In this document: positions 1 to 64,000 of the stretch, piece after piece
Numbering within the stretch: the first letter of the stretch is position 1
Layout: each line of letters starts with the position of its first letter
Source: Parcubacteria group bacterium GW2011_GWA2_40_23
GTDB lineage: Bacteria > Patescibacteriota > Patescibacteriia > UBA11705 > JABHMO01
Length of the DNA stretch: 64,000 nucleotides
Direction: 5' to 3'
Assembly (NCBI GenBank): GCA_000996245.1
Contig: LBYP01000002.1
Location: 5,352-69,351 of the forward strand
Translations under genes and position numbers: made by a program
Notes under the pieces: model-generated
What the model was told of the DNA's origin: nothing
The model's input: the letters and a program-made list of their open reading frames with translations, nothing else
Databases searched by the model: none

Positions 1-186
1 ATTTGTAAGATCGCAAAAAAACTTTGCTTTGATTAAAGCATTCTCTTGAAAAGCTGTCCCTGTTTCCTCCACATCATCAGTAATACTTAGATCTTCCAAG
101 GATACGGCCTCAATGTTCCAAAGAGCTAAAAACTTTTTGAGTTCTTGAGCTTTTCCGACATTATGTGTTGCGATTACGAGTTTCAT
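1..186 (-). CDS. rdgB: RdgB/HAM1-family non-canonical purine NTP pyrophosphatase, N-terminal 62 codons (gene continues past left edge)
   Basis: Own translation of reverse strand from ATG at 186-184: MKLVIATHNVGKAQELKKFLALWNIEAVSLEDLSITDDVEETGTAFQENALIKAKFF, the conserved ATxNxGKxxE / ETGxTFxENA N-terminus of this family. Missing from ORF track because truncated. TAGAAT (rc of 195-200) lies 8 nt upstream of the ATG. Confidence 0.75.
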   Translation of the reverse strand, partial: MKLVIATHNVGKAQELKKFLALWNIEAVSLEDLSITDDVEETGTAFQENALIKAKFFCDLTN

Positions 187-216
187 ATATAAATATTCTA
201 CAAACAAACAAATCAA

Positions 217-251
217 CCCTGCACTATAAAGTGTGCCCTTTAAGTACAGGG
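217..251. repeat. GC hairpin of a dispersed intergenic family (CCCyGCAC ... GGG followed by CAAG)
   Basis: CCCTGCAC (217-224) / GTACAGGG (244-251) imperfect inverted repeat followed by CAAG. Related hairpins at 2185, 6080, 22277, 29586. Confidence 0.45.
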
Positions 252-298
252 CAAGCAAAGCAAACAATTATGCAAAAAGTCCTTTGACCATTCTTAGC

Positions 299-344
299 TA
301 ATCATAGTAATCACTTGGTAATCATGCTAATTATAGTCAATCAG
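299..344 (-). repeat. Phased array of five ATGATTA-like heptamers (plus strand TAATCAT), 9-11 bp period, abutting the T-tract of the unit A1 terminator
   Basis: taatcat 299, taatcac 308, taatcat 319, taattat 328, caatcag 338. The reverse-strand reading TGATTGACTATAATTAGCATGATTA matches 21/25 nt of the array at 18662-18696. Confidence 0.6.
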
Positions 345-347
345 AGT

Positions 348-385
348 AAAAAAAGGAGGGTCGACGCACTGTAGCATCGACCCTC
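348..385 (-). terminator. Intrinsic terminator of unit A1
   Basis: Reverse strand: GAGGGTCGA-N12-TCGACCCTC (9-bp perfect stem) followed by CTTTTTTT. Confidence 0.75.
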
Positions 386-979
386 GTGAACATGTCTTTA
401 CCACCGCGACCTTGACGGGCTTGCGATCAGAACAGCCCCGATCTTGGTCCGGCATGGATCCTCGGGGAACCGGCGTCCCATAGATACTGGGACGCGATGG
501 AGCTACGTGAACCAGCTCGGATACCGCTTGCACATGGCAAGTTCTCCTTCTGCTGTGGCCGCGAGCGTGGTGCTCGTTCTTCGGCCTCGTTCTTGCTCCA
601 GAACCGAGTTCGTGTGGCACGTCGCGAGTTGAGCTCTCGCAGCGTGCCGTCAGAAGCCGAAGATGAGCGTACCGGAGTGGAGCCGCATGAAGCCTCCGTC
701 TGCGGAATTCTCGCATCCAATTTCGAACTTCGAACCGTGTTGATCTCTTGTTGCTTGGTGAACAGCCTGTTGCACTCGGTGTTCCGCGGACTTGCTCGAT
801 GAACACAGTCTACAACAAATGAGTTCTGCGGACTTGTCCTACACGGGCGGGGGACGTGCTCTGAGCATGCGCACCTCCATGTTGTGGAACCTTGAGAACC
901 AACGTGGTGTTGATGGCCAGAAGCCGATATTCGAACGAACGCGGCTTCTTTCTCGCTAACACCACAAAAGCGAGACGAT
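348..979 (-). ncRNA. Unit A1: ~630-nt GC-rich transcript without a credible long ORF (candidate structured RNA, or decayed/scrambled coding cassette)
   Basis: Bounded by promoter 986-1014 and terminator 348-385. Many local helices, e.g. GCGTCCCA-N7-TGGGACGC at 473-495, and GGCACG/CGTGCC with nested GCGAG/CTCGC at 616-648. No frame shows the G/C third-position bias of the coding islands. The longest ORF (327-806) is Arg-rich and reads through the terminator. GGAGG (878-874) + 5 nt + ATG (868) opens only a 9-codon ORF, MLRARPPPV. Confidence 0.45.
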
Positions 980-985
980 AAAAAT

Positions 986-1014
986 ATCCTATACTATTTA
1001 TAAACTAATGTCAA
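986..1014 (-). promoter_or_regulatory. Sigma70-type promoter of unit A1
   Basis: Reverse strand TTGACA (1014-1009), 17-nt spacer ttagtttataaatagta, TAGGAT (991-986). Confidence 0.6.
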
Positions 1015-1028
1015 GTTTTTGGCAAAGG

Positions 1029-1056
1029 AAAAAGCGGTCGAGATGAGTCGAACCGC
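1029..1056 (-). terminator. Intrinsic terminator of unit A2
   Basis: Reverse strand GCGGTTCGA-N6-TCGACCGC (one bulged base) followed by TTTTTCC. Confidence 0.65.
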
Positions 1057-1267
1057 TTCTGGATTACTTGCTCGCCACGCCGTGGCACGCCGCTTCGAGG
1101 GAATCCAACCCCGGAAAAGCCTGTCTGTGGTAAACACTAAGGGGCCTTTCGACCTTAGTGCTCTGGACACTCTTCCATAGATCCTCCATGGTGTTTGTGC
1201 GTGCGCGAATCGTGACCGAACAGGATCTCTGCGTTGCTTCGCCGTTGATACGGCTTGGCAGTCCAGC
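1029..1267 (-). ncRNA. Unit A2: ~240-nt GC-rich transcript (candidate sRNA; a 41-codon small ORF cannot be excluded)
   Basis: Promoter 1274-1302 and terminator 1029-1056. Helices include CACTAAGG-N10-CCTTAGTG (1135-1160). GGAGG (1187-1183) + 4 nt + ATG (1178) opens a 7-codon ORF, MEECPEH. An SD-less 41-codon ORF (ATG 1189 to TAA 1064, MEDLWKSVQSTKVERPLSVYHRQAFPGLDSLEAACHGVASK) ends just before the terminator stem. Confidence 0.45.
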
Positions 1268-1273
1268 ATGTAT

Positions 1274-1302
1274 ATAATAGCACAATAATAAAATTATGTC
1301 AA
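1274..1302 (-). promoter_or_regulatory. Sigma70-type promoter of unit A2
   Basis: Reverse strand TTGACA (1302-1297), 17-nt spacer taattttattattgtgc, TATTAT (1279-1274). Confidence 0.7.
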
Positions 1303-1342
1303 TAGCAGTTTTACTTATTTTTGAAAATAGTCTAATTTAAGC

Positions 1343-1379
1343 AAAAAAAGAAGGGGTACCGCGTGAGCAAATACCCCTT
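1343..1379 (-). terminator. Intrinsic terminator of unit A3
   Basis: Reverse strand AAGGGGTA-N13-TACCCCTT followed by CTTTTTTTGC. Confidence 0.75.
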
Positions 1380-1447
1380 AGAACCGTGCCACCATTACAG
1401 TGGCGAGATCATGGTGTCCTCCAGTAATGGGGAAGACTAAAGTGACT
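1343..1447 (-). ncRNA. Unit A3: ~100-nt GC-rich transcript (candidate sRNA / leader-peptide RNA)
   Basis: Promoter 1450-1478 and terminator 1343-1379. Two mutually exclusive helices: CCATTAC..GTAATGG versus GCCAC-N7-GTGGC. GGAGG (1422-1418) + 5 nt + ATG (1412) opens a 5-codon ORF, MISPL (stop 1397-1395). Confidence 0.45.
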
Positions 1448-1449
1448 AC

Positions 1450-1478
1450 ATTATTACATAAAACAGCTTATATGTCAA
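1450..1478 (-). promoter_or_regulatory. Sigma70-type promoter of unit A3
   Basis: Reverse strand TTGACA (1478-1473), 17-nt spacer tataagctgttttatgt, AATAAT (1455-1450). Confidence 0.6.
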
Positions 1479-1533
1479 TAGTTAAGCCTGAGAAATAGAC
1501 AAAATCGTCTGATTTTAGTATAATTTACATAAT

Positions 1534-2175
1534 ATGCTTTACATTGTAGCCACACCTATTGGAAACCTCGAAGACATTACTTTTAGAGCTTTAAGAACGC
1601 TTAAGGAGGTGGATGTCATCTTGTGTGAAGATACAAGACAGACCATGAAGCTTTTGTCCCATTTTCAGTTTTCAAAGCATCTGATTTCTTTGCATCAGCA
1701 CACCTCGGACGAAAAGATGTTAGCTCTCTTAAAACAGTATGAAAATATTGCTTATGTAAGTGATGCAGGCACCCCAGGAATTTCTGACCCAGGAAATAAG
1801 TTAGTCGCTAAAGCGGTTGAATTGAATCTTCCGGTTTGTCCAATTCCAGGAGTTGCTGCCGTGACGACTGCACTTAGCATTTCTGGTTTTCAAACAGATC
1901 ATTTTATGTTTTTGGGTTTTATGCCCCTGCGCGGGCGAACCAAAATATTTAATTTAATCAAAGATTCTGATGTGACTATCGCATTTTACGAATCACCACA
2001 TCGAATAATCAAAACACTCGAAGCATTAAAGCCAATCGTGGGGAATCGCTTATTCTGCGTTTGTCGAGAACTGACTAAAAAGTTCGAAACTATTTACCGC
2101 GGAACTGTCGACGAGGTGCTTCCCGAAATATCTAAAAAAGTAAAAGGTGAATTTACAATTATTATAAGTAAATAA
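1534..2175 (+). CDS. rsmI: 16S rRNA (cytidine1402-2'-O)-methyltransferase RsmI (short form, 213 aa)
   Basis: N-terminus MLYIVATPIGNLEDITFRALRTLKEVDVILCEDTR is the RsmI/tetrapyrrole-methylase-fold signature. TATAAT at 1519-1524 lies 9 nt before the ATG, with no SD. Confidence 0.85.
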   Translation: MLYIVATPIGNLEDITFRALRTLKEVDVILCEDTRQTMKLLSHFQFSKHLISLHQHTSDEKMLALLKQYENIAYVSDAGTPGISDPGNKLVAKAVELNLPVCPIPGVAAVTTALSISGFQTDHFMFLGFMPLRGRTKIFNLIKDSDVTIAFYESPHRIIKTLEALKPIVGNRLFCVCRELTKKFETIYRGTVDEVLPEISKKVKGEFTIIISK

Positions 2176-2184
2176 GCTCGTAAG

Positions 2185-2229
2185 CCCCGCACCACAAACT
2201 GCCTTTGGGTGCAGGGTAAACGAGATAAG
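2185..2229. repeat. 45-bp repeat copy 1 (hairpin CCCCGCACC-N14-GGTGCAGGG plus TAAACGAGATAAG)
   Basis: Exact reverse complement of 6067-6111. The adjacent segment TAAGTGAAATAAGC...AAACTTATCTCGCTA is also shared (direct orientation) with 6032-6131. Confidence 0.85.
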
Positions 2230-2295
2230 TGAAATAAGCTAATTCAAGGTTTACTTAGCACTTAACTTGCTTAAAACTTATCTCGCTAGAAAAAT

Positions 2296-3807
2296 ATGGA
2301 AAAATATTACATAACAACACCTATTTATTACGCTAATAGCAAGCCACATATTGGTCATGCTTATACGACGATAGTGGCCGATATTTTAGCGCGATATTAT
2401 CGTTTAAAATTAGGACAAGAAAATGTTTGGTTTTTAACGGGGACAGATGAACATGGTTCAAAAATTGCGCAGGTTGCAGAAAAAGAAGGCAAAGATCCTC
2501 AAACTTTTGTTGATGATGTTTCAGCTCTTTTTCAGTTGTCTTGGAAAAATTTGAATATTAGTAATAACGATTATATTCGCACGACAGAAAAAAGACATGA
2601 AGACGTCGTCACTGAGATCCTCACGAAATTGAAATCAGCTAAAACTCCACTTGGCAATGACTTTATTTATTCTGGTGATTATGAGGGTTTATATTGTGTC
2701 GGTTGTGAATCATACAAAAAGCCTGAAGATTTGGTAGACGATAAATGTCCAGATCATAACAAAGAACCAGAATTGCTTAAAGAAAGTAATTGGTATATTC
2801 GTTTGTCAGATTATGCCGAGATACTCAAAAATAAAATTCAAAACGATGAAATAAAAGTTTTGCCAGCCGATCGTAAAACAGAAGTTTTGTCATTTATCGA
2901 ACAAGGTTTGGAGGATGTGGCCATTAGTCGTCAACAAGTTAAATGGGGCATACCGGTACCATTCGACAAAGATCAAACTATATACGTTTGGGTCGATGCT
3001 CTTCTAAACTATATCTCAGCACTTGGTTATCCAAATGACGAAAAGTTTAAAAAATTTTGGCCAGCAAACACTCAACTCTTGGCAAAAGATATTTTAAAGT
3101 TTCATGCCATCATTTGGCCAGCGATGCTCATTGCGGCCGGCATCGAGGCACCCAAAGAACTTTTTATCCATGGTTATTTCACTATTGATGGTAAGAAAAT
3201 GAGTAAAACTATTGGTAATGTTATTGATCCAAATGATTTAGTCTCTGAGTTCGGAGTTGACGCCGCACGCTATTTAATCGTTTCACAATTTCCATTTGGA
3301 CAAGACGGTGACGTCAAAGCTGATGAATTTAAAGTAAAATATAATTCTGATCTTGCTAATGGTATCGGTAATTTAGTTAGTCGTGTAATTACGATGGCTG
3401 AAAAGTATTGCGATAATAAAATTCCAGCATTGAAATATACTGGCACTTTTAATTTAACCGCACTTTGGAAAAGAGTGGAACAAAATTATGTAGATTATAA
3501 GATTTTTGAGAACCTTAGAGAAATTCAAGAATTAATTAGCTGGGCTGACAATCATATTGCCGAAACTACGCCTTGGGCCAAGGCTAAAGAAGGGAAGGCA
3601 GCAGAAGTAAACCAAATCCTTTATAATTTAATTGAAGTCCTGAAACAACTTGCGGGGTTATTACTTCCGATACTTCCACAAACCGGAGCAGAGATTCTTA
3701 AACGTATAAATTTTGCTTCTACTGATATAGAATCAATTAAAACACTGAATAATCTCGACTCAAAAAAAACATTAGATAAAGGTGAGCCTTTATTCCTTAG
3801 AAAGTAG
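2296..3807 (+). CDS. metG: Methionyl-tRNA synthetase
   Basis: HIGH-type motif PHIGHAYT and KMSKS-type motif KMSKT. Length and N-terminus are typical of MetRS. Confidence 0.95.
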   Translation: MEKYYITTPIYYANSKPHIGHAYTTIVADILARYYRLKLGQENVWFLTGTDEHGSKIAQVAEKEGKDPQTFVDDVSALFQLSWKNLNISNNDYIRTTEKRHEDVVTEILTKLKSAKTPLGNDFIYSGDYEGLYCVGCESYKKPEDLVDDKCPDHNKEPELLKESNWYIRLSDYAEILKNKIQNDEIKVLPADRKTEVLSFIEQGLEDVAISRQQVKWGIPVPFDKDQTIYVWVDALLNYISALGYPNDEKFKKFWPANTQLLAKDILKFHAIIWPAMLIAAGIEAPKELFIHGYFTIDGKKMSKTIGNVIDPNDLVSEFGVDAARYLIVSQFPFGQDGDVKADEFKVKYNSDLANGIGNLVSRVITMAEKYCDNKIPALKYTGTFNLTALWKRVEQNYVDYKIFENLREIQELISWADNHIAETTPWAKAKEGKAAEVNQILYNLIEVLKQLAGLLLPILPQTGAEILKRINFASTDIESIKTLNNLDSKKTLDKGEPLFLRK

Positions 3808-3863
3808 TAATTTGCTTTTTTGTTTTCTTGCTTTTTTGATTATCGTTAAATAATTTTCTAAAT

Positions 3864-4706
3864 ATGATAGACACTCATGCCCATGTTAATTTTAGCACCT
3901 TTAAAGATGATGCTGATGCAGTAATTCAATCAGCTTTAGATAAAAAAATTGCTATTATTAATGTTGGGTCGCAAATCAGCACTAGTCGTCGTGCCGTCGA
4001 GTTGGCCGCTAAGTATCCTCGTGTGTTTGCAGCTATTGGTTTACATCCGATTCAATTACAGGATGAAGAAGTAATTGAGGAGGGAATCACTTTCACTACA
4101 CGGAAAGAAGAGTTTAACTACTCAACATACAAAGAGTTGGCTAAACAGAAACATGTCATCGCTATTGGTGAGACTGGTTTGGATTATTACCATATTCAAG
4201 AAAGGCCTGAATTTAAAGAGATTGTTGAAGATCAGAAGAAAGTTTTTCATCAACATATAGATTTGGCAAATGAAATGAAATTGCCCATGATCATTCATAC
4301 CCGAAGTGGTAAAAATAATAGTGATGCGGCGTGCATCGATATTCTCTCGGAGTTAAGAAAAAATAAACCTAAATATGGTGGAGTTATGCATTGCTATGCT
4401 GGTCCGCCTGAATTGATTAAGGATTTTGTGGCCCTGGATATGTATATTAGTTTTAACGGTATTTTAACTTTTGATAAAACGGGACTCATCGAAAAAATCT
4501 TGTTCTCAACACCCGAAGATCGAATTCTAACTGAAACCGATTGTCCTTATCTAACTCCTGCGCCATATAGAGGCAAACGTAATGAACCGGCCTATGTGGA
4601 TTTTGTAGTTTCTAAAATCGCTGAACTAAAAAATCGTGAATTTGCTGAAATTGATCTTTTAACGACCAGAAACGCAGAACGACTTTTTCATATCGCTTTA
4701 CAATAG
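3864..4706 (+). CDS. tatD: TatD-family metal-dependent hydrolase/DNase
   Basis: MIDTHAHVNF N-terminal HxH metal motif, GETGLDYY, ~280 aa. Confidence 0.85.
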   Translation: MIDTHAHVNFSTFKDDADAVIQSALDKKIAIINVGSQISTSRRAVELAAKYPRVFAAIGLHPIQLQDEEVIEEGITFTTRKEEFNYSTYKELAKQKHVIAIGETGLDYYHIQERPEFKEIVEDQKKVFHQHIDLANEMKLPMIIHTRSGKNNSDAACIDILSELRKNKPKYGGVMHCYAGPPELIKDFVALDMYISFNGILTFDKTGLIEKILFSTPEDRILTETDCPYLTPAPYRGKRNEPAYVDFVVSKIAELKNREFAEIDLLTTRNAERLFHIALQ

Positions 4707-4770
4707 GATTTTATGATCAAGCTTCGTATTGTGACTTATAAACAAGAATGCTTGATTTTTTTTTATTTTC

Positions 4771-5097
4771 ATGATAGATTGTAGGTGCTTTTCTATACCT
4801 ATGCAAAATTCTAAGAATGAGAAAGTTTGGTGGCAACCGGCCATCGAAATCTTTGTTCAAGTCTCTGGATGGATTGTATTCCCGCTACTCATCGGTATTT
4901 ATTTAGGCCGATGGTTACAGGAAAAATGGGGACATGAACCGTGGATATATATAGGTTGTGTTGCGGCTGCTTTCATTATTACAAATGTGGGTTTAATACT
5001 GATTGTTTTAAAGGCGGCCAAGAAAATGCAAAAAGTCATCGACGAATCCGAAAAACAAGTTCAGAATCACAAAGAGACTGAGCAAGTAAAAAAATAA
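4771..5097 (+). CDS. AtpZ/AtpI-like small membrane protein preceding atpB (alternative start ATG 4801)
   Basis: Two hydrophobic helices; positioned immediately upstream of atpB as in many atp operons. Confidence 0.5.
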   Translation: MIDCRCFSIPMQNSKNEKVWWQPAIEIFVQVSGWIVFPLLIGIYLGRWLQEKWGHEPWIYIGCVAAAFIITNVGLILIVLKAAKKMQKVIDESEKQVQNHKETEQVKK

Positions 5098-5100
5098 TAT

Positions 5101-6006
5101 ATGGCTCAAAGTGGTCACGCGACAACTGAAGTGCAAGAAATAGAAACTGCTCAAACAGAAGAGGCAGTTACGCTTGGTCACAATTCTACGGATGCAAAAA
5201 CAGAAGTTTCGCACGAAGCTACTTTAGCGGCAGAACCAATTGCTCATTTTGGTGCTTTCCCAATTACAAATTCTTTATTAAATACCTGGATAGTTGTCGC
5301 TATCCTTTTTGTTTTTGCCATTGTTTTACGATCTAAATTGAAAATAATTCCAAAGGGTTTGCAGAATCTATTTGAAATTGTAGTTGATGGTGCCTTGAAT
5401 CTGTGCGACTCAGTAACTAATGACCGCAAAAAAACCTTAAAAGTTTTTCCAATCGTTTTTAGTTTCTTTATATTCATTTTAATTGCTAATTGGATGGGTT
5501 TAGTCCCGGGAATTGGTTCAATCGGATTTATTGAAACTGAAGGAGCTCATAGTATTTTTGTCCCATATTTTCGTGGTGGTACGGCCGATTTAAATACAAC
5601 ATTAGCTTTAGCTTTGATTGCAGTTATTGGTTCGAATATTTTCGGTATTATAGCAGTGGGCGGCTGGAAGTATTTTAATAAATTTGTAAATCTAAAAATT
5701 TTGGCTCGAATCCCATTTACGATAAAAAAGGATCCAAGTGTCATCATTGTTAACCCTATTAAGTTTTTTGTGGGTATTATAGAAATTATCGGTGAAGTGG
5801 CAAAAATTGCTTCGCTCTCTTTTCGGCTTTTTGGAAATGTTTTTGCTGGCGAGGTTCTACTTTCATCATTAGCTGTTATTTTGGCCTTTGGATTACCAAT
5901 ACCTTTTATGTTTTTGGAAGTTATAGTAGGTGTTATTCAGGCATTAATATTTGGCATGTTGACTTTGGTTTATTTCAGCATTGCCATGACTGAAGAAGAA
6001 CATTAA
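5101..6006 (+). CDS. atpB: F0F1 ATP synthase subunit a
   Basis: Polytopic membrane protein with the conserved LSFRLFGNVFAGE arginine motif. Confidence 0.9.
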   Translation: MAQSGHATTEVQEIETAQTEEAVTLGHNSTDAKTEVSHEATLAAEPIAHFGAFPITNSLLNTWIVVAILFVFAIVLRSKLKIIPKGLQNLFEIVVDGALNLCDSVTNDRKKTLKVFPIVFSFFIFILIANWMGLVPGIGSIGFIETEGAHSIFVPYFRGGTADLNTTLALALIAVIGSNIFGIIAVGGWKYFNKFVNLKILARIPFTIKKDPSVIIVNPIKFFVGIIEIIGEVAKIASLSFRLFGNVFAGEVLLSSLAVILAFGLPIPFMFLEVIVGVIQALIFGMLTLVYFSIAMTEEEH

Positions 6007-6066
6007 TAAAGTGAGTAAGCTTGTAAGCTAGTAAGTGAAATAAGCAAGTCAAGGACTCGCTTGAAA

Positions 6067-6111
6067 CTTATCTCGTTTACCCTGCACCCAAAGGCAGTTT
6101 GTGGTGCGGGG
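6067..6111. repeat. 45-bp repeat copy 2 (inverted relative to 2185-2229)
   Basis: cttatctcgtttaccctgcacccaaaggcagtttgtggtgcgggg is the exact reverse complement of 2185-2229. Confidence 0.85.
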
Positions 6112-6163
6112 CTTACGGCTTATCTCGCTATAAAATAAGAGTGATAAACCAAGCAGACGTTAA

Positions 6164-6418
<255 letters not shown>

Positions 6419-6488
6419 TTTGTTCTTAGATTACTCTGCTCATTTGAGCAGGGTAGTAAAGAGTAAATTATAAAATATAAATATTTAT

Positions 6489-7004
6489 ATGGATGATTTA
6501 ATAAAAACATTTCACATCGATTGGAAATTACTTATTGCGCAAATAATTAATTTTGGCATTGTGGTGGTTGTTTTGGGCGTATTTGCTTTGAAGCCATTAA
6601 TTAAAATGATGAAAGAGAGGGAAGAAAAGATTTCTGATGGGATAAAACATGCCGAAGAAATGGAAGAAAAGATTAAGGAAGTTGCTAAACTTAAAGAAGA
6701 AGAAATAAAACAAGGGAGAAAAGAAGCTCAAGTTTTAATTGCACAGGCAGAAAAGAAAGCGGAAGATTTACGACAAGAAAAAATTAAAAAAACTATCACT
6801 GAAATTGAAAAAATGGCCATAGATGCTCGTGGTCGTATCCGTGAAGAACGTGACGAGATGATTAAGAGTGTCAAGGATGAACTCGGAGCTTTAATTGCAA
6901 CCGCTTTAAACCGGGTTATGAGTAATGTTATTTCAGAAAAAACACATACACAGGTAATTGATGATGTTATTAAAGATCTTGAAAAAGAAGCCATTACCAA
7001 ATAA
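6489..7004 (+). CDS. atpF: F0F1 ATP synthase subunit b
   Basis: N-terminal TM helix followed by a long charged coiled coil; operon position. Confidence 0.85.
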   Translation: MDDLIKTFHIDWKLLIAQIINFGIVVVVLGVFALKPLIKMMKEREEKISDGIKHAEEMEEKIKEVAKLKEEEIKQGRKEAQVLIAQAEKKAEDLRQEKIKKTITEIEKMAIDARGRIREERDEMIKSVKDELGALIATALNRVMSNVISEKTHTQVIDDVIKDLEKEAITK

Positions 7005-7006
7005 TT

Positions 7007-7549
7007 ATGTCCCAGACTTCTACAATTAAACATTATGCTACTGCCTTGGTGGAACTTGGTATTGAAAACCAATGTTATGAAGCTTTAGTGGCTGACTTAG
7101 TAGATGTTGATTCTAAGATCAATGAGAATTTAGAATTTAAAAAGTATTTAACCGACAAGCATGTAACTTTTACTAAAAAACAAGAAGCTTTAAAAAACAC
7201 TTTTCAGGATTTTATCAGCGATAAAACATATAATTTTTTATATTTATTGATTAAAGATGGAAAGCTTCTGGATTTATCATCAATATTAAAGATTGCCGCT
7301 AAAACACATTTAGAATCGCAGGATTTGTTTGAGGTTATGGTGGAATCAGTTATTCCTTTGACTGTAGCTCAGGAAAAGAAGATTCAAGAAAAATTGTCAC
7401 AAACGATTAAGCAAAAATTAATTACCAAAAATATAATTAATCCCGAAATTATCGGCGGTTTAAAAATTTTCTTAGGCGACACTGAGATAGATGGCAGTAT
7501 TCGCGGAAAAATTTTGCGACTAAAGAAAAAGATTGAGGATTACGAATAA
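7007..7549 (+). CDS. atpH: F0F1 ATP synthase subunit delta (OSCP)
   Basis: 180 aa; sits between atpF and atpA; C-terminal [22 protein letters not shown] motif. Confidence 0.8.
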
Positions 7550-7565
7550 ATTATCAAATAACAAT

Positions 7566-9104
7566 ATGGTACAAAAAAAAGACGATTACGTAATAGAAGC
7601 CTTAAAGAAACAAATTAATGAGTTCAAAGAACATGTATCAGTTGATACTGTTGGACGTGTTTTGGAAGTGGGCGATGGTATTGCCAAAATATCAGGACTT
7701 TCGAATGTTATGTATTCAGAAATGCTAGATTTTGGTTCTGGTGTCTTCGGTGTTGCTTTAAATCTTGAAGAGGATGCAGTCGGTGCCATGATTTTGGGTG
7801 ACTGGTTAAAGATTAAAGAAGGTGATGTCGTTAAAAGTACTGGACGTGTGTTGGAAGTTCCAGTGGGCGAGAATTTAATTGGACGTGTGGTTAACCCCTT
7901 GGGTGAAGCTATGGATGGCAAAGGAAAAATTGATTCAAAAATATTTTATCCAGTAGAAAAAATAGCGCCGGGTGTTATTACTCGAAAATCTGTAAATGTC
8001 CCAGTGCAAACTGGTATTAAAGCAGTTGATTCCATGATTCCAATCGGACGTGGTCAACGCGAACTTATTATTGGTGATCGTCAAACAGGCAAGACTGCCA
8101 TTGCTATTGATACAATTATCAACCAAAAAGGAAAAGATTTAATTTGTGTTTACGTTGCGATTGCTCAAAAGGAATCAAAGATTGCTAAGATTGTAGCCAA
8201 GCTCGAAGAAGCCGGTGCTATGGATCACACGATTATTGTTTTGGCGGGTGCTTCTGCTCCAACATCATTAAATTATATTGCGCCTTTTGCTGGTTGTGCC
8301 ATGGCAGAATATTTTATGGATAAGGGCAAGGATGTTTTAATAGTTTATGATGATTTATCAAAACATGCTGTAGCTTATCGCGAAATTTCATTGTTATTAC
8401 GCCGACCACCAGGACGTGAAGCTTATCCTGGAGATGTTTTCTATTTACATTCCAGATTATTAGAAAGATCCGCTCGCTTAGACAAGGAATATGGTGGTGG
8501 TTCTATTACTGCTTTGCCAATTATTGAAACTCAAGCAGGGGACATCTCTGCCTATATTCCCACAAATGTAATTTCAATTACTGATGGACAAATTTTCTTG
8601 GAAAGTGATTTGTTTTATCAGGGTATTCGTCCAGCGATTAATGTGGGTTTATCTGTTTCTCGTGTCGGTTCAAGCGCCCAAATTAAAGCTATGAAAAAAG
8701 TAGCTGGTAAATTACGTTTGGAGGTAGCGCAATATCGAGAATTGGCAGCCTTCGCTCAATTCGGTTCAGATTTAGATGAATCAACTAAGAATCAACTCGA
8801 ACGTGGTAAACGTATTGTTGAAATTTTGAAACAGGGTCAATACGTTCCAATGGCAGTTGAAAAACAAGTTGTGATTCTTTTTGCAGCAATTAAGGGATTA
8901 CTCGATAATGTTGATGTCAGCAAATTAAATGAATTTGAAATTGGTTTACATAATTATTTGGAAACTACAGTTCCAGAGATTTTGAAAGAAATTTTAGAGA
9001 AAAAAGAAATTGATGAAATGCTAGAAGCCAAAATCATTAAAACTATTAATGAATACAAGTCAACGGTAGAAGAACTATTGGTAAAAGCTGAGGCTGATGT
9101 TTAG
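7566..9104 (+). CDS. atpA: F0F1 ATP synthase subunit alpha
   Basis: Walker A GDRQTGKT. Start placed at ATG 7566 (MVQKKDDY...). The track start 7533 is a TTG overlapping atpH. Confidence 0.95.
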
Positions 9105-9118
9105 GGTTTGTCATGCAT

Positions 9119-9160
9119 CATACATCATGTAACACTTTGATACAGGTTACATGATACATG
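9119..9160 (+). other. Long hairpin in the 112-nt atpA-atpG spacer
   Basis: CATACATCATGTAAC-N12-GTTACATGATACATG (10 bp perfect plus 3 bp after a 2-nt mismatch), with no T-tract. Possible processing/stability element. Confidence 0.4.
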
Positions 9161-9216
9161 CCGGAGTTAAGCAGTAATTCGTAACATCATTATAAATGTA
9201 CTATTCGTAAAACAAT

Positions 9217-10170
9217 ATGGCTGGTGGAACAAGAGAATTAAAACGTCGTATCAAATCTGTTGCTAGTACTCAAAAGGTAACTAAGGCAATGGAAATGGTC
9301 GCTGCATCAAAAATGCGTCGCGCCATTAATTCGGTTTTGGCTACACGCGATTACTCTAATCTTGCTTGGGCGACTATTATGAACTTGGCACAAAGAACAG
9401 ACTCGGCTTTGCATCCATTATTAGCCAAAAAAGATAAAGTCGAAAGTGTTTGCTTGATTCTAATCAGTTCAAACCGTGGACTTTGCGGTGGATTTAATAT
9501 GCAAGTTGTTCAAAAGGCTATTAACTCAATCAAAAAACACGAAGAGAATGTTAAAGTTACAGATGTAATTACCATGGGAACAAAGGGCCGAGACATTATT
9601 CGTGGTTTTAAATTTAATGTTGCAGCTGATTTTAAAAAACAAGATTTAACTTTAAGAGTTTCCGATGTTTACGCAGTAGCTCATTTGATCATAAAAGATT
9701 TTACTTCTGGGAAATACGATAAAGTTTTTGTGGCTTTTACAGATTTTGTTTCAACTTTAAAGCAAGAACCGCGCGTTAAACAATTATTACCGATCGATCA
9801 AGAACCAGATGAATATCTTGGTGTAGTTGGAAAGAGTGCAGGCGTTGGTACTACAAAAAAGTTTATTCAAGCCAAAGCTGAAAAATATTTGAAAAAAGGC
9901 GAATATTCTTATGAATATGTTTTCGAACCTAATGCTAAAACTGTTTTAGAAGAAATGTTGCCACGTTTAATCGAAACTCAGATCTATCAGGCTGTTTTGG
10001 AATCTGAAGCATCCGAACACAGTGCCAGAATGTTCTCTATGCGCAATGCTTCTGAAGCTGCTTCGGACATGATTAGCGATTTATCATTATCATATAACCG
10101 TGCTCGTCAAGCTGGTATTACGCAGGAAATTGCGGAAATCAGTTCTGCGGCTGAATCTTTAAAAAAATAA
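9217..10170 (+). CDS. atpG: F0F1 ATP synthase subunit gamma
   Basis: N-terminal LKRRIKSVxSTQKVTKAMEMVAASKMRRA and C-terminal ITQEIAEI motifs. Confidence 0.9.
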   Translation: MAGGTRELKRRIKSVASTQKVTKAMEMVAASKMRRAINSVLATRDYSNLAWATIMNLAQRTDSALHPLLAKKDKVESVCLILISSNRGLCGGFNMQVVQKAINSIKKHEENVKVTDVITMGTKGRDIIRGFKFNVAADFKKQDLTLRVSDVYAVAHLIIKDFTSGKYDKVFVAFTDFVSTLKQEPRVKQLLPIDQEPDEYLGVVGKSAGVGTTKKFIQAKAEKYLKKGEYSYEYVFEPNAKTVLEEMLPRLIETQIYQAVLESEASEHSARMFSMRNASEAASDMISDLSLSYNRARQAGITQEIAEISSAAESLKK

Positions 10171-10189
10171 TTCAATTTAAAAATAGTAA

Positions 10190-11563
<1,374 letters not shown>

Positions 11564-11568
11564 ACATT

Positions 11569-12024
11569 ATGGAAAAAATGAATTTTAAAATTGCGACTCC
11601 CGAACGTGTCGTCTTCAAAGAAGACATTGATTCAGTTACTTTGCCAACAAGAGCTGGTGAAATTACGGTTTTACCAAATCACGTCCCACTGATTTCAGTT
11701 TTGCAACCAGGGGAAATAAGAATTCAAAATGAGGGCAAGGAAACAGTTCTGGCCATCTCGGGTGGTTTTGTTGAAGTTTTATCAACCAAGGTTGTTGTCT
11801 TGGCTGACACTGCTGAACGTTCAGAAGAAATTGATGTGGCTCGAGCCGAAGCCGCGATTCGCAAAGCGCAAGAATTGCGTGAACAAAGAGCGGGGGATAG
11901 TCGCGAGTTTGCAGCTCTTTCAGCACAAATTGAAAAAGAATTGGCACGTGTGAAAGTCGGTCGTAAAATGGCGCATCGGGTTCAAATGCAAGGCGCGCAA
12001 AGAAGTCAGCTAGAAAAAGAATAG
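11569..12024 (+). CDS. atpC: F0F1 ATP synthase subunit epsilon (extended C-terminus)
   Basis: Operon position; N-terminal beta-sandwich-like sequence, then a helical tail. Confidence 0.85.
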   Translation: MEKMNFKIATPERVVFKEDIDSVTLPTRAGEITVLPNHVPLISVLQPGEIRIQNEGKETVLAISGGFVEVLSTKVVVLADTAERSEEIDVARAEAAIRKAQELREQRAGDSREFAALSAQIEKELARVKVGRKMAHRVQMQGAQRSQLEKE

Positions 12025-12040
12025 TATAAAGTTATAATAG

Positions 12041-12076
12041 AAGGTCAGAGTTTAATGCTCATGACCTTTTATATTT
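12041..12076 (+). terminator. atp operon terminator
   Basis: GGTCA-N14-TGACC followed by TTTTATATTT. Confidence 0.6.
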
Positions 12077-12118
12077 ATCATGATTTTGCTATAATTCCAT
12101 TGAATAAAAATAAAAAAT

Positions 12119-12616
12119 ATGGTGATTCTAGATTACATTTTGCTTGGTATCATTATCCTCTTGGGAATCTTAGGATTAAGAAGGGGACTAATTCAATCAG
12201 TTGGATCAATCATCGGCATTATTGTGGGAACGCTTGTGGCGAGTCGTTTTTATCCGCTGGTTGCAGATTGGTTTGGCGGATCTAATTTAACAACTTTGCT
12301 AACATTTATTGTAATTTTTAGCATAACTGTTAAACTGGTCAGTATCTTGTTTTGGCTCCTTGGCAAGATCTTTAAGATAATAACCATTCTACCTATAATA
12401 TCGCATTTTGACAGGTTTTTAGGCCTAATTTTAGGGCTTGTAGAAGGGCTGCTAGTCCTCGCAGTGATTCTAAGCTTTTTACTGAAATATCCATTTAACT
12501 ATTGGATAGTAACTCAAATGGGTGCTTCAGTTGTCGCAAAAGTTTTGTTGAAAATCGGGTTTGTGTTTATTCCACTTTTCCCAGATGCTTTGAAGAAAAT
12601 TAAATCATTCATGTAA
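12119..12616 (+). CDS. cvpA: CvpA-family membrane protein
   Basis: N-terminus ILDYILLGIIILLGILGLRRGLIQSVGSIIGIIVG is typical of CvpA; 4 TM helices. Confidence 0.7.
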   Translation: MVILDYILLGIIILLGILGLRRGLIQSVGSIIGIIVGTLVASRFYPLVADWFGGSNLTTLLTFIVIFSITVKLVSILFWLLGKIFKIITILPIISHFDRFLGLILGLVEGLLVLAVILSFLLKYPFNYWIVTQMGASVVAKVLLKIGFVFIPLFPDALKKIKSFM

Positions 12617-12617
12617 T

Positions 12618-13490
12618 ATGTCAAATGTAAAACAGTATAAAAGAAGGGAAAAGGGAAAAGGGATATGGGGTATGGGAGTTAGATCTTCCCTTATACCTTA
12701 CCCCATAATGCTTACCCCAAATAAATTGTTTTTTTGTTTTCTTGCTTTTTTGATTATGCTTACAGGTTGTACTAAAGTAGGTGATTATTCTTTCGTCAAT
12801 TATGGACTTAACACCAAGACCAATGAAATAGTAAAATCCGCAGATGGTCAATCCGTTTCTTGGGTATCACAAGATGTAAGTGGCGAAAAAGTAATGAACA
12901 GAATTTTTTCCGCAACAAACACCGGTAAAAACAAAACAGAACTTTTGAGTATGGAATTAGAGAAGGAACGTTCTTTACGTATTTTAGGTTTTTATCCAGA
13001 GAATAGCGTTTTCGTTTATGCTATCGAATATCAAAATCCAAACTTTGGAGTTGCTGTACAACGAGAAACTTTTTATAAATTTTTTAATGAAGATAATTCA
13101 CACAGTATTGGTAAAGATTATTTACGATTTTTCAAAACAGATCGTGGTGTCATGGGCTTAAGAGTCGGTGATGTCTTAGCTTACTATCAACTATCAATGA
13201 ACAATGCCTATGCGGTTGATTCTAAAAGTAATTACATCCAAGATAGTAAGGTAAAAGCATTATTTACAGATGCACAATTAACTCCTGATCTTAAAAAAAT
13301 TGTCTATACTTTTGAATATGAACCAGCAACTCAAGGCTATAATCAGAATAAGCTAATGGTCAGCGATTTTTATGGGGAGAATCGCAAGGAACTTGTCGCC
13401 TCAGACAAAAGTATTGATATTCTTGAAATGATTGGCAATGATAAAGTTAAGGTCAAAGTCGGGGATGAAGAAAAAGAGTTTTCCTTTTAA
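12618..13490 (+). CDS. Putative lipoprotein (likely true start ATG 12708)
   Basis: Lipobox LTGC after the hydrophobic stretch FFCFLAFLIM. From the in-frame ATG at 12708 the signal peptide is MLTPNKLFFCFLAFLIMLTGC. The upstream 30 codons overlap a G-rich hairpin motif. Confidence 0.6.
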   Translation: MSNVKQYKRREKGKGIWGMGVRSSLIPYPIMLTPNKLFFCFLAFLIMLTGCTKVGDYSFVNYGLNTKTNEIVKSADGQSVSWVSQDVSGEKVMNRIFSATNTGKNKTELLSMELEKERSLRILGFYPENSVFVYAIEYQNPNFGVAVQRETFYKFFNEDNSHSIGKDYLRFFKTDRGVMGLRVGDVLAYYQLSMNNAYAVDSKSNYIQDSKVKALFTDAQLTPDLKKIVYTFEYEPATQGYNQNKLMVSDFYGENRKELVASDKSIDILEMIGNDKVKVKVGDEEKEFSF

Positions 13491-13502
13491 GTAAATTATG
13501 AA

Positions 13503-13533
13503 GAGGCGAGCTAGGCTCGTCTCTTTTTGTTTT
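13503..13533 (+). terminator. Terminator of the lipoprotein gene (sequence re-used right of island B)
   Basis: GAGGCGAGC-tag-GCTCGTCTC followed by TTTTTGTTTT. Confidence 0.7.
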
Positions 13534-13637
13534 CATATAAATATCAATTGTCTAGTAGAGGAGAATATGGATAATTTGTAATTCGTAAAATAATGTTTAA
13601 ATTTAGCTAAAATAAGTAAGTGTCCATATGATTCCTG

Positions 13638-13666
13638 TTGACAAACATAAGAAAGTATGTTATTGT
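13638..13666 (+). promoter_or_regulatory. Sigma70-type promoter of island B
   Basis: TTGACA (13638-13643), 17-nt spacer aacataagaaagtatgt, TATTGT (13661-13666). Confidence 0.6.
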
Positions 13667-13705
13667 TATGGCAATTGAACCTGTGCTACAACGATGGAGG
13701 AATCC

Positions 13706-13990
13706 ATGGATCTGATCGGATTGGACATGAAGGCTCGTCAGGCTCGGGAGAAGTTCACGGTCGTGACCAAGCTGGGTGATGCGGTCTGGACGCCGGCGGA
13801 GATCAACCGACTGGTGCACCAGTACAGAACCATCATCAGCACGCTTCCCAGGATGCCCTCCGTCGCGATTCTCGCGGGAGAGTACTCCAAGGACCAGCTC
13901 GTCGCGTTCCTCGGGACGGACAACTTCACCGTCGAGCTGATGGTCGGTCGCCAGAACCCCAAGCTGCCGTTCAGCGCTCCGATGCTCTGA
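13706..13990 (+). CDS. Island B1: 94-aa GC-rich protein of unknown function, paralog of B2
   Basis: GGAGGA ends 4 nt before ATG 13706. G/C-ending codons dominate. About 45% identity to B2 over ~67 aa (KFTVVT..G..VW..E..RL....PR..SVAI.AGE.SK...V..LGTD.F.VEL.V). Confidence 0.7.
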   Translation: MDLIGLDMKARQAREKFTVVTKLGDAVWTPAEINRLVHQYRTIISTLPRMPSVAILAGEYSKDQLVAFLGTDNFTVELMVGRQNPKLPFSAPML

Positions 13991-14020
13991 GCGCGGCAAG
14001 TTCGAAAGAGAGGAACGGAC

Positions 14021-14248
14021 ATGCTGGTTCTGTTGACTCCTGCCAAGTTCACCGTCGTGACCTTGTTCGGTTTTGGGGTGTGGCATAAGGACGAGGTTCA
14101 ACGTCTGGCGAACAGGCTGAGAGCCTGCGTCTACACGTATCCAAGGAGGCTTTCGGTCGCGATCATCGCGGGAGAGCACTCCAAGGCTTCGATCGTGGAC
14201 GTCCTCGGTACGGACGACTTCGGCGTCGAGCTGAAGGTCAAGTGCTAG
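14021..14248 (+). CDS. Island B2: 75-aa GC-rich protein, paralog of B1
   Basis: AGAGAGGAA SD-like motif 5-6 nt before ATG 14021; same conserved blocks as B1; followed directly by terminators. Confidence 0.7.
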   Translation: MLVLLTPAKFTVVTLFGFGVWHKDEVQRLANRLRACVYTYPRRLSVAIIAGEHSKASIVDVLGTDDFGVELKVKC

Positions 14249-14282
14249 AAACCAGTCACTCAAGGTTTCAAGAGGCGAGCAG

Positions 14283-14351
14283 CTTCGTAGTTGCTCGCCT
14301 TTTAAATTTTAGGAAATGAGACAACTCGTCTCTTTTTGTTTATTATGCTAA
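14283..14351 (+). terminator. Two tandem terminators closing island B
   Basis: AGGCGAGC-N12-GCTCGCCT + TTTTAAATTTT (14283-14320), then GAGAC-N5-GTCTC + TTTTTGTTT (14328-14351). Their outer halves, AAGAGGCGAGC and CTCGTCTCTTTTTGTTT, duplicate the host terminator at 13501-13532. Confidence 0.7.
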
Positions 14352-14364
14352 TATTTACTTGAAT

Positions 14365-17337
14365 ATGAGCTTATTAGAATCATCAAACAAAGAGCAGCTT
14401 TCAGCTATTATGCATGAGGCTGGGCCTCAGCTGATCGTTGCCGGAGCGGGGACGGGCAAGACGCGAGTAATTACAGCCCGTATAGCTTATTTAATTACAG
14501 AAAAAAACATAAATGTCGACGAAATTCTGGCTTTGACTTTTACTGACAAAGCAGCCGAAGAAATGGAAGAACGTGTAGATAAAATGTTGCCTTATGGCTA
14601 TGTCGACTTGTGGATTTCAACTTTTCACTCCTTTTGTGACAAACTATTAAAACGCCACGCTCTCGATATTGGACTCTCTAACAATTATAAACTTATAAAC
14701 GAAACTGAGGCTTGGTTACTGATTAAAAAGAATTTAGCGCGTTTTGATTTGGATTATTACCGTCCGCTTGGTAATCCAACCAAATTTATTCATGCTTTGC
14801 TAAAACATTTTTCGCGTTGTAAAGATGAGGGCATTTCGGCCGAAGAATATTTGGAATTTGCTGATGGTTTAAAATTGGACTTGGATGTAACTGATTATGT
14901 AAAAAAATTAGATTTGCCAGAAGACTTTGCGGAACTGAAGAAAGAAGAAAAACAAGCGTTGCTCAAACAGGAAATTATTCGAATTAATGAAATCGCTAAG
15001 GCATATCACACATATCAACAAATATTAATCGAAAATGATTGCTTGGATTTTGGCGATTTGCACAATTACGCCATTAAACTTTTTAAAGATCGTCCCTTGA
15101 TTTTAGATAAATATCGACGTCAATTTAAATATATACTTGTCGATGAATTTCAGGACACAAATTTTGTTCAATATGAACTCATCAAGCTTTTAGCAGCTCC
15201 CAAAAATAATTTGACAGTGGTGGGGGATGATGACCAGTCAATTTATAAATTCCGAGGAGCTTCTATTAGTAATATCATGCAATTTAAAGAAGATTACCCA
15301 AACGCGCAGGAAGTTGTCTTAACGGAAAACTATCGATCGGCGCAGGAAATTTTAGATTTGTCATATAATTTTATTAAGCAAAATGATCCTAATCGGTTGG
15401 AAGCGAAGTTGAATATCAATAAAAAATTAAAATCGAATAAAACTGAGCAGGGAGTTATCGATCACAAACATTTTGAAACTATCGATGCTGAAGCGCAGTT
15501 TGTTATAAGTCAGATTCGAGAAATACAAAAAGTAACTCAGTGCGAGTGGAAACAATTTGCCATATTGGTACGTGCCAATGAAAGCGCTAATATTTTTATT
15601 AGTTATTTAGATTCCGCAAATATTCCATATCAGTTCTTAGCATTACGTGGATTGTATACGAAGCCAGTCATTGTTGATTTGCTCAACTACCTAAAGTTGT
15701 TAGATGATTATCATGAGGGAGCTTCGGTTTATCGATTGTTAAATTTCCCATGTTTCAAATTAAAAACTGATCAAATCATCAAAATTGTTCATTATGCAAA
15801 GCAAAAAAGTTTTTCATTGTACGACACGTTGAAGAAGATTGTTATAATTCCTGGTATTGAAATGGAAACAATAACTCAGGTTGGGAAAATATATGCTCAG
15901 GTTGAAGCTGATACTGCTTTGGCACAAAAGAAACGTCCGACCGAAGTCTTGCTAAATTTTTTATACACTTCCGGTTATTTAGAACACGTAAAAAATTTGG
16001 ACGAAAAAATTGCTAAAGAAAATTTAGATTATATCCAACAGTTTTTTCAAAAAGTTAAAGAGATAGAAACCACTTACGAAGATGCGCGCATTAAAGATAT
16101 AGTCGAGGTTTTTGATTTAGAATTGCAATCTGGCGAAGCTGGGCGATTGGCTTTTGATGTTGAAACAGGTCCAGACATGGTAAAGGTCATGACAGTGCAT
16201 GGATCAAAAGGTTTGGAGTTTGACTATGTTTTCTTGCCAAATCTTGTCGACCGTAAATTCCCAACAGACGAACGCAAAGAGGCTATCGAGATTCCAGCAG
16301 CCTTGATTGAAGAAAAACTGCCCGAAGGTAATTTCCATTTAGAAGAAGAACGCCGACTTTTTTATGTGGCGATGACTCGAGCGCGACGTGGTTTATTTTT
16401 TACATCGGCAGAGGATTATGGCGGAGTACGCAAAAAAAGGTTATCGAGATTTTTAATAGAAATGGGTTATAAAAAAGATTATGACATCCAATCGACTGAA
16501 ACTATTTTAATCAAGCCAAGTAAATCATCAGCAGTTGATAAATTTGTTTATGAATTACCAAAAAGATTTAGCTTTTCGCAAATTGCAACTTACGAAAAAT
16601 GTCCTTTACAATACAAATACGGAAATATTTTAAAAATCCCAGCTTTTGGCAGTCATTATTTTACTTTTGGTACAATTATCCACTCAACTTTGCAGAAATT
16701 TCTAGAAGAATCGTATCAAGTTAATAATAATGTTCAAGAAGATTTATTTAGCAATATAAAAAAGACGATTAAAAAGGGAACTTTGCCCTTGGATCGATTG
16801 TATCAAGTTTATGATGATGTTTGGTTTGATGATTGGTTCCAAGATCCTAAGCAGAAAGAAGAATATTATAAAAAAGGAAAAGCTTTGCTGAAAAGTTTTC
16901 ATGCTGATTTTAATTCAGAGTTACCAGAAGTAAGAAATCTCGAAATATCATTTAAATTGCCAGTCGGCCCATATTTCTTTTCTGGTAGAATTGATCGAGT
17001 CGATAATTTAGAGTCTGGTTTAGTGCAGATCATTGATTATAAAACCGGGCAAGCCAAGGATGATAAATTAACAACAGATGACAAACGTCAACTTTTATTT
17101 TATCAGATTGCGGCCGAGGAAGCCTTAAAGTTGAAAGTTGAAAAGATGACATACCATTATTTAGAAGAAAATAAGAAAATATCTTTTATGGGTAAAGAAA
17201 AAGACAAGGAAGAATTAAAGAAAAGATTTATTGAAGATATTGAATTGATCAAGGCACAGAAATTCGAAGCCACGCCAAGTCCTTATGTTTGTGGTAGTTG
17301 CGATTATCGAAATATTTGTGAGCATAAAAAATTGTAA
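14365..17337 (+). CDS. UvrD/PcrA-type superfamily-1 helicase fused to a C-terminal PD-(D/E)XK, Cas4/AddB-like 4-Cys nuclease
   Basis: Walker A GAGTGKT, motif II VDEFQDTN, C-terminal Cys cluster KCPLQ ... CGSCDYRNIC (CX2CX5C). Start at ATG 14365 (track start 14359 is TTG). Confidence 0.85.
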   Translation: MSLLESSNKEQLSAIMHEAGPQLIVAGAGTGKTRVITARIAYLITEKNINVDEILALTFTDKAAEEMEERVDKMLPYGYVDLWISTFHSFCDKLLKRHALDIGLSNNYKLINETEAWLLIKKNLARFDLDYYRPLGNPTKFIHALLKHFSRCKDEGISAEEYLEFADGLKLDLDVTDYVKKLDLPEDFAELKKEEKQALLKQEIIRINEIAKAYHTYQQILIENDCLDFGDLHNYAIKLFKDRPLILDKYRRQFKYILVDEFQDTNFVQYELIKLLAAPKNNLTVVGDDDQSIYKFRGASISNIMQFKEDYPNAQEVVLTENYRSAQEILDLSYNFIKQNDPNRLEAKLNINKKLKSNKTEQGVIDHKHFETIDAEAQFVISQIREIQKVTQCEWKQFAILVRANESANIFISYLDSANIPYQFLALRGLYTKPVIVDLLNYLKLLDDYHEGASVYRLLNFPCFKLKTDQIIKIVHYAKQKSFSLYDTLKKIVIIPGIEMETITQVGKIYAQVEADTALAQKKRPTEVLLNFLYTSGYLEHVKNLDEKIAKENLDYIQQFFQKVKEIETTYEDARIKDIVEVFDLELQSGEAGRLAFDVETGPDMVKVMTVHGSKGLEFDYVFLPNLVDRKFPTDERKEAIEIPAALIEEKLPEGNFHLEEERRLFYVAMTRARRGLFFTSAEDYGGVRKKRLSRFLIEMGYKKDYDIQSTETILIKPSKSSAVDKFVYELPKRFSFSQIATYEKCPLQYKYGNILKIPAFGSHYFTFGTIIHSTLQKFLEESYQVNNNVQEDLFSNIKKTIKKGTLPLDRLYQVYDDVWFDDWFQDPKQKEEYYKKGKALLKSFHADFNSELPEVRNLEISFKLPVGPYFFSGRIDRVDNLESGLVQIIDYKTGQAKDDKLTTDDKRQLLFYQIAAEEALKLKVEKMTYHYLEENKKISFMGKEKDKEELKKRFIEDIELIKAQKFEATPSPYVCGSCDYRNICEHKKL

Positions 17338-17370
17338 AAAAAGGGCCACGCAAACTTGTGTCTGCGTGGC
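17335..17370 (-). terminator. Terminator of island C (also sits directly after the helicase stop)
   Basis: Reverse strand GCCACGCA-N10-TGCGTGGC followed by CCCTTTTTTTT. The T-tract is present only in the minus orientation. Confidence 0.7.
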
Positions 17371-17396
17371 TCCTTGCGACGAGTTGTGACTCGGCG

Positions 17397-18377
17397 CTAG
17401 TTGGTGAGCACGTGGCTGATGTCCATGTCCGGACTGACGATCAGCTTCTGTGCCGTGTTCTCGCCGATGACCTCGATCGCCTCGTTCGGACCCGTACCCA
17501 GGTTCGGGATGAACCCGATCTGGATGTACGAGTACTGCTCGAGGGGATCGACGTCGCAGCGCACGTCGAAGGCCGTCGTGGTGCCCTTGGGTAGGAAGAT
17601 GTCCGTCAGGTCATGGAAGACGAGCTGCGCGTTCCATCCCTCGGTGTTTACGTAGGGTTGACCCTGGTAGGCCAGGGTGTGGCCACCCGAGATCAGGCTG
17701 CAGTTGCGCACCTTCTCGAAGTGGTCCCCGGTCATCATCATCGACAGCGTGACCTCGGTGAGAACGCCGTCCTCGGCGTAGGCCGTGTCTTCGGCGTCGA
17801 CCATCAGGTAGAACGTGAACAAGTGGACCTGCGAACCTTCGACGAGCAGGTTGCTGGTTTCCTTCTTCCAGACCATGACGGTCGAGAATTGCGGCTCCAT
17901 GTACGGCGCGCAGACTTCTTCGACGGAGCAGTAGAACGTACGGTTGCCCCTGGCGATGGCGTCGTAGAAGGCTTGGAAGTTGCTGTGCCAGACGTTCATC
18001 ATCGCGATCTGCTTCTGCGCCGCGATCCGTCGCAGCTTGTAGGTCGGGATCATGGCGATGGGGTATTTGGGGTCTCCCGCCAAGGCCAGCTTGATCTTCC
18101 AGGTGTTGGTCGTCGCGTTCTGCGTCGCCTTGGCCAGGAACTGGCCCTCGTACTGGAAGTAGTAGCTGATGTTGTCGGTGAAGTTGGTCCACCCGACGCA
18201 GTCGGTGCCGTACCAGTCCGGCAACTGGCCGGTCAGGTTGAAGTAGTCGATGCTTTCCTGGTTGTACGTCTCGGCGACGTACTTGAGGTCGGCGAAGGTC
18301 TGGGGCGGACCGCCCCCGGCGTACGCGGCACTCGAGAAGCACAGGACGGCGAGCAGGGCGATGAGGGTCTTCTTCAT
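17397..18377 (-). CDS. Island C: secreted 326-aa GC-rich protein of unknown function
   Basis: Signal peptide MKKTLIALLAVLCFSSAAYA. GGAGGA lies 7 nt before the ATG. Near-exclusive NNC/NNG codon usage (checked codon by codon). Several Cys residues; no motif I can name. Confidence 0.8.
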   Translation of the reverse strand: MKKTLIALLAVLCFSSAAYAGGGPPQTFADLKYVAETYNQESIDYFNLTGQLPDWYGTDCVGWTNFTDNISYYFQYEGQFLAKATQNATTNTWKIKLALAGDPKYPIAMIPTYKLRRIAAQKQIAMMNVWHSNFQAFYDAIARGNRTFYCSVEEVCAPYMEPQFSTVMVWKKETSNLLVEGSQVHLFTFYLMVDAEDTAYAEDGVLTEVTLSMMMTGDHFEKVRNCSLISGGHTLAYQGQPYVNTEGWNAQLVFHDLTDIFLPKGTTTAFDVRCDVDPLEQYSYIQIGFIPNLGTGPNEAIEVIGENTAQKLIVSPDMDISHVLTN

Positions 18378-18447
18378 CTCGGATTCCTCCTTCGGACGTT
18401 TCGAACCTTAGATCGATGGTGTACATCACCAATCTCTCTTTGGCACC

Positions 18448-18476
18448 ATTCTAGCATGTTTTTAATAAATTGTCAA
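18448..18476 (-). promoter_or_regulatory. Sigma70-type promoter of island C
   Basis: Reverse strand TTGACA (18476-18471), 17-nt spacer atttattaaaaacatgc, TAGAAT (18453-18448); ~64-nt leader. Confidence 0.7.
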
Positions 18477-18499
18477 ACCTATTTTCATCGTTTTGCGAG

Positions 18500-18520
18500 C
18501 CTGCCTGCCGGCCAGGCAGG
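18500..18520. other. Isolated GC hairpin ~25 nt upstream of the island C -35 box
   Basis: CCTGCCTG-ccggc-CAGGCAGG, 8-bp perfect stem, no T-tract on either strand. Confidence 0.4.
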
Positions 18521-18661
18521 GAGCACTTTCGTTAAAAAGCGACGTGGCAATCTCTAATTCGATTTCTAATTAATCAAATCAATAGGTTATACATTTTTAT
18601 TCGTAAATTTAGCAAAATACTAGATACTGTCTAAGCGAACCTAACTGCAAATCGAGGATAC

Positions 18662-18696
18662 TAATCATGATAATCATGAAAATCATAGTTAATCAT
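18662..18696 (-). repeat. Phased array of four ATGATTA-like heptamers abutting the island D terminator
   Basis: taatcat at 18662, 18671, 18690 and aaatcat at 18680 (period 9-10 bp). Homologous to the array at 299-344. Confidence 0.6.
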
Positions 18697-18699
18697 GGC

Positions 18700-18735
18700 A
18701 AAAAAGAGCCCCACCGTTCGCGACGAACGGTGGGG
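18700..18735 (-). terminator. Intrinsic terminator of island D
   Basis: Reverse strand CCCCACCGTTCG-tcg-CGAACGGTGGGG (12-bp perfect stem) followed by CTCTTTTTT. Confidence 0.8.
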
Positions 18736-18740
18736 CAGGG

Positions 18741-19364
18741 CTAGAAGTTCCAGACCAGGCGCAGGTACAGCACGTGGTCACCCGCGATCTCCGGCGTGAA
18801 GTCGTAGGCGACCCAGATTCGGCCCGCGCCGAGCAAGATCGAGGGGCCGATGGCCGCCTCGTCGAACGTCTTCTCGGAGAAGAAGTTCTCCTGGACGATG
18901 CCGAACCCAGCGATGTTGCCTGGCTTCATCCAGTCGAGGGTGGTCAGCGTGTAGTAGTTCCGCTGCACGTGCCCCTTGTCGCCGTCGACAGGGAAGTAGA
19001 CGTCGCCCTCGACGCACAGGAGCAGGTCGCTTGGCAAGGGCTGCGTGAGCCAGATGCTCGCGAGAGCGGACATGCCGCCGTCGTTGGTCATCCAGAGACC
19101 TCCCAGGAGCTTGAGGTTCGTCTTCGTCGACAGGACGCTCATCTCCGGCCCGAAGTAGCCGAAGATCATGGAGTTGCCGCGCATTGACACCAGGCCGGTG
19201 GCGTGGGCGTAGATGCCGCCCGTGATGTTCTCGCTGAGCGTGAACGGGGAGAAGGTTCGGCCCAGGGTGACCAGGAACTGGCCGTTGGACTCGACCTTGG
19301 CCTCGGCGGCCGTGGGGATGATCATCGCACACAGCAACAGGATCACGAGCAGGAAGCGCTTCAT
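18741..19364 (-). CDS. Island D: 207-aa secreted protein with outer-membrane beta-barrel-like features
   Basis: Start placed at MKRF (ATG 19364) with GGAGG 5 nt upstream. Signal peptide MKRFLLVILLLCAMIIPTAAEA. Gly/aromatic-rich alternating pattern. C-terminus YLRLVWNF has hydrophobic residues at positions -1, -3, -5, -7 and a terminal Phe (classical OMP beta-signal). Confidence 0.7.
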   Translation of the reverse strand: MKRFLLVILLLCAMIIPTAAEAKVESNGQFLVTLGRTFSPFTLSENITGGIYAHATGLVSMRGNSMIFGYFGPEMSVLSTKTNLKLLGGLWMTNDGGMSALASIWLTQPLPSDLLLCVEGDVYFPVDGDKGHVQRNYYTLTTLDWMKPGNIAGFGIVQENFFSEKTFDEAAIGPSILLGAGRIWVAYDFTPEIAGDHVLYLRLVWNF

Positions 19365-19409
19365 CGAAGCCTCCAAAGTGGTGTGACGTCCCGTGAAACA
19401 GGACATTCT

Positions 19410-19437
19410 AATTTATCATAAATAATAAAAAAGTCAA
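19410..19437 (-). promoter_or_regulatory. Promoter of island D
   Basis: Reverse strand TTGACT (19437-19432), 16-nt spacer, TGaTAAATT extended -10 (hexamer 19415-19410). The -35 box ends 1 nt from the ATG of the divergent host gene at 19439. Confidence 0.55.
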
Positions 19438-19438
19438 G

Positions 19439-19762
19439 ATGCAAGGCATTAGTGGTATACTAAAATCAACTTTCAATAAAAGAAGTGTCCTCAGCAAACA
19501 AGTGCAATCTGGGATGATTGTTGAGTTTGTTAATGAACTAATTCATGAATACTGGGGCAAAAAGGGCGCTGAACAGGCAAAGGCTAAATTTATAAAAAAT
19601 AAAATTTTAACTATATTTACTGTAAATGCAGGCATGTCGCAGGAAATTAAATTTAAACAAAATAAAATATTAGAAACAGTTAACACTAGGTTTGATGAGC
19701 GGGTACTTAATCAATTAAAAATCGTTGCCGGCGGAATTGACAAAGGCGATGATATACCGTAA
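19439..19762 (+). CDS. DUF721/DciA-like small protein (host-type composition except the last ~13 codons)
   Basis: 107 aa with pattern W..VVG-like EYWGKKGAEQAKAKFIKNKILTIFTVNAGMSQEIKF, typical of DUF721. The 3' end, GTTGCCGGCGGAATTGACAAAGGCGATGATATACCGTAA, is GC-richer and contains the island E -35 box. Confidence 0.5.
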   Translation: MQGISGILKSTFNKRSVLSKQVQSGMIVEFVNELIHEYWGKKGAEQAKAKFIKNKILTIFTVNAGMSQEIKFKQNKILETVNTRFDERVLNQLKIVAGGIDKGDDIP

Positions 19763-19765
19763 AAC
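19737..19765 (+). promoter_or_regulatory. Candidate promoter of island E embedded in the 3' end of the DUF721 gene
   Basis: TTGACA (19737-19742), 17-nt spacer aaggcgatgatataccg, TAAAAC (19760-19765, overlaps the stop codon). Confidence 0.45.
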
Positions 19766-19797
19766 GAAGTGATGGCCTTTCCATCAAGGAGGTTCCC

Positions 19798-20115
19798 ATG
19801 GATGCACGACAAAAGGTCGTGGCAGTGTTCGATCTTCCGCACGGTGAAGGTCAGGTCGATCTGATGGTCGACATGGCACTTGAGTCCAGCTGGACTGGCC
19901 AAGGAATCGATACTTCGTACTTCATGTTCCACAAGCCGCACTGCGGCGGTCCCATGCGGCCGATCAAGGTGGCGGACAAGAAGATGGTTCTGTACTGCAG
20001 CGGTTGCGTGTTGCGTCTTCAGCTTCTGATCATGAAACTGCCTACGAACCTGGGCGAACTCGGTGAAGCGATCAACGAGACCTGCACGCATTCGGATCTG
20101 CCCTCACGTTTCTAA
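19798..20115 (+). CDS. Island E: 105-aa GC-rich protein with Zn-ribbon-like Cys/His spacing
   Basis: AAGGAGG lies 5 nt before the ATG. HKPHCGGP ... YCSGC (H/C-x..-CxxC). G/C-ending codons. Confidence 0.7.
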   Translation: MDARQKVVAVFDLPHGEGQVDLMVDMALESSWTGQGIDTSYFMFHKPHCGGPMRPIKVADKKMVLYCSGCVLRLQLLIMKLPTNLGELGEAINETCTHSDLPSRF

Positions 20116-20127
20116 TCGAGATAATAT

Positions 20128-20162
20128 CAGGCCTTCCTAGCACTAGGAGGCCTGGTTTTTTA
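20128..20162 (+). terminator. Intrinsic terminator of island E
   Basis: CAGGCCTTCCTAG-ca-CTAGGAGGCCTG (one bulge) followed by GTTTTTTAT. Confidence 0.75.
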
Positions 20163-20201
20163 TGTTGAAAAGCTCTAGCTTCTGTGATAGAATATCTGCA
20201 T

Positions 20202-20585
20202 ATGAGTATAGGGCGTTTTTTCCTAGTTTTAGGTCTGGCTACAGGTCTGTGTTGGTTGGCCTGGATTGCTGTTTTATTTTTTATGAATCCAGCAGAAAAT
20301 AGTCCCGTGGCTCTAATCTTATTTTATTTAAGTCTTTGTTTGTCCTTAATTGGTACCTTTTTATTCATCGGGTATCTTGTTAGAGGTTTAACTAACCAAA
20401 CCGAAATGCCGTATAAGCATGTTAAAGCAGCTTCAAGGCAGGCAGTCTTATTTACCGTACTCATTGTTCTAGCCTTGATGCTACAAAGTTATCGTTTTTT
20501 AACTTGGTGGAATTTGTTAATTTTGGTGGCCTTACTTGGGTTCGTAGAATTATTCTTTATTTCATACAAAAAATATAATAAATAA
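20202..20585 (+). CDS. Polytopic membrane protein, unknown function (leaderless-style start)
   Basis: Four hydrophobic helices. Extended -10 TGaTAGAAT (20185-20193) lies 8 nt before ATG 20202. The track start 20184 is a GTG inside the promoter. Confidence 0.6.
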   Translation: MSIGRFFLVLGLATGLCWLAWIAVLFFMNPAENSPVALILFYLSLCLSLIGTFLFIGYLVRGLTNQTEMPYKHVKAASRQAVLFTVLIVLALMLQSYRFLTWWNLLILVALLGFVELFFISYKKYNK

Positions 20586-20588
20586 AAT

Positions 20589-22274
20589 ATGAGACAGTCA
20601 AAGTTATTTGGTAAAACACAAAAAGAAACACCATCTGATGCTGTAGCCGAAAGTCAGAAGCTTCTACATCGAGCAGGTTATGTGCGCGATTCTGTGGCCG
20701 GTAGATATTATTTTTTACCATTGGGAATGCGCGTACATGAAAAAATAGAAAAAATTATCCGTGAAGAAATGGATCGCACCGGCGCGGAACAAATATTAAC
20801 ACCAACCTTACATCAACTAGAATTATGGAAAGAAACAAATCGTACAGACACCGCTGGCTTTGAGTTGATGAAAGTAAAAGATAGAAATGGGGCGGAGTTC
20901 GCTTTGGGTGGAACGGCCGAGGAAATGATTGTTGATGTGGTGCGAAAGTTTAATATCAGTTACAAAGATTTACCTTTTAATATTTATCAATTCTCAAATA
21001 AGTTTAGAGATGAAATGCGTGCTCGCGGTGGCCTTTTGCGAACTCGAGAATTCATCATGAAAGACGCTTACTCTTTTCATGAAACAGAAGCTGATTTTAA
21101 AAAAGAATATGAAAAGATGTGGAAGGCATACGAAACAATTTTTGCTCGTATGGGGCTAAAAACTGTTGCGATTGAATCTGATAATGGTTACATTGGTGGT
21201 GAATATTGTCACGAATTTATTGTTGAATCTGCCAGTGGAGAAAGTAAAGCTTTGACTACAGAGGATGGAACTTATGCTGCACACGAAGAAGTGGCAAAAT
21301 TCAAACGAGATAATAAAAATTTAGATGAGTCTCTGGGTGGAATGATTGAAGTCGAGGCCAAGAGAGAAAACACCATGCAAGCTGGTGTGGAATTGCATAA
21401 GTTACCTTTATGGCAACAAATTAAGAATGTTTTATTTGTGACAGAAAAAGGGAGATTTATTTTGGCTGTGATCCGTGGTGATTTAGCCGTCAATGAGTTA
21501 AAGCTTGTGCACGCAGTTGGTGCGTTGATATTAAGAGCAGCAACGGATGAAGAAATTCGATCAATCGGAACAGAACCTGGCTTTATTGGTCCTGTAGGGC
21601 TTGATCATAAAAAAGTCACAGTTGTTGGTGATTTATCGTTACGAACAGCTGTTAACTTTTGTACTGGTGCTAATAAACAATATTGTGACTTACAAAACGT
21701 AAATATTGATCGTGACTTTAATGTAGACAAAGAAGCTGACATCGCCTTGGCGGAAGCAGGCTTTTTAAGTGAATCCGGCAAAGAGTTACGAGAGATCAAA
21801 GGTATTGAGGTTGGAAATATTTTTCAACTTGGTTATCATTATTCCAAATTAATGAATGCAACTTTTACAGGTAAAGATGGTAAAGAAGAATTTTACTATA
21901 TGGGCTGTTATGGAATAGGTTTGGGGCGAACTATGGCCACAATTGTAGAAATGCATAATGATGAAAAAGGTATAATTTGGCCAGAAGCTGTCGCACCTTT
22001 TCAAGTACATTTACTGACATTGGGCGAAGACGAGAAGGTGATGAAAGCATCCGAACAATTATATGAGGAGTTGTTGGCGGCAGGTATTGAGGTGTTGTTT
22101 GATGATCGCGATCTAAGCGCTGGAATCAAATTAAAAGATAGTGATCTTATTGGTTTGCCAAAGCGTATTGTCGTAAGCACTAAAACCCTGGAGCAAAATA
22201 AAGTTGAATTGAAATTACGATCAGAGGACGAAATAGAACTGGTTGACATTAGTTCAATCGCAAAAAAGGTGTAA
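20589..22274 (+). CDS. proS: Prolyl-tRNA synthetase (bacterial type with insertion domain)
   Basis: MRQSKLFGKTQKE... N-terminus, class II motifs (REFIMKDAYSF, GCYGIGLGR), 561 aa. Confidence 0.95.
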   Translation: MRQSKLFGKTQKETPSDAVAESQKLLHRAGYVRDSVAGRYYFLPLGMRVHEKIEKIIREEMDRTGAEQILTPTLHQLELWKETNRTDTAGFELMKVKDRNGAEFALGGTAEEMIVDVVRKFNISYKDLPFNIYQFSNKFRDEMRARGGLLRTREFIMKDAYSFHETEADFKKEYEKMWKAYETIFARMGLKTVAIESDNGYIGGEYCHEFIVESASGESKALTTEDGTYAAHEEVAKFKRDNKNLDESLGGMIEVEAKRENTMQAGVELHKLPLWQQIKNVLFVTEKGRFILAVIRGDLAVNELKLVHAVGALILRAATDEEIRSIGTEPGFIGPVGLDHKKVTVVGDLSLRTAVNFCTGANKQYCDLQNVNIDRDFNVDKEADIALAEAGFLSESGKELREIKGIEVGNIFQLGYHYSKLMNATFTGKDGKEEFYYMGCYGIGLGRTMATIVEMHNDEKGIIWPEAVAPFQVHLLTLGEDEKVMKASEQLYEELLAAGIEVLFDDRDLSAGIKLKDSDLIGLPKRIVVSTKTLEQNKVELKLRSEDEIELVDISSIAKKV

Positions 22275-22276
22275 AA

Positions 22277-22311
22277 CCCCGCACCAGAAAGTATTCTCTT
22301 TCGGTTCGGGG
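22277..22311. repeat. GC hairpin of the dispersed family, downstream of proS
   Basis: CCCCGCACC-N17-GGTTCGGGG followed by CAAG. Confidence 0.5.
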
Positions 22312-22367
22312 CAAGTAAAAACAAAAATCAAAGTAATAATTTATTATTGATTTTTATTTTAAATAGT

Positions 22368-23423
22368 ATGTTAAGAAGATTGTTAAATAGATTCTCCAAG
22401 AAAATCGGTATTGATCTTGGAACATCAAATACAACTATCGCCTTGCAGGACAAGGGGATTGTTATTCGTGAGCCATCGGTTGTGGCCATTAATAATCGTT
22501 TAGATCAAATTATTGCCGTGGGCGAAGAGGCTAGTAAGATGATTGGTAAGAATCCAAAATATATTACCTTGGCTTATCCTTTGGTTAATGGTGTTATCTC
22601 TGATTTTGAGGTAACTGAAAAGATGTTCAAGTATTTTTTTGATAAGATATTTCAGGAAAACTTTAATTTTACAGCTAGACCCTCGGTAATTATTAGTATT
22701 CCGCTTGATGTTACAGAAGTTGAAAAGAAAGCTGTTGAAGATGCTGCCCTGGGTGCAGGTGCTGGGAAAGTTTTTTTGGTTGAAGAAGTTATGGCTGCAG
22801 CTATTGGCGCGCGCTTACCGATTAACGATGCTTCTGGTAGCATGATTATTAATTTGGGTGGTGGCAAGACCGAAATTGCAGTTATTTCTTTGCATGGTGT
22901 TGTAATTTCGAAGTCTTTGAAATTAGCTGGCGAAGAATTAAATAAAAATATTATTCAATACGCTCGTGATCGTTTTAACCTACTTATTGGAGAAAAAAAT
23001 GCTGAAGATATAAAAATTAAAATTGGTTCAGCATTCGAACAGGGTGAGTCTATGTCTGTAGAAATGCGTGGACGTGATTTAATCAGTGGTTTGCCACGAG
23101 AAATTATTATCACTGATTATCAAGTTAGGGAAGCGATCGCCAGTTCTATCCACAATATAATTGATGCTATAAAAAGTGTGCTTGAAGTAACCCCGCCGGA
23201 GTTGGTAGCTGATATTTTCGAACGAGGTATTGTACTTTGCGGCGGTGCAGCGCAATTGCGTGGCATGGAAAAAATTATTTCGAAGGAAACTGAAATTCCA
23301 GTCAGAGTTGCAGATGATCCAACGACTTGTACTATACGCGGCGTAATGGTTTTGTTGGATGATGACAATTTACTCAAAGATATTTTATTGCCTTCTGCTA
23401 ACGAAGAAAAAGTAGTTAGATAA
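22368..23423 (+). CDS. mreB: Rod-shape protein MreB
   Basis: Actin-fold phosphate-1 motif GIDLGTSNT. Start at ATG 22368 (track start is TTG). Confidence 0.9.
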   Translation: MLRRLLNRFSKKIGIDLGTSNTTIALQDKGIVIREPSVVAINNRLDQIIAVGEEASKMIGKNPKYITLAYPLVNGVISDFEVTEKMFKYFFDKIFQENFNFTARPSVIISIPLDVTEVEKKAVEDAALGAGAGKVFLVEEVMAAAIGARLPINDASGSMIINLGGGKTEIAVISLHGVVISKSLKLAGEELNKNIIQYARDRFNLLIGEKNAEDIKIKIGSAFEQGESMSVEMRGRDLISGLPREIIITDYQVREAIASSIHNIIDAIKSVLEVTPPELVADIFERGIVLCGGAAQLRGMEKIISKETEIPVRVADDPTTCTIRGVMVLLDDDNLLKDILLPSANEEKVVR

Positions 23424-23424
23424 T

Positions 23425-24231
23425 ATGCCCTTAACACCAAAACCAACAAAGCTGATTATTCTAACAGTAGTAATTATTTTGCTACTGGTTTTTTTACATT
23501 ATACGCACATTCTTTCTCCACTAGAGCGAGCTGTAACTGGAATGACAAAAATGATTATGAGAATTTCTTATAATTTTTCTAATAATATTGGGGCAAACTA
23601 TTTGGAATTCAAGTTAAAGAGAGAGTTGTTGAATGAAAATAAAGAATTGAAGGATCAACTGGCCATACTGTTTAAGGAAAAGAGTCGTTATTTAAATGAA
23701 AAGGAAGAAAACGATTTTCTGCGTGAACAGTTGAAGTTTTCACAAACATTGAATTACGAATTTATAATTGCCAATGTGGTCGGAAAAAATGTTGCAGGCG
23801 TACAAAATATTTTATTATTAGATGTTGGTGCTCAAAACGGGTTGCTTGTTGGTCAGCCAGTTCTTGGTGAACAAGGAGTGGTAATTGGTAAAATTAGCAA
23901 AGTCGAAAAAAATCGAGCTTTCATGTTACTTATAAATGATGATCTATCGCGCCTGGCCGTAAAAGTTCAAGGTTCTGATAAAACCATGGGAATTATTGAG
24001 GGTGAATTTGGACTTGGTATAAAGATGCGTCTCATACCGCAAAACGAAACAATAAGTGAGGGCGATTTGGTGGTTACTTCCGGATTGGAGGAATTAGTTC
24101 CAGCAAATTTAATTATTGGAACCATAGAGAAAATAACCAGAGCCCCCGAAGATCTTTTTCAAGAAGCTGCGATTAAGTCGCCGATTGATTTTAGTAAAAT
24201 TACTCTGGTTAATATTATAAAAAATAAATGA
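23425..24231 (+). CDS. mreC: Rod-shape protein MreC
   Basis: N-terminal TM helix, coiled coil, beta-rich C-terminal domain; position after mreB. Confidence 0.8.
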   Translation: MPLTPKPTKLIILTVVIILLLVFLHYTHILSPLERAVTGMTKMIMRISYNFSNNIGANYLEFKLKRELLNENKELKDQLAILFKEKSRYLNEKEENDFLREQLKFSQTLNYEFIIANVVGKNVAGVQNILLLDVGAQNGLLVGQPVLGEQGVVIGKISKVEKNRAFMLLINDDLSRLAVKVQGSDKTMGIIEGEFGLGIKMRLIPQNETISEGDLVVTSGLEELVPANLIIGTIEKITRAPEDLFQEAAIKSPIDFSKITLVNIIKNK

Positions 24232-24770
24232 TAAAATCAACATTAAAACATTTTTTCATTATAATAATAGTCGCTTTATTACAGGTGGCTATTTTGCCCA
24301 ATTTATCAAGTAAAATGGGTAATTTAGATCTTGTCTTGGTTGTTTTAATCTTCATAGCAGTTGTTTATAAGTTTTATCTAGGGGTGATTTATGGTTTAAT
24401 ACTTGGATTTTTCCTTGACCTCTATTCTGCTTTGCCCTTTGGCATGATTATTCTGTGCTATATGTTGGTTTTGTATTTTGTCTATTTGATATTTCAAAAG
24501 TTATTAACAAATAAATCATTTTATTCATTACTCGGAGTGACATTTATCGGGACTATAATTTATAGCATTTTGATATATATTTCGAAAATTAGTTATTATT
24601 TCATAAATACTAAGGATTACTTATTAATAAAAAATTATTCAATAATAAGTTTTCAAAATATAGGTTGGCAGGTTTCACTAAATATATCATTAGCTATAAT
24701 TTTGTTCATGTGTTTCCATTTTGGCAGCCGTCAGTTTAACGCCGGTTTTATTGATACAACAAAAAAGTAA
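24228..24770 (+). CDS. mreD: Rod-shape protein MreD
   Basis: Small polytopic membrane protein overlapping the mreC stop (ATGA); operon position. Confidence 0.65.
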   Translation: MIKSTLKHFFIIIIVALLQVAILPNLSSKMGNLDLVLVVLIFIAVVYKFYLGVIYGLILGFFLDLYSALPFGMIILCYMLVLYFVYLIFQKLLTNKSFYSLLGVTFIGTIIYSILIYISKISYYFINTKDYLLIKNYSIISFQNIGWQVSLNISLAIILFMCFHFGSRQFNAGFIDTTKK

Positions 24771-24771
24771 T

Positions 24772-26808
24772 ATGTGGTCTTACCTTAAATACAAATTCAC
24801 AAATAAGCTCAAAAAAAAATATCAAGATGATAGTGCAATTTTTGCCGGCAGCAAAACACACATTGAAAGTTCTGGCATTAAATCTAGAAATAAAAGCGCG
24901 TGGGTAGAAGAAGCTTTTGTCAATTATACGGAAGAAGACTTAGTTAGCACAAAACAAAATTATTTGGGAACAGTTTTACCAGCCAAACGAATGATAATTT
25001 TTTGGTTTTGTCTTATGCTCGGCGTTGTTTTGCTACTCGCTCGAGCCCTACAATTGCAGGTCATTAAAGGACCATATTATCGTTCAGTAGCTGAAAAAAA
25101 TCGTATTCGTGTTTATAATTTACCAGCTCCTCGAGGCATAATTTATGACATTAATAATATCCCACTCGTGCGCAATGTGCCGACTTTTGCTCTTTACATA
25201 ATTCCCAACGATTTATCATCTAGCTTAGAAAATAAAGATGAGGTTTTAACTTGGCTTAATAAAAATTTGAAGATGGATTCCAATAATGAAGATCTGCAAA
25301 AAATACTTAAAATTAAATCTTCACAAAAAGAATATTACGAACCTGTTTTACTAGTCGAAGATATTGATTATGAGGCTGCGCTTAAAATGCATATTGAAAG
25401 CGCAATTTATAACGGAGTTGACGTAGAAATTCAATCAAGACGTGAGTATTTAAATACCAATAATCAACAACTTGTTAGCAGTTTAGCCCATGTTTTAGGG
25501 TATGAAGGAAAGATAAGTCAAGAGGAATATGAAAATCGGGTAAATGATGGTTATTTATTTAATGATTTTATTGGAAAAACCGGATTAGAAGAAAGTCTTG
25601 AAAAGACTTTACGCGGTGTTTATGGAAAAGAACAAGTTGAAGTTGATTCTAGTGGCAAGGCTATTAAAATTCTAGCACAGGAAGATGTTAAAAAGGGCGA
25701 TAATGTTATTTTAAATATTGATTTTGAAATGCAAAAAAAGCTTGAATCTATAACTCAGGCATATTTGAATAAATATAATAAGCAGAAATCGGCCATCGTT
25801 GTTTTGAATCCGCAAAACGGAGCCGTCATGGTGTTGCTTAGTTTGCCGGGATATGACAATAACGCATTTTCAAAGGGCATATCTGGGACTGAGTATAATA
25901 AATTGATGGAAGACAAAAATAAGCCACTGTTCAATCGAGTCATTAGTGGTGAGTATCCTTCGGGTTCAACAATTAAACCCGTGATGGCCGCGTCAGCTCT
26001 AGAGGAAGGAATTATAACGGCTTCAACTTCATTTTTGAGCACCGGTGGAATTCGCATTGGTCAGTGGTTCTTCCCCGATTGGTTGGCTGGGGGACATGGC
26101 ATTACTGATGTCAAAAAAGCGCTGGCGCAATCAGTTAATACCTTCTTCTATATTATTGGTGGGGGCTATGGTGAACAACCGGGCTTAGGCGTTTATAAAA
26201 TAAAAGAGTATTTAGAAAAATTTGGTTTGTATAAAGTTAGTGGTATTGAATTACCCAACGAACACGCTGGTTTCTTGCCCACTCCCGAATGGAAAGAAAA
26301 AGCAAAAAATGAACCATGGTACATTGGAGATACTTATCATTTATCTATCGGACAAGGTGATTTATTGGTCACGCCATTACAAATTGCCAATTATACCGGT
26401 GTTTTTGCAAATAAAGGAACTCTTTATAAACCACATTTAGTCAACCATTATTTTGATCAAAACACACAACAAACATTGATGATTGAGCCGGAAGTAATCA
26501 ATTCAAATTTTATTAAGGAAAATAATATTGAGATTGTTCGTCAGGGAATGCAACAAGGCGTCAAAAACGGTAGCTCACGCATTTTAAATTCCTTGCCCGT
26601 AACTTCGGGCGCTAAAACTGGCACAGCTCAATGGAATTTGGAAAAAGACCCGCATGCTTGGTTTACAGCCTTTGCTCCTTACAATGATGCTGAAATTGTT
26701 ATAACGGTCTTGGTTGAAGAAGGTAAGGAGGGAAGTCAAATTTCAGCTTATATTGCCAATGATTTTTTAAATTGGTATTTTCGTGAGTATCATAAATTGT
26801 CGCGCTAG
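24772..26808 (+). CDS. mrdA: Penicillin-binding protein 2 (elongation transpeptidase)
   Basis: SxxK = STIK (YPSGSTIKP) and KTG = KTGTA. Start at ATG 24772 right after the mreD stop; the track's 17-codon extension overlaps mreD. Confidence 0.85.
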   Translation: MWSYLKYKFTNKLKKKYQDDSAIFAGSKTHIESSGIKSRNKSAWVEEAFVNYTEEDLVSTKQNYLGTVLPAKRMIIFWFCLMLGVVLLLARALQLQVIKGPYYRSVAEKNRIRVYNLPAPRGIIYDINNIPLVRNVPTFALYIIPNDLSSSLENKDEVLTWLNKNLKMDSNNEDLQKILKIKSSQKEYYEPVLLVEDIDYEAALKMHIESAIYNGVDVEIQSRREYLNTNNQQLVSSLAHVLGYEGKISQEEYENRVNDGYLFNDFIGKTGLEESLEKTLRGVYGKEQVEVDSSGKAIKILAQEDVKKGDNVILNIDFEMQKKLESITQAYLNKYNKQKSAIVVLNPQNGAVMVLLSLPGYDNNAFSKGISGTEYNKLMEDKNKPLFNRVISGEYPSGSTIKPVMAASALEEGIITASTSFLSTGGIRIGQWFFPDWLAGGHGITDVKKALAQSVNTFFYIIGGGYGEQPGLGVYKIKEYLEKFGLYKVSGIELPNEHAGFLPTPEWKEKAKNEPWYIGDTYHLSIGQGDLLVTPLQIANYTGVFANKGTLYKPHLVNHYFDQNTQQTLMIEPEVINSNFIKENNIEIVRQGMQQGVKNGSSRILNSLPVTSGAKTGTAQWNLEKDPHAWFTAFAPYNDAEIVITVLVEEGKEGSQISAYIANDFLNWYFREYHKLSR

Positions 26809-26841
26809 AAAATATATTTTGTTTGTTTGTTTGTGGATAAC

Positions 26842-26916
26842 TTGACTTTAAGCCCATATTTGTTATATTTAAATCATAAGGAATAAAACCAGGTCTAAAC
26901 GACCTGTATTTAATTT
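26842..26916 (+). promoter_or_regulatory. greA promoter plus leader hairpin with T-tract (possible attenuator)
   Basis: TTGACT (26842-26847), 16-nt spacer, TGtTATATT (hexamer 26864-26869), then CAGGTC-taaac-GACCTG (26890-26906) followed by TATTTAATTT, 10 nt before the greA ATG. Confidence 0.5.
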
Positions 26917-26925
26917 AGTAGTATT

Positions 26926-27390
26926 ATGTCAGCTCCAATTATTTTAACAGCCGAAGGACGAAGTAAGCTCGAGATAGAATTAAAAAATTTAAAAGAAGTT
27001 AGACGACCAGAAATTATCGAGAAAATTGAACAAGCTAAGGAATTGGGTGATCTTTCTGAAAATGCTGAATACCATGACGCTAAAGATCAACAGGGTCGCA
27101 TCGAATTGCGTATTCGTGAAATTGAAGAAATTTTTAGAAAAGCCATTGTTAGTGAGCAAACTAAAACTAAAGACAAAATTACTCTAGGCTCAAAGTTTAT
27201 TGTTAAAGACGCAGCAGGGAACAAAAAAGAGTTTTTCATAGTTGGTTTTAACGAAGCCGCACCCGCAGAAGGTAAGATTTCTATAGATTCTCCTATAGGG
27301 CAGGCCTTTATGAATGCTAAAAGGGGGGAGGAGGTAGAATTTATAGCGCCTCGTGGTAAAGTCGTTTATCAGGTTGTAGAAATATTGTAA
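26926..27390 (+). CDS. greA: Transcription elongation factor GreA
   Basis: 154 aa with conserved LSENAEYHDAKDQQ motif in the N-terminal coiled coil. Confidence 0.9.
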   Translation: MSAPIILTAEGRSKLEIELKNLKEVRRPEIIEKIEQAKELGDLSENAEYHDAKDQQGRIELRIREIEEIFRKAIVSEQTKTKDKITLGSKFIVKDAAGNKKEFFIVGFNEAAPAEGKISIDSPIGQAFMNAKRGEEVEFIAPRGKVVYQVVEIL

Positions 27391-27402
27391 GATCAAATAA
27401 GG

Positions 27403-27436
27403 GAGGCGCTTAGATCAAGCGCCTCTTTGCGTTTTT
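27403..27436 (+). terminator. greA terminator
   Basis: GAGGCGCT-N7-AGCGCCTC followed by TTTGCGTTTTT. Confidence 0.75.
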
Positions 27437-27469
27437 ACTTAAAATAAGCTATAATTTCACTATAAATAT

Positions 27470-28048
27470 ATGCAAACAGGAATATCTATTGCTGATGCGC
27501 GAGAACTCCTTAAAAAGTACATCAAGCAAACAAACACATTAAATCATTGCCGCGAATCAGAAGTTGTTATGGCAGCTTTGGCTGAACGCTTAGGCGAAGA
27601 TCAAGAATCATGGGCCATTGCAGGCTTATTACACGATTTAGATTGGGAATTGGTTCAAGATGATGTTAATGAACATGGTGTTAAAGTCCAAGAACTTTTG
27701 CGGTCCGAGGGTGTTTCCGAGGAATTGATTTCGGTCATTGTTTCTCATGTTGGCGGTTTAACTAGTCATTATCCAGAGAGTAAGCGAGAATCCAAGATTG
27801 AACACGCTCTCGCTGCAGGGGAAACTGTTACCGGCTTAATTTTCGCCTCAGCTTTGGTCAATCCAGAGAAAAAGTTTGAGTTCGTCAAAGTTAGTTCCTT
27901 GCGCAAAAAGATGAAGGACAAAGGCTTTGCGGCTAAGGTTAATCGTGATGTTATTATGGAATGTGAAAAGATTGGACTTACTATTGATGAGTTTTTAGAA
28001 ATTAGTTTAAAAGCGATGCAGGCGATTGCAAAGGAAATCGGATTATAA
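27470..28048 (+). CDS. HD-domain metal-dependent phosphohydrolase
   Basis: H...HD signature (NHCRESE ... AGLLHDLD), 192 aa. Confidence 0.7.
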   Translation: MQTGISIADARELLKKYIKQTNTLNHCRESEVVMAALAERLGEDQESWAIAGLLHDLDWELVQDDVNEHGVKVQELLRSEGVSEELISVIVSHVGGLTSHYPESKRESKIEHALAAGETVTGLIFASALVNPEKKFEFVKVSSLRKKMKDKGFAAKVNRDVIMECEKIGLTIDEFLEISLKAMQAIAKEIGL

Positions 28049-28062
28049 ATATAATTTGAAAT

Positions 28063-29547
28063 ATGTCTGAAACAACTGAAGAACAAATTCGTCTACAAAA
28101 ACTAAGTCAATTAGCTGATTTAGGCATGCAAGCCTATCCTGAGAAGTTTGATAAAAAACAATCATTAGCTGAATGTATTGAGTTGAAAGAGGGCAAAAAA
28201 GTTCAAACTGCTGGCCGTTTGATTATGTTTAGAGATATGGGCAAGCTAACCTTTGCTCATATCCAGGATTTTTCTGGCAAAATGCAAATTGCTTTCAAAC
28301 AAGACGATTTGGGCAAAGATAATTATAAGGCTTTGTTAAAGCTGATTGATTTGGGTGATTTTATCGGTGTAGAAGGGGAAACATTTGTTACTCATAAAGG
28401 TGAATTAACGATATTAGTTTCAAAATGGACTTTTTTAGGTAAGGCCTTACGTCCTTTACCAGAAAAATGGCATGGCTTAAAAGACAGGGAGGTCGCTTAT
28501 CGACAACGATATTTAGATCTTATTTCCAATCCCGAAGCGATGTCTAGATTCCAGTTCCGCAGCAATTTTGTTAAAGCTTTACGTGAATTTTATTGGTCCA
28601 AAGGTTTTTCTGAAGTAGAAACTCAAACCCTGTGCCATAAGGCAACTGGTGCGCACGCTCAGCCTTATAAGACACATAATAATGCACTTGATATGGATGT
28701 CTATTTGAGAATTTCGCATGAATTACCATTAAAAGAACTTATAGTCGGTGGATTTGAAAAAATATTCGAGCTTGGAAAAGCTTTTAGAAATGAAGGTCAT
28801 GATCCTTCTCATTTGCCAGAGCATACTCATCTTGAGCATTATTGCGCATATTGGAATTATGAGGATAATATGAAGTTTTTGGAGGAAATGTTTGATTATT
28901 TATTTGAAAAATTAAATTTACCAAAGAAGATTAAGATTAAAGATAAAGAGGGTAATGAACGTGATGTTGATTTTACCACACCATTTGAACGTATTAATTT
29001 TGTCGAATTGATAAAAAAGGATTCAGGTATTGATATTGCTGAAGTTAGAGACAGTAAGGAGCTTATTAAGCAAATTAAAGCAAAAAATATTAAGATCGAG
29101 GGTATGGACGAAATGGGCTATGCTACATTGGTTGATAATCTTTATAAAAAGGTTTCTAGACCTAAAATTACTGGCCCAGCCTTCCTTTATCATTATCCGA
29201 TAGAATTGCAGCCTTTAGCTCGTAGAAATGATGAAGACAAGAGTATCGTCGATCAATTCCAAATTGTTGTAAACGGTTGGGAGGTTGGTAAGGCTTATTC
29301 TGAGTTAGTTGATCCAATTGATCAGGAACAGCGCTTTGCTGAACAATCTAGTTTAAAAGAAACAGGGGATGATGAAACTATGGAAGGTGATCCAGAATAT
29401 ATTACTGCCATGAAAACTGGTATGCCACCAATTTCTGGTTGGGGCATGGGAGTTGATAGAATAATTACACTTTTGACAGGACAAGAAAATCTTCGCGATG
29501 TTGTACTCTTCCCCTTAATGAAACCAAAAGATGGAGAAGATGAATAA
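28063..29547 (+). CDS. lysS: Lysyl-tRNA synthetase, class II
   Basis: N-terminal OB anticodon-binding region, class II motifs (FRNEG, GWGMGVDR), 494 aa. Confidence 0.95.
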   Translation: MSETTEEQIRLQKLSQLADLGMQAYPEKFDKKQSLAECIELKEGKKVQTAGRLIMFRDMGKLTFAHIQDFSGKMQIAFKQDDLGKDNYKALLKLIDLGDFIGVEGETFVTHKGELTILVSKWTFLGKALRPLPEKWHGLKDREVAYRQRYLDLISNPEAMSRFQFRSNFVKALREFYWSKGFSEVETQTLCHKATGAHAQPYKTHNNALDMDVYLRISHELPLKELIVGGFEKIFELGKAFRNEGHDPSHLPEHTHLEHYCAYWNYEDNMKFLEEMFDYLFEKLNLPKKIKIKDKEGNERDVDFTTPFERINFVELIKKDSGIDIAEVRDSKELIKQIKAKNIKIEGMDEMGYATLVDNLYKKVSRPKITGPAFLYHYPIELQPLARRNDEDKSIVDQFQIVVNGWEVGKAYSELVDPIDQEQRFAEQSSLKETGDDETMEGDPEYITAMKTGMPPISGWGMGVDRIITLLTGQENLRDVVLFPLMKPKDGEDE

Positions 29548-29566
29548 ATAATGTGTTCACATTCTT

Positions 29567-29639
29567 GTCACCATGAGTTTACTTGCCCAGCACCCAAACG
29601 TAGTGAGTGGTGCTGGGCCGAAGGGTGACATTTTGTTTC
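29567..29639 (+). terminator. Compound hairpin terminator of lysS containing a family GC hairpin
   Basis: Outer stem GTCACC/GGTGAC encloses CCCAGCACC-N14-GGTGCTGGG (29586-29617), followed by ATTTTGTTT. Confidence 0.65.
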
Positions 29640-29640
29640 A

Positions 29641-29679
29641 CAAAATAAACAGCGAGAAATCATTTGAGACGTCCCGCTG
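29641..29679 (-). terminator. Terminator of island F
   Basis: Reverse strand CAGCGGGA-N13-TTCTCGCTG (8 bp including one G-U) followed by TTTATTTTG. Confidence 0.55.
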
Positions 29680-29686
29680 AGTTGGA

Positions 29687-29878
29687 CTAGGCGCGTTGCT
29701 TGACCTTGAGTTGCATGTACAAGGCGATAGGAAAGAAGATCAGCCCGAAGAGTCGGTAGATCAGGAAGTCGCCAGCAGGAACCCCTGAACGTAAGGTTGG
29801 ATCATCTCTGACGAGACTCGCAGCGAAATAACCCCAGAGCAAATTGAGCAGGACGACGGCTACTGCGATAGAAAGCAT
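29687..29878 (-). CDS. Island F: 63-aa GC-rich two-TM membrane peptide
   Basis: GGGGGAGG lies 5 nt before the ATG. Hydrophobic segments are SIAVAVVLLNLLWGYFAASLV and LIYRLFGLIFFPIALYM, with a basic C-terminus KVKQRA. Confidence 0.65.
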   Translation of the reverse strand: MLSIAVAVVLLNLLWGYFAASLVRDDPTLRSGVPAGDFLIYRLFGLIFFPIALYMQLKVKQRA

Positions 29879-29916
29879 TCAAGCCTCCCCCAAAAGATTT
29901 GCGCACCCGAAAGCAT

Positions 29917-29945
29917 ATATTAGTTTTATTATACCTGTTTGTCAA
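29917..29945 (-). promoter_or_regulatory. Sigma70-type promoter of island F
   Basis: Reverse strand TTGACA (29945-29940), 17-nt spacer aacaggtataataaaac, TAATAT (29922-29917). Confidence 0.7.
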
Positions 29946-30120
29946 TAATTTGAAAAAAACAGTGATTTGCTGTAAAATTATGTTGTTATATGATTTATAC
30001 ATTAATTAATCAAATAAAAATCTCCCCGGTGGGGGAATAACCTTGTCTCCTCAACGTTTGTGTTGCTGTAATTCTTCCATGATCCATGTCCTATGTATAA
30101 CTAAACAATTCTTAAAATAT

Positions 30121-31392
30121 ATGTTAGATATAAAATTTATCCGTGAAAATAAAGAGCTCCTGCAAACAGTCGCAGGTCAAAAGAATATTAAGGTCGACTT
30201 CGAAAAGCTTATTAAGCTTGACGATAAGCGTCGCACTTTGAATCAGAAAATTGACGAACTCAGGACTCAAAAGAATCAAACATCTAAAGAGATTCCACAA
30301 ATGTCATCCAAGGATAGAGAAATTGCCCTAGAAAAGATGAAAGTGGTCGATACGGAACAAGATAAGCTTGAAGAGCAATTAAAACCATTATTAATTGAAA
30401 TTAACGATTTGATGTTGCAAGTCCCCATGTATGTTCATAAAGATACACCTGTCGCGCTTGATGAAGGCGGCAATGTCTCAATTAAAGAGGTTGGAGAGAT
30501 TCGAAAATTTGATTTTACAATTAAAGATCATGTTCAACTTGGTAAAGACTTAGATATTATTGATGGCGAACGTGGTGTCAAAATTGGTGGATCTCGAGCT
30601 TATGTCCTAAAAGGTGATGGAGCACGACTTGAACAATCTCTTTTGAAATATGCTCAGGACTTCATTTCACGTAAAGGTTATACTTTAATGTATGTGCCAG
30701 TGATAGTCGATCGTTTCGCTTTGGAAGGCACCGGTTTTTTCCCTGGTTCAGAAGATCAAATTTATCATTTGGGAAAAGATGATAAGTATTTGGTCGGTAC
30801 GTCCGAAGTTGCTTTAGGCGCATATTATTCAAACGAGGTGTTAGATATTAAGAATATTCCGTGTAAAATGGCGGGGATTTCAACCTGTTTTAGACGCGAA
30901 GCTGGTACTTATGGTAAAGATACGTCTGGGGTTTATCGTGTCCACCAATTTAACAAAGTCGAACAATTTATTCTTTGTGAAGGTAGTGAAGAAAAAAGCC
31001 AAGCTATGTTTGATGAGTTAGCCAAGAATGTTGAAGAATTTTTAGCATCATTAAAACTGCCTTATAGAATATTGAATATCTGTACAGGCGACATGGGGCG
31101 TGGCAAATATCAAATGTATGATTTTGAATGTTGGATGCCAAGCAGAAAAAATTATGGAGAAACTCATTCTTGCTCAAATCTTCATGATTTCCAGGCGCGA
31201 CGACTTAATCTACGTTACAAAGACGCCGATGGTAAGATAAGTTATTGCCATACTCTGAATAATACTTTGGTCGCGACACCAAGAATACTTATTCCAATTC
31301 TTGAATTGAACCAAAATGAGGATGGCAGCATCAATATACCTGAAGTTTTACGACCATACATGGATAATCAAGAGAAAATAGTCAAAAAATAG
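30121..31392 (+). CDS. serS: Seryl-tRNA synthetase
   Basis: MLDIKFIRENKELL start, N-terminal coiled-coil arm, class II core (FRREAG, TLNNTLVATPR). The track's 26-codon N-terminal extension (30043) is Cys-rich nonsense. Confidence 0.95.
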   Translation: MLDIKFIRENKELLQTVAGQKNIKVDFEKLIKLDDKRRTLNQKIDELRTQKNQTSKEIPQMSSKDREIALEKMKVVDTEQDKLEEQLKPLLIEINDLMLQVPMYVHKDTPVALDEGGNVSIKEVGEIRKFDFTIKDHVQLGKDLDIIDGERGVKIGGSRAYVLKGDGARLEQSLLKYAQDFISRKGYTLMYVPVIVDRFALEGTGFFPGSEDQIYHLGKDDKYLVGTSEVALGAYYSNEVLDIKNIPCKMAGISTCFRREAGTYGKDTSGVYRVHQFNKVEQFILCEGSEEKSQAMFDELAKNVEEFLASLKLPYRILNICTGDMGRGKYQMYDFECWMPSRKNYGETHSCSNLHDFQARRLNLRYKDADGKISYCHTLNNTLVATPRILIPILELNQNEDGSINIPEVLRPYMDNQEKIVKK

Positions 31393-31402
31393 AGATCTAG
31401 AA

Positions 31403-31434
31403 GAAGCTCCGCAGTTGTGGGGCTTCTTTGTTTT
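31403..31434 (+). terminator. serS terminator
   Basis: GAAGCTCC-N8-GGGGCTTC followed by TTTGTTTT. Confidence 0.7.
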
Positions 31435-31467
31435 ATAAAACACCTAAAATCTGCTATAATTTAGCAT

Positions 31468-32601
31468 ATGAATAACGAAAAAACCTGGGTCGAAATTGAT
31501 CAAGGAAAAATTTTAAATAATTTCAGTCAATTCCGTAAAAGAGTGGGGAAGGGGGTTAAAATTGCTGCAGTTCTTAAGGCTAATGCATATGGTCATGGCC
31601 TTGAAAATGTAACTGAGATCCTTAAAAATAAAACTGATTATTTTGCAGTTGATTCGATTCGCGAAGCGTTGATAGTTAGAAAAATTTCTAAACTTCCAGT
31701 AGTTATTTTTGGTTATACTTCGGAAGGGGAGTATCCAAAACTGCTGAACAATAATTTTGAACAAACTATTTTTGATTTTTCTAATTTAAGCCAATTAAAC
31801 GTTGTGGCGAGTCGATTGCACAGGGTTGCACAAATTCATTTAGAAATTGAAACTGGTACTTCTCGTAATGGGATTTTATTGAAGGATTTGCCTATGTATC
31901 TTGGGTTCATAAAAAAGAACAAGTCCTTGAGTTTGGCAGGTTTGTTTACACATTTTGCCAATATTGAGGACACAACTAATCATGCATATGCAGAAAAGCA
32001 ATTAAAGATATATAAAGAGGCAGTTAAGTTGGTAAATGAATTTGGTTTTAAAGATTTTATTAAACATACGGCCTGCACGGCTGCGAGCATTCTCTTTGAT
32101 AAAACTTATTTTGATATGATACGTTTAGGTATTGGTCTTTATGGTATGTGGCCGTCAGAAGAAACAAAAATTAGTGCGCAGAACGATAGGATTGATCTTA
32201 AGTTGAAACCAGCATTAACCTGGAAAACAAGAATTGCACATATCAACGATTTACCAACAAAAACATATGTCAGTTATGGTTGTACTGAACGTTTAATGCG
32301 TGACAGTAAGGTTGCAGTCATCCCTGTGGGTTATTATGATGGCTTTGATAGAGGGCTCTCAAATATAGGTGAAGTCCTGGTTGGAGGCCTACGTTGCCCA
32401 GTTTTAGGTCGAATTTGTATGAATATGAGTATGATTGATGTTACTAACGTTAAAAACGTAAAGATTGATGATGAAGTTGTCCTTCTTGGCCGTCAAAAAC
32501 AAGAAGAAATCACAGCGGAAACAACGGCACAAAAAATAAATACGATTAATTACGAGGTTACGACGCGCATCAACCCCCTAATAAAGAGATTTACAATTTA
32601 A
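31468..32601 (+). CDS. alr: Alanine racemase
   Basis: PLP-lysine motif AVLKANAYGHG. TGcTATAAT (hexamer 31455-31460) lies exactly 7 nt before the ATG (leaderless style). Confidence 0.9.
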   Translation: MNNEKTWVEIDQGKILNNFSQFRKRVGKGVKIAAVLKANAYGHGLENVTEILKNKTDYFAVDSIREALIVRKISKLPVVIFGYTSEGEYPKLLNNNFEQTIFDFSNLSQLNVVASRLHRVAQIHLEIETGTSRNGILLKDLPMYLGFIKKNKSLSLAGLFTHFANIEDTTNHAYAEKQLKIYKEAVKLVNEFGFKDFIKHTACTAASILFDKTYFDMIRLGIGLYGMWPSEETKISAQNDRIDLKLKPALTWKTRIAHINDLPTKTYVSYGCTERLMRDSKVAVIPVGYYDGFDRGLSNIGEVLVGGLRCPVLGRICMNMSMIDVTNVKNVKIDDEVVLLGRQKQEEITAETTAQKINTINYEVTTRINPLIKRFTI

Positions 32602-32603
32602 AT

Positions 32604-33425
32604 ATGGGCATTAGCAGTAAATATCAACGTGATTATTCAAATGTCAGCTTCGATAATCCACGTTTATTAAAAAAGCGTGAAAATCGTAAGCTTTTTTTAG
32701 CGCGTACTATATCAATAATAAGCGGCGTTATTATAATTGCTTTATTTTACTTTATATTTTATTCAAGTTTTTTTAGAGTTACGACTTATGAAGTCAATGG
32801 CTTACAAAAGATAAAGCAGGAAAACATAGACAATATTATCAATAATTACTTGAATAAACGTAGGTTATTGATTTTTTCTCATCATAATTTTTGGTTGTTA
32901 GATAAGAATGGTTTAAAGACAGAAATCAATAAATATTATTATTTTGAGCAATTAGAAATAAAACGAAAGCTACCAAACCGATTGATTATCAATATCTCCG
33001 AAAAACAGCCTATGATTAATTGGGTTTCAAATGAATTGTGTTTTCACGTTGACTTGAGTGGAAATGCAATTGGTTATTGTGAAAATGATAGTGGATTAGT
33101 GACTATACGTGATTTACAACAAAAAGAAGTCAAAATTGGGTCATTGGTAGCCAGCCCAGAGACCTTAAACTACATCATTAATTTGCATCAGCAAGCCACG
33201 AATATATTAAAAGAGCGATATAAACCTCTTTATTATGAACTAAATGATAAGTTACTCACGGCACATAGTGATTCGGGTCCTGAGATTCGATATAATTTAG
33301 ATATTGCGATAGGGGAACAAGTGGGGCGATTAGATCTTGTCTGTAGGCAGAAAGAGGTTAAAGACAATTATCAAAATCTTAAGTATATTGATTTGCGCTT
33401 TGGAGAAAAAGTTTTCTATCAATAA
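32604..33425 (+). CDS. FtsQ/DivIB-like cell-division protein (TM + POTRA)
   Basis: N-terminal TM helix, then a YEVNGLQKIKQENI POTRA-like start; genomic context is cell-wall genes. Confidence 0.55.
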   Translation: MGISSKYQRDYSNVSFDNPRLLKKRENRKLFLARTISIISGVIIIALFYFIFYSSFFRVTTYEVNGLQKIKQENIDNIINNYLNKRRLLIFSHHNFWLLDKNGLKTEINKYYYFEQLEIKRKLPNRLIINISEKQPMINWVSNELCFHVDLSGNAIGYCENDSGLVTIRDLQQKEVKIGSLVASPETLNYIINLHQQATNILKERYKPLYYELNDKLLTAHSDSGPEIRYNLDIAIGEQVGRLDLVCRQKEVKDNYQNLKYIDLRFGEKVFYQ

Positions 33426-33553
33426 TAATTCTCTTAATTCCCCCTTGTTATATTTTACGACACTCAACATAGCGAGTATGAATAGTGGGCGATATTAAAT
33501 AATGCAGAAAGAACTGGTATTGCTAGACTTATTGATAGAGGAGCTAAAGACTA

Positions 33554-33583
33554 CCGCGAAAATTTTTTAAAAAATTTTGGCGG
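33554..33583. promoter_or_regulatory. 30-bp near-perfect palindrome 115 bp upstream of the xer gene (candidate dif-like/Xer or other protein binding site)
   Basis: CCGCGAAAATTTTTTAAAAAATTTTGGCGG; 14 of 15 mirrored positions are complementary. Confidence 0.35.
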
Positions 33584-33697
33584 CGTACCATCAGTAATTT
33601 GGTTTAAAAAGTCTTTTTAAATGATTATCCACACGCGCCGCTTGTTCTAAGCTTTAAAAGCCCTATACTTAGTATAGTACAACTCTTAATTAGCATT

Positions 33698-34678
33698 ATG
33701 CGACGTATGTATAATTCAGATAAGCCTATAATTAAACATATCCCCGACTTCCTCGACTACCTCGAGATTGAAAAAGGTCTGGGAAATAAAACGCAAGAAA
33801 ACTACGCGCGTTTTTTACATCGTTTCTCGGAATGGTTGCAGCAGAACAATCAAGAGAAGCTTCTCCCCCACGAATTAAGCCCGGAGCTCGTTTGGGCTTA
33901 TCGTGTATATTTGTCGCGCGAAACAAAATCTAGAAGAAAGAACGAGGACTTTTTGAAAAAATCAACCCAGAATTATTATTTGATTGCCTTGCGCGGATTA
34001 TTGAATTTTTTCACAGAAAGAGATATTAATGCGATTCCTGGTGAAAAAGTTAAACTGGCTAAAAACTTAAAGGAACATAGCATTCATTTTTTAAATCTTG
34101 ATCAAATTAAACAATTATTAGAAGCTCCTGATATTAAACATACTCCTGGTTTAAGAGATCGAGCCATTCTCGAAAGCCTCTTTTCAACTGGATTACGCGT
34201 AGCTGAGCTGGCTAAATTAAATCGAGAAGATTTTAAAGTAAAAGATGGTGTTGTTTTTTTAGAACTTAATGTCATGGGTAAAGGAAGTCATCCTCGAGTA
34301 GTTTATTTTTCCGAGCGAGCTTTAAACTGGATAAAAGCATATTTAGCAAAGCGTGCAGATATTGACCCTGCCCTCTTTATTAATTATAAGCCAGGAAAAA
34401 ATGAAGTTAATGATCGGCGTTTAACGGTTCGTTCGATTGAAGTAATTGTAAAAAAATATGTAAAAATAGCCGGACTACCACTAACAACAACTCCACATAC
34501 GTTGCGACATTCATATGCCACGGACTTGTTGACACAGGGTGTCGATTTGAGGCTTGTTCAGGAGTTTTTGGGTCATCGAAGTATTTCGACGACTCAAATA
34601 TATACTCACGTGACTAACAAGAATCTGCGTGATGTTTACTTGAAATATCATAGTGGCGCACAAGATAAAAAATATTAA
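33698..34678 (+). CDS. Tyrosine site-specific recombinase, XerC/XerD family
   Basis: C-terminal catalytic motifs HTLRHSYATDLL and LGHRSISTTQIYTHV; N-terminal SAM-like domain. Confidence 0.85.
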   Translation: MRRMYNSDKPIIKHIPDFLDYLEIEKGLGNKTQENYARFLHRFSEWLQQNNQEKLLPHELSPELVWAYRVYLSRETKSRRKNEDFLKKSTQNYYLIALRGLLNFFTERDINAIPGEKVKLAKNLKEHSIHFLNLDQIKQLLEAPDIKHTPGLRDRAILESLFSTGLRVAELAKLNREDFKVKDGVVFLELNVMGKGSHPRVVYFSERALNWIKAYLAKRADIDPALFINYKPGKNEVNDRRLTVRSIEVIVKKYVKIAGLPLTTTPHTLRHSYATDLLTQGVDLRLVQEFLGHRSISTTQIYTHVTNKNLRDVYLKYHSGAQDKKY

Positions 34679-34689
34679 TTTATATTTTT

Positions 34690-34959
34690 ATGATGAGAAA
34701 ATTTTGGCAAATTATGGGAGGAACTTATCTCTTCTTATTCAAAAGAAGAAAAGTGATTTTGGGTCTAGTTATTACTGTTTTGGTTGTTGGTCAGCTTTTT
34801 TTGTTAATTTGGTTGGTTGTGGGACAAGTTAAAATTAAAAAAGACATGAAGAAAAATCAGGACGCGGTCGTAAAGCTTCTCAATAAAACCTATAGTCAAG
34901 CTTGGCAGTTAAATACCAAGTTTAATCAAAGAGAAGCTGCAGCCAACCCCAAAAAATGA
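34690..34959 (+). CDS. Small single-TM protein (89 aa)
   Basis: One hydrophobic helix (ILGLVITVLVVGQLFLLIWLVV) plus a polar tail; upstream of the giant surface protein. Confidence 0.5.
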   Translation: MMRKFWQIMGGTYLFLFKRRKVILGLVITVLVVGQLFLLIWLVVGQVKIKKDMKKNQDAVVKLLNKTYSQAWQLNTKFNQREAAANPKK

Positions 34960-35069
34960 TATCCACTACTTAATAGATGTAATTTTGAAGATATTTTGCT
35001 ATAATTTAAGTGTCAAACAGACAATGACGTTGATATATTTTAAATATTGTAAATTAAATTTATAAAGCT

Positions 35070-35315
35070 ATGTCAAAACTAGTTGATTTTTTGAAGTTTC
35101 CGTGGCTAATTAGAAGCATACGTGAAATAAAAATTTTGTATTTAATTGTTTTTGTGATGTTGGCGGTACAAACAATTTTGTCCGCTCTTTTATTTATGCG
35201 TCTCGAGAAGCTTGATAATAGCTTTATCGATTACCGCGAAACATCCATGAAACGAATTAACCAGATTTACGGTCAGGTCTATTCCCTATCGTCGAGAATT
35301 GAAAATAAAAAATAA
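35070..35315 (+). CDS. Small single-TM protein (81 aa), same architecture as 34690-34959
   Basis: One TM helix plus a short helical tail. The stop overlaps the next ATG (TAATG). Confidence 0.5.
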   Translation: MSKLVDFLKFPWLIRSIREIKILYLIVFVMLAVQTILSALLFMRLEKLDNSFIDYRETSMKRINQIYGQVYSLSSRIENKK

Positions 35316-38300
35316 TGTATTTATATAATATAAAAATAAAATTTAGTATGACAAAAACAATTTTCATGAATCGTGCTTTTGTCAGTATTATCGCCGTGGT
35401 TACTGTTTTTACCATGAGCGGTATTGCTGGCTTAATACAACCGGCTAACGCAGCTAATCCCCCGCTTGATCCACCGTTAACAACGGCACTAGTTTATTCT
35501 AATCTTGTTGAACCAACAAATTTGACTGTTGGCGTGGATGGAAGTGTTTTGATTGCTGATTTTGACCTTCAAGGAAATGATCAACCATTAAGTAGTTTTA
35601 TGGTTTATGTTGAACCTGTAGGAGATTTTGACCCAGCAACTGATTTGGGTGCAGAAGGTTTGGCAAGTTTCACTCTTGGAATTGTTGAATCACCACAGGG
35701 GCCAGATGACGTTTTATTAAGTTTTATTGGAAACACTCCCATGGTTGGTTCGGGATTCTTTACTGGTATGTATGCTTATCAACTAACTCCAACCGGTTCA
35801 GATCCTTTAATTTCCAGTACCCTTACCACGTACTACCTAAACGCCGTGTATACGGATACGGCCGTTGTTGGGCATTCATTTGTGGTAAAAATCACTTCCC
35901 TTTCTGTTGCTTCTGGTGAATCTGCTGCAGTTTTTACGAACGTAGTTGGAGGTGATCCTGCATTACTAACAACAGAAACAATGACTTTTGTTGAAGGCGA
36001 AGAACCACCACCGGGTGGGGATGGTTTTTCCTTGGTCGCCTACGGTCCGATGCAACAAATGACTATTCCTAAATACGCTCCTGTAGATTTTTTCTTCAAT
36101 GAAGATTTAAATAGCGCTGTGAGAGCAGATTTAGATAGTTATTTTCAAACAGACCCGGTAGTTGCTGGCAATTGGAATCTCTATGATGAATATTGGGGCG
36201 AAAATCATATTTATCATGTTGGGTTTTTTCCGGCTGATGGTTGGGAGACAGGTACGTCTTACAATGTTAAAGCAGCAAAAAGCATTACAAACACTGAGGA
36301 TGAAGCATTTTCATTGGATTTGGGTGGCGGTGATGGTTTTGAATATGGTGACATGGCTTCTGACGAACTTTTTTATTATTTTACTGTTGTCGGTAGTGAT
36401 CAAGAAGACAGTGGTTACTTCCCTCCCATGGCTTTCTTGGGTTATCCTAATAATGAAATGCATAATGTACCAACAAGTTTACAACAGATAGGTGTTGAAT
36501 TTGATCGTAATGATATGGATGCTACAACGTTTACTAACGAAAATATTTATTTAGTCAAAGTTTCACCTGGCGGTGGCGAAGAGACGGTTGATGATGTAGA
36601 ACTATCCCCTGCAAGCGGCTTATCTGGCTCTGTAAGTTTGTCTGGATTTACATTAGAGGCAAATACTAAATATAGGGTTTATGTAACTCGCGATGTCATG
36701 GATAGCCGCGGGAATCGACTAGCTGGACAATTTAGTCAAGGTAGTGAACCCGGTCCCTTTACGAGCAGTTTTTATACTGGTGGAGGTTCAGATCAGCTTA
36801 TAGCTAGGTACATGGGCACAAATTTGAATTTTTTTAGAAATGGTGCCGGACAAATTGTTAACGTCCCCACGGCTGAAAATGTTCGACTATCATTTGACAA
36901 TCCTTTAATGGCCTCATCATTAACGGGCAATATTACAATTGAACCAAGCTTGGGCTGCGGTGAAGGTGGAGATTTATCTTTGTCGTATGATGCCAACTCT
37001 TTTGAAGCAATTGTAATCCCAAACTGTCTTTTTACCGCTTCAACTTCTTATACCTTAAGCTTTGAAGATTTAATGTCGGTTACGGGAACGGAGGTTAACG
37101 CTGGTAGTCTTGTTTTCACGACAGGACTAGCAGATGCCGCACAACCAACAATAAATTCTGTTATGGCCGACAATTATGGTTTGATAATTGAATTTAACGA
37201 GCCAATGGACACTACTCTTGCAGAAAACAAAGGAAACTATGCCTTAAAAGTGCGGAATGATGCTACAGACTGGGCAGAAGTTACAGCCACTCCACTTTCA
37301 AATGCTGTTGTCAGATATGAAAGTGATAATAAAACCGTGTTCATAGATATCTCATTGACTGCTGGGTCTGAATATCAAGTAACTGTCAGCAGCAATTTAA
37401 CAGATTTATCTGACAATCCCCTTTTGACTGATGGCGGTGTTAATGTTCGTACCGGTTATGTTATGGACGCGTCAAAATTTGCGGGCGGTCAAGGAAACCA
37501 AGGCATGGGTGGTAGTACTTTCGACATGGGAAACATGGGAGAAATGCCAATTGCTGTACGACCTATGTCAAAATTAGTTGGAGTTACAACAAAATATTTT
37601 GTTGATTTACCGATAAGTCAACAAATTAATGCTGGTGGCAAAATTGAATTTTGGTTCCCACAGGGATTTATAACGAGTGCTGCGATTCGTGATGCGCAAA
37701 GTCCAGTAAATGGTGACTTTAATCAACCAGCACCAGGTAAACCAAGTTTTGCGAATACAGATCCTGCCGGCACAACCAGTAATGGTGTTGCCAATGATGG
37801 TATTGGCATAATCGGCGAGCGAACTATTGTAATTAAGTTGAGCGAGGGTACTATGCCACAGGATTTTTTGCGTATCGACCTTGATGGCATTGTCAATTCT
37901 TCTACTGTGAAAAAAGAAGATACGGCAGGTTGGCAGGTCAGCATAATGACATATAATTCTTCAGGTGTAATGTTAGAAGGGCTTACATCAATGCCATTTT
38001 ATACGAGTGCTGGTGGTACAAATTCATTGACGGTTGACATTGATGGCGTTAGTGACGGTGACGATGGTTCTTTGGGAGTTTACCTATTCTCCCCCATGAC
38101 CGGTCAAATTATGCAAACAGCGACAATTACGGGCGATGAGTCAGAAGGGGTGGCCGATGGTAGTGTCACTTTCAATAATTTAGATGATGGACAATATGAG
38201 TTCTTCACAGATAAAAATGCACAACTAGATGGCAATATGTACTATGGGAATTCATTTATGGATAGTATTTCGCTGTCAGGCGGTGAGGATGAAACAAGAG

Positions 38301-41300
38301 AAATTATCTTTTCTGATCCTGCAACGCAAGACAATTTATACGCATTAGAAGTTACATTAATTGGAGATTTTACAACCGATGGCGAAAATGACAATGTTGA
38401 TATTTTTGCTGGTTCACCAAATGGATTTCGGGTTATCACGGCTTCACCGGGCAATACTGCTGGTTATCCTGTGACTCTATATTTACCTGATGGTGAATGG
38501 AATGTCGGTATGGGGCCGGCCATGTCTGCAACATCAACGATGGCTTCTCAAATAGATTGGATGCCACCACAAAATCAATTTGTTAAGGTTTGGAATAATG
38601 GATGGAATGCGAGCGTGCAAGAAGTAATATTGGATAGCAGTAATATAGAACAGTATTCAATCAGCGGATCAGTTGTTGATGAAAATGATGTTGGAATTGC
38701 TGATGTTGAAGTTTATGCCTATCAACCGCAAGCAAGTTTCGGAAAACAAAGTGTTAAAACGCAGTCAGATGGTTCTTTTGTCTTGAACGTAGGCTGGCCG
38801 GGTGTTTATACTCTTGGTACAAATAAAAATGGTTTTCCGGAGTCTTCACAGCAATCGATTGCGGTTAATGATGATGTCTCTGATGTTAGTTTTGTGTTGA
38901 AAAAACCAGCTTTTACAATTTCTGGCATGGTAAAAGATTATAATGGTAATGGCGTCCCTAACGCTCCTGTTTGGTCCTATCAAACAGCGGGTGGATTTGG
39001 CTGGTCTGGGACATCAACAGACGTAACAGGTTCATTTATTCTTTATGTTGATACGGGTACTTGGATGGTTGAATCAGACCCAAAAAGTGTCGGGTGGATG
39101 CAATACTCTGATGCAATTGAAATAACAGATGAATCTGTCAGTGGCATTACACTCCAACCAGATACTGATCTTGATTATGTAACCATAACAGGAAATGTAA
39201 GCATAGATGGTAATGCATATACGTACGGACCTATTCGGGCTGTAAAATACAATGCCAATGGGTCATTCGCTGGTCAGCAATATGGTGGTCAAACTGATAG
39301 TCAAGGAGATTATTCAATAACAGTACCAGAAGGAATTTATCGTGTAGATATTTGGGCTCCTGGTTATGGAGAGATTGAACGAACAGACTCTGATGATTAT
39401 CCAAATAACCCTGCAAACGTAAATGCAACCAGTGGCAATGTTGACGGAGTTGATATTACTGTCGGTGCGGATGACTTAATTGATGTCAGCGTTAATTTTA
39501 CAAATCTCGATAGCGGCGAATATGACGGTGTGTCAGCTTTTGTAACACTTAGTGCTGTTAACTTGGGGACAGGAATCCCTACCGGATACAAAAACAATAT
39601 CATGATCAAAAACATTGCTGACCCAACTTTTGATAATATTGTTAAGGTCAAGGAAGGAAATTATTTTGCCTTTGTTCAAGTGCCAGGGTATGGTGAATTT
39701 ATTCCGTTAGAGGGCCAACTAAATGCGGCCACAACACCAGGATACATTGATGTAGGCGCTGGAAGTACCGATAGTAATACACTCACTATTGATCTTCCGG
39801 ATGTAGATAATTTAATTACAGTCACTGGCTCTGTAATTGATGCAGAAGAAAGTCCAGTAGAAAATGCTTGGGTGACAATCAATAACATGGAAAAAGGTTT
39901 TAATCGCGGAGTTAATACTGATAGTAGCGGTGAATTTTCGATTAATTTACCGGTTCTTCAATCAGGAAATTATAATATTGCTGTTGGTAAACCAGGTTAT
40001 ATGGCTGTGACGCCAGAAGCTGTTGATTTAACTGATGTAAATCTAAATGGTATTGCTGATGCATTATATGAATTTACACTTCAACAGCAAACAGCACTTA
40101 TTACAGGTAATATATTTGCTGATAAAGATGGAGGCACAAATAATGTTCTTGATGTGGGAGAAGGTCTCGCTTATGGTTGGATCTTTGCTCAAGAAACAAT
40201 TACAGGTCTAGTAAGTAATACACCTGTTGATGGCAAAGGATATTATCAACTTGGAGTTGTTAATGGTACCTGGGAAGTTTTTGGTAATGCGGATGGATAT
40301 GAACAAACACAGTATAAATCGGGCGGAGTACCTGCAACGATTGTTGTCAACAATGGAAACCAAACCAACAAAAATATTGAACTTGGTTTGCGTGCAGATT
40401 GGAACAAAAAAACCAAAAAGAGCCCCATGACTTTGAATCAAGGTGGTACTATTGATGATTCAGCTTCAACCGGAACTGGTGTTAAATTGGTTGTTCCAGC
40501 GAATGCCATGGGGACATCAAGTTCTTCTGGGTCATTCAATATATCGAACACAACATCAGTTGGTTCATCTAATACGTCTAGACCCTTTGGTATGGAAGGA
40601 AAAGTTGTTAGTGCTGTTGATGCAGATGGTCAACCAATCACGACATTAAGCGATTACATTGACATTGAAATGGTTGTTTGGAAATCAGAAGTTGATGCTG
40701 AAATTGCAGCTGAAAGAATGACTGAAATGTCTGATCTTTTATCCGCTCAACTTGGGTATTATGACAATTCAACAGATAATTGGGTCGCATTAGAAACAAC
40801 GCGTGTCGCCTACTATCAAGAAAATGAAGATGATGCAGAATGGAAAACTTACATTAGCGATGATGAAACATTAAATGATTATGAAGCTTTTATTACGGAT
40901 GCTTTGATTGACGAAACCTTCACTGCTTATTTCGACTATAAGCTTGTTTTCACAGCCAAAACAAACCACTTAACGACTTTTGGGGTAACAACCGCGCTCG
41001 GTGTTGCCGGTGGCGAGGAATCAGCTAATGATGCACCAAGAAGCACTAGCGGCGCCGGTTCAGCTGTTATTCTTGTAACTGAAACAATTGTAGACAAAGC
41101 TATTACAGTTCCCCTTTCAACTTCATCATCAACAGTAGTTTTATCAAAGGCAGGGACTATGAATTTTACAAGCTCCGGTTTAGCTCATAGTTTAACGCTC
41201 AAAAATGTTGATGTGACTGGTCAGTCAGCAATTTTAGTAGTAGCGAGTACCCCCTTCGAAGTAACGGCTAAATTGAACAAGGCGGAATTAGTAGACATAA

Positions 41301-42001
41301 ATAAAGATGGTGTTAATGACATGGAAGTCTTGTTAACAGCGATAAATTCAGCAAATGATGTGAAATTAACAGTGAAGTTATTAGTTGGGGCGAGTATAGT
41401 CCCTCCAGGAGCCGTTGTGACACCAACTCCTGTAGCTGAAACACCCGCAACCACAGCTGTTACCACAGAGTATATGCCTCGTAAAGCTGCTGTGATTAAT
41501 CTTATGAGTGAACAGCAGGCCTTAACTGACTTCATTGCTTTGACAAAACTCGTACCAAACACGCAAGCCGACAACTGGGTAGTAGATTACCTTGCTTATG
41601 GTAATTCAACTCGTACCTTGGCAATGTCAGCTCGAGAAAGAAAGGGCATCTTGGAAGATTTTATCTCAATTTATGGCAACTTACCTAAGACTGAAAGTGA
41701 TTGGAAGGCTCTAGCTGAAATAGCGGCCGGTAAAGTCACTCCTAAGCGTGTTATTGCTCAGGAAGTTAAAGCGATCAAGGAATTCTTTAAAATCTTTAAG
41801 AAGACTGTTAATTTTAAAGATAAAACCAACGAATCCTTTGTTCACAAATTGTCTTATAGAATGCGAGTTGATCAGCGGAATTTAGCTAAGGAGCAAACAG
41901 CTTTAACTAAATTTATAAAAGTGTATCAAAAGAAGCCTTGGGATGGATATGCTTGGTCGATTGTGAGAGCACTCGCCTATTCTGGGATATTAGACAAATA
42001 A
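35315..42001 (+). CDS. Giant (2228 aa) secreted/cell-surface protein with Ig-like and CarboxypepD_reg-like repeats (alternative start ATG 35348)
   Basis: Signal/anchor NRAFVSIIAVVTVFTMSGIAGLIQPANA. Repeated modules of the type ISGSVVDENDVGIADVEVYAY...SDGSF and VTGSVIDAEESPVENAWV...TDSSGEF. Thr/Ser/Gly/Asp-rich and Cys-poor. Confidence 0.85.
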   Translation: MYLYNIKIKFSMTKTIFMNRAFVSIIAVVTVFTMSGIAGLIQPANAANPPLDPPLTTALVYSNLVEPTNLTVGVDGSVLIADFDLQGNDQPLSSFMVYVEPVGDFDPATDLGAEGLASFTLGIVESPQGPDDVLLSFIGNTPMVGSGFFTGMYAYQLTPTGSDPLISSTLTTYYLNAVYTDTAVVGHSFVVKITSLSVASGESAAVFTNVVGGDPALLTTETMTFVEGEEPPPGGDGFSLVAYGPMQQMTIPKYAPVDFFFNEDLNSAVRADLDSYFQTDPVVAGNWNLYDEYWGENHIYHVGFFPADGWETGTSYNVKAAKSITNTEDEAFSLDLGGGDGFEYGDMASDELFYYFTVVGSDQEDSGYFPPMAFLGYPNNEMHNVPTSLQQIGVEFDRNDMDATTFTNENIYLVKVSPGGGEETVDDVELSPASGLSGSVSLSGFTLEANTKYRVYVTRDVMDSRGNRLAGQFSQGSEPGPFTSSFYTGGGSDQLIARYMGTNLNFFRNGAGQIVNVPTAENVRLSFDNPLMASSLTGNITIEPSLGCGEGGDLSLSYDANSFEAIVIPNCLFTASTSYTLSFEDLMSVTGTEVNAGSLVFTTGLADAAQPTINSVMADNYGLIIEFNEPMDTTLAENKGNYALKVRNDATDWAEVTATPLSNAVVRYESDNKTVFIDISLTAGSEYQVTVSSNLTDLSDNPLLTDGGVNVRTGYVMDASKFAGGQGNQGMGGSTFDMGNMGEMPIAVRPMSKLVGVTTKYFVDLPISQQINAGGKIEFWFPQGFITSAAIRDAQSPVNGDFNQPAPGKPSFANTDPAGTTSNGVANDGIGIIGERTIVIKLSEGTMPQDFLRIDLDGIVNSSTVKKEDTAGWQVSIMTYNSSGVMLEGLTSMPFYTSAGGTNSLTVDIDGVSDGDDGSLGVYLFSPMTGQIMQTATITGDESEGVADGSVTFNNLDDGQYEFFTDKNAQLDGNMYYGNSFMDSISLSGGEDETREIIFSDPATQDNLYALEVTLIGDFTTDGENDNVDIFAGSPNGFRVITASPGNTAGYPVTLYLPDGEWNVGMGPAMSATSTMASQIDWMPPQNQFVKVWNNGWNASVQEVILDSSNIEQYSISGSVVDENDVGIADVEVYAYQPQASFGKQSVKTQSDGSFVLNVGWPGVYTLGTNKNGFPESSQQSIAVNDDVSDVSFVLKKPAFTISGMVKDYNGNGVPNAPVWSYQTAGGFGWSGTSTDVTGSFILYVDTGTWMVESDPKSVGWMQYSDAIEITDESVSGITLQPDTDLDYVTITGNVSIDGNAYTYGPIRAVKYNANGSFAGQQYGGQTDSQGDYSITVPEGIYRVDIWAPGYGEIERTDSDDYPNNPANVNATSGNVDGVDITVGADDLIDVSVNFTNLDSGEYDGVSAFVTLSAVNLGTGIPTGYKNNIMIKNIADPTFDNIVKVKEGNYFAFVQVPGYGEFIPLEGQLNAATTPGYIDVGAGSTDSNTLTIDLPDVDNLITVTGSVIDAEESPVENAWVTINNMEKGFNRGVNTDSSGEFSINLPVLQSGNYNIAVGKPGYMAVTPEAVDLTDVNLNGIADALYEFTLQQQTALITGNIFADKDGGTNNVLDVGEGLAYGWIFAQETITGLVSNTPVDGKGYYQLGVVNGTWEVFGNADGYEQTQYKSGGVPATIVVNNGNQTNKNIELGLRADWNKKTKKSPMTLNQGGTIDDSASTGTGVKLVVPANAMGTSSSSGSFNISNTTSVGSSNTSRPFGMEGKVVSAVDADGQPITTLSDYIDIEMVVWKSEVDAEIAAERMTEMSDLLSAQLGYYDNSTDNWVALETTRVAYYQENEDDAEWKTYISDDETLNDYEAFITDALIDETFTAYFDYKLVFTAKTNHLTTFGVTTALGVAGGEESANDAPRSTSGAGSAVILVTETIVDKAITVPLSTSSSTVVLSKAGTMNFTSSGLAHSLTLKNVDVTGQSAILVVASTPFEVTAKLNKAELVDINKDGVNDMEVLLTAINSANDVKLTVKLLVGASIVPPGAVVTPTPVAETPATTAVTTEYMPRKAAVINLMSEQQALTDFIALTKLVPNTQADNWVVDYLAYGNSTRTLAMSARERKGILEDFISIYGNLPKTESDWKALAEIAAGKVTPKRVIAQEVKAIKEFFKIFKKTVNFKDKTNESFVHKLSYRMRVDQRNLAKEQTALTKFIKVYQKKPWDGYAWSIVRALAYSGILDK

Positions 42002-42006
42002 CGGAT

Positions 42007-42071
42007 AAAAAAATATACGGGGGTAGGGAACAAAAATCTTTGTTCCCTACAAACACCCGTATATTTTTTTT
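42007..42071. terminator. Bidirectional nested-hairpin terminator between convergent genes
   Basis: A-tract, ATATACGGGGGTAGGGAACAAA-N4-TTTGTTCCCTAC..CACCCGTATAT, T-tract. Confidence 0.75.
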
Positions 42072-42081
42072 GTAATTCTAT

Positions 42082-43269
42082 TTAAGGCAAATAGTTTAAA
42101 GGATTAACCGGAATTCCATTCAACCTAACTTCAAAGTGCAAGTGTGGCCCAGTTGTCAGATTGCCGGCGCCTTGGGTTCCTGGCATACCGCCTGTATTCC
42201 CTATTATTTCTCCCTTGGCAACGAATTCATCATTTTGCACAAATATTTTACTGACGTGTCCATAAACCGTAGAAAGACCGTCGCTGTGAATCAAGGAAAT
42301 GTAACTGTATCCCATACCTGCATTTCTAACGTTTAGCACATAGCCATCGGCTGGAGCCCTGATTGAAGTCCCTTGTTTAACCGCAATATCGATGGCTGGG
42401 TGTTCAAATAAATAACGAAACGGATAGCCGGGGTCATGGAATGTAGTGGTGATTCGGCGTGAGCTAAGAGGCCAATCAAAATCTGAAGAAGTTAATTGTT
42501 GAGGTTTAGATTTAAGTTTACTGCGCAATGCCTTTTCCATCTGCGCAATTTGCGCACTAACTGCATCCTGATCACGTTTTGCTTGCTTGTATAATTCATT
42601 GTACTTTTTTTCAGACTGTTTGGTTGTTACTAAAAGGTTATCTTTGTAACTTACCTCTCCTGTTATTTCTGTCTTTTTAAGCTCAAGATCATCTTTTAAC
42701 TGAGCATATTCTTTTTGCTTAGCTTCGAGCTGGCTTTTTTTGTCAACTTGTTCCTTTTTTACTGTTTTTAAATCCCCAAGTGTTGTTTGTAGATTGACTT
42801 GAAGGTCGCGGGTGTATTCTATTTGATTGTAAAAGTCAGAAATTGTGTTGTTAAGTAAAAAAATATGGAGTTCATTCTTTTGATCATTCTCATGTATTTC
42901 TTGAAGCACTGCTGAAAGGTTCAGTTTTTGATTACTGATTCTGTCGTTAGTGTTAATTATTTGAAGTTCTAGCTTTCTTGATTCTAACTTGGCTGTGTTT
43001 ATTTCTTGCTCCGTAGCCTTGATATCAAGATTAGTTTTGGCTATTTGATTGTCGAGAATTGAAAGTTGATTAGCAAGTGAAGCAGATTCTTGTTGTTTTT
43101 TCTTGATATTTTCTTGATAAATGGACATTTGCTTTTTGAGATCATTAGCTGCATTCTTTTTTTGCTCAATTTGCAGTGTTAAGTCATCAGTTGTTTCTGC
43201 TTGAGTTAAAAAAGGTAAAAATAAAAACACTAAGCTAAGTGTTAATAAAATTTTTGTTTTTGATTTCAT
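42082..43269 (-). CDS. M23-family peptidase with long N-terminal coiled coil (EnvC-like)
   Basis: C-terminal HPAIDI, GPHLHFEVRLNG metal motifs. Signal peptide from MKSKTKILLTLSLVFLFLPFLTQA (start 43269; track start 43302). Confidence 0.85.
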   Translation of the reverse strand: MKSKTKILLTLSLVFLFLPFLTQAETTDDLTLQIEQKKNAANDLKKQMSIYQENIKKKQQESASLANQLSILDNQIAKTNLDIKATEQEINTAKLESRKLELQIINTNDRISNQKLNLSAVLQEIHENDQKNELHIFLLNNTISDFYNQIEYTRDLQVNLQTTLGDLKTVKKEQVDKKSQLEAKQKEYAQLKDDLELKKTEITGEVSYKDNLLVTTKQSEKKYNELYKQAKRDQDAVSAQIAQMEKALRSKLKSKPQQLTSSDFDWPLSSRRITTTFHDPGYPFRYLFEHPAIDIAVKQGTSIRAPADGYVLNVRNAGMGYSYISLIHSDGLSTVYGHVSKIFVQNDEFVAKGEIIGNTGGMPGTQGAGNLTTGPHLHFEVRLNGIPVNPLNYLP

Positions 43270-43420
43270 TTGTTGTAAATGTTGAAAATGTTTATCCCGC
43301 ATTTTAAGGGCTTGTCATGTAGTTAAAGAGTATACTTTATACTACATGGAACACTTTATAGTGCGGGATTCTAAATGTTCAAATTCTTCCATTACATTGT
43401 AACACAACTGAGCCTAGAAC

Positions 43421-44956
43421 TTAAGATAAGAAGTCGAGGGCTTTTTGAATCCGAGCTAATGTTTTATCTTTCCCTAGCGCAGAAGCTAGTTCAAACGGTC
43501 CTGGTGATTTGTCTCGACCAGAAAGAGCATAGCGCAAAGGCCACAGAATTGAACCAGTATCAAGGTTGTTTTGTTGAATCAAGGCCTTGAGATCAACCTC
43601 TATTTTTTCTGAGTTGAATGATTCGTCTTTTAAATCTTGAAAATATTGTAAGAGAAGTTTTAAATTCACTTTTGTTTGTTCTTTGTCGGATTTCTTCCAG
43701 ATCAAATTCTCTGCAGGATATCCAAGATTGTTACTAAGCATAAAGCCAATCGCCTCTGGTAAGTCACTTAACTTTTTAATGCGACTCTTTTCGAGGGCTA
43801 AAATGCGGTTCAATTCAGTTGGTTTAATGCTCTCCCCTGTTTCGTTAATAACAATTTTATTGTCAGAAAAAGTCAAAAGTTCAGCTTTTTCTAAATATGG
43901 TTTGGCCAGTTCTAGGAATTTTGCTTCTGAAGATTCGCGAATATAAATGCCATTAATCCAATCTAATTTATCGACGTCGAAAACAGCACCTGCTTTATGA
44001 ACATTATCAAGTGAAAATTGATTAATAAGTTCATCGAAAGTATAAACTTCTTGTTCTGTGCCGGCGTTCCAGCCGAGTAAGGCAATAAAGTTCAAAAGAG
44101 CTTCTTTTAAATAACCAGATTCAACAAAATCAGAAACACTTGAATCTCCGTCGCGTTTGCTAAGCTTTTTGCGTTGTTTGTTTAATAATTGTGGTAAATG
44201 TGCGAATTGGGGCATTTGCCAACCAAAAGCTTCATACAATAAAACATGTTTGGGTGTGCTGGCAATCCATTCGTCTCCACGCATAACTTGAGTTATTTTC
44301 ATCAAATGATCATCAACAATATTGGCAAAGTGATAAGTTGGGAAATTATCTGCTTTCATTAAAACATAGTCATCGAGGTTCTTGGTATTAAAAATAATTT
44401 CGCCACGAATTAAATCATCACAAATTACATCTTTATTTTCGGGCATGCGGAAACGAATAACATGCGGTGCCCCCTGTTTTAAAAGCGTTTGAACTTCATC
44501 TTTAGATAAATCTCGACATAAATTATCGTATTTGGGTGCCAGTTTATTTTTAACCTGATCTTCGCGTAAAGTTTCCAGTCTTTCTTTACTGCAAAAACAA
44601 TAATAGGCTTTATTTTTGTCTAATAAATCTTGTATATGTTGTTGATAGATGTCTAGTCGCTGTGATTGCGTATAAGGTCCAAAATCACCTTTTTCCTTGA
44701 CCTTGCCATCTTTTGTGAGGTATGGACCTTCATCACCCGAAATATTAGCCCATTCAAGGACTTTAAGTAAATTTTCTACTGCTCCTGGCACTTTTCTTGT
44801 TTGGTCTGTGTCTTCGATTCTAATTAAAAAATTACCTTTATAATGTTTAGCAAAAAGAAAGTTATAAAGAATGGTTCTTAGGTTGCCAATATGAACAAGT
44901 CCTGTTGGGCTTGGAGCAATACGAACGCGTACATTTTGAGTATTAAGTTTTTCCAT
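43421..44956 (-). CDS. gltX: Glutamyl-tRNA synthetase
   Basis: RIAPSPTGLVHIGN (HIGH-type) and KLSKRDG (KMSKS-type) motifs. Confidence 0.95.
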   Translation of the reverse strand: MEKLNTQNVRVRIAPSPTGLVHIGNLRTILYNFLFAKHYKGNFLIRIEDTDQTRKVPGAVENLLKVLEWANISGDEGPYLTKDGKVKEKGDFGPYTQSQRLDIYQQHIQDLLDKNKAYYCFCSKERLETLREDQVKNKLAPKYDNLCRDLSKDEVQTLLKQGAPHVIRFRMPENKDVICDDLIRGEIIFNTKNLDDYVLMKADNFPTYHFANIVDDHLMKITQVMRGDEWIASTPKHVLLYEAFGWQMPQFAHLPQLLNKQRKKLSKRDGDSSVSDFVESGYLKEALLNFIALLGWNAGTEQEVYTFDELINQFSLDNVHKAGAVFDVDKLDWINGIYIRESSEAKFLELAKPYLEKAELLTFSDNKIVINETGESIKPTELNRILALEKSRIKKLSDLPEAIGFMLSNNLGYPAENLIWKKSDKEQTKVNLKLLLQYFQDLKDESFNSEKIEVDLKALIQQNNLDTGSILWPLRYALSGRDKSPGPFELASALGKDKTLARIQKALDFLS

Positions 44957-45074
44957 AATTTATGTAAATTTCATCAACATTATAGTCTATTTTGAGCAAC
45001 AAGTAAATGACAGTCAAGGTCAACGAATATATTGGCTAAATTTATTTAAAATATTGACATATCGTTTGAAGGGG

Positions 45075-45103
45075 TTGACAAAATTGTAATTATTTGCTAT
45101 TAT
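45075..45103 (+). promoter_or_regulatory. Sigma70-type promoter of island G
   Basis: TTGACA (45075-45080), 17-nt spacer aaattgtaattatttgc, TATTAT (45098-45103); ~110-nt leader. Confidence 0.7.
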
Positions 45104-45220
45104 TACCTGTTATTCAAGTGTTTACCTTAGCTTTTTGAGGCTGAGTTAATTTCCGCCTTTTAAAGGTGTAGTGAACACCACAAGTGATCTGTTCCCCAAC
45201 CATCCGTGAGGAGGTGCCTG

Positions 45221-46735
45221 ATGCTGTACCAGAAACTGCTCGATGCGAAGATCGGAGTCGGTCCGGCCACCATCACCAAGCTCGACGAGGCGGGTCTCAA
45301 GACCGCCGAGGCCATCCTGGCCGCCGGGCTCGACGGGCTGCGCGCCATCAAGGTCTTCCCGCCGATCGCGGGCAAGATCCTCGAGGTCGCGCTCGCCAAC
45401 CCGACGCCCGCCACCGAGATCGAGGCCGCGTCGGCCCCGATCATCCTCCACCCCGACGACGCGGCCAAGGTGGCCGAGGTCGCCCCCACCACCACGAAAA
45501 ACGAGACCCCCGCGGTCCTGGTCAAGCGGCAGACGGTGTTCGCCGCCAAGCTCGAGGAGGCCGCCAAGGCCAACGGTACGACGGTGGAGGAGCTCCGCGC
45601 CGCCGCCAAGGCCAACGTGCCGGCCGAGAAGCCGGTCGTGGTGACCCACAAGACCCTGGCCAAGCCCGAGAACGAGCACGTGAACTTCATCGACGTCGGG
45701 ATCGAAACCCCGACCGAGTTCACGAGCCCCGTGCGTCTGCGCGACTTCTTCGACAAGCTGCCCAAGGGGCAGGTGCCGGACAGCGCGCGCTACATCAAGA
45801 ACCTCTTCCCCGTCTGCGCGATGTGTCGCGCCGCGGGCAGCACGAAGACCCTCCAGATCGACCACGTGCACGTGCTCGTGGTCACCCGTCTCGACGGCAG
45901 CGTCAACAGCGGTTTGTTCTGCGACGACCACATCACGGTGGCGTACGGACAGGCCAAGGACCTGGTCAAGGACGGGAAGCTGAAGGAGGTCAAGATCATC
46001 TGGCTGCGCGAGGCGTGGGCCAACCTGACCCGCGCGTACAGGGCGCAGGTCGACGAGGCGCGCGAAGAGCGCTACCGCAAGGAGCGCGCCGACCGCCGCA
46101 CGGCCGCCCTCCGGGCCGTGATGGAGGATCTCGGCTCGGTGACCAGCGAGCACTGGATGACCGACGAGCAGCTCGGCAGCTACGTGTCGCCCATGGACGT
46201 CCCGGTCTTCACGTGCGGACTCGAGGCGAAGCAGGCCCGTGAGCTGCACCTCCTGCCCAACGACAAGGAGAAGGGTACGTTCAAGGGGCGCTGGGGGCGG
46301 TTCTACGACGAGTACGGCATCCGGCTCGTCATGCGGCCCCCGCAGGACCTGACCCAGCACAACACGCTCGTCCAGCACTTGCGGGACGACGCCAAGGCCG
46401 CCCAGGCCACGCCGTTCTTCCCCGTCGTCCTGGTCCGCCGTTACTTCGGTGACGACCTGGGCTGGCGCTACCTGGCGATCCACGAACTGGTCATCGAGGA
46501 GTTCGTGGCGACCTACGAGCAGGCGCACAACTTCAAGGTGCGCACCGGGGCCATGGCCTACGAGTGGCTGACCCGTCGCTGGGAGGTCCAGCGCGAAGAA
46601 GCCGCCAAGGCCGCGGCGCAGGCGTTCGCCAAGAGCGACGAAGGCAAGGCGCTGAACGCCTTCCTCAACGCCGCCCCGGACGACGAGGCCGCCGCCGACA
46701 GCGCCCTGTTGGCCGGCAGCGCCCACAAGAAGTAA
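45221..46735 (+). CDS. Island G: 504-aa GC-rich protein with N-terminal helix-hairpin-helix pair and a CxxC..DH..N..CxxH (HNH-like) motif
   Basis: GAGGAGG lies 6 nt before ATG 45221. HhH-like KIGVGPATITKLDEAG and LRAIKVFPPIAGKILE. Cys/His motif VCAMCRAAGSTKTLQIDHVHV...VNSGLFCDDH (nt 45815-45931). Strong G/C third-position bias only in this frame. Confidence 0.75.
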   Translation: MLYQKLLDAKIGVGPATITKLDEAGLKTAEAILAAGLDGLRAIKVFPPIAGKILEVALANPTPATEIEAASAPIILHPDDAAKVAEVAPTTTKNETPAVLVKRQTVFAAKLEEAAKANGTTVEELRAAAKANVPAEKPVVVTHKTLAKPENEHVNFIDVGIETPTEFTSPVRLRDFFDKLPKGQVPDSARYIKNLFPVCAMCRAAGSTKTLQIDHVHVLVVTRLDGSVNSGLFCDDHITVAYGQAKDLVKDGKLKEVKIIWLREAWANLTRAYRAQVDEAREERYRKERADRRTAALRAVMEDLGSVTSEHWMTDEQLGSYVSPMDVPVFTCGLEAKQARELHLLPNDKEKGTFKGRWGRFYDEYGIRLVMRPPQDLTQHNTLVQHLRDDAKAAQATPFFPVVLVRRYFGDDLGWRYLAIHELVIEEFVATYEQAHNFKVRTGAMAYEWLTRRWEVQREEAAKAAAQAFAKSDEGKALNAFLNAAPDDEAAADSALLAGSAHKK

Positions 46736-46757
46736 CGTTCAACAACGTTCGTAGCCG

Positions 46758-46795
46758 CCTCCCGAGGACTCATTTCTCGGGGGGCGCTTTTTTTT
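46758..46795 (+). terminator. Terminator of island G; its T-tract runs into the -35 box of island H
   Basis: CCTCCCGAG-N9-CTCGGGGGG followed by CGCTTTTTTTT. The last Ts are the first bases of TTGACA at 46794. Confidence 0.7.
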
Positions 46796-46822
46796 GACAA
46801 ATATACACCTGAACTCTATGAT
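46794..46822 (+). promoter_or_regulatory. Sigma70-type promoter of island H
   Basis: TTGACA (46794-46799), 17-nt spacer aatatacacctgaactc, TATGAT (46817-46822). Confidence 0.7.
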
Positions 46823-46855
46823 TGTACTAAGTGGTACTGTTCTAAGGAGCGTGGC

Positions 46856-47473
46856 ATGAATGCGAAACATCTTCCTCCGCCCACTCCCACGACGCTCTCC
46901 GAAGCGTTTTGGCCCCTGTTCATGACGAACAAAGTGATGGTGCGTTTTGTCGGTGCGTATATCTGCTTCGGCGTGGCAGATGACAGCAACCGACTACTCG
47001 TAGTGTATGCACACGACACTGCCAGCCGATTGCATCTTCCTACACAGGAAGCAATTGCTCGAGCGTTCCCTCTGCGGAATGCCAAACAACAAGAATACAC
47101 CGGACCACATGATCTGCCAGTGTCGTACAGTGACATTCAACGAGTTCGCAACGTGATGCGTTATGAGTTTCTTCAGGAAAACCGGCGCGTCTTACTGCTT
47201 GTTTCGACTCCTGAGGAGTCGGTAGTTGAAAACCAGGAACAACTCATGTTCATCCAATGGAGTAGACCGAACCCACTTCAAATTGCTCGCATCGTCGAAA
47301 CTATTGGTGCGGATCGTGTCCACGTCGTACGAAAAAATGCGCTGGAAACGCGCCTCCTGGTGGAGTTGAAACCCAATGAACGATTGAAGTTCTCTGTGAC
47401 CGGTTGCCACTTCAGCAGCCCCTTTGCAACTGCGGCTCTGTTGCCGGTGCAGTGCGACACCTGCACTGCTTGA
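46856..47473 (+). CDS. Island H: 205-aa protein of unknown function (intermediate GC)
   Basis: AAGGAG lies 6 nt before the ATG. Bounded by its own promoter and terminator. No recognisable motif. C-terminal Cys pair CDTC. Confidence 0.65.
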   Translation: MNAKHLPPPTPTTLSEAFWPLFMTNKVMVRFVGAYICFGVADDSNRLLVVYAHDTASRLHLPTQEAIARAFPLRNAKQQEYTGPHDLPVSYSDIQRVRNVMRYEFLQENRRVLLLVSTPEESVVENQEQLMFIQWSRPNPLQIARIVETIGADRVHVVRKNALETRLLVELKPNERLKFSVTGCHFSSPFATAALLPVQCDTCTA

Positions 47474-47477
47474 AAAT

Positions 47478-47518
47478 AAGCCAGCCTTGATCCTCGAATC
47501 TTGGCTGGCTTTCTTTTT
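47478..47518. terminator. Terminator after island H, shared with the convergent wecG-NUDIX gene
   Basis: AAGCCAGCC-N16-GGCTGGCTT followed by TCTTTTT; A-rich on the other side. Confidence 0.7.
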
Positions 47519-47529
47519 ACAAAATAAAT

Positions 47530-48735
47530 CTAAATTTCATCAATAAATTTTTTGGTAAATTCTTGTCGAACCGGATGTAATAGTTTTAATAGTTCATCTT
47601 TTTTGACCCACTTGATGGCAGCGACTTCCCTATTTGGTCGGAATTGATTTGAGTCGATAGCCCCGCTATATTCTACTAAAAATGCAATTTGCTTTTGTCC
47701 TTTGTACCCATGAAGTAATTGATAATGTTTTGGTGAGATATAGGCATGTTCTGCCTTAATTCTTTTAACTACTTTCATCTTATCTAATTCGAATCCGAGC
47801 TCTTCATTAATTTCACGCAGGATTGCAATCTCAATATTCTCGTTTTTATCAACGCCGCCTTGTGGAAATTGCCAGTGATTGGGAAGATGAGCATTTTCTT
47901 GAATTAAATATAGACCGTCTTTGTTTTTTATAACGCCGAGAACATTGGCACGATATTCTGTTTTAATTCTTTTAGCCCATTTATGACATTCTAAAAGAAA
48001 ATCTGCGGTGGCATGTTTAATGCGCATCAACCTTTTTGGTTCTTGATAAAGTCTAAAGAGCCATTCCATTCCCAGTTCTTGCATTAACTTTGGCGCGCGC
48101 TTTATCTTGCCTGATAAAAAATCAAAAGATCCCCCGACACCCAATGCTATTCTGACTGATGATCCATACCCCTTATCCCCTATCCCTTTTCCCAAATTGT
48201 TTTCAATCCACTCCTCTTGTTCTGGCGCACCCAAACAGACAAACAATACTTGAGTTTGATGCTTTTTGATTTTGTCCAAAAGAACTTTATCAGCGATTGG
48301 AGTTTTAGCGGATAAAGCACATCCAAGTTTAACTTGAGGATATGAATTATCGAAAAACTTTTTTAGGTCCTCAAGCGTTGTTAGCGAATCGTTTCGTAGA
48401 AGTACAAAAACACGAGCCGAGTTGTTTTGGCCTAATAGTTCGCGCGTGAAGTCAGCGCCTGTGACTCGGTTTTTTAAATCTGTTCCAAGTATTTTGGCAC
48501 CGAGTTTGAGCCCAAAGCCATCTGGCAAATTTAAGTCTGCCGAGTTCAATGTGTCTTTGTATTCTTCCGAGCTTGCAGCTTTTAAGCAGATTTCTGGGTT
48601 GGGCGTATAAACGCTATGGGGAGCATCCGAGGCCATGAACTCCCTGGTTTTTTCAAGAAAATATTCCAAAGGCTGGTCGTCTATTTTAACGCCAAGAATT
48701 ATCGCTTTGTTTTGTAGGTCTTTGGGGACGTTCAT
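47530..48735 (-). CDS. Fusion protein: WecG/TagA/CpsF-family glycosyltransferase + C-terminal NUDIX hydrolase
   Basis: GAPEQEEWI ... GVGGSFDFLSGKIKRAP ... GMEWLFRL (WecG/TagA motifs), then NUDIX box GGVDKNENIEIAILREINEELG. Start at MNVPKDL (48735), because the track extension overlaps the clpB promoter. Confidence 0.8.
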   Translation of the reverse strand: MNVPKDLQNKAIILGVKIDDQPLEYFLEKTREFMASDAPHSVYTPNPEICLKAASSEEYKDTLNSADLNLPDGFGLKLGAKILGTDLKNRVTGADFTRELLGQNNSARVFVLLRNDSLTTLEDLKKFFDNSYPQVKLGCALSAKTPIADKVLLDKIKKHQTQVLFVCLGAPEQEEWIENNLGKGIGDKGYGSSVRIALGVGGSFDFLSGKIKRAPKLMQELGMEWLFRLYQEPKRLMRIKHATADFLLECHKWAKRIKTEYRANVLGVIKNKDGLYLIQENAHLPNHWQFPQGGVDKNENIEIAILREINEELGFELDKMKVVKRIKAEHAYISPKHYQLLHGYKGQKQIAFLVEYSGAIDSNQFRPNREVAAIKWVKKDELLKLLHPVRQEFTKKFIDEI

Positions 48736-48809
48736 AATGTTTTGATACTTGTGGGTAAACAAGAACAATATAGCAGATTTTTGCTTAAATTTAAATAACA
48801 CCACTAGAT

Positions 48810-48837
48810 TTGACAAATTATGGCTATCCCCTATAAT
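48810..48837 (+). promoter_or_regulatory. clpB promoter
   Basis: TTGACA (48810-48815), 16-nt spacer, TATAAT (48832-48837). Confidence 0.65.
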
Positions 48838-48840
48838 TAA

Positions 48841-48867
48841 TTAGCAGTCCTAATGTTAGACTGCTAA
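48841..48867 (+). promoter_or_regulatory. CIRCE-like inverted repeat (HrcA-operator type) in the clpB leader
   Basis: TTAGCAGTC-N9-GACTGCTAA versus the CIRCE consensus TTAGCACTC-N9-GAGTGCTAA. The full palindrome TTAATTAGCAGTC/GACTGCTAATTAA is 13 bp perfect. Confidence 0.65.
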
Positions 48868-48879
48868 TTAACAAAAAAT

Positions 48880-51519
48880 ATGGATATTAGAAAATTTACC
48901 ACAAATTCACAACAGGCCATGCAAGAAGCACAGGCTCTGGCTTTTGAATATAATCACCCGCAAATCGATACCTTGCACTTACTCTATGCCCTACTCCAAC
49001 AAGACGAGAGTATTGTTTTAACGGTCTTAAAAAAGATGGAAGCACCTGTTGAAAACATTATTCGAGATGTTGAAACAGCCTTGCGTCGCATGCCCAAGGG
49101 CGCAGTTAACAAACAGCCACAATCTGGTCAGGTTTTTATAACTGCTTACATGAATCATGCGTTGGTTTATTCAGAAAAAGAAGCTTTAAAGTTGGGGGAT
49201 GAGTTTGTCAGTACAGAACATCTTTTATTGGCTTTGCTGAAAGTTGATTCTGCTGCCAGCGAGATACTGAAACTTTACAATATTAATTACGATTTAGTTT
49301 CCAAAATTTTATTAGATGTACGCGGTGGTCAAAAAGTTGACTCAGCTGAACCAGAAAATAAAGTTAATATCTTGAGCAAACATACGGTTAATTTAACTGA
49401 AGAAGCCCGACAAGAAAAATTAGATCCAGTTATTGGTCGTAACGAAGAAATCCGTCGTGTACTTCAAGTCCTTTCTCGACGCACCAAAAATAATCCAGTA
49501 TTAATTGGCGAACCCGGCGTTGGTAAAACTGCTATTGCTGAAGGTTTGGCTCAACGAATTGTCTCGGGTGATGTTCCAGAAAATTTAAAAGACCGAGAAG
49601 TCTTATCTTTGGATATTGGTTCATTGGTTGCTGGTTCAAAATTCCGCGGTGAATTTGAGGAACGCATGAAAGCTATTTTAACTGAAATTAAAAAGAATAA
49701 AGATCGTTATATTATTTTTATTGATGAGTTACATACCATAGTCGGTGCTGGTTCAATTGAAGGCACACTCGATGCATCGAATATGTTAAAACCGGCCTTA
49801 GCGCGTGGCGATTTACATTGTGTTGGCGCTACTACTTTGAAAGAATATCAAAAGCATATTGAAAAAGATGCTGCTTTGGAACGTCGCTTCCAGCCAGTCT
49901 TTGTTAGCGAACCATCAGTTGATGATACGATCGCTATTCTACGTGGTATTAAAGAAAAATATGAAGTTCATCATGGTGTTCGTATTACTGACGATGCTTT
50001 AATTGCAGCGGCTAAACTTTCTCAAAAATATATTACTGATCGTTTCCTTCCAGATAAGGCAATTGATTTGGTTGATGAAGCCACCTCAGCTTTACGGATT
50101 GAATTAAATAGCATGCCTGTTGAATTAGATTTAATGAAGCGCGACATTATGCGTTTAGAAATTGAAAAGCAAGCTATTTCCAAAGAAAAAACTGTGACGA
50201 CCATTAAACGTCTCAGGGAAATCAATAAAAATCTGGCTGAACTTAAAGAAAAAGCACACCAATTAGAATTGCATTGGAAGAAAGAACGTGAACTCATTAA
50301 CGATATTCAAGAAGCCAAAAAAGAAATAGACAAAATGCGACAAGAAGCAGAAATTTTTGAACGCAAAGCTGAATATGAACGTGTCGCTGAAATCCGTTAT
50401 GGCCGCATTCCCGAAAGAGAAAAAGCGATCAAGAGTTTGCAAATGCGTATGAAAAAATTGCAGTCAGGCCCTGGTGGTAGAAAAATGTTGAAAGAAAAAG
50501 TTACTGAGGAAGATATCGCAGTTGTAGTTTCAAAATGGACGGGAATTCCAGTTTCCAAAATGCTGCAAAGTGAAATTGAAAAACTGGCTCATGCAGAAGA
50601 AGAATTAAGTAAGCGTGTTATTGGTCAAAAAAGAGCCATACAAGCCGTGTCAAATGCATTACGTCGTTCACGCGCCGGTTTATCTGAAGAAAATCAACCA
50701 ATTGGAACTTTTATGTTCCTTGGTCCAACTGGTGTTGGGAAAACAGAACTGGCGAAAGCGTTGGCAGAATTCATGTTTAATAGTGAAGAAGCCATTGTGC
50801 GTGTAGATATGTCGGAGCTGATGGAAAAACATGCTGTTTCAAAATTGATTGGTTCGCCCCCAGGATATATTGGTTACGAAGAAGGCGGACAACTTACAGA
50901 AAAAGTTAGACGACGCCCCTACTCTGTTGTTTTGTTTGATGAAATTGAAAAAGCCCATCCCGATATATTTAATGTTTTATTACAACTTTTAGACGACGGT
51001 CGTTTGACTGATGCCAAAGGGCGTATAGTCAATTTCAAAAATACTGTTATTATCATGACTTCAAATATCGGTAGTGATATGATTTTGCAAGCTTTGAATA
51101 AACGAGGCGATCTTGGTTTTCAAGGCAATGAAATCAATCAACATGATGATATTGAGTCAAAGGTAAAAGATCGTCTTAAAGAGTTCTTTAATCCAGAATT
51201 TTTGAATCGTGTAAATGAAATAATCGTTTTTGAAGCTTTACAAAAAGAAGATATAAGACAAATAGTCGATTTACAACTAAATTTAGTCGCAAAACGACTT
51301 GCAGATCATAATGATATTAAACTCACCTTTACCAAAGCCATTAAAGAGTTACTGGTAGAAAAAGGATTTGATCCTCAATTTGGCGCCCGGCCGCTAAAAA
51401 GACTGATACAAAATAAAATCTTGGATGAATTAGCCTTAAATATCATAGAGGGCAAGATCAAAAATAAAGTAACCATTGACTACAGTAATGAAAAGCAAAA
51501 AGTGATGATTAAGTGCTAA
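48880..51519 (+). CDS. clpB: ATP-dependent chaperone/disaggregase ClpB
   Basis: Two AAA+ modules ([16 protein letters not shown]), N-domain, long middle coiled coil; 879 aa. Confidence 0.95.
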
Positions 51520-51526
51520 TATAGCG

Positions 51527-51557
51527 CAGCTCTGCTTACCGCAGGGCTGTTTACTTT
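51527..51557 (+). terminator. clpB terminator
   Basis: CAGCTCTGC-ttacc-GCAGGGCTG followed by TTTACTTT. Confidence 0.6.
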
Positions 51558-51585
51558 GAGGCAGAATTTCTGTATAATTTAGCAT

Positions 51586-52959
51586 ATGACAAAAACCAAA
51601 ATTTTATTTAATTTAATAGTAATTTGTGCTCTTTTGGTGCCTTTTATTCCCGCTGAAGCTGCCAGTTTTGACCCTGGTAATATCATTTCTGACGTGAACA
51701 TGACGAATTATGGGACCATGACGCAACAGGATATCCAAAATTTTTTAAATAAAAAAAGCGGCACTCTAAAGGCCTTGATATCTCCAGATGTAAATGGCAT
51801 TCCTAAGTTAGCCAGCGAAATTATTTATCAAGCAGCTATACAGAACCGGATCAATCCGATGTATTTGTTGGTCATGCTTCAGAAAGAAATGAGTTTAATT
51901 GAAGATTCTACTCCTAAAGCGTCTCAATACGATTGGGCAATGGGCTATGGTGTTTGTGATAATTGCAGCGTCGAAGATCCGAAAGTACTAGCGTTAAAAG
52001 GTTTTGGTGTGCAAGTTGATCGTGCGGCTGGTGTTCAAAGATGGTTTTACGATAATGCGCAGAATGGTTGGGTAAAACGAGCTGGTAAATCCTATACGAT
52101 TGATAATCAGGAAGTGTTTATGCAAAATCAGGCGACAGCTAATTTGTATAATTATACGCCGCATATCAGAGGGAATAATAATTTTTGGAAAATTTGGAAC
52201 AATTGGTTTTCACAAAAATATCCTGATGGAACCTTACTTCAAAAAGCCAATGATCCTGGTGTCTGGTTAATTCAAAACAGTATGCGTCGCGCATTCCAAT
52301 CTAAATCAGCCTTACTCTCACGCTTCGATTTAAAGAATATTATTATTGTTAGTGCTGATGAGTTAGATAAATATGAAATTGGTTCTGCCATTAAATATCC
52401 CAACTATTCATTGCTAACAACACCTGACGGAGCTGTATACATGATTGTTAATGACAAACTGAGAAAATTTGAATCAAAAGAAGTTATACGAACTTTAGGT
52501 TATAATCCAGAAGAGTTTGAAGATATCACTTTTGATGAATTGGCTACTTACGAACTTGGTGATTTAATAACTATTACAAGTTCATATCCAGCAGGAGCCT
52601 TGTTACAAGATAAAAAATCAGGTGGCGTGTATTTTGTAATGGATGGATATAAATATCCAATTATCGCCAGGGAAATCATGCAAATTAATTTTCCCAAGAT
52701 GAAAATAACAGCAATTTCAACAGAAGAATTAGATAAATTCCCACGTATGGATTCGGTGAAAATTAAGGACGGTACTCTAGTAAAATCAAAAGAGTATTCA
52801 TCGGTTTATGTAATTGCCAATGGACAAAAAATGCCAATTTCCGCAGGTACTGTTTTCGAAGGTTTAGGCTATAAATGGGCCAATATCAAAGTGGTTCCTG
52901 AAGTTGCTTTAAGCAATTTACCACAAGGCAATTATTTGGATCTTGATTATAAAAAATAG
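51586..52959 (+). CDS. Secreted 457-aa protein, unknown function (possibly cell-wall associated)
   Basis: Signal peptide MTKTKILFNLIVICALLVPFIPAEA. TATAAT (51573-51578) lies exactly 7 nt before the ATG. Confidence 0.6.
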   Translation: MTKTKILFNLIVICALLVPFIPAEAASFDPGNIISDVNMTNYGTMTQQDIQNFLNKKSGTLKALISPDVNGIPKLASEIIYQAAIQNRINPMYLLVMLQKEMSLIEDSTPKASQYDWAMGYGVCDNCSVEDPKVLALKGFGVQVDRAAGVQRWFYDNAQNGWVKRAGKSYTIDNQEVFMQNQATANLYNYTPHIRGNNNFWKIWNNWFSQKYPDGTLLQKANDPGVWLIQNSMRRAFQSKSALLSRFDLKNIIIVSADELDKYEIGSAIKYPNYSLLTTPDGAVYMIVNDKLRKFESKEVIRTLGYNPEEFEDITFDELATYELGDLITITSSYPAGALLQDKKSGGVYFVMDGYKYPIIAREIMQINFPKMKITAISTEELDKFPRMDSVKIKDGTLVKSKEYSSVYVIANGQKMPISAGTVFEGLGYKWANIKVVPEVALSNLPQGNYLDLDYKK

Positions 52960-52960
52960 T

Positions 52961-53749
52961 ATGATTGTTTTTGCAGGCATAACCCCCCACTCACCTATCT
53001 TGATACCAACGATAGGCAAAGAGAATCAAGCAAAACTTAAAAAAACCTTGAAGGCTTTTGATATTTTAGAAGAAGAACTTTATAAGGCGGCACCAGATAC
53101 AATCATTGTTATTTCTCCGCACGGTGAGATTAATAATAATAATTTTATTGTAAACACACAAAGTGATTATAAAGCAAAGTTGCATGAATTTGGTGATTTT
53201 GGAACAGAATTACAATTTAAGTCTGATTTAATATTTATCAATCAACTGAAAAGTCAGAATGAAATGACTTTGCCTATTCAGTTGACATATAGCGATAACA
53301 TAGATCATGGTTTCTCTGTCCCTTTATATTTTTTAACGAGAAAGCATAAAAATTATCGGGTTGTCCCCATTAATTATTCTATGTTGAATTACGAAATGCA
53401 TCTTAAATTAGGCGAAGCTATAAAAGAAGCTTGTTTTTCTCTTGATAAACGTTTTGCCATTATTGCTTCCGGCGATTTATCGCATCGTCTATCGTATCAT
53501 GCGCCGGCTGGATTCTCTCCCCAAGCAAAAGAGTTTGATAAAAAAATGATTCAGCTTTTAAAAAAGAAAAATGTTGAGAATATTTTGAATCTAGACCCAG
53601 ATTTAATTGAAAATGCAGCTGAATGTGGTTTGCGTTCATTTCTTGTTTTGTTGGGTGCTATCAAAAAAATGGATTATGACTTTCAGGTTTTGAGTTATGA
53701 AGCACCTTTTGGCGTTGGTTATCTTGTGGGCGAAGCCAAATTTAAATAA
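52961..53749 (+). CDS. Class III extradiol dioxygenase (LigB/Memo-like) family protein
   Basis: GITPHSP, ISPHGE, DHGFSVPL, SGDLSHRL histidine-containing blocks typical of the fold. Start at ATG 52961 after the upstream stop. Confidence 0.55.
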   Translation: MIVFAGITPHSPILIPTIGKENQAKLKKTLKAFDILEEELYKAAPDTIIVISPHGEINNNNFIVNTQSDYKAKLHEFGDFGTELQFKSDLIFINQLKSQNEMTLPIQLTYSDNIDHGFSVPLYFLTRKHKNYRVVPINYSMLNYEMHLKLGEAIKEACFSLDKRFAIIASGDLSHRLSYHAPAGFSPQAKEFDKKMIQLLKKKNVENILNLDPDLIENAAECGLRSFLVLLGAIKKMDYDFQVLSYEAPFGVGYLVGEAKFK

Positions 53750-53753
53750 ACTT

Positions 53754-55661
53754 ATGATGACTATAGGACAATTTATTCCACTCACAAAACTACCAAGAAA
53801 TCTTGGTTGTTTTGATTATCAAATAAAACCAGAATTAATATCTCAAATAAAAGTTGGTCAAGTAATTAAGATCCCATTCGGCAAAAGAGAGGTTTGGGGT
53901 TGTTTCGTAGGTTTAATTGAGAAAAGTACTTTTGAAAACATAAAAGCTATCGATAAAATCGAGACGCTAACAGAACTTGATAGCTTTCAATTAGAGTTTT
54001 TGAAATGGTTCTCAAAATATTATTATTATTCTTTAGGGTCAACCTTCAAGCTTATGCAACCCGAGCGCCCCTTAAAGAAACAAGGTCTTCGCGAAAGCCA
54101 TGATGCAAATGATTACATTGCTATTGAGTTTAAACCCGAGACACAAATAAAGAAAATAGCACAAACAATTTTAAACAATAAAGAAGAAAAGTATTGGCTG
54201 GCTGATTTTGACAAAAATGTTAAATGGTCTTTATATCTAGAGTTAGTCAAAAACTCCCAGCTTCACTCACTGAGTTCGGATGCTGGGCAAGCAAAGAAAC
54301 AAATCTTCATTTTATTTCCAGAAGTTTCTCTTGCACAAAGCTTTTATCAATCGCTCCCACGTGATATTCAAAATGAATCACGCTTAGCAATTGGCGACAA
54401 CATGAAAACCAAGAACAAGGCTTATCAAATTTGGTCCGATATAAAAGATAATAAATGTAAGTTGATTGTTGGGACTCGCTCAACCTGTTTTTATTTGACG
54501 CAAAACATTGGAACAATTGTTGTTGATAGCGCCGAGTCTGGCGATTACAAACAATGGGATCAATCGCCATATTATGATTCTATTGAAATTTTAAGAAAGG
54601 CTCAATCTTTTTTAAAAAATAAGTTAATTTTGACAACAACAAAACCACGAATCGAAGACACTTTTGTTTTTAAACAAGAAAATTATCAATACATTGCTTT
54701 GGGCGACAAACAAAAACAAAACATTATCGTTGTCGACATGAAAAAGGAACAAAAACGAAAATTCTTTTTTCTTTCTTATCAAGCTGAAGCAGCTCTTGAT
54801 GATTGTATCGAAAACAATAAACAGGCTTTAATAATTATCAATAAGATGGGTTTATTCAGTAAATTAGTTTGTTCCGATTGCGGTTACGAGGCGCATTGTG
54901 AAAAATGTGAATTACCTATGATGGTTAATGAGCAAGGTGAATTAGAATGCCGTCATTGTAAACTAACAATAAAAGCTCCTACGGCTTGTCCTAAATGTGG
55001 TAACATTAAATTACAAGGACGTGGTGCTGGTTTAGCACAAATAAAAAAAGAATTGAGCCAGCAATATACTTGTTCCGAAAATTTAGCTGACAAAAAAGCA
55101 CAGGTTTTACTAAGTACGGGGCAGTATATGAATCCGGGTGAATTAAAAGATATTGACGTTGTAATATTCGCTTACTTTGACAGTTTAATTTATTTGACTG
55201 ATTTTAATTCTAATTTTAGACTTTACAACTTTGTTCAAAATATTATTGAAGGTTTGAACAAACCACAAAAGATTATTATTCAAACACATTTCCCAAATAA
55301 TGAAGTTTTTAAGTTTATCAATAATAATTATTCATTTTTATATAACAATGAAATTTCAGCTCGTAAAGAACATTACTATCCCCCATTTTGCACTTTGATT
55401 AAACTTTTTTTCCAACATCATGACAAAAAGATTTGTTCTGCAGAAGCAGCACGATTATACGCAGAGCTGTTGGTGCGAGTTAAAAACATTGGTGGTTCTA
55501 TTTCTGAACCATACCTTTATTACTTGAATAAAATACGTAAACGATATCGTTATATCTTGACGATTAAACTTCCGCCTTGTGACTTAAATAAAGAAAATGA
55601 GTTATTGTCAACTGTGCCAGATTTCTGGAGCATTGACAAGAATCCTAAAGACTTGTTATAA
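53754..55661 (+). CDS. priA: PriA-like primosomal protein N' homolog with degenerate helicase motifs I and II
   Basis: N-terminal 3'-DNA-binding-like region and the PriA zinc cluster CSDCGYEAHCEKCELPM...CRHC...CPKCG. The expected GxGKT position reads LADFDKNVKWS, and the expected DEEH reads VVDSAESGDYKQ. Confidence 0.7.
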   Translation: MMTIGQFIPLTKLPRNLGCFDYQIKPELISQIKVGQVIKIPFGKREVWGCFVGLIEKSTFENIKAIDKIETLTELDSFQLEFLKWFSKYYYYSLGSTFKLMQPERPLKKQGLRESHDANDYIAIEFKPETQIKKIAQTILNNKEEKYWLADFDKNVKWSLYLELVKNSQLHSLSSDAGQAKKQIFILFPEVSLAQSFYQSLPRDIQNESRLAIGDNMKTKNKAYQIWSDIKDNKCKLIVGTRSTCFYLTQNIGTIVVDSAESGDYKQWDQSPYYDSIEILRKAQSFLKNKLILTTTKPRIEDTFVFKQENYQYIALGDKQKQNIIVVDMKKEQKRKFFFLSYQAEAALDDCIENNKQALIIINKMGLFSKLVCSDCGYEAHCEKCELPMMVNEQGELECRHCKLTIKAPTACPKCGNIKLQGRGAGLAQIKKELSQQYTCSENLADKKAQVLLSTGQYMNPGELKDIDVVIFAYFDSLIYLTDFNSNFRLYNFVQNIIEGLNKPQKIIIQTHFPNNEVFKFINNNYSFLYNNEISARKEHYYPPFCTLIKLFFQHHDKKICSAEAARLYAELLVRVKNIGGSISEPYLYYLNKIRKRYRYILTIKLPPCDLNKENELLSTVPDFWSIDKNPKDLL

Positions 55662-55681
55662 TTCTCTTAATTTAAATAAAT

Positions 55682-56161
55682 ATGATATACAAAATTTTAA
55701 CACATCCGAATAAAGAATTGCGTAAAAAATCACAAAAAGTATTGGTGGCTGAAATTTGCACTCCAGAAAAGCAGAAGTTTTTGATTAACATGTCAAAAAC
55801 AATGATTACGAAGGATGGTATTGGTTTGGCAGCACCACAAATAGGTGTTTTAAAAAGAATTATTACAATTGCGTATAAAGATAAAGTGCTAGTCCTAATC
55901 AATCCAATATTAACAAAAAAATCATGGCTCAAAGAAGTTGAAGAAGAAGGCTGTTTAAGTGTCCCTGGGGTTTATGGATTAGTTAAAAGACATCATAAAT
56001 TATTTGTAACTGCTTATAACGAACAGGGCAAAAAAGTTGAGTTTGAAGCCAAGGGTTTACTGGCACGTATCATTCAGCATGAAGTTGATCATTTGGATGG
56101 GGTTTTATTTATTGATAAAGTTATAAAAATTACTCAAGGAGTAATGCCAGAAACACAATGA
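55682..56161 (+). CDS. def: Peptide deformylase
   Basis: Motifs GIGLAAPQ, EGCLS, HEVDH. Confidence 0.9.
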   Translation: MIYKILTHPNKELRKKSQKVLVAEICTPEKQKFLINMSKTMITKDGIGLAAPQIGVLKRIITIAYKDKVLVLINPILTKKSWLKEVEEEGCLSVPGVYGLVKRHHKLFVTAYNEQGKKVEFEAKGLLARIIQHEVDHLDGVLFIDKVIKITQGVMPETQ

Positions 56162-57105
56162 ATAAAAAAGACATAAAAATAATATTTATTGGTTCAGCCA
56201 ATTTTTCAGTTCCGATTTTAGAAATGTTAATCAAAAATTATACAGTTCAACTTATTGTCACTGAAGAAGATAAGGCCGCTGGACGCGGTAAAAAAATTAC
56301 TGCACCACCGCCTAAGTCAATTGCCCAAGCAAGCAATATTTCCTGCGTGCAACCTCAAAGAGTAAAAGGAAATGTGGAGCTATTCGAACAAATAAAAAAA
56401 TTAGCACCAACGGTTTTGATTGTCGCAGCTTATGGCAAAATTTTACCTAATAAAATCTTAGAGATGACTGAATTTGGTTGTTTAAATGTGCATCCTTCAC
56501 TACTCCCAAAATATCGCGGTCCCTCACCTATTCAAACAGTTTTACTGAACGGAGAAAGTCAGACTGGAGTCTCGATCATGCTTTTAAATAGTGCCATGGA
56601 TGAGGGTGATATTTTAAAACAGGATGAAGTCGCTATTGAATCAAACGAAACTTATGAAGAACTAGAATCTAAACTAGCATTAAAGAGTACTAAGATGCTT
56701 GACGAGGTCTTGCCTCAATATATTAACGAAAAGATAGAATTAACCAAACAAAATGATAGCGAAGCAACCTATTGTTATAAAATTGATAAACTTGATGGTT
56801 GCATAGATTTCACCAATTCAGCCGAAACAATCTATAACCAATATCGAGCTTATCATTATTGGCCCGGGATTTATTGTTTTTATGGGAAACTAAAACTCGA
56901 TTTGATCGAAGTCAAGAATGAACCTATTGAAGACATTGATAATTACAAAGTTGGTAAAGTTTTCAAAAAAAATAAAGCCGTCTATGTGAAGTGTCAAAAT
57001 TCTGCCTTACAGTTAGTAAAAGTTAGATTAGAATCGAAAAAAGAAACGCTTGTACTTGATTTTTTGAATGGACATCAAGATTTTATTGGAACTGTTTTAG
57101 AGTAA
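56158..57105 (+). CDS. fmt: Methionyl-tRNA formyltransferase
   Basis: Follows def with a 4-nt overlap. HPSLLPKYRG motif, N-terminal formyltransferase and C-terminal OB-like domain. Confidence 0.9.
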   Translation: MNKKDIKIIFIGSANFSVPILEMLIKNYTVQLIVTEEDKAAGRGKKITAPPPKSIAQASNISCVQPQRVKGNVELFEQIKKLAPTVLIVAAYGKILPNKILEMTEFGCLNVHPSLLPKYRGPSPIQTVLLNGESQTGVSIMLLNSAMDEGDILKQDEVAIESNETYEELESKLALKSTKMLDEVLPQYINEKIELTKQNDSEATYCYKIDKLDGCIDFTNSAETIYNQYRAYHYWPGIYCFYGKLKLDLIEVKNEPIEDIDNYKVGKVFKKNKAVYVKCQNSALQLVKVRLESKKETLVLDFLNGHQDFIGTVLE

Positions 57106-58616
57106 TTAAGACATTCGATAGTAGCCATCACTAAAATTATATAGCCGATTCCTAACGGATGATTTAAGTAAGGGCTAAAGACATGCGTGGCGACAAGTGC
57201 TACTAATCCCAAAAACAAGCCGATGAGAAGTGCATTGTTAGAATGTACTTCTTTATTTTTCAGTTGAATAAATAAATTACGTACAATTTGATAAATAAAT
57301 GCTAAATATATTAAAAGACCAATAACACCGATCTTCAGTATTATATCCAAGTAGCCCCACTCAAACGCGTATGTCGTGTATACTCCAGTCGGATTTTTAA
57401 TACTTGTGATGCGTGGATCGCGACTTTCATAAGTAATTGTAGTTCCCCATCCAGAACCTAAGATCGGATGTTTTGTGATGGCCTTAAAAAGATGTGGTAA
57501 TTGATTCCAACGACTGGCGCCGGCTTGATCCTGTATATCAAAACGAGAGTTTAAAGCTGAACTTGGATTTATTACTGTTTGTTGTGGTACAGGGAAAAAC
57601 AGCGCGATCGCTAAAACAATAAACGACAATAAAGCTAGGATTAATGCTTTTCCGGCTAGGCCTAAAATATTTGTAAATTTGTAACGATAATAAAATATTG
57701 CAAAACCTAATATTACTATTCCGGCGGCAAGTAGCCCGACCCAGAAGCTTCTAGACAAGGAAAGTAATACTGTTACGACACTTAAAGCGACTATGGCAGC
57801 ACAATACCACCAATCTTTTGTATTTGTTTTAGTTTTTTTTATCAAAAGAATATCGACAAGTAAAATCACTGCCCCAATCATAGTAAAGAGTTGGGCTTGA
57901 GAAAAAATGCGGAATAATCCCCCACTGACCAAAGTGAATTCACCCCAACGAGTGTCGCGACCCCAGTCGTATAAATAATTCTGGAGATTACTGAACTTGT
58001 GGGAAAAAGCGTAGAGAAAAAATAACGATTTTAATGAAACTGCCGTGACGCTAGCAAGTAAAATCGGCCATACTGGTGCAAGATACTTTTTTTCACGTAG
58101 GATATAAATCAGCGGAAGTAAATAAAGGAAATATAACCAAGCATTAAAATCATTAAAAATGTTTCCTAATGTGTTTCCCTTAATTAAGGCCATGAGTAAG
58201 CCCCAAAGACAAACTAGTCCTAATAATAAAAGGGATTTATTTTTAAAAATTACACTCAAAAATTGTTTTAATGTTTTCTGGCGGATAGTATGATAGAAAA
58301 AAGATAGCAAAACAATAACAAAAATAGCCATGCGAATCGAAATGGTTTGTCCGTTGATGACAAGATCAAAGTAATGACCTTGCGAACCAATAAATAGTTC
58401 AATTAAGGCAGTATAAACTCCATATTGTAATCGATAAATACTTATACAGGCAATAAAGAAACACAAAACAACAAAGACAAGGTTATTTATCGATAGAAAA
58501 GGATTTATCCAATGAGTGAAAAAGGAAAGTAACTCAATAAAAAAAATCAGCAGTAACGTAGTTTTAAACGCTCTGCCAAACCAAGTGAAGTTTAAAATGT
58601 GTGTATTGTCAGTCAT
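57075..58616 (-). CDS. O-antigen ligase/polymerase-like (Wzy_C) polytopic membrane protein
   Basis: More than 10 TM helices, a large loop with the SRSFWVGLLAAG-type segment; adjacent to glycosyltransferases. Confidence 0.6.
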   Translation of the reverse strand: MTDNTHILNFTWFGRAFKTTLLLIFFIELLSFFTHWINPFLSINNLVFVVLCFFIACISIYRLQYGVYTALIELFIGSQGHYFDLVINGQTISIRMAIFVIVLLSFFYHTIRQKTLKQFLSVIFKNKSLLLLGLVCLWGLLMALIKGNTLGNIFNDFNAWLYFLYLLPLIYILREKKYLAPVWPILLASVTAVSLKSLFFLYAFSHKFSNLQNYLYDWGRDTRWGEFTLVSGGLFRIFSQAQLFTMIGAVILLVDILLIKKTKTNTKDWWYCAAIVALSVVTVLLSLSRSFWVGLLAAGIVILGFAIFYYRYKFTNILGLAGKALILALLSFIVLAIALFFPVPQQTVINPSSALNSRFDIQDQAGASRWNQLPHLFKAITKHPILGSGWGTTITYESRDPRITSIKNPTGVYTTYAFEWGYLDIILKIGVIGLLIYLAFIYQIVRNLFIQLKNKEVHSNNALLIGLFLGLVALVATHVFSPYLNHPLGIGYIILVMATIECLNYSKTVPIKS

Positions 58617-59043
58617 CCGTTTTTCGGTAGAGTTTATAAATTAAACTTTCAGAATTATTAGAGACATAACAATGCGTATCGAAAAATTGTCGTAAATAAG
58701 ATGGTGCACAGTTAGGGCAGTTTTCGAATTGCTTAATAGTTAAATCGATTAAGAGGTCGTTAATTTTTATCCAACAATGTTTTATTGGCGTTTCGCCAAA
58801 TTCACCTGATTCAACATTACAATCACATCGATTTGAGCGTAAATAGTTAGCCAACTCGTTGTGATGGTAATCTGCTAAGCCGCTGATATTCAAAACGTGC
58901 ACAGGTTGACCATCAATAATTGTTTTACGTGTTTTTTCGTGTATATACTCTTCAATTCTTTGTATAATATCATTGATGTTGATTTCTGGTTTTTGCAAAT
59001 CAATAAAAGGTTGAAATGAAAATGATTTTTCGATAATTAACAT
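58609..59043 (-). CDS. Hypothetical 144-aa protein
   Basis: Host-like composition; overlaps neighbours by a few nt in the same operon; several Cys/His; no family recognised. Confidence 0.5.
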   Translation of the reverse strand: MLIIEKSFSFQPFIDLQKPEININDIIQRIEEYIHEKTRKTIIDGQPVHVLNISGLADYHHNELANYLRSNRCDCNVESGEFGETPIKHCWIKINDLLIDLTIKQFENCPNCAPSYLRQFFDTHCYVSNNSESLIYKLYRKTDD

Positions 59044-59047
59044 ATTG

Positions 59048-60013
59048 TTAAACCCGTGATTGAGGTCGAGCTTTTATTTTTAAAAATTGAACTAATAATG
59101 TTAAAGCCCAGCTAATTGGTTGCAAAGCGTAGAGTATCCAATATTCATAAGCCTTATGATGTTTCTTGAAATAACGTAACATACCCTGGTTAAAACGTTT
59201 TTGTTTTTTAAGACCAAAAGTTTGGGCAAAACTCTTGCCTTCATAATGAGTCACTTCAGCGAGTGGCGTAAAGTAAATTTTATATCCCTTAGCTAATATG
59301 TTTTGGCATAGTTCAACATCTTCCCACCAGAGCCAATAACTTTCGTCCCAGCCACCAATTTTATCCATAATTGATTTTCTGGTAAATATACAAGCACCCA
59401 TAGCTTGTTCTACTTCCCTTTCAGATAAATAGTTAAAATCTTTCATTAAATAATTCTTAATGCAAGGAAGCCAATTTAAAAAGTGATGTAGTTTTAGTAA
59501 AATTAATATTTGGCTGCAGAGATCAGGCAACTTTTTAACACTAGGCTGAATAGTCTTGTCAGCATAGATTAAACGACAAGTAACTATACCCGCATTTATT
59601 TTGGATTTAAAATAATCCTGTAGTTTTAAGACAACATTTTCTTTAATTTCCATATCAGGATTCATGAAAAAGATGTATTCACCTTTTGCAACCGTTAAAC
59701 CTTGGTTATTTGCTTTCGCAAAACCAGCGTTAAAATCGTTAGCTATTATAACTAAGCGTTTTTCATTTATTTCTGATCTGAAAATTTGTTGTAAATGTTC
59801 GACAGAACCATCTGAAGATTTATTGTCTATAAGAATGACTTCAAAACGAATATTTCTGGTGTATTTAAAAAGAGATTGAATCATTTTAGTAACAATCTCT
59901 TTTACGTTCCAGTTAACAATTATAATTGAAACATCAACTTGGTCACGAAGTTCAGAGTTCATGGCTTGAAGTTGTGTAACGAATTTATAGGTTTGATCTA
60001 AAAGCGTTTTCAT
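59048..60013 (-). CDS. Glycosyltransferase family 2
   Basis: VSIIIVNWN ... LIDNKSSDGS ... NAGFAKANNQG ... FFMNPDMEI, typical GT2 blocks. Confidence 0.85.
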   Translation of the reverse strand: MKTLLDQTYKFVTQLQAMNSELRDQVDVSIIIVNWNVKEIVTKMIQSLFKYTRNIRFEVILIDNKSSDGSVEHLQQIFRSEINEKRLVIIANDFNAGFAKANNQGLTVAKGEYIFFMNPDMEIKENVVLKLQDYFKSKINAGIVTCRLIYADKTIQPSVKKLPDLCSQILILLKLHHFLNWLPCIKNYLMKDFNYLSEREVEQAMGACIFTRKSIMDKIGGWDESYWLWWEDVELCQNILAKGYKIYFTPLAEVTHYEGKSFAQTFGLKKQKRFNQGMLRYFKKHHKAYEYWILYALQPISWALTLLVQFLKIKARPQSRV

Positions 60014-61218
60014 GAGTGAAAAATTTTACTGTAAATAATCTTAGTCATCATGTCGGCGCGTTTTTCCCAGGTATGATCCTTAACTATTAATTGACGCTCT
60101 AGATGTTTTACATCCGAGTCTTCCTTGAGGGCACGGTCGATTAAATTCAAAAAGTCGTTTGAATCTTGAGCAATATAAATATCATTTTTAAACTTTTCTA
60201 CTCCAGCACCGTTTGTTGTCACGACCGGCAACCCACAAGCCAAATAGTCATAAAGTTTCATGGGGTTCATGGAGTTAACAAAATGATTCAATTTGTGTGG
60301 AATAATGGCAACATCAAAACGTTTTAAGTAACTTGGAGCATCATCATAAGCGACGCGGCCAAGCCAATGGACATTCTGAAAATGCTTTAATGCTCGCTCG
60401 GCCGCATTCCTTACTGATGGCCAAACAGGACCGCATAAGACTAATTCTTTGTCTGGATTTTTTTGAGCTATTTTTGCTAGCAATTCAAAATCAATGCGTT
60501 CTTCGATTGTGCCTAAATAACCAATAACTGGTTTAGTGATTTCCGAAATATCGTTTGTTTTATCAACTAAGTCTGGATTATTGAAATGATCATAATCAAC
60601 TCCATTCGGTACCCAATAAACATCTTCGGTTCTATCAAATTCTTTAAACATGTCCTTCATGTGTTCGGATACAGTAAAAACAACCTGAGCTTTTTCGCTA
60701 ATTGTTTTGTAGTTGTTGAGAATACGCTGCTTTGACATCAGTTTTGTATAACTTGGATGCTCGGACCAATCATCAACCGCATCAAATACAAAAAGATGCT
60801 CATTTAATTTTCCAATAAAATCTGTAAACAGCGGATTATAGGACCAAAAAACAACGTTTTTAAGATTAAGTATTTTTTCAATTCGTTTTAATTCGTTAGC
60901 AACAGTTTTGTGCGAGAAAAATGAATCAACCGTACTGTAAACATAAATCTTGTCGGTTTTCTGCCAACACGCACTCGTGAGGTCACCGTAAATCATTTCT
61001 GAACTTTTTTTCTCAAAAAGTATATTTTTAATAAAATGACCAATCGTTTTTTTAAATCCGATAGGCAAAAAATCTACAGCTACAATTTTTTCTATTTTAT
61101 CTTCTTCGGCTAAGGCTTGGAGAATATTATAGTTACGATTGACTATGCCGTGATCCCAATCAAAATAAGATGACATGTTAAACATGACTAGATTTATTTT
61201 TTCGTGGTGTGCAAGCAT
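60010..61218 (-). CDS. Glycosyltransferase family 1 (GT4-type)
   Basis: C-terminal block PMKLYDYLACGLPVVTT is typical of GT-B retaining enzymes. Confidence 0.8.
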   Translation of the reverse strand: MLAHHEKINLVMFNMSSYFDWDHGIVNRNYNILQALAEEDKIEKIVAVDFLPIGFKKTIGHFIKNILFEKKSSEMIYGDLTSACWQKTDKIYVYSTVDSFFSHKTVANELKRIEKILNLKNVVFWSYNPLFTDFIGKLNEHLFVFDAVDDWSEHPSYTKLMSKQRILNNYKTISEKAQVVFTVSEHMKDMFKEFDRTEDVYWVPNGVDYDHFNNPDLVDKTNDISEITKPVIGYLGTIEERIDFELLAKIAQKNPDKELVLCGPVWPSVRNAAERALKHFQNVHWLGRVAYDDAPSYLKRFDVAIIPHKLNHFVNSMNPMKLYDYLACGLPVVTTNGAGVEKFKNDIYIAQDSNDFLNLIDRALKEDSDVKHLERQLIVKDHTWEKRADMMTKIIYSKIFHS

Positions 61219-61219
61219 A

Positions 61220-62215
61220 TTAATTTAAAAATAATTTTGTATCAAGGGCAAAAATGCGATCGGAAAAATCTGCCGGAGAGCCTTGATTATCGAAGATAGC
61301 TTTATCAGCGACGTTAACCTTAGTAGATAGATCATCCAAATGATTTAGCGCAACTGCTTCGCGTGTTTGTGGTAAAACAGGGCTACCAAACTCTAAACGG
61401 CCATGATGACTGGCAATTAAATGTAGCACTTTTGTTTTTAATAAATCAGGAAAATCTTTTATACTCTCGATAGCTTTAGACACAGCAATTGTGCCTAACA
61501 TTAAATGACCAATGAGCGCCCCATCAACAGTACGAAAAATTGTATGATTTACATCCAATTCATCGAGTTTGCCAATGTCATGTAATAAAACTCCAGTCTT
61601 TAAAAGATCTTTATCTATTCTTGTAAAACTGGCACATAAACATTCTGCTAATGCAAGCATCTCGGATACATGTTCTACAAAACCACCAACGTAAGCATGA
61701 TGTATACGTTCTGCTGCCGGAGCTTTCTTGAACTTTTCGATAAATTTTTCATCTTTAAAAAAAGAATTTACGAGTTTCTTTAAATCATCATTCTCGATAC
61801 TATCGACTTGTTTTAAAATTGTTTTGAAGAGCGCTTCTAAATCCTTCTCTGATCCGGGTAGAAAATCGGCTGTTTCTTGATTTTGAGCTTTTTGTAAAAA
61901 TGAAATTATAAGTTGATTTTTTTCTTTAAATTCATTGACCTTGCCTCCAAGACTAATGATGTCACCAATCTCAAACTCATCACAATTGTTCAAATTATCT
62001 TCCCAAATTTTAGCTGTTATTTCACCGGTTCGATCAGCTAAAATAAGGTCAATAAAATCTTTATTTTGGCTGGTTTTCCCTTTTTTAATGTCTCGTACTA
62101 CTGCTAAAAAATTGGCGACTTGGTCTCCGGCTTGTAAATCCTTGATGAATTTATCTTTCATATTTGATTGTTTTTTATGATTTGTGACCTCTTCTATAAA
62201 TGAAAGTTGAGTCAT
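61220..62215 (-). CDS. YhaM-like OB-fold + HD-domain 3'-5' exoribonuclease (alternative start 62161)
   Basis: N-terminal OB fold (FLAVVRDIKKGKTSQNKDFIDLILADRTGEITAKIW) and HD domain (HHAYVGGFVEH ... LLHDIGK). The track's 80-codon N-terminal extension runs into island I and is rejected. Confidence 0.75.
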   Translation of the reverse strand: MTQLSFIEEVTNHKKQSNMKDKFIKDLQAGDQVANFLAVVRDIKKGKTSQNKDFIDLILADRTGEITAKIWEDNLNNCDEFEIGDIISLGGKVNEFKEKNQLIISFLQKAQNQETADFLPGSEKDLEALFKTILKQVDSIENDDLKKLVNSFFKDEKFIEKFKKAPAAERIHHAYVGGFVEHVSEMLALAECLCASFTRIDKDLLKTGVLLHDIGKLDELDVNHTIFRTVDGALIGHLMLGTIAVSKAIESIKDFPDLLKTKVLHLIASHHGRLEFGSPVLPQTREAVALNHLDDLSTKVNVADKAIFDNQGSPADFSDRIFALDTKLFLN

Positions 62216-62276
62216 AATGCTGTGATTTATACTAAAATAGCGTAAGAGTATAAAATTATTATAGCATTTTTTGAGA

Positions 62277-62312
62277 AATATAAAAGGCGCACTGATCTTG
62301 AGACCAGGCGCC
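62277..62312 (-). terminator. Terminator of island I
   Basis: Reverse strand GGCGC..CTG.TCT..AGA.CAG..GCGCC extended imperfect stem followed by CTTTTATATTT. Confidence 0.6.
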
Positions 62313-62318
62313 AACGTT

Positions 62319-62660
62319 CTACGCAGCTGCAACGATTTTCTTGATTTTTCGACGCAGTTCAATCGCATCGAAAGGCTTGGTGACCACTTCGTCGGGTTGC
62401 TCGGCACAAGAGAAGTGTTCTGGCGGGGCGCTTGAAACCATGATGATGCGAGCATCAGGGCAAAGTCGTCGTGCGTAGACGATGAACTCGGCTCCCGTCA
62501 TTCCAGGCATGTCGTGGTCTGTGACAATGACCCGGGCTGAGCGACCGCTAAGGCATTTTAAGGCCTCGAATGGTGAATGATGCGTTCGGTGTGGCAAAGT
62601 ACCAGCAACAGCCTTGAATAGAGCTAGATTCTCTGGCAGATCATCAACGAAAAGCACCAT
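62319..62660 (-). CDS. Island I: stand-alone CheY-like response-regulator receiver domain (113 aa)
   Basis: VLFVDD acidic pair, VIVTDHDMPGMTG phospho-acceptor Asp context, IIMVSS, TKPF lysine. AGGGAG lies 7 nt before the ATG. GC-rich codons. Confidence 0.8.
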   Translation of the reverse strand: MVLFVDDLPENLALFKAVAGTLPHRTHHSPFEALKCLSGRSARVIVTDHDMPGMTGAEFIVYARRLCPDARIIMVSSAPPEHFSCAEQPDEVVTKPFDAIELRRKIKKIVAAA

Positions 62661-62693
62661 AACATGACTCCCTATGTTGATAAGAGCTTCAAT

Positions 62694-62722
62694 ACTGTAT
62701 ACTAAAAAAAACTTCCTGTCAA
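62694..62722 (-). promoter_or_regulatory. Sigma70-type promoter of island I
   Basis: Reverse strand TTGACA (62722-62717), 17-nt spacer ggaagttttttttagta, TACAGT (62699-62694). Confidence 0.6.
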
Positions 62723-62747
62723 GGATCGCTTTTGTGAATAAGTCGAT

Positions 62748-63779
62748 TTATTTAAAAAAACAAGCATCTCCAAAACTAAAAAACTTATATTTTTGTTTGA
62801 TAGCTTTTTGATATAGTTCAAGAGTAGTTTTTCGTCCAATAAGTGCGCTGACAAGCATTAAAAGTGATGATTTTGGTAAATGGAAATTAGAAATTAGTGC
62901 GTCAACAAATTTGAATTTGTAACCGGGATAAATAAATATGCTTGTATTTTGTTTAATTGCTTCGTTGCTTAATTGATTATTTGAAAATGCGGTTTCAAGA
63001 GTTCTAAGACTGGTTGTTCCGACTGCAATTATTCTCTTGCCTGCTTTTTTCGCCTTGATTAATTGATTAATTGTTTGTTTGTTTACTTCAATATATTCTG
63101 AATGAATTTGGTAGTCTTCAATCTTTTCAGTATTAACGGGATCGAACGTTCCAAGTCCTACATGCAAAGTGACAAATTCAATTTGACATCCGACTCTTTT
63201 GATTTGGGTCAGCAATTTTTTGGTAAAATGAAGTCCAGCGGTTGGTGCTGCGGCAGATCCTAGTTTTTTTGCATAAATAGTTTGATATTGTTTTTGAAGA
63301 ACACTTTCAGTCGATTTTGAATGAATATAAGGAGGTAATGGCATTTGACCAATTTTAAGTAAAATGCTGTTAAATTTTTTACCCTTAAAATTGAACTCTA
63401 CGAGCCACGTTTTCCCTTCATTTCTAGATATTACTTGAGCCTTTAAACCAGCCTTAAAAAGCAATTTTAGACCAACCTGGGGGTTCCGTAGTCCAAGTAA
63501 GACTTCCCATTTGTGGTCTTCGGTTTGATCTAGCAGCAAAACCTCTGCCCGACCACCACTTTCTTTGTTCCCCATTAAGCGGGCCGGCATAACTTTCGAA
63601 TCATTAAAAACTAAAACGTCGTTTTTAGTTAAATATTTAGGTAGATCATAAAAATGTTTATGCTCAATCTTTTTTGTTTTGCGATCATAAATCAAAAGAC
63701 GCGCACTGTCTCGTGGCGTCGCTGGTTTTTGAGCAATTAATTCTGATGGCAATTTGTAATCAAAAAGTTTTAAATTCAT
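62748..63779 (-). CDS. queA: S-adenosylmethionine:tRNA ribosyltransferase-isomerase
   Basis: N-terminus MNLKLFDYKLPSELIAQKPATPRDSARLL and the GTTSLRTLE block are typical of QueA. Confidence 0.95.
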   Translation of the reverse strand: MNLKLFDYKLPSELIAQKPATPRDSARLLIYDRKTKKIEHKHFYDLPKYLTKNDVLVFNDSKVMPARLMGNKESGGRAEVLLLDQTEDHKWEVLLGLRNPQVGLKLLFKAGLKAQVISRNEGKTWLVEFNFKGKKFNSILLKIGQMPLPPYIHSKSTESVLQKQYQTIYAKKLGSAAAPTAGLHFTKKLLTQIKRVGCQIEFVTLHVGLGTFDPVNTEKIEDYQIHSEYIEVNKQTINQLIKAKKAGKRIIAVGTTSLRTLETAFSNNQLSNEAIKQNTSIFIYPGYKFKFVDALISNFHLPKSSLLMLVSALIGRKTTLELYQKAIKQKYKFFSFGDACFFK

Positions 63780-63781
63780 AT

Positions 63782-64000
63782 TTATAAGTTACTCAACTGT
63801 TTCAGCAATTCATTAGTTTCAATGCGATCGTCATATTCCTTCCCCACATAACGATAAAGCTCTGTTCCGTTGTTGTCGAAAAGCATAATAGCAGGTTTAG
63901 AAACTTCTTTGCCTTTATAAACAGTTCTGAAATTGAAAGAATCGATAACTTTATAATCGTTGTCAGAGAGGACTGGATAATCAAGCTTTAAAAATTCTTT
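63782..64000 (-). CDS. Thioredoxin-fold peroxiredoxin/redoxin (AhpC-TSA/Bcp-like), C-terminal 72 codons (gene starts beyond right edge)
   Basis: Own translation of the reverse strand in the frame ending at TAA (63784-63782): KEFLKLDYPVLSDNDYKVIDSFNFRTVYKGKEVSKPAIMLFDNNGTELYRYVGKEYDDRIETNELLKQLSNL. The pattern F..LSD....v...f...........P...l.d..G is typical of this fold. The ORF-track entry 63802-63984 is a different, implausible frame. Confidence 0.6.
   Translation of the reverse strand, partial: KEFLKLDYPVLSDNDYKVIDSFNFRTVYKGKEVSKPAIMLFDNNGTELYRYVGKEYDDRIETNELLKQLSNL

Follow-up and report, generated by a model that had tools for sequence, protein, structure and literature searches.

Locus organization and expression signals of G and H

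The analyzed window, a stretch of 64,000 nucleotides, comes from a tiny groundwater (CPR) bacterium and harbors a G+C-rich gene, designated G, which is followed by a second gene, H. An earlier note, made from the letters of the window, had pointed out a 504-aa ORF at this position, and we found it at 45221-46735 on the plus strand. The promoter, the leader of ~110 nt and the terminator were likewise located as that note had described them. The frame is coding, as seen from its G+C by codon position (0.67/0.42/0.95) and from the preservation of the protein in about 10 lineages. The ATG at 45221 lies 4 nt downstream of the Shine-Dalgarno sequence, and a GTG extension upstream of it was not supported, the frame of this extension not being preserved among relatives. 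The following features were assigned to the transcription units of G and H.

45075-45103, plus strand: sigma-70-type promoter of G, TTGACA-17-TATTAT with a TGC extended -10, matching the consensus at 11/12 positions
45104-45220, plus strand: 5' leader of G, ~110 nt, A+T-rich, with a long hairpin (45118-45178) and the ribosome-binding site GAGGAGGTG (45208-45216)
45221-46735, plus strand: gene G, 504-aa protein, overall GC 0.68, GC3 0.95
46756-46796, plus strand: intrinsic terminator of G, 13-bp stem (46756-46786) with 9 G-C pairs, then a T8 run; kept in lineages L001 and L002
46794-46822, plus strand: separate promoter for H, TTGACA-17-TATGAT, which overlaps with the T-run that ends the terminator of G
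46856-47473, plus strand: gene H, 205-aa protein, GC 0.52, GC3 0.54, always located downstream of G as its partner
47473-47521, plus strand: terminator-like hairpin after H, inverted repeat 47473-47491/47498-47516, then a T-run

G and H are separate transcription units, each with a consensus promoter and a terminator. The -35 TTGACAAA and the -10 TTTGCTAT(A/T)AT of the G promoter were unchanged across 7 lineages, and 6 promoter-like sites were seen around G compared to 0.7 expected. The leader showed near 100% identity among the window, L001 and L003, a conservation higher than that of synonymous sites in the flanking genes. Its hairpin comprises 23 pairs, with compensatory changes in 5/23 of them across 5 lineages, and 89.5% of the cells were paired, compared to 41-56% in slid controls. 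A search of Rfam gave no match for the window (gathering thresholds) or for the leader of G (E<=1).

Predicted domain architecture of G

We divided the G protein into the following regions.

45242-45400, plus strand: predicted (HhH)2 domain of the RadA/Rad51-N type, residues ~8-60
45401-45715, plus strand: disordered, variable linker rich in Ala/Pro/Thr/Lys, residues 61-165, pLDDT <50 at 60-105 and 132-153
45815-45970, plus strand: putative, optional zinc site on a treble-clef-like knuckle + beta-hairpin + helix unit, ligands C199, C202, C234 and H237 (the region called HNH-like in the earlier note)
45971-46666, plus strand: ordered C-terminal region, residues ~251-482, pLDDT 80-94

Two HhH-like DNA-binding elements had been proposed in the N-terminus, KIGVGPATITKLDEAG (residues 10-25) and LRAIKVFPPIAGKILE (residues 40-55), and they were borne out by a family-profile match to the N-terminal (HhH)2 domain of RadA/Rad51. 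Against PDB sequences, the G family profile matched residues 31-89 of Rad51 in 1pzn (E=2.5e-4), and E values for 1pzn, 1szp and 1b22 ranged from 2.5e-4 to 6e-3. HHH_5 (PF14520) matched 5/9 family members (best E 3.3e-5), and the NCBIfam model of the RadA N-terminus matched P0004 and P0006. Window G alone reached 15 bits with HHH_5, under the Pfam cut-off of 27, so that the (HhH)2 assignment rests on the family profile. The GVGP hairpin (G12, G14) and the second motif around G36...A50 were invariant in the 7 full-length members, and four helices were predicted (2-8, 15-23, 29-42 and 47-59); AlphaFold confidence is low at this domain (pLDDT 41-68). As judged from these profiles and motifs, the N-terminus of G appears to be a genuine RadA/Rad51-N-type (HhH)2 domain. 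HhH2 domains in known relatives bind the DNA backbone without sequence specificity.

Similarly to RadA/Rad51, G carries its two HhH motifs within ~55 N-terminal residues, but the RecA-type ATPase core is absent and the remainder of G is without any match. A further comparison is offered by RecR, a non-nuclease DNA-repair scaffold in which an N-terminal HhH motif precedes a structural Cys4 zinc finger. G shares this order of elements, but it lacks the Toprim domain and is 2.5x longer, with a long disordered linker; the RecR models in Pfam and NCBIfam did not match G.

The linker is the least conserved part of G (dN/dS 0.84, with indels) and encloses a conserved helix-turn-helix-like patch at residues 106-131 ('LE.AA..NGTTV..LR'). 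Conservation within the family is highest in the C-terminal region. This region is made up of a 43-residue helix (262-304) and helical and beta-hairpin elements, carries the motifs 'GWRYLVVHE' and 'WLTRR', and ends in a conserved acidic tail (EGKAL..FL...DDE..AD..LL). The AlphaFold model, built on 7 sequences, had a mean pLDDT of 73.8, with residues 190-480 at 80-94, whereas a two-sequence alignment gave a pLDDT of 49 and was set aside. No fold match, nuclease or other, was obtained for this model in PDB or BFVD, the two collections that our statement of fold novelty covers; the ordered C-terminal part of G, 300 residues that open with the knuckle + beta-hairpin + helix unit, is without a match among solved structures. 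The residues invariant across the family (~10 sequences, alignment uncertain in places) were Gly, Pro, Leu, Ala, Trp, Phe, Tyr, Arg, Lys and Thr, and no Asp, Glu, His, Cys or Ser was among them. A possible internal repeat, with residues 190-280 as a copy of the C-terminal beta-hairpin-helix unit (385-470), was rejected (hhalign probability 0.2, E 0.3).

Distribution, synteny and evolutionary rate of the G–H pair

The G family comprises about 10 known lineages and is restricted to Parcubacteria near Kuenen-/Falkowbacteria. Its homologues fell into 8 clusters in 1.84 billion representative proteins. The description of G as an orphan was thus nearly right, holding as far as named relatives are concerned, of which there were none, but not with regard to these clusters and lineages. 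Neither a tblastn search of 50,697 phage records with G nor a scan of IMG/VR returned a relative; a scan of GTDB genomes with a two-sequence G alignment also gave none, the patterns being too specific. Since the open antisense frame is often chosen by gene callers, counts of the family are too low, and it is nearly invisible in protein databases. In the window, an antisense ORF of 526 aa (45146-46726) and a 352-aa ORF in the +2 frame overlap gene G, with a third-position G+C of their own of 0.66; both are by-products of the GC3 of 0.95 in G.

The neighboring loci of further lineages were reached via GltX. The order gltX–G–H–wecG/NUDIX was found in all lineages, and the same housekeeping genes (M23 peptidase, gltX, wecG/NUDIX and clpB) flanked the pair throughout. 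Identity was 94/91/82/73/72% for GltX compared to 67/41/40/32/30% for G, and the divergence of both G and H ranked with that of GltX. G–H is thus an ancient, vertically inherited pair that is fixed between gltX and wecG/NUDIX in this Parcubacteria clade.

A G+C-rich ORF also takes the position of G in L014 (Kuenenbacteria; 573 aa) and in L017 (Falkowbacteria; 392 aa). Default hmmsearch did not recover these ORFs as G homologues, and with the filters off the C-terminal module of G aligned with a score of no more than 6.7 bits; we regarded them as analogues by position. Homology to H could be detected for the H-like gene of L014 (tblastn E 4e-9 to 7e-11).

The G protein has evolved 3-20 times faster than its neighbors. 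Its dN/dS was 0.59 (compared with L001), with values of 0.18 for H and 0.01-0.05 for the flanking genes, and its dS was 0.47 compared to 0.9-1.6 in the flanks. Within G, dN/dS was ~1 in the HhH2 domain. Such very high values could also mean relaxed constraint.

Gene H and a possible role of the pair in conflict

H formed 9 clusters among 5.8 billion proteins and is identical to the NCBI entry 'hypothetical protein UT32_C0009G0049, Parcubacteria group bacterium GW2011_GWC2_39_14'. It had no family, PDB or defense match. A check of the co-occurrence of G with the 205-aa H, which the earlier note had recommended, revealed strict adjacency in every lineage with enough sequence; from this adjacency we would guess at a physical partnership of the two proteins.

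The same note had speculated on a two-gene defense or selfish module. In such a conflict system (anti-phage, anti-plasmid or host interaction), H would act as the effector and G, evolving in an arms race, as a DNA sensor or anchor. The strict adjacency, the strong stand-alone promoters and the very fast evolution of the G protein, above all in its DNA-binding domain, are in line with this proposal, as are weak matches of H to 'effector endonuclease' models (PADLOC 'Effector' model, E 0.0099; NCBIfam retron Eco8 effector, E 0.23). PADLOC also reported a 35-residue match of G to PDC-M01B (E 0.001), but in one member only, and it gave no match for P0004, P0006 and P0008. Solid PADLOC, Pfam or PHROG matches were lacking, the weak ones being limited to single members, and no homologue turned up in phage, viral or plasmid-like contexts. 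Moreover, we saw none of the patchy, mobile distribution of a 'defense island': in all lineages the pair has a fixed chromosomal place, with constant housekeeping flanks, and has descended vertically, and its two genes are transcribed separately. Conserved catalytic residues were recognized in neither G nor H. We therefore consider a conflict system unlikely, and the module as originally pictured was not borne out.

Base composition of G

The island has a G+C content of 0.64-0.70 in surroundings of ~0.36. G+C climbs within ~60 nt of the G start codon and drops right past the terminator. GC3 was 0.77-0.97 in every G orthologue, compared to 0.17-0.35 in the flanks, and 95% of the four-fold degenerate sites of G were G or C. 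Under a simple neutral two-state model, GC3 should be <=0.50 after 0.45 substitutions per site per lineage, whereas both lineages stand at 0.95; from this difference we infer selection on synonymous sites. We read the composition of G as the result of selection, or of another gene-specific directional force on the coding sequence, and not as a trace of recent transfer. In the literature that we searched, mostly of the non-subscription kind, G+C-rich genes or codon usage of this sort in CPR/Patescibacteria, Kuenenbacteria or Falkowbacteria were undescribed.

Alternatively, the G+C richness could be the by-product of a local neutral process, with no selection on mRNA or codons; a recombination hot spot with GC-biased gene conversion and an AT-to-GC mutator aimed at the gene are the candidates. 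Indeed, GC1 and GC2 are raised too (0.67/0.42 compared to 0.50/0.30) and Ala, Arg, Pro and Gly abound in the protein, as expected if the entire sequence had long been under directional pressure; these genes also show unusually fast evolution, and the trait is common to several unrelated genes of the window. However, the G+C-rich stretch is coding sequence, while promoters, leader and inter-island spacers remain A+T-rich, and the dS of G lies below that of the flanks rather than above it. The GC3 shift of +0.67 in G was also judged too large for biased conversion, and we know of no GC3 shift attributed to bacterial biased gene conversion that approaches this value. Such a neutral origin thus appears improbable.

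The putative zinc site of G and the nuclease question

The string VCAMC...DH...N...CDDH described in the earlier note was found at residues 198-237 (nt 45815-45931), and its zinc-type CxxC...CxxH signature held up, on a predicted beta-hairpin and helix. Strands were predicted at 216-223 and 228-234 and a helix at 235-250 (pLDDT 80-92). Three of the four Cys of G fall inside the motif. All four of C199, C202, C234 and H237 were present in 6/10 lineages and none in 4/10, and the 4 lineages without them have a deletion of the knuckle loop. Retention or loss of the quartet as a block is the signature of a real zinc site, and the CxxC...CxxH of G would thus be a real yet dispensable one, as far as sequence comparison can tell. 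In treble clefs, a zinc knuckle gives two ligands and is followed by a beta-hairpin, the other two ligands being supplied by the end of strand 2 and the first helix turn. The predicted layout of G (C199/C202 knuckle, hairpin, C234/H237) agrees with this class; the fold searches of PDB and BFVD with G brought up no treble-clef protein.

We also weighed whether the window orthologue could be active as a nuclease of the endonuclease VII-like (His-Me/HNH) kind, in which the zinc site would hold a bba-metal finger and D214, H215, H217 and N229 would be catalytic. T4 endonuclease VII has the order CxxC, then DHDH, then CxxC-N, and HNH folds place the catalytic histidine at the end of strand beta1. 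The string C-x2-C-x11-DHVH-x16-C-x2-H of window G has a spacing near that of T4 endonuclease VII, and here too a CxxC...CxxH/C zinc site flanks a beta-hairpin and helix. Endonuclease_7 (PF02945) matched residues 198-223 only (12.5 bits, cut-off 23.6; E 0.15), and two PHROG endonuclease VII families gave sub-threshold matches (E 0.2 and 0.6). The Endonuclease_7 match, however, was limited to the window protein among 9 family members, and the DHxH string between the ligand pairs likewise occurs in window G only. H215, H217 and N229 were already missing from the orthologue with 67% identity. Across the other nine lineages, H215 is replaced by G, Q, E, D, T, K, E, T and T; H217 is replaced by F/M/W, a buried residue of strand beta1; and N229 recurs only in P0003, with T, R, V, S, I or L elsewhere. 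Moreover, the 'DH' (H215) lies upstream of predicted beta1 rather than at its end, the zinc site is wholly missing in 4 lineages, and no His-Me nuclease was matched structurally in PDB or BFVD.

The HNH/bba-metal reading of the earlier note thus failed on both points that it had singled out, no nuclease fold being matched and the motif His and Asn not being conserved. G was rejected as a nuclease on the basis of these residues, the sub-threshold Endonuclease_7 match and the structure searches; activity of the window orthologue is very improbable. Correcting the call of an HhH + HNH protein, i.e., of a DNA-targeting nuclease or defense gene, keeps a false label from spreading. The 'DHVH' beside the zinc site was gained in the window orthologue alone, a curious coincidence with the endonuclease VII motif.

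The question of recent transfer and the preferred reading of G

Anomalous G+C is the classical mark of a recently transferred gene, and foreign genes should with time approach the host composition. The proposal that the island is ordinary foreign DNA newly acquired from a high-GC donor (an actinobacterium or its phage), with the protein as cargo, draws on the sharp compositional jump from 0.32 to 0.69 G+C, on an actinobacterial-looking codon usage and on a 30-nt imperfect direct repeat flanking G–H (44948-44977 and 47514-47543; 83% identical), which could be due to chance, but it is hardly tenable, since the same gene occupies the same site in ~10 lineages and has diverged in step with gltX to as little as 30% identity, its GC3 remains 0.77-0.97 throughout, no homologue was found outside the clade (1.84e9 representative proteins, GTDB with close-pair patterns, phage/viral sets), promoter and leader are host-like and conserved, and neither an integrase nor a tRNA or mobility gene lies nearby, no tRNA having been found in the window at all. 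Horizontally acquired islands share with G–H the sharp break in composition and the orphan proteins; G–H differs from them in having one fixed locus, in co-diverging with the host and in lacking mobility genes. It is, moreover, unameliorated at a divergence at which the synonymous sites of the flanks are saturated, and the G island is delimited by its ORF, behind host-type promoters.

Our preferred reading, with a probability of roughly one half, is that G is a non-catalytic DNA-tethering protein, genomically linked to H, whose synonymous sites are actively held G/C-rich. Most probably, G is a lineage-specific, non-enzymatic DNA-associated protein. Going by what HhH2 domains do, the HhH2 module would tether the C-terminal domain of G to double-stranded DNA. 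G would probably tether a partner as well, with H as the obvious candidate, and the conserved acidic/hydrophobic tail looks like a docking peptide. The Cys2-Cys-His zinc site may stabilize the knuckle + beta-hairpin + helix unit in about half of the lineages, having been lost in the rest.

Beyond this reading of G as a DNA-tethering protein, we tentatively propose, as a possibility on the doubtful side, that G is one of an undescribed class of genes in this Parcubacteria clade, namely, fast-evolving orphans whose composition is itself selected and regulatory. Members would have a consensus promoter each and only their coding sequences near G/C saturation (GC3 0.8-0.97) over very long times, in a genome with a GC3 of ~0.28. 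If so, their transcripts might escape an A/U-directed RNase, suit a particular state of the tRNA pool or fold very stably, and the regulon would be defined by composition and not by a shared operator. If selection is at work, the locus would offer an unusually clean and testable example, from bacteria, of selected synonymous composition, and it would come from CPR, a radiation that is little understood. The composition would then also mark proteins that have strong promoters, evolve rapidly and are likely to be important for the way in which these organisms live. A second island pair in the window showed the same behavior as G–H, so that at least one other pair besides G–H has held a GC3 of ~0.9 while co-diverging with its A+T-rich host to 30% protein identity.

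G is a G+C-rich reading frame in an A+T-rich genome

The genome of the window is A+T-rich, with a G+C content of ~0.36 and, in housekeeping genes, of ~0.28 at third codon positions (GC3), and the G+C-rich islands within the window are sharply bounded. One of them holds the gene G:

45221-46735, + strand, ORF of G, 504 codons

This frame was taken as coding since its G+C content by codon position is 0.67/0.42/0.95. An antisense ORF (526 aa) and a +2-frame ORF (352 aa) over G were rejected as by-products of its composition. The ATG at 45221 was assigned as the start, since it is preceded by GAGGAGGTG and since indels break the frame of the upstream GTG extension in relatives. An earlier note, made from the sequence alone, was confirmed in its observation on G as a whole: it had correctly placed the promoter (TTGACA-17-TATTAT, 45075-45103), a leader of about 110 nt, two helix-hairpin-helix (HhH) strings (residues 10-25 and 40-55), a CxxC...DH...N...CxxH signature (residues 199-237, nt 45815-45931) and the terminator (46756-46786).

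G joins a DNA-binding domain to a fold without match in PDB and BFVD

The N-terminal ~60 residues of G form an (HhH)2 domain of the RadA/Rad51-N type. A profile built from the G family matches 1pzn at an E value of 2.5e-4 and several Rad51 chains at ~5e-3, HHH_5 matches five of nine G members, and the NCBIfam RadA N-terminus is also matched in the family, all of which supports the HhH part of the earlier interpretation. The domain is followed by a variable, disordered linker rich in Ala/Pro/Thr/Lys (residues 61-165), containing one conserved helix-turn-helix-like patch (106-131). Beyond the linker G is ordered, with a 43-residue helix (262-304), beta-hairpin/helix elements and a conserved, acidic/hydrophobic C-terminal tail; no PDB sequence match beyond the HhH2 domain was significant. 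By fold comparison with PDB and BFVD, G represents a protein family and a fold without known relative, apart from its generic DNA-binding domain. As to function and mechanism, we infer from the known action of HhH2 domains that this domain would tether the C-terminal domain to duplex DNA.

The earlier note had read the signature as an HNH-like nuclease centre. Its zinc-finger part is real but optional: six lineages (the window, the homologous proteins P0002, P0003, P0004 and P0005, and locus L013) have all of C199, C202, C234 and H237, and four (P0006, P0007, P0008 and locus L084) have none of them and a deleted knuckle loop. Judged from the aligned sequences, this behaviour fits a putative structural, dispensable zinc site. 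Of the supposed catalytic residues, H215 and H217 are exclusive to the window protein, its 67%-identical orthologue having Gly and Phe there; outside the window protein, position 217 is F, M or W, a strand core residue, and N229 recurs in P0003 alone. The HNH histidine lies at the end of strand beta1, whereas in the predicted structure the 'DH' of G lies upstream of beta1 (216-223). Endonuclease_7 matches one of nine family members and scores 12.5 bits against G (cut-off, 23.6 bits), and PHROG endonuclease VII matches have E values of 0.2 and 0.6. With H215, H217 and N229 unconserved and Endonuclease_7 below threshold, the nuclease reading is refuted on the note's own terms. Residues invariant in all seven full-length members compared are of the types Gly, Pro, Leu, Ala, Trp, Phe, Tyr, Arg, Lys and Thr, and none is Asp, Glu, His, Cys or Ser, which favours the absence of a conserved catalytic centre. 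A treble-clef-like knuckle, hairpin and helix with optional zinc is the best description of the HNH-like region.

G and H are neighbours that diverge with their host

In all lineages with enough flanking sequence, the gene order is M23 peptidase – gltX – G – H (201-209 aa) – wecG/NUDIX – clpB, which upholds the link between G and H proposed earlier. The two form separate transcription units: G is followed by a strong terminator, and H has a consensus promoter of its own, whose -35 box overlaps the T-run of that terminator. By adjacency alone, H is the obvious candidate for a partner of G; searches for family, fold by sequence and defence matches of H detected none. The reading of the pair as a mobile module is likewise refuted on the note's own terms. 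Near G, no integrase, tRNA or mobility gene was found. The identities of GltX, G and H to the window agree in rank, supporting vertical co-divergence with the host.

Identity to the window proteins (%)
L001: GltX 94, G 67, H 85
L004: GltX 91, G 41
L013: GltX 82, G 40, H 53
L006: G 34, H 46
L005: GltX 73, G 32, H 35
L011: GltX 72, G 30, H 32

Substitution rates, window versus L001
G: dN 0.28, dS 0.47, dN/dS 0.59
H: dN 0.08, dS 0.45, dN/dS 0.18
Flanking genes: dN 0.012-0.084, dS 0.9-1.6, dN/dS 0.01-0.05

The G protein evolves 3-20 times faster than its neighbours and its synonymous sites 2-3 times slower; within G, the HhH2 domain has a dN/dS of about 1 and the C-terminal half one of 0.4.

The G–H pair lies between the two copies of an imperfect 30-nt direct repeat (83% identical; 44948-44977 and 47514-47543), which overlap the start of gltX and the stop of wecG/NUDIX; an ancient insertion may have left this repeat behind, or the similarity may be due to chance in DNA so rich in A+T. 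The gene at 47530-48816 (- strand) encodes a WecG/TagA-type glycosyltransferase fused to a NUDIX hydrolase, a fusion kept across the clade and replaced by two separate genes in the Falkowbacteria locus L017.

The composition of G is maintained

In eight lineages, GC3 of G is 0.95, 0.95, 0.93, 0.95, 0.97, 0.93, 0.85 and 0.77, against 0.17-0.35 in flanking genes and 0.45-0.63 in H. Four-fold sites of G have 1% A and 4% T; 97% of NNY codons end in C and 91% of NNR codons in G. The rise in G+C matches the coding sequence in extent, and the promoter, the spacers and the greater part of the leader remain A+T-rich. Under a simple two-state neutral model, GC3 would be expected to be ≤0.50 once each lineage has undergone 0.45 substitutions per site, indicating that the composition is actively maintained; recent transfer and slow amelioration both fail to account for it. 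Since GC1 and GC2 are raised too, a directional force acting over long times on the coding sequence as a whole and selection at the codon level fit equally. G lies within a persistent, ORF-delimited compositional anomaly; a literature search found no description of such a G+C-rich gene phenomenon.

The leader of G contains a putative conserved hairpin

The core of the promoter shows no variation among seven lineages. The leader is near-identical among close relatives; synonymous sites of flanking genes differ by 32-42%. It contains:

45118-45178, + strand, putative long hairpin of 23 pairs; in a comparison of five lineages, five of the pairs show compensatory changes

In the alignment, 89.5% of cells are paired, compared to 41-56% in slid controls. 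These five sequences are suggestive of a conserved hairpin, which may be a cis-regulatory RNA element; no similar Rfam entry was found.

The G family is rare and under-counted

The label "orphan" given to G almost holds. Among 5.8 billion proteins, a word-indexed search matched only one protein other than G (65% identical). Searched exhaustively with HMMER, 1.84 billion representatives gave 8 clusters, and two further members, L013 and L084, came from tblastn on fetched loci. The sequence of H is that of 'hypothetical protein UT32_C0009G0049' from Parcubacteria group bacterium GW2011_GWC2_39_14. By GltX, the nearest GTDB genomes are represented by L013 (a MAG, 82% identity), followed by Candidatus Kuenenbacteria (L014, 67%) and Candidatus Falkowbacteria (L015 and L017, 61-63%). 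At three loci, G is intact in its true frame and public gene calls are antisense or in the wrong frame:

L084, 8217-9539, - strand, miscalled G
L086, 7189-8544, - strand, miscalled G
L087, 8169-9413, + strand, miscalled G

As a result, these genomes have their G+C-rich genes systematically mis-annotated and absent from protein databases, which leaves the G family under-counted.

L013 (CAZMEQ010000005.1) is titled 'uncultured Gammaproteobacteria bacterium', yet by GltX no GTDB genome is closer to the window, with which it shares the CPR synteny and the G/H island; the title is thus probably a mislabel. The 87-kb metagenome contig L003 (Ga0247841_10000661) ends 144 nt into G (locus end, 10001-10144), and most other G-carrying contigs are just 1.6-5.6 kb, which points to the G+C jump of G as a place where assemblies are prone to break.

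Other G+C-rich genes share the anomaly

The window holds about nine G+C-rich ORFs. Perfect TTGACA-N(15-19)-TAnnAT sites number ten in 64 kb (1.55 expected by chance), half of them just upstream of G+C-rich ORFs. A second orphan pair, with signal peptides in both proteins, is found at:

18741-19406, - strand, GC3 0.92
17397-18377, - strand, GC3 0.91

Its orthologues on contig L082 (560-1198 and 1363-2355; about 45% identity) keep a GC3 of 0.90-0.91 and have A+T-rich spacers between them, indicating that the anomaly is a property of a class and not peculiar to G. The 221-aa product of 18741-19406 ends in ...YLRLVWNF, resembling the C-terminus of an outer-membrane beta-barrel, which is unexpected in a CPR bacterium if, as presumed, it has one membrane only. 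Further islands, of intermediate G+C (0.52-0.56), are:

327-806, - strand, no Pfam match at E≤0.1; consensus promoter just upstream (986-1014)
994-1269, - strand, no Pfam match at E≤0.1; consensus promoter just upstream (1274-1302)
13607-14263, - strand, no Pfam match at E≤0.1
19711-20091, - strand, no Pfam match at E≤0.1
62319-62660, - strand, stand-alone response-regulator receiver domain (Pfam E 3e-9)

Beside gltX, at the position of G, more distant relatives carry G+C-rich ORFs:

L014 (Kuenenbacteria), 5928-7649, - strand, 573 aa, GC3 0.80
L017 (Falkowbacteria), 6059-7237, - strand, 392 aa, GC3 0.84

Neither was accepted as a G homologue, similarity to G not being significant. L014 also has a detectable H homologue, and in its 573-aa protein a '...VVVTRYFRREG..AVVHRDD...W.LRK..FFDP' module occurs twice; the resemblance of this module to the C-terminal module of G is weak (6.7 bits).

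Follow-up and report, generated by a model that had tools for sequence, protein, structure and literature searches.

The receiver gene, its neighbours and its orthologues

Within the window, the 64,000-nucleotide stretch of DNA that was analysed as a whole, a short open reading frame on the minus strand (62319..62660, from ATG to TAG) encodes a receiver-only response regulator of 113 aa, entered in GenBank as KKR07601.1 and KKR55400.1. The gene lies between two others of the same strand, queA (62748..63779; Pfam Queuosine_synth, E 1e-129) and a gene (61220..62215) for a YhaM-like 3'-5' exoribonuclease that combines an OB fold with an HD domain (Pfam HD and tRNA_anti-codon) and scores 211 bits against the NCBIfam YhaM model, under the equivalog cutoff of 460. 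The window corresponds to positions 5394-69393 of the 177,735-bp contig k141_1228881 (ENA ERZ27254745), and a literature search brought up no paper mentioning this genome.

The receiver gene is equipped with its own expression signals. A sigma-70-type promoter (62694..62722, minus strand; 10/12 matches in a consensus scan) consists of the -35 box TTGACA (62722-62717), a 17-nt spacer, and the -10 box TACAGT (62699-62694), while a Shine-Dalgarno stretch, GGGAG, can be read 7 nt before the ATG (62668..62672, minus strand). The transcript would end at an intrinsic terminator (62276..62312, minus strand; fold z-score -5.5), in which a hairpin at 62312-62286 (-18.1 kcal/mol) is followed by a U-run, and which a simple terminator scan had missed because the stem has a bulge. 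In the alignment of the orthologous loci five of the six lineages share the -35 box TTGACA, L014 having TTGACT instead, the 17-nt spacer and a TAnnnT -10 box are kept in all six, and orthologues also possess G-rich, Shine-Dalgarno-like stretches. The terminator hairpin and U-run likewise stand at the same place in 6/6 lineages, with stems that differ in sequence but are compensated. The original prediction had credited the gene with a promoter of its own; the conserved -35 and -10 boxes bear this out, and a ribosome-binding site and a terminator can be added to them. The limits then given to the cassette, 62277-62722, match the positions of the terminator (62276-62312) and of the -35 box (62717-62722).

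Directly 3' of the receiver terminator follows the extended -10 element of the yhaM-like gene (TGCTATAAT; 62258..62266, minus strand), whose TATAAT hexamer and TG are invariant in four lineages, the element reading TGCTATAAT in three of them and TGTTATAAT in L010. With this element of its own, the yhaM-like gene is transcribed apart from the receiver, and since the receiver in turn has both its own promoter and its own terminator, we regard it as monocistronic and co-transcribed with neither neighbour. The string CTTGACAGGAAG, considered as a promoter motif common to the GC-rich islands of the window, occurs at the receiver alone, and no match to Rfam in the window reaches the gathering score.

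The receiver is found directly downstream of queA in six Parcubacteria lineages, with protein identities from 88 to 40%, and in five of the six the yhaM-like gene follows it directly. Identity to the window protein amounts to 88% in L001-L004, 55% in L005/L015, 54% in L010, and 40-43% in L013, in each case downstream of queA, and to 51% in L014, in which the next gene downstream seems to be a different one. There (L014, 784-915), the gene after the terminator begins with MPPEKPKLTSLETES, unlike the yhaM-like gene, and the contig stops after 44 codons. The junctions of the island were reproduced on 13 contigs from independent assemblies, and hence do not reflect an assembly chimera. Scanning metagenomes with the family profile yielded one extra orthologue (L015), the rest being generic receivers of at most 47% identity (higher values among them were short partial matches), and no informative kinase-linked orthologue.

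Between the window and L001 the receiver has a dN/dS of 0.08, and in deeper pairs the synonymous sites are saturated (pS 0.73-0.83). The order of divergence is that of queA and the yhaM-like gene, with a receiver dN about 1.5-2x higher; the flanking proteins share 83-95% identity between the window and L001, and 57-76% in the deepest comparisons. On this comparative evidence, the receiver gene is old and has been vertically inherited since before the six Parcubacteria lineages split.

The receiver domain, its predicted fold, and its possible phosphorylation

Pfam recognizes Response_reg (PF00072, CheY-like superfamily) over residues 2-106 of the 113, with 37.5 bits against a gathering cutoff of 30.2, a score that passes and is low for a receiver, and finds no second domain in the protein. 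The sequence contains the motifs VLFVDD (D6, D7), VIVTDHDMPG (D48), IIMVSS (S76), and TKPF (K95, P96), and in an alignment to TrrA (3a0r_B) D6/D7, D48, S76, and K95-P96 match the catalytic positions of solved receivers. Across the six orthologues no substitution occurs at D6, D7, D48, K95, or P96, and position 76 holds either S or T (T in four lineages); further invariant residues are M51-P52, G56, P79-P80, F97-D98, and R103, and the length is kept at 110-113 aa. A single-domain receiver with all canonical residues had been predicted from the sequence, with the reservation that key residues might turn out to be missing on proper alignment; both the Pfam match and the alignment to solved receivers agree with the former, and the reservation falls away, as the residues are present in the TrrA alignment and in all six orthologues. 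As judged from these sequence data, the locus is a real gene under purifying selection that encodes a complete phospho-acceptor pocket, and its product is a divergent orphan single-domain response regulator which probably works as a phospho-acceptor.

By its sequence, the protein is unusually divergent for a receiver: a HMMER search against 1.84 billion representative proteins returned 2,489 matches at E<=1e-3 and nine at E<=1e-10. A divergence of this extent makes a changed function possible. Matches to NCBIfam families all remain far from their cutoffs, NF053512 (HD-GYP-type regulator receivers; 36-55 bits, residues 1-80) being the best partial one. A phage or defence origin was considered and found no backing, as PHROGs returned generic receiver matches alone and PADLOC none for the receiver. 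Because the nearest multi-domain relatives are mixed, carrying extra receivers, GGDEF, or GAF domains, no ancestral architecture can be named.

An AlphaFold2 model built with 35 sequences is confident (pLDDT 96, pTM 0.89) and has the order beta1-alpha1-beta2-alpha2-beta3-alpha3-beta4, a 14-residue coil (77-90, SAPPEHFSCAEQPD), and beta5-alpha5. The model lacks helix alpha4, residues 77-90 being coil by DSSP with pLDDT >90, and we count the protein as having the (beta-alpha)5 receiver fold. The beta4-beta5 linker at these residues contains the invariant P79-P80, following the family consensus [IF]MV[ST]xxPP, here IIMVSSAPP. At the switch position of beta5, Tyr106 in CheY, stands V92, and all orthologues have Val, Ile, or Leu there and never an aromatic residue. 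S76 and K95 are 19 residues apart, and the corresponding spacing between Ser/Thr and Lys in CheY is 22. By prediction, the protein thus folds as a canonical receiver without helix alpha4 and without the aromatic switch residue.

What might phosphorylate such a receiver? A Pfam check of all genes in the window, direct or by precomputed annotation, found no HisKA, HATPase_c, Hpt, or CheA family, in accord with the earlier statement that the window holds no histidine kinase, CheA, or Hpt gene. The same is true of the 5.4 kb that precede the window and the 9.8 kb that follow it, so that the search covered contig positions 1-79172, about 79 kb of the genome, and no histidine kinase lies next to the receiver orthologues either. 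Over these 79 kb and the orthologue loci, the monocistronic receiver is therefore not half of a classical two-component pair with an adjacent or nearby kinase. Stand-alone receivers encoded apart from their kinase are reportedly common in bacteria, as Galperin's censuses are said to have found. CPR genomes hold about 0.29 histidine kinases per 100 genes, and of the surveyed CPR MAGs 81% have at least one histidine kinase and 19% have none (PMC10805038). Since most CPR MAGs carry kinases, and receivers encoded away from them are common, the absence of a kinase from the 64-kb window says little.

We favour, with a probability of roughly 0.6, the reading that the gene encodes a functional, independently transcribed stand-alone receiver, vertically inherited in one Parcubacteria clade, which would act as a phosphotransfer intermediary or sink, or as a phospho-dependent partner. 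Asp48 would receive its phosphoryl group from a histidine kinase whose gene lies elsewhere in the genome, or else from acetyl phosphate. By analogy with other REC-only proteins that lack alpha4, the phosphorylated protein would then more likely serve as a phosphotransfer intermediary, a phosphate sink, or a small phosphorylation-dependent binding partner: given that it has no output domain, a proline-containing linker in place of alpha4, and the aliphatic V92, we think that the classical alpha4-beta5-alpha5 face is not used. The putative role as a phosphate sink or as the target of a distant partner, raised together with the prediction of the gene, is a plausible one.

A rather unlikely alternative is that the receiver works without any dedicated kinase, either as a sensor of acetyl phosphate, that is, a metabolic read-out, or as a phosphorylation-independent adaptor. 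The 79 kb in which no kinase was found, the 19% of CPR MAGs without histidine kinases, and the strong divergence of the receiver would all suit this idea. The whole phosphorylation pocket, however, has been strictly conserved over a long divergence, which argues that phosphoryl chemistry is used; such conservation fits the acetyl phosphate variant and not a phosphorylation-independent role.

Base composition and the descent of the gene

The receiver coding sequence has a GC content of 0.523 and a GC3 of 0.51, compared with a GC of 0.34 and a GC3 of 0.24-0.25 in queA and the yhaM-like gene, which agrees with the GC-rich cassette originally described between these two genes. In all six lineages the receiver has a GC of 0.47-0.52 and a GC3 of 0.40-0.55, and its flanks a GC of 0.31-0.36 and a GC3 of 0.24-0.36. 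From host codon usage, 32.6 of the 112 codons of the window receiver would be expected to end in G or C, whereas 56 do (z = 5.1); given host codon usage, the excess reaches z = 3.5-6.1 in five lineages and 1.9 in one, and the 23 host genes that served as comparison set range from -2.1 to +3.1. About half of the two-fold codons of the receiver are C- or G-ending, versus 0.22-0.24 in the host, and the excess is smaller at strictly fourfold sites (0.38-0.49 vs 0.26-0.41).

Several candidate causes of this composition were rejected. Selected mRNA structure did not account for it, as shuffles of synonymous codons gave z values of -0.3 to -1.0 in five orthologues and -2.5 in one, like those of control genes. 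A conserved antisense ORF was likewise discarded, the longest stop-free antisense stretches varying in frame and length among the orthologues, and so was translational selection of the host type, for ATP synthase, MreB, and ClpB genes have C/G-ending two-fold codons at 0.15-0.32 versus about 0.5 in the receiver.

The original prediction regarded the gene as an odd import, and in its fullest form this would make it a foreign CheY-like cassette that arrived recently from a GC-rich donor, lacks a cognate kinase, and serves as a decoy or phosphate sink. Several facts would suit such an origin, namely the GC of 0.52 against 0.34 in the flanks, a codon usage that departs from the host's in five of six lineages (GC3 z = 3.5-6.1), the location of the nearest outside relative on a GC-rich contig, and the other GC-rich islands of the window, which show that such DNA occurs in this genome. 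Yet the gene sits at the same junction in six lineages, between which the identity of the flanking proteins falls to 57-76% in the deepest comparisons, and the order of receiver divergence matches that of the flanks. Furthermore, no integrase or transposase gene flanks the receiver, and a blastn search for a plasmid origin gave no match. An exact 10-nt direct repeat, TATACTAAAA, at 62228-62237 and 62698-62707 (spacing 470 nt) does bracket the receiver cassette, but is probably no target-site duplication, since chance alone would yield about one such repeat in this AT-rich stretch and each copy shares sequence with a conserved -10-like promoter element. Of the marks of a recent island, the atypical composition (GC 0.52 vs 0.34) is therefore the one observed, and neither patchy presence nor mobility genes nor flanking repeats beyond chance level were found. 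With the gene beside queA in all six lineages, a dN/dS of 0.08, and a divergence pattern that follows the flanks, the idea of a recent import did not stand up, and we consider it unlikely. An ancient transfer before the clade diverged may still have taken place; it cannot be shown, because the nearest relatives outside the clade are at most 40% identical.

The composition itself can be set against a time scale. In a simple two-state relaxation model, a gene starting from a GC3 of 0.95 would have fallen to 0.32 or lower at a pairwise dS of 2.5, and the flanks are at or beyond this distance. Because the receiver is equally GC-rich in all lineages despite saturated synonymous sites, its composition is no evidence of recent transfer. 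The GC-richness of the receiver is probably maintained, rather than the fading signature of an import, though saturation and the shortness of the gene limit this reading. The receiver thereby makes a clear case that GC-rich islands within AT-rich genomes do not always stem from recent import, and an island gene nearby displays the effect to an extreme degree. If the persistence of its composition reflects selection or a local mutational process, this would bear on composition-based detection of horizontal transfer in CPR genomes.

The genes of the other GC-rich islands in the window are orphans without a match in Pfam, NCBIfam, or PHROGs, and with two marginal PADLOC matches (E 0.001 and 0.01). 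One island (island G; window 45101-47540, corresponding to L100 6001-8329) lies between gltX and a WecG/NUDIX gene and holds two ORFs on the plus strand, each with its own AT-rich TTGACA promoter, Shine-Dalgarno sequence, and terminator. The first (45206-46735; 509 aa, GC 0.68, GC3 0.95) has a sole homologue among 5.8 billion proteins, 65% identical, at the same locus in the sister lineage and with a GC3 of 0.94; fourfold sites of the pair differ by 34%, and 50 of the 64 differences are exchanges between C and G. The second (46856-47473; 205 aa, KKR07588.1) has a GC3 of 0.55 and is 85% conserved. Neutral amelioration cannot explain the composition of the 509-aa ORF. This ORF is far odder than the receiver, and it points to the GC-richness of the islands being something other than simple import debris.

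It is conceivable, although improbable, that the receiver belongs to a clade-specific set of genes whose GC-rich codon usage is actively maintained in an AT-rich Parcubacteria genome. The 509-aa ORF would be the extreme case of this set. If so, the receiver would provide the regulator in a group of genes set apart by their composition, the like of which has not been described in CPR bacteria, and the forces at work could include selection for escape from an A/U-specific ribonuclease or for very stable messages, or localised biased repair or conversion.

Further compositional and genic features were noted along the window. Two orphan genes at 17397-19406, coding for proteins of 326 aa and 221 aa that begin with signal-peptide-like N-termini, are GC-rich and show an extreme codon bias (C-ending NNY 0.96-0.98) and no family match; this island is strain-variable, as its content differs in L096, a contig from another sample, and the 326-aa protein is recorded on one 2.5-kb contig only. 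A 1-kb GC-rich stretch (281-1300, up to 62% GC) occupies a 1.28-kb intergenic gap in which the public annotation places no gene. Its minus strand can be read as two promoter-to-terminator units, about 1270->1030 and 985->340, with no Rfam match beyond two at chance level and a fold z of -2.5 for the shorter unit; these may be non-coding RNAs or unannotated small genes. Another GC-rich island (13601-14360, up to 64% GC) separates a 290-aa gene from an AddB/UvrD-type helicase-nuclease gene, and candidate ORFs on both of its strands gave no Pfam match. Finally, a probable surface protein of 2,228 aa, in which Big_5 and CarboxypepD_reg repeats were recognized, is encoded at 35315-42001, downstream of a tyrosine recombinase gene of the XerC/D or phage-integrase type (33698-34678); the exact 2,228-aa product is absent from the public gene index.

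The receiver among known systems

As a response regulator, the receiver adds little, orphan single-domain receivers being common and most CPR genomes having a few kinases. New is a compact and very divergent receiver family that is restricted to one Parcubacteria clade, predicted to be alpha4-less, and marked by an invariant Pro-Pro linker. In our view, the receiver itself is a modest finding, and the persistent composition, and above all the neighbouring island genes, merit follow-up of their own.

The position of the gene next to an HD protein invites a comparison with receiver-HD enzymes, of which the receiver could be a detached regulatory half that controls the YhaM-like exoribonuclease in trans. 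Besides the adjacency in five of six lineages, the best partial NCBIfam match, NF053512, represents HD-GYP-type receivers, and 2rjn and 3hv2, receivers of HD-domain proteins, are among the top structural matches. Against this stand the terminator between the two genes, each of which has its own promoter, and the apparently different downstream gene in L014. Since synteny extends far beyond the pair, the adjacency reflects relatedness and not a functional link; moreover, the nearest multi-domain relatives carry GGDEF, GAF, and extra receivers rather than HD, and every NCBIfam score is far under its cutoff. Compared with the HD-GYP/RpfG-type receivers themselves (NF053512 'NosR family'; 2rjn, 3hv2), the Parcubacteria receiver has no output domain, scores far under the family cutoff of 400 bits, and loses its similarity where alpha4 would begin. 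We regard a control of the exoribonuclease in trans as hardly likely. The old GenBank name, which suggests a best match in a PAS/GGDEF protein, and the long chance ORFs that occur in GC-rich DNA might raise the suspicion that the ORF is spurious, or that it is what decay has left of a larger response regulator. The selection and conservation data already refute both ideas, with a dN/dS of 0.08, a conserved length of 110-113 aa, invariant catalytic residues, a conserved promoter, Shine-Dalgarno sequence, and terminator, a confident fold prediction, and no conserved antisense ORF.

Returning to the functional stand-alone receiver that we prefer, its best match among solved structures is TrrA of the Thermotoga maritima ThkA/TrrA system (PDB 3A0R chain B, 3A10, 3A0U), with an E value of 3.7e-7 for the single sequence and 2.8e-11 for the family profile. 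TrrA is likewise receiver-only, at 116 aa, and the DD, D, T/S, and K positions all align. The match is nevertheless weak (33 bits, with about a quarter of positions identical), and the TrrA structure was obtained as a complex with ThkA, its kinase, whereas the Parcubacteria receiver has no known kinase.

CheY has in common with our receiver the fold and the catalytic residues. The scores against the CheY families, however, are 17 bits for NF007901 (cutoff 189) and 17 bits for NF041367 (cutoff 200), V92 replaces the aromatic residue at the Tyr106 position, and the region contains no CheA, chemotaxis, or flagellar switch genes.

Outside the clade, the closest single-domain relative is a metagenomic receiver of 124 aa, P0026, with 40% identity over 103 residues. 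Its linker is also short and proline-containing (FIMLTGAPDQF, compared with FIMVTGTPPDQF in L005). On its contig of 59-67% GC (L099, 6248-8375), P0026 directly follows a 578-aa multi-pass membrane kinase with HisKA and HATPase_c domains. In contrast to the Parcubacteria gene, which stands alone, P0026 therefore comes directly after its kinase in a classical two-gene arrangement, and from a GC-rich organism. By analogy, the P0026-kinase pair may serve as a model for the ancestral partner of our receiver; a descent of the receiver from a kinase-regulator pair of the ordinary type, perhaps one of a GC-rich organism, would fit these sequences, although an identity of 40% is not proof.

In predicted architecture, the receiver resembles the FATGUY group (Sma0114, SdrG, MrrA, and the CckA receiver), in which alpha4 is replaced by the beta4-beta5 linker and beta5 has no aromatic switch residue. 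The members of this group combine a canonical phosphorylation site with a short conserved motif where beta4 ends (PMC9981736); the corresponding motif of the Parcubacteria receivers is [IF]MV[ST]xxPP. According to the AlphaFold2 model and the orthologue alignment, our receiver shares both the missing alpha4 and the non-aromatic beta5, but in place of the motif PFxFATG[G/Y] that defines the group (PMC9981736) it has IIMVSSAPP, and we do not file it as a FATGUY member because this motif is absent despite the similar architecture. The two also differ in taxonomy, Alphaproteobacteria versus Parcubacteria, and no HWE/HisKA2 kinase or Hpt partner is known for the receiver. Helices are reported to be missing from Rec-only proteins (Sma0114, SdrG), from the CckA receiver, and from accessory receiver-like domains, and domains of this kind are argued to act in phosphotransfer, probably without allosteric control of the alpha4-beta5-alpha5 face (PMC9981736). 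Alongside these examples, the family described here widens the known range of minimal receivers that are probably phosphotransfer intermediaries.
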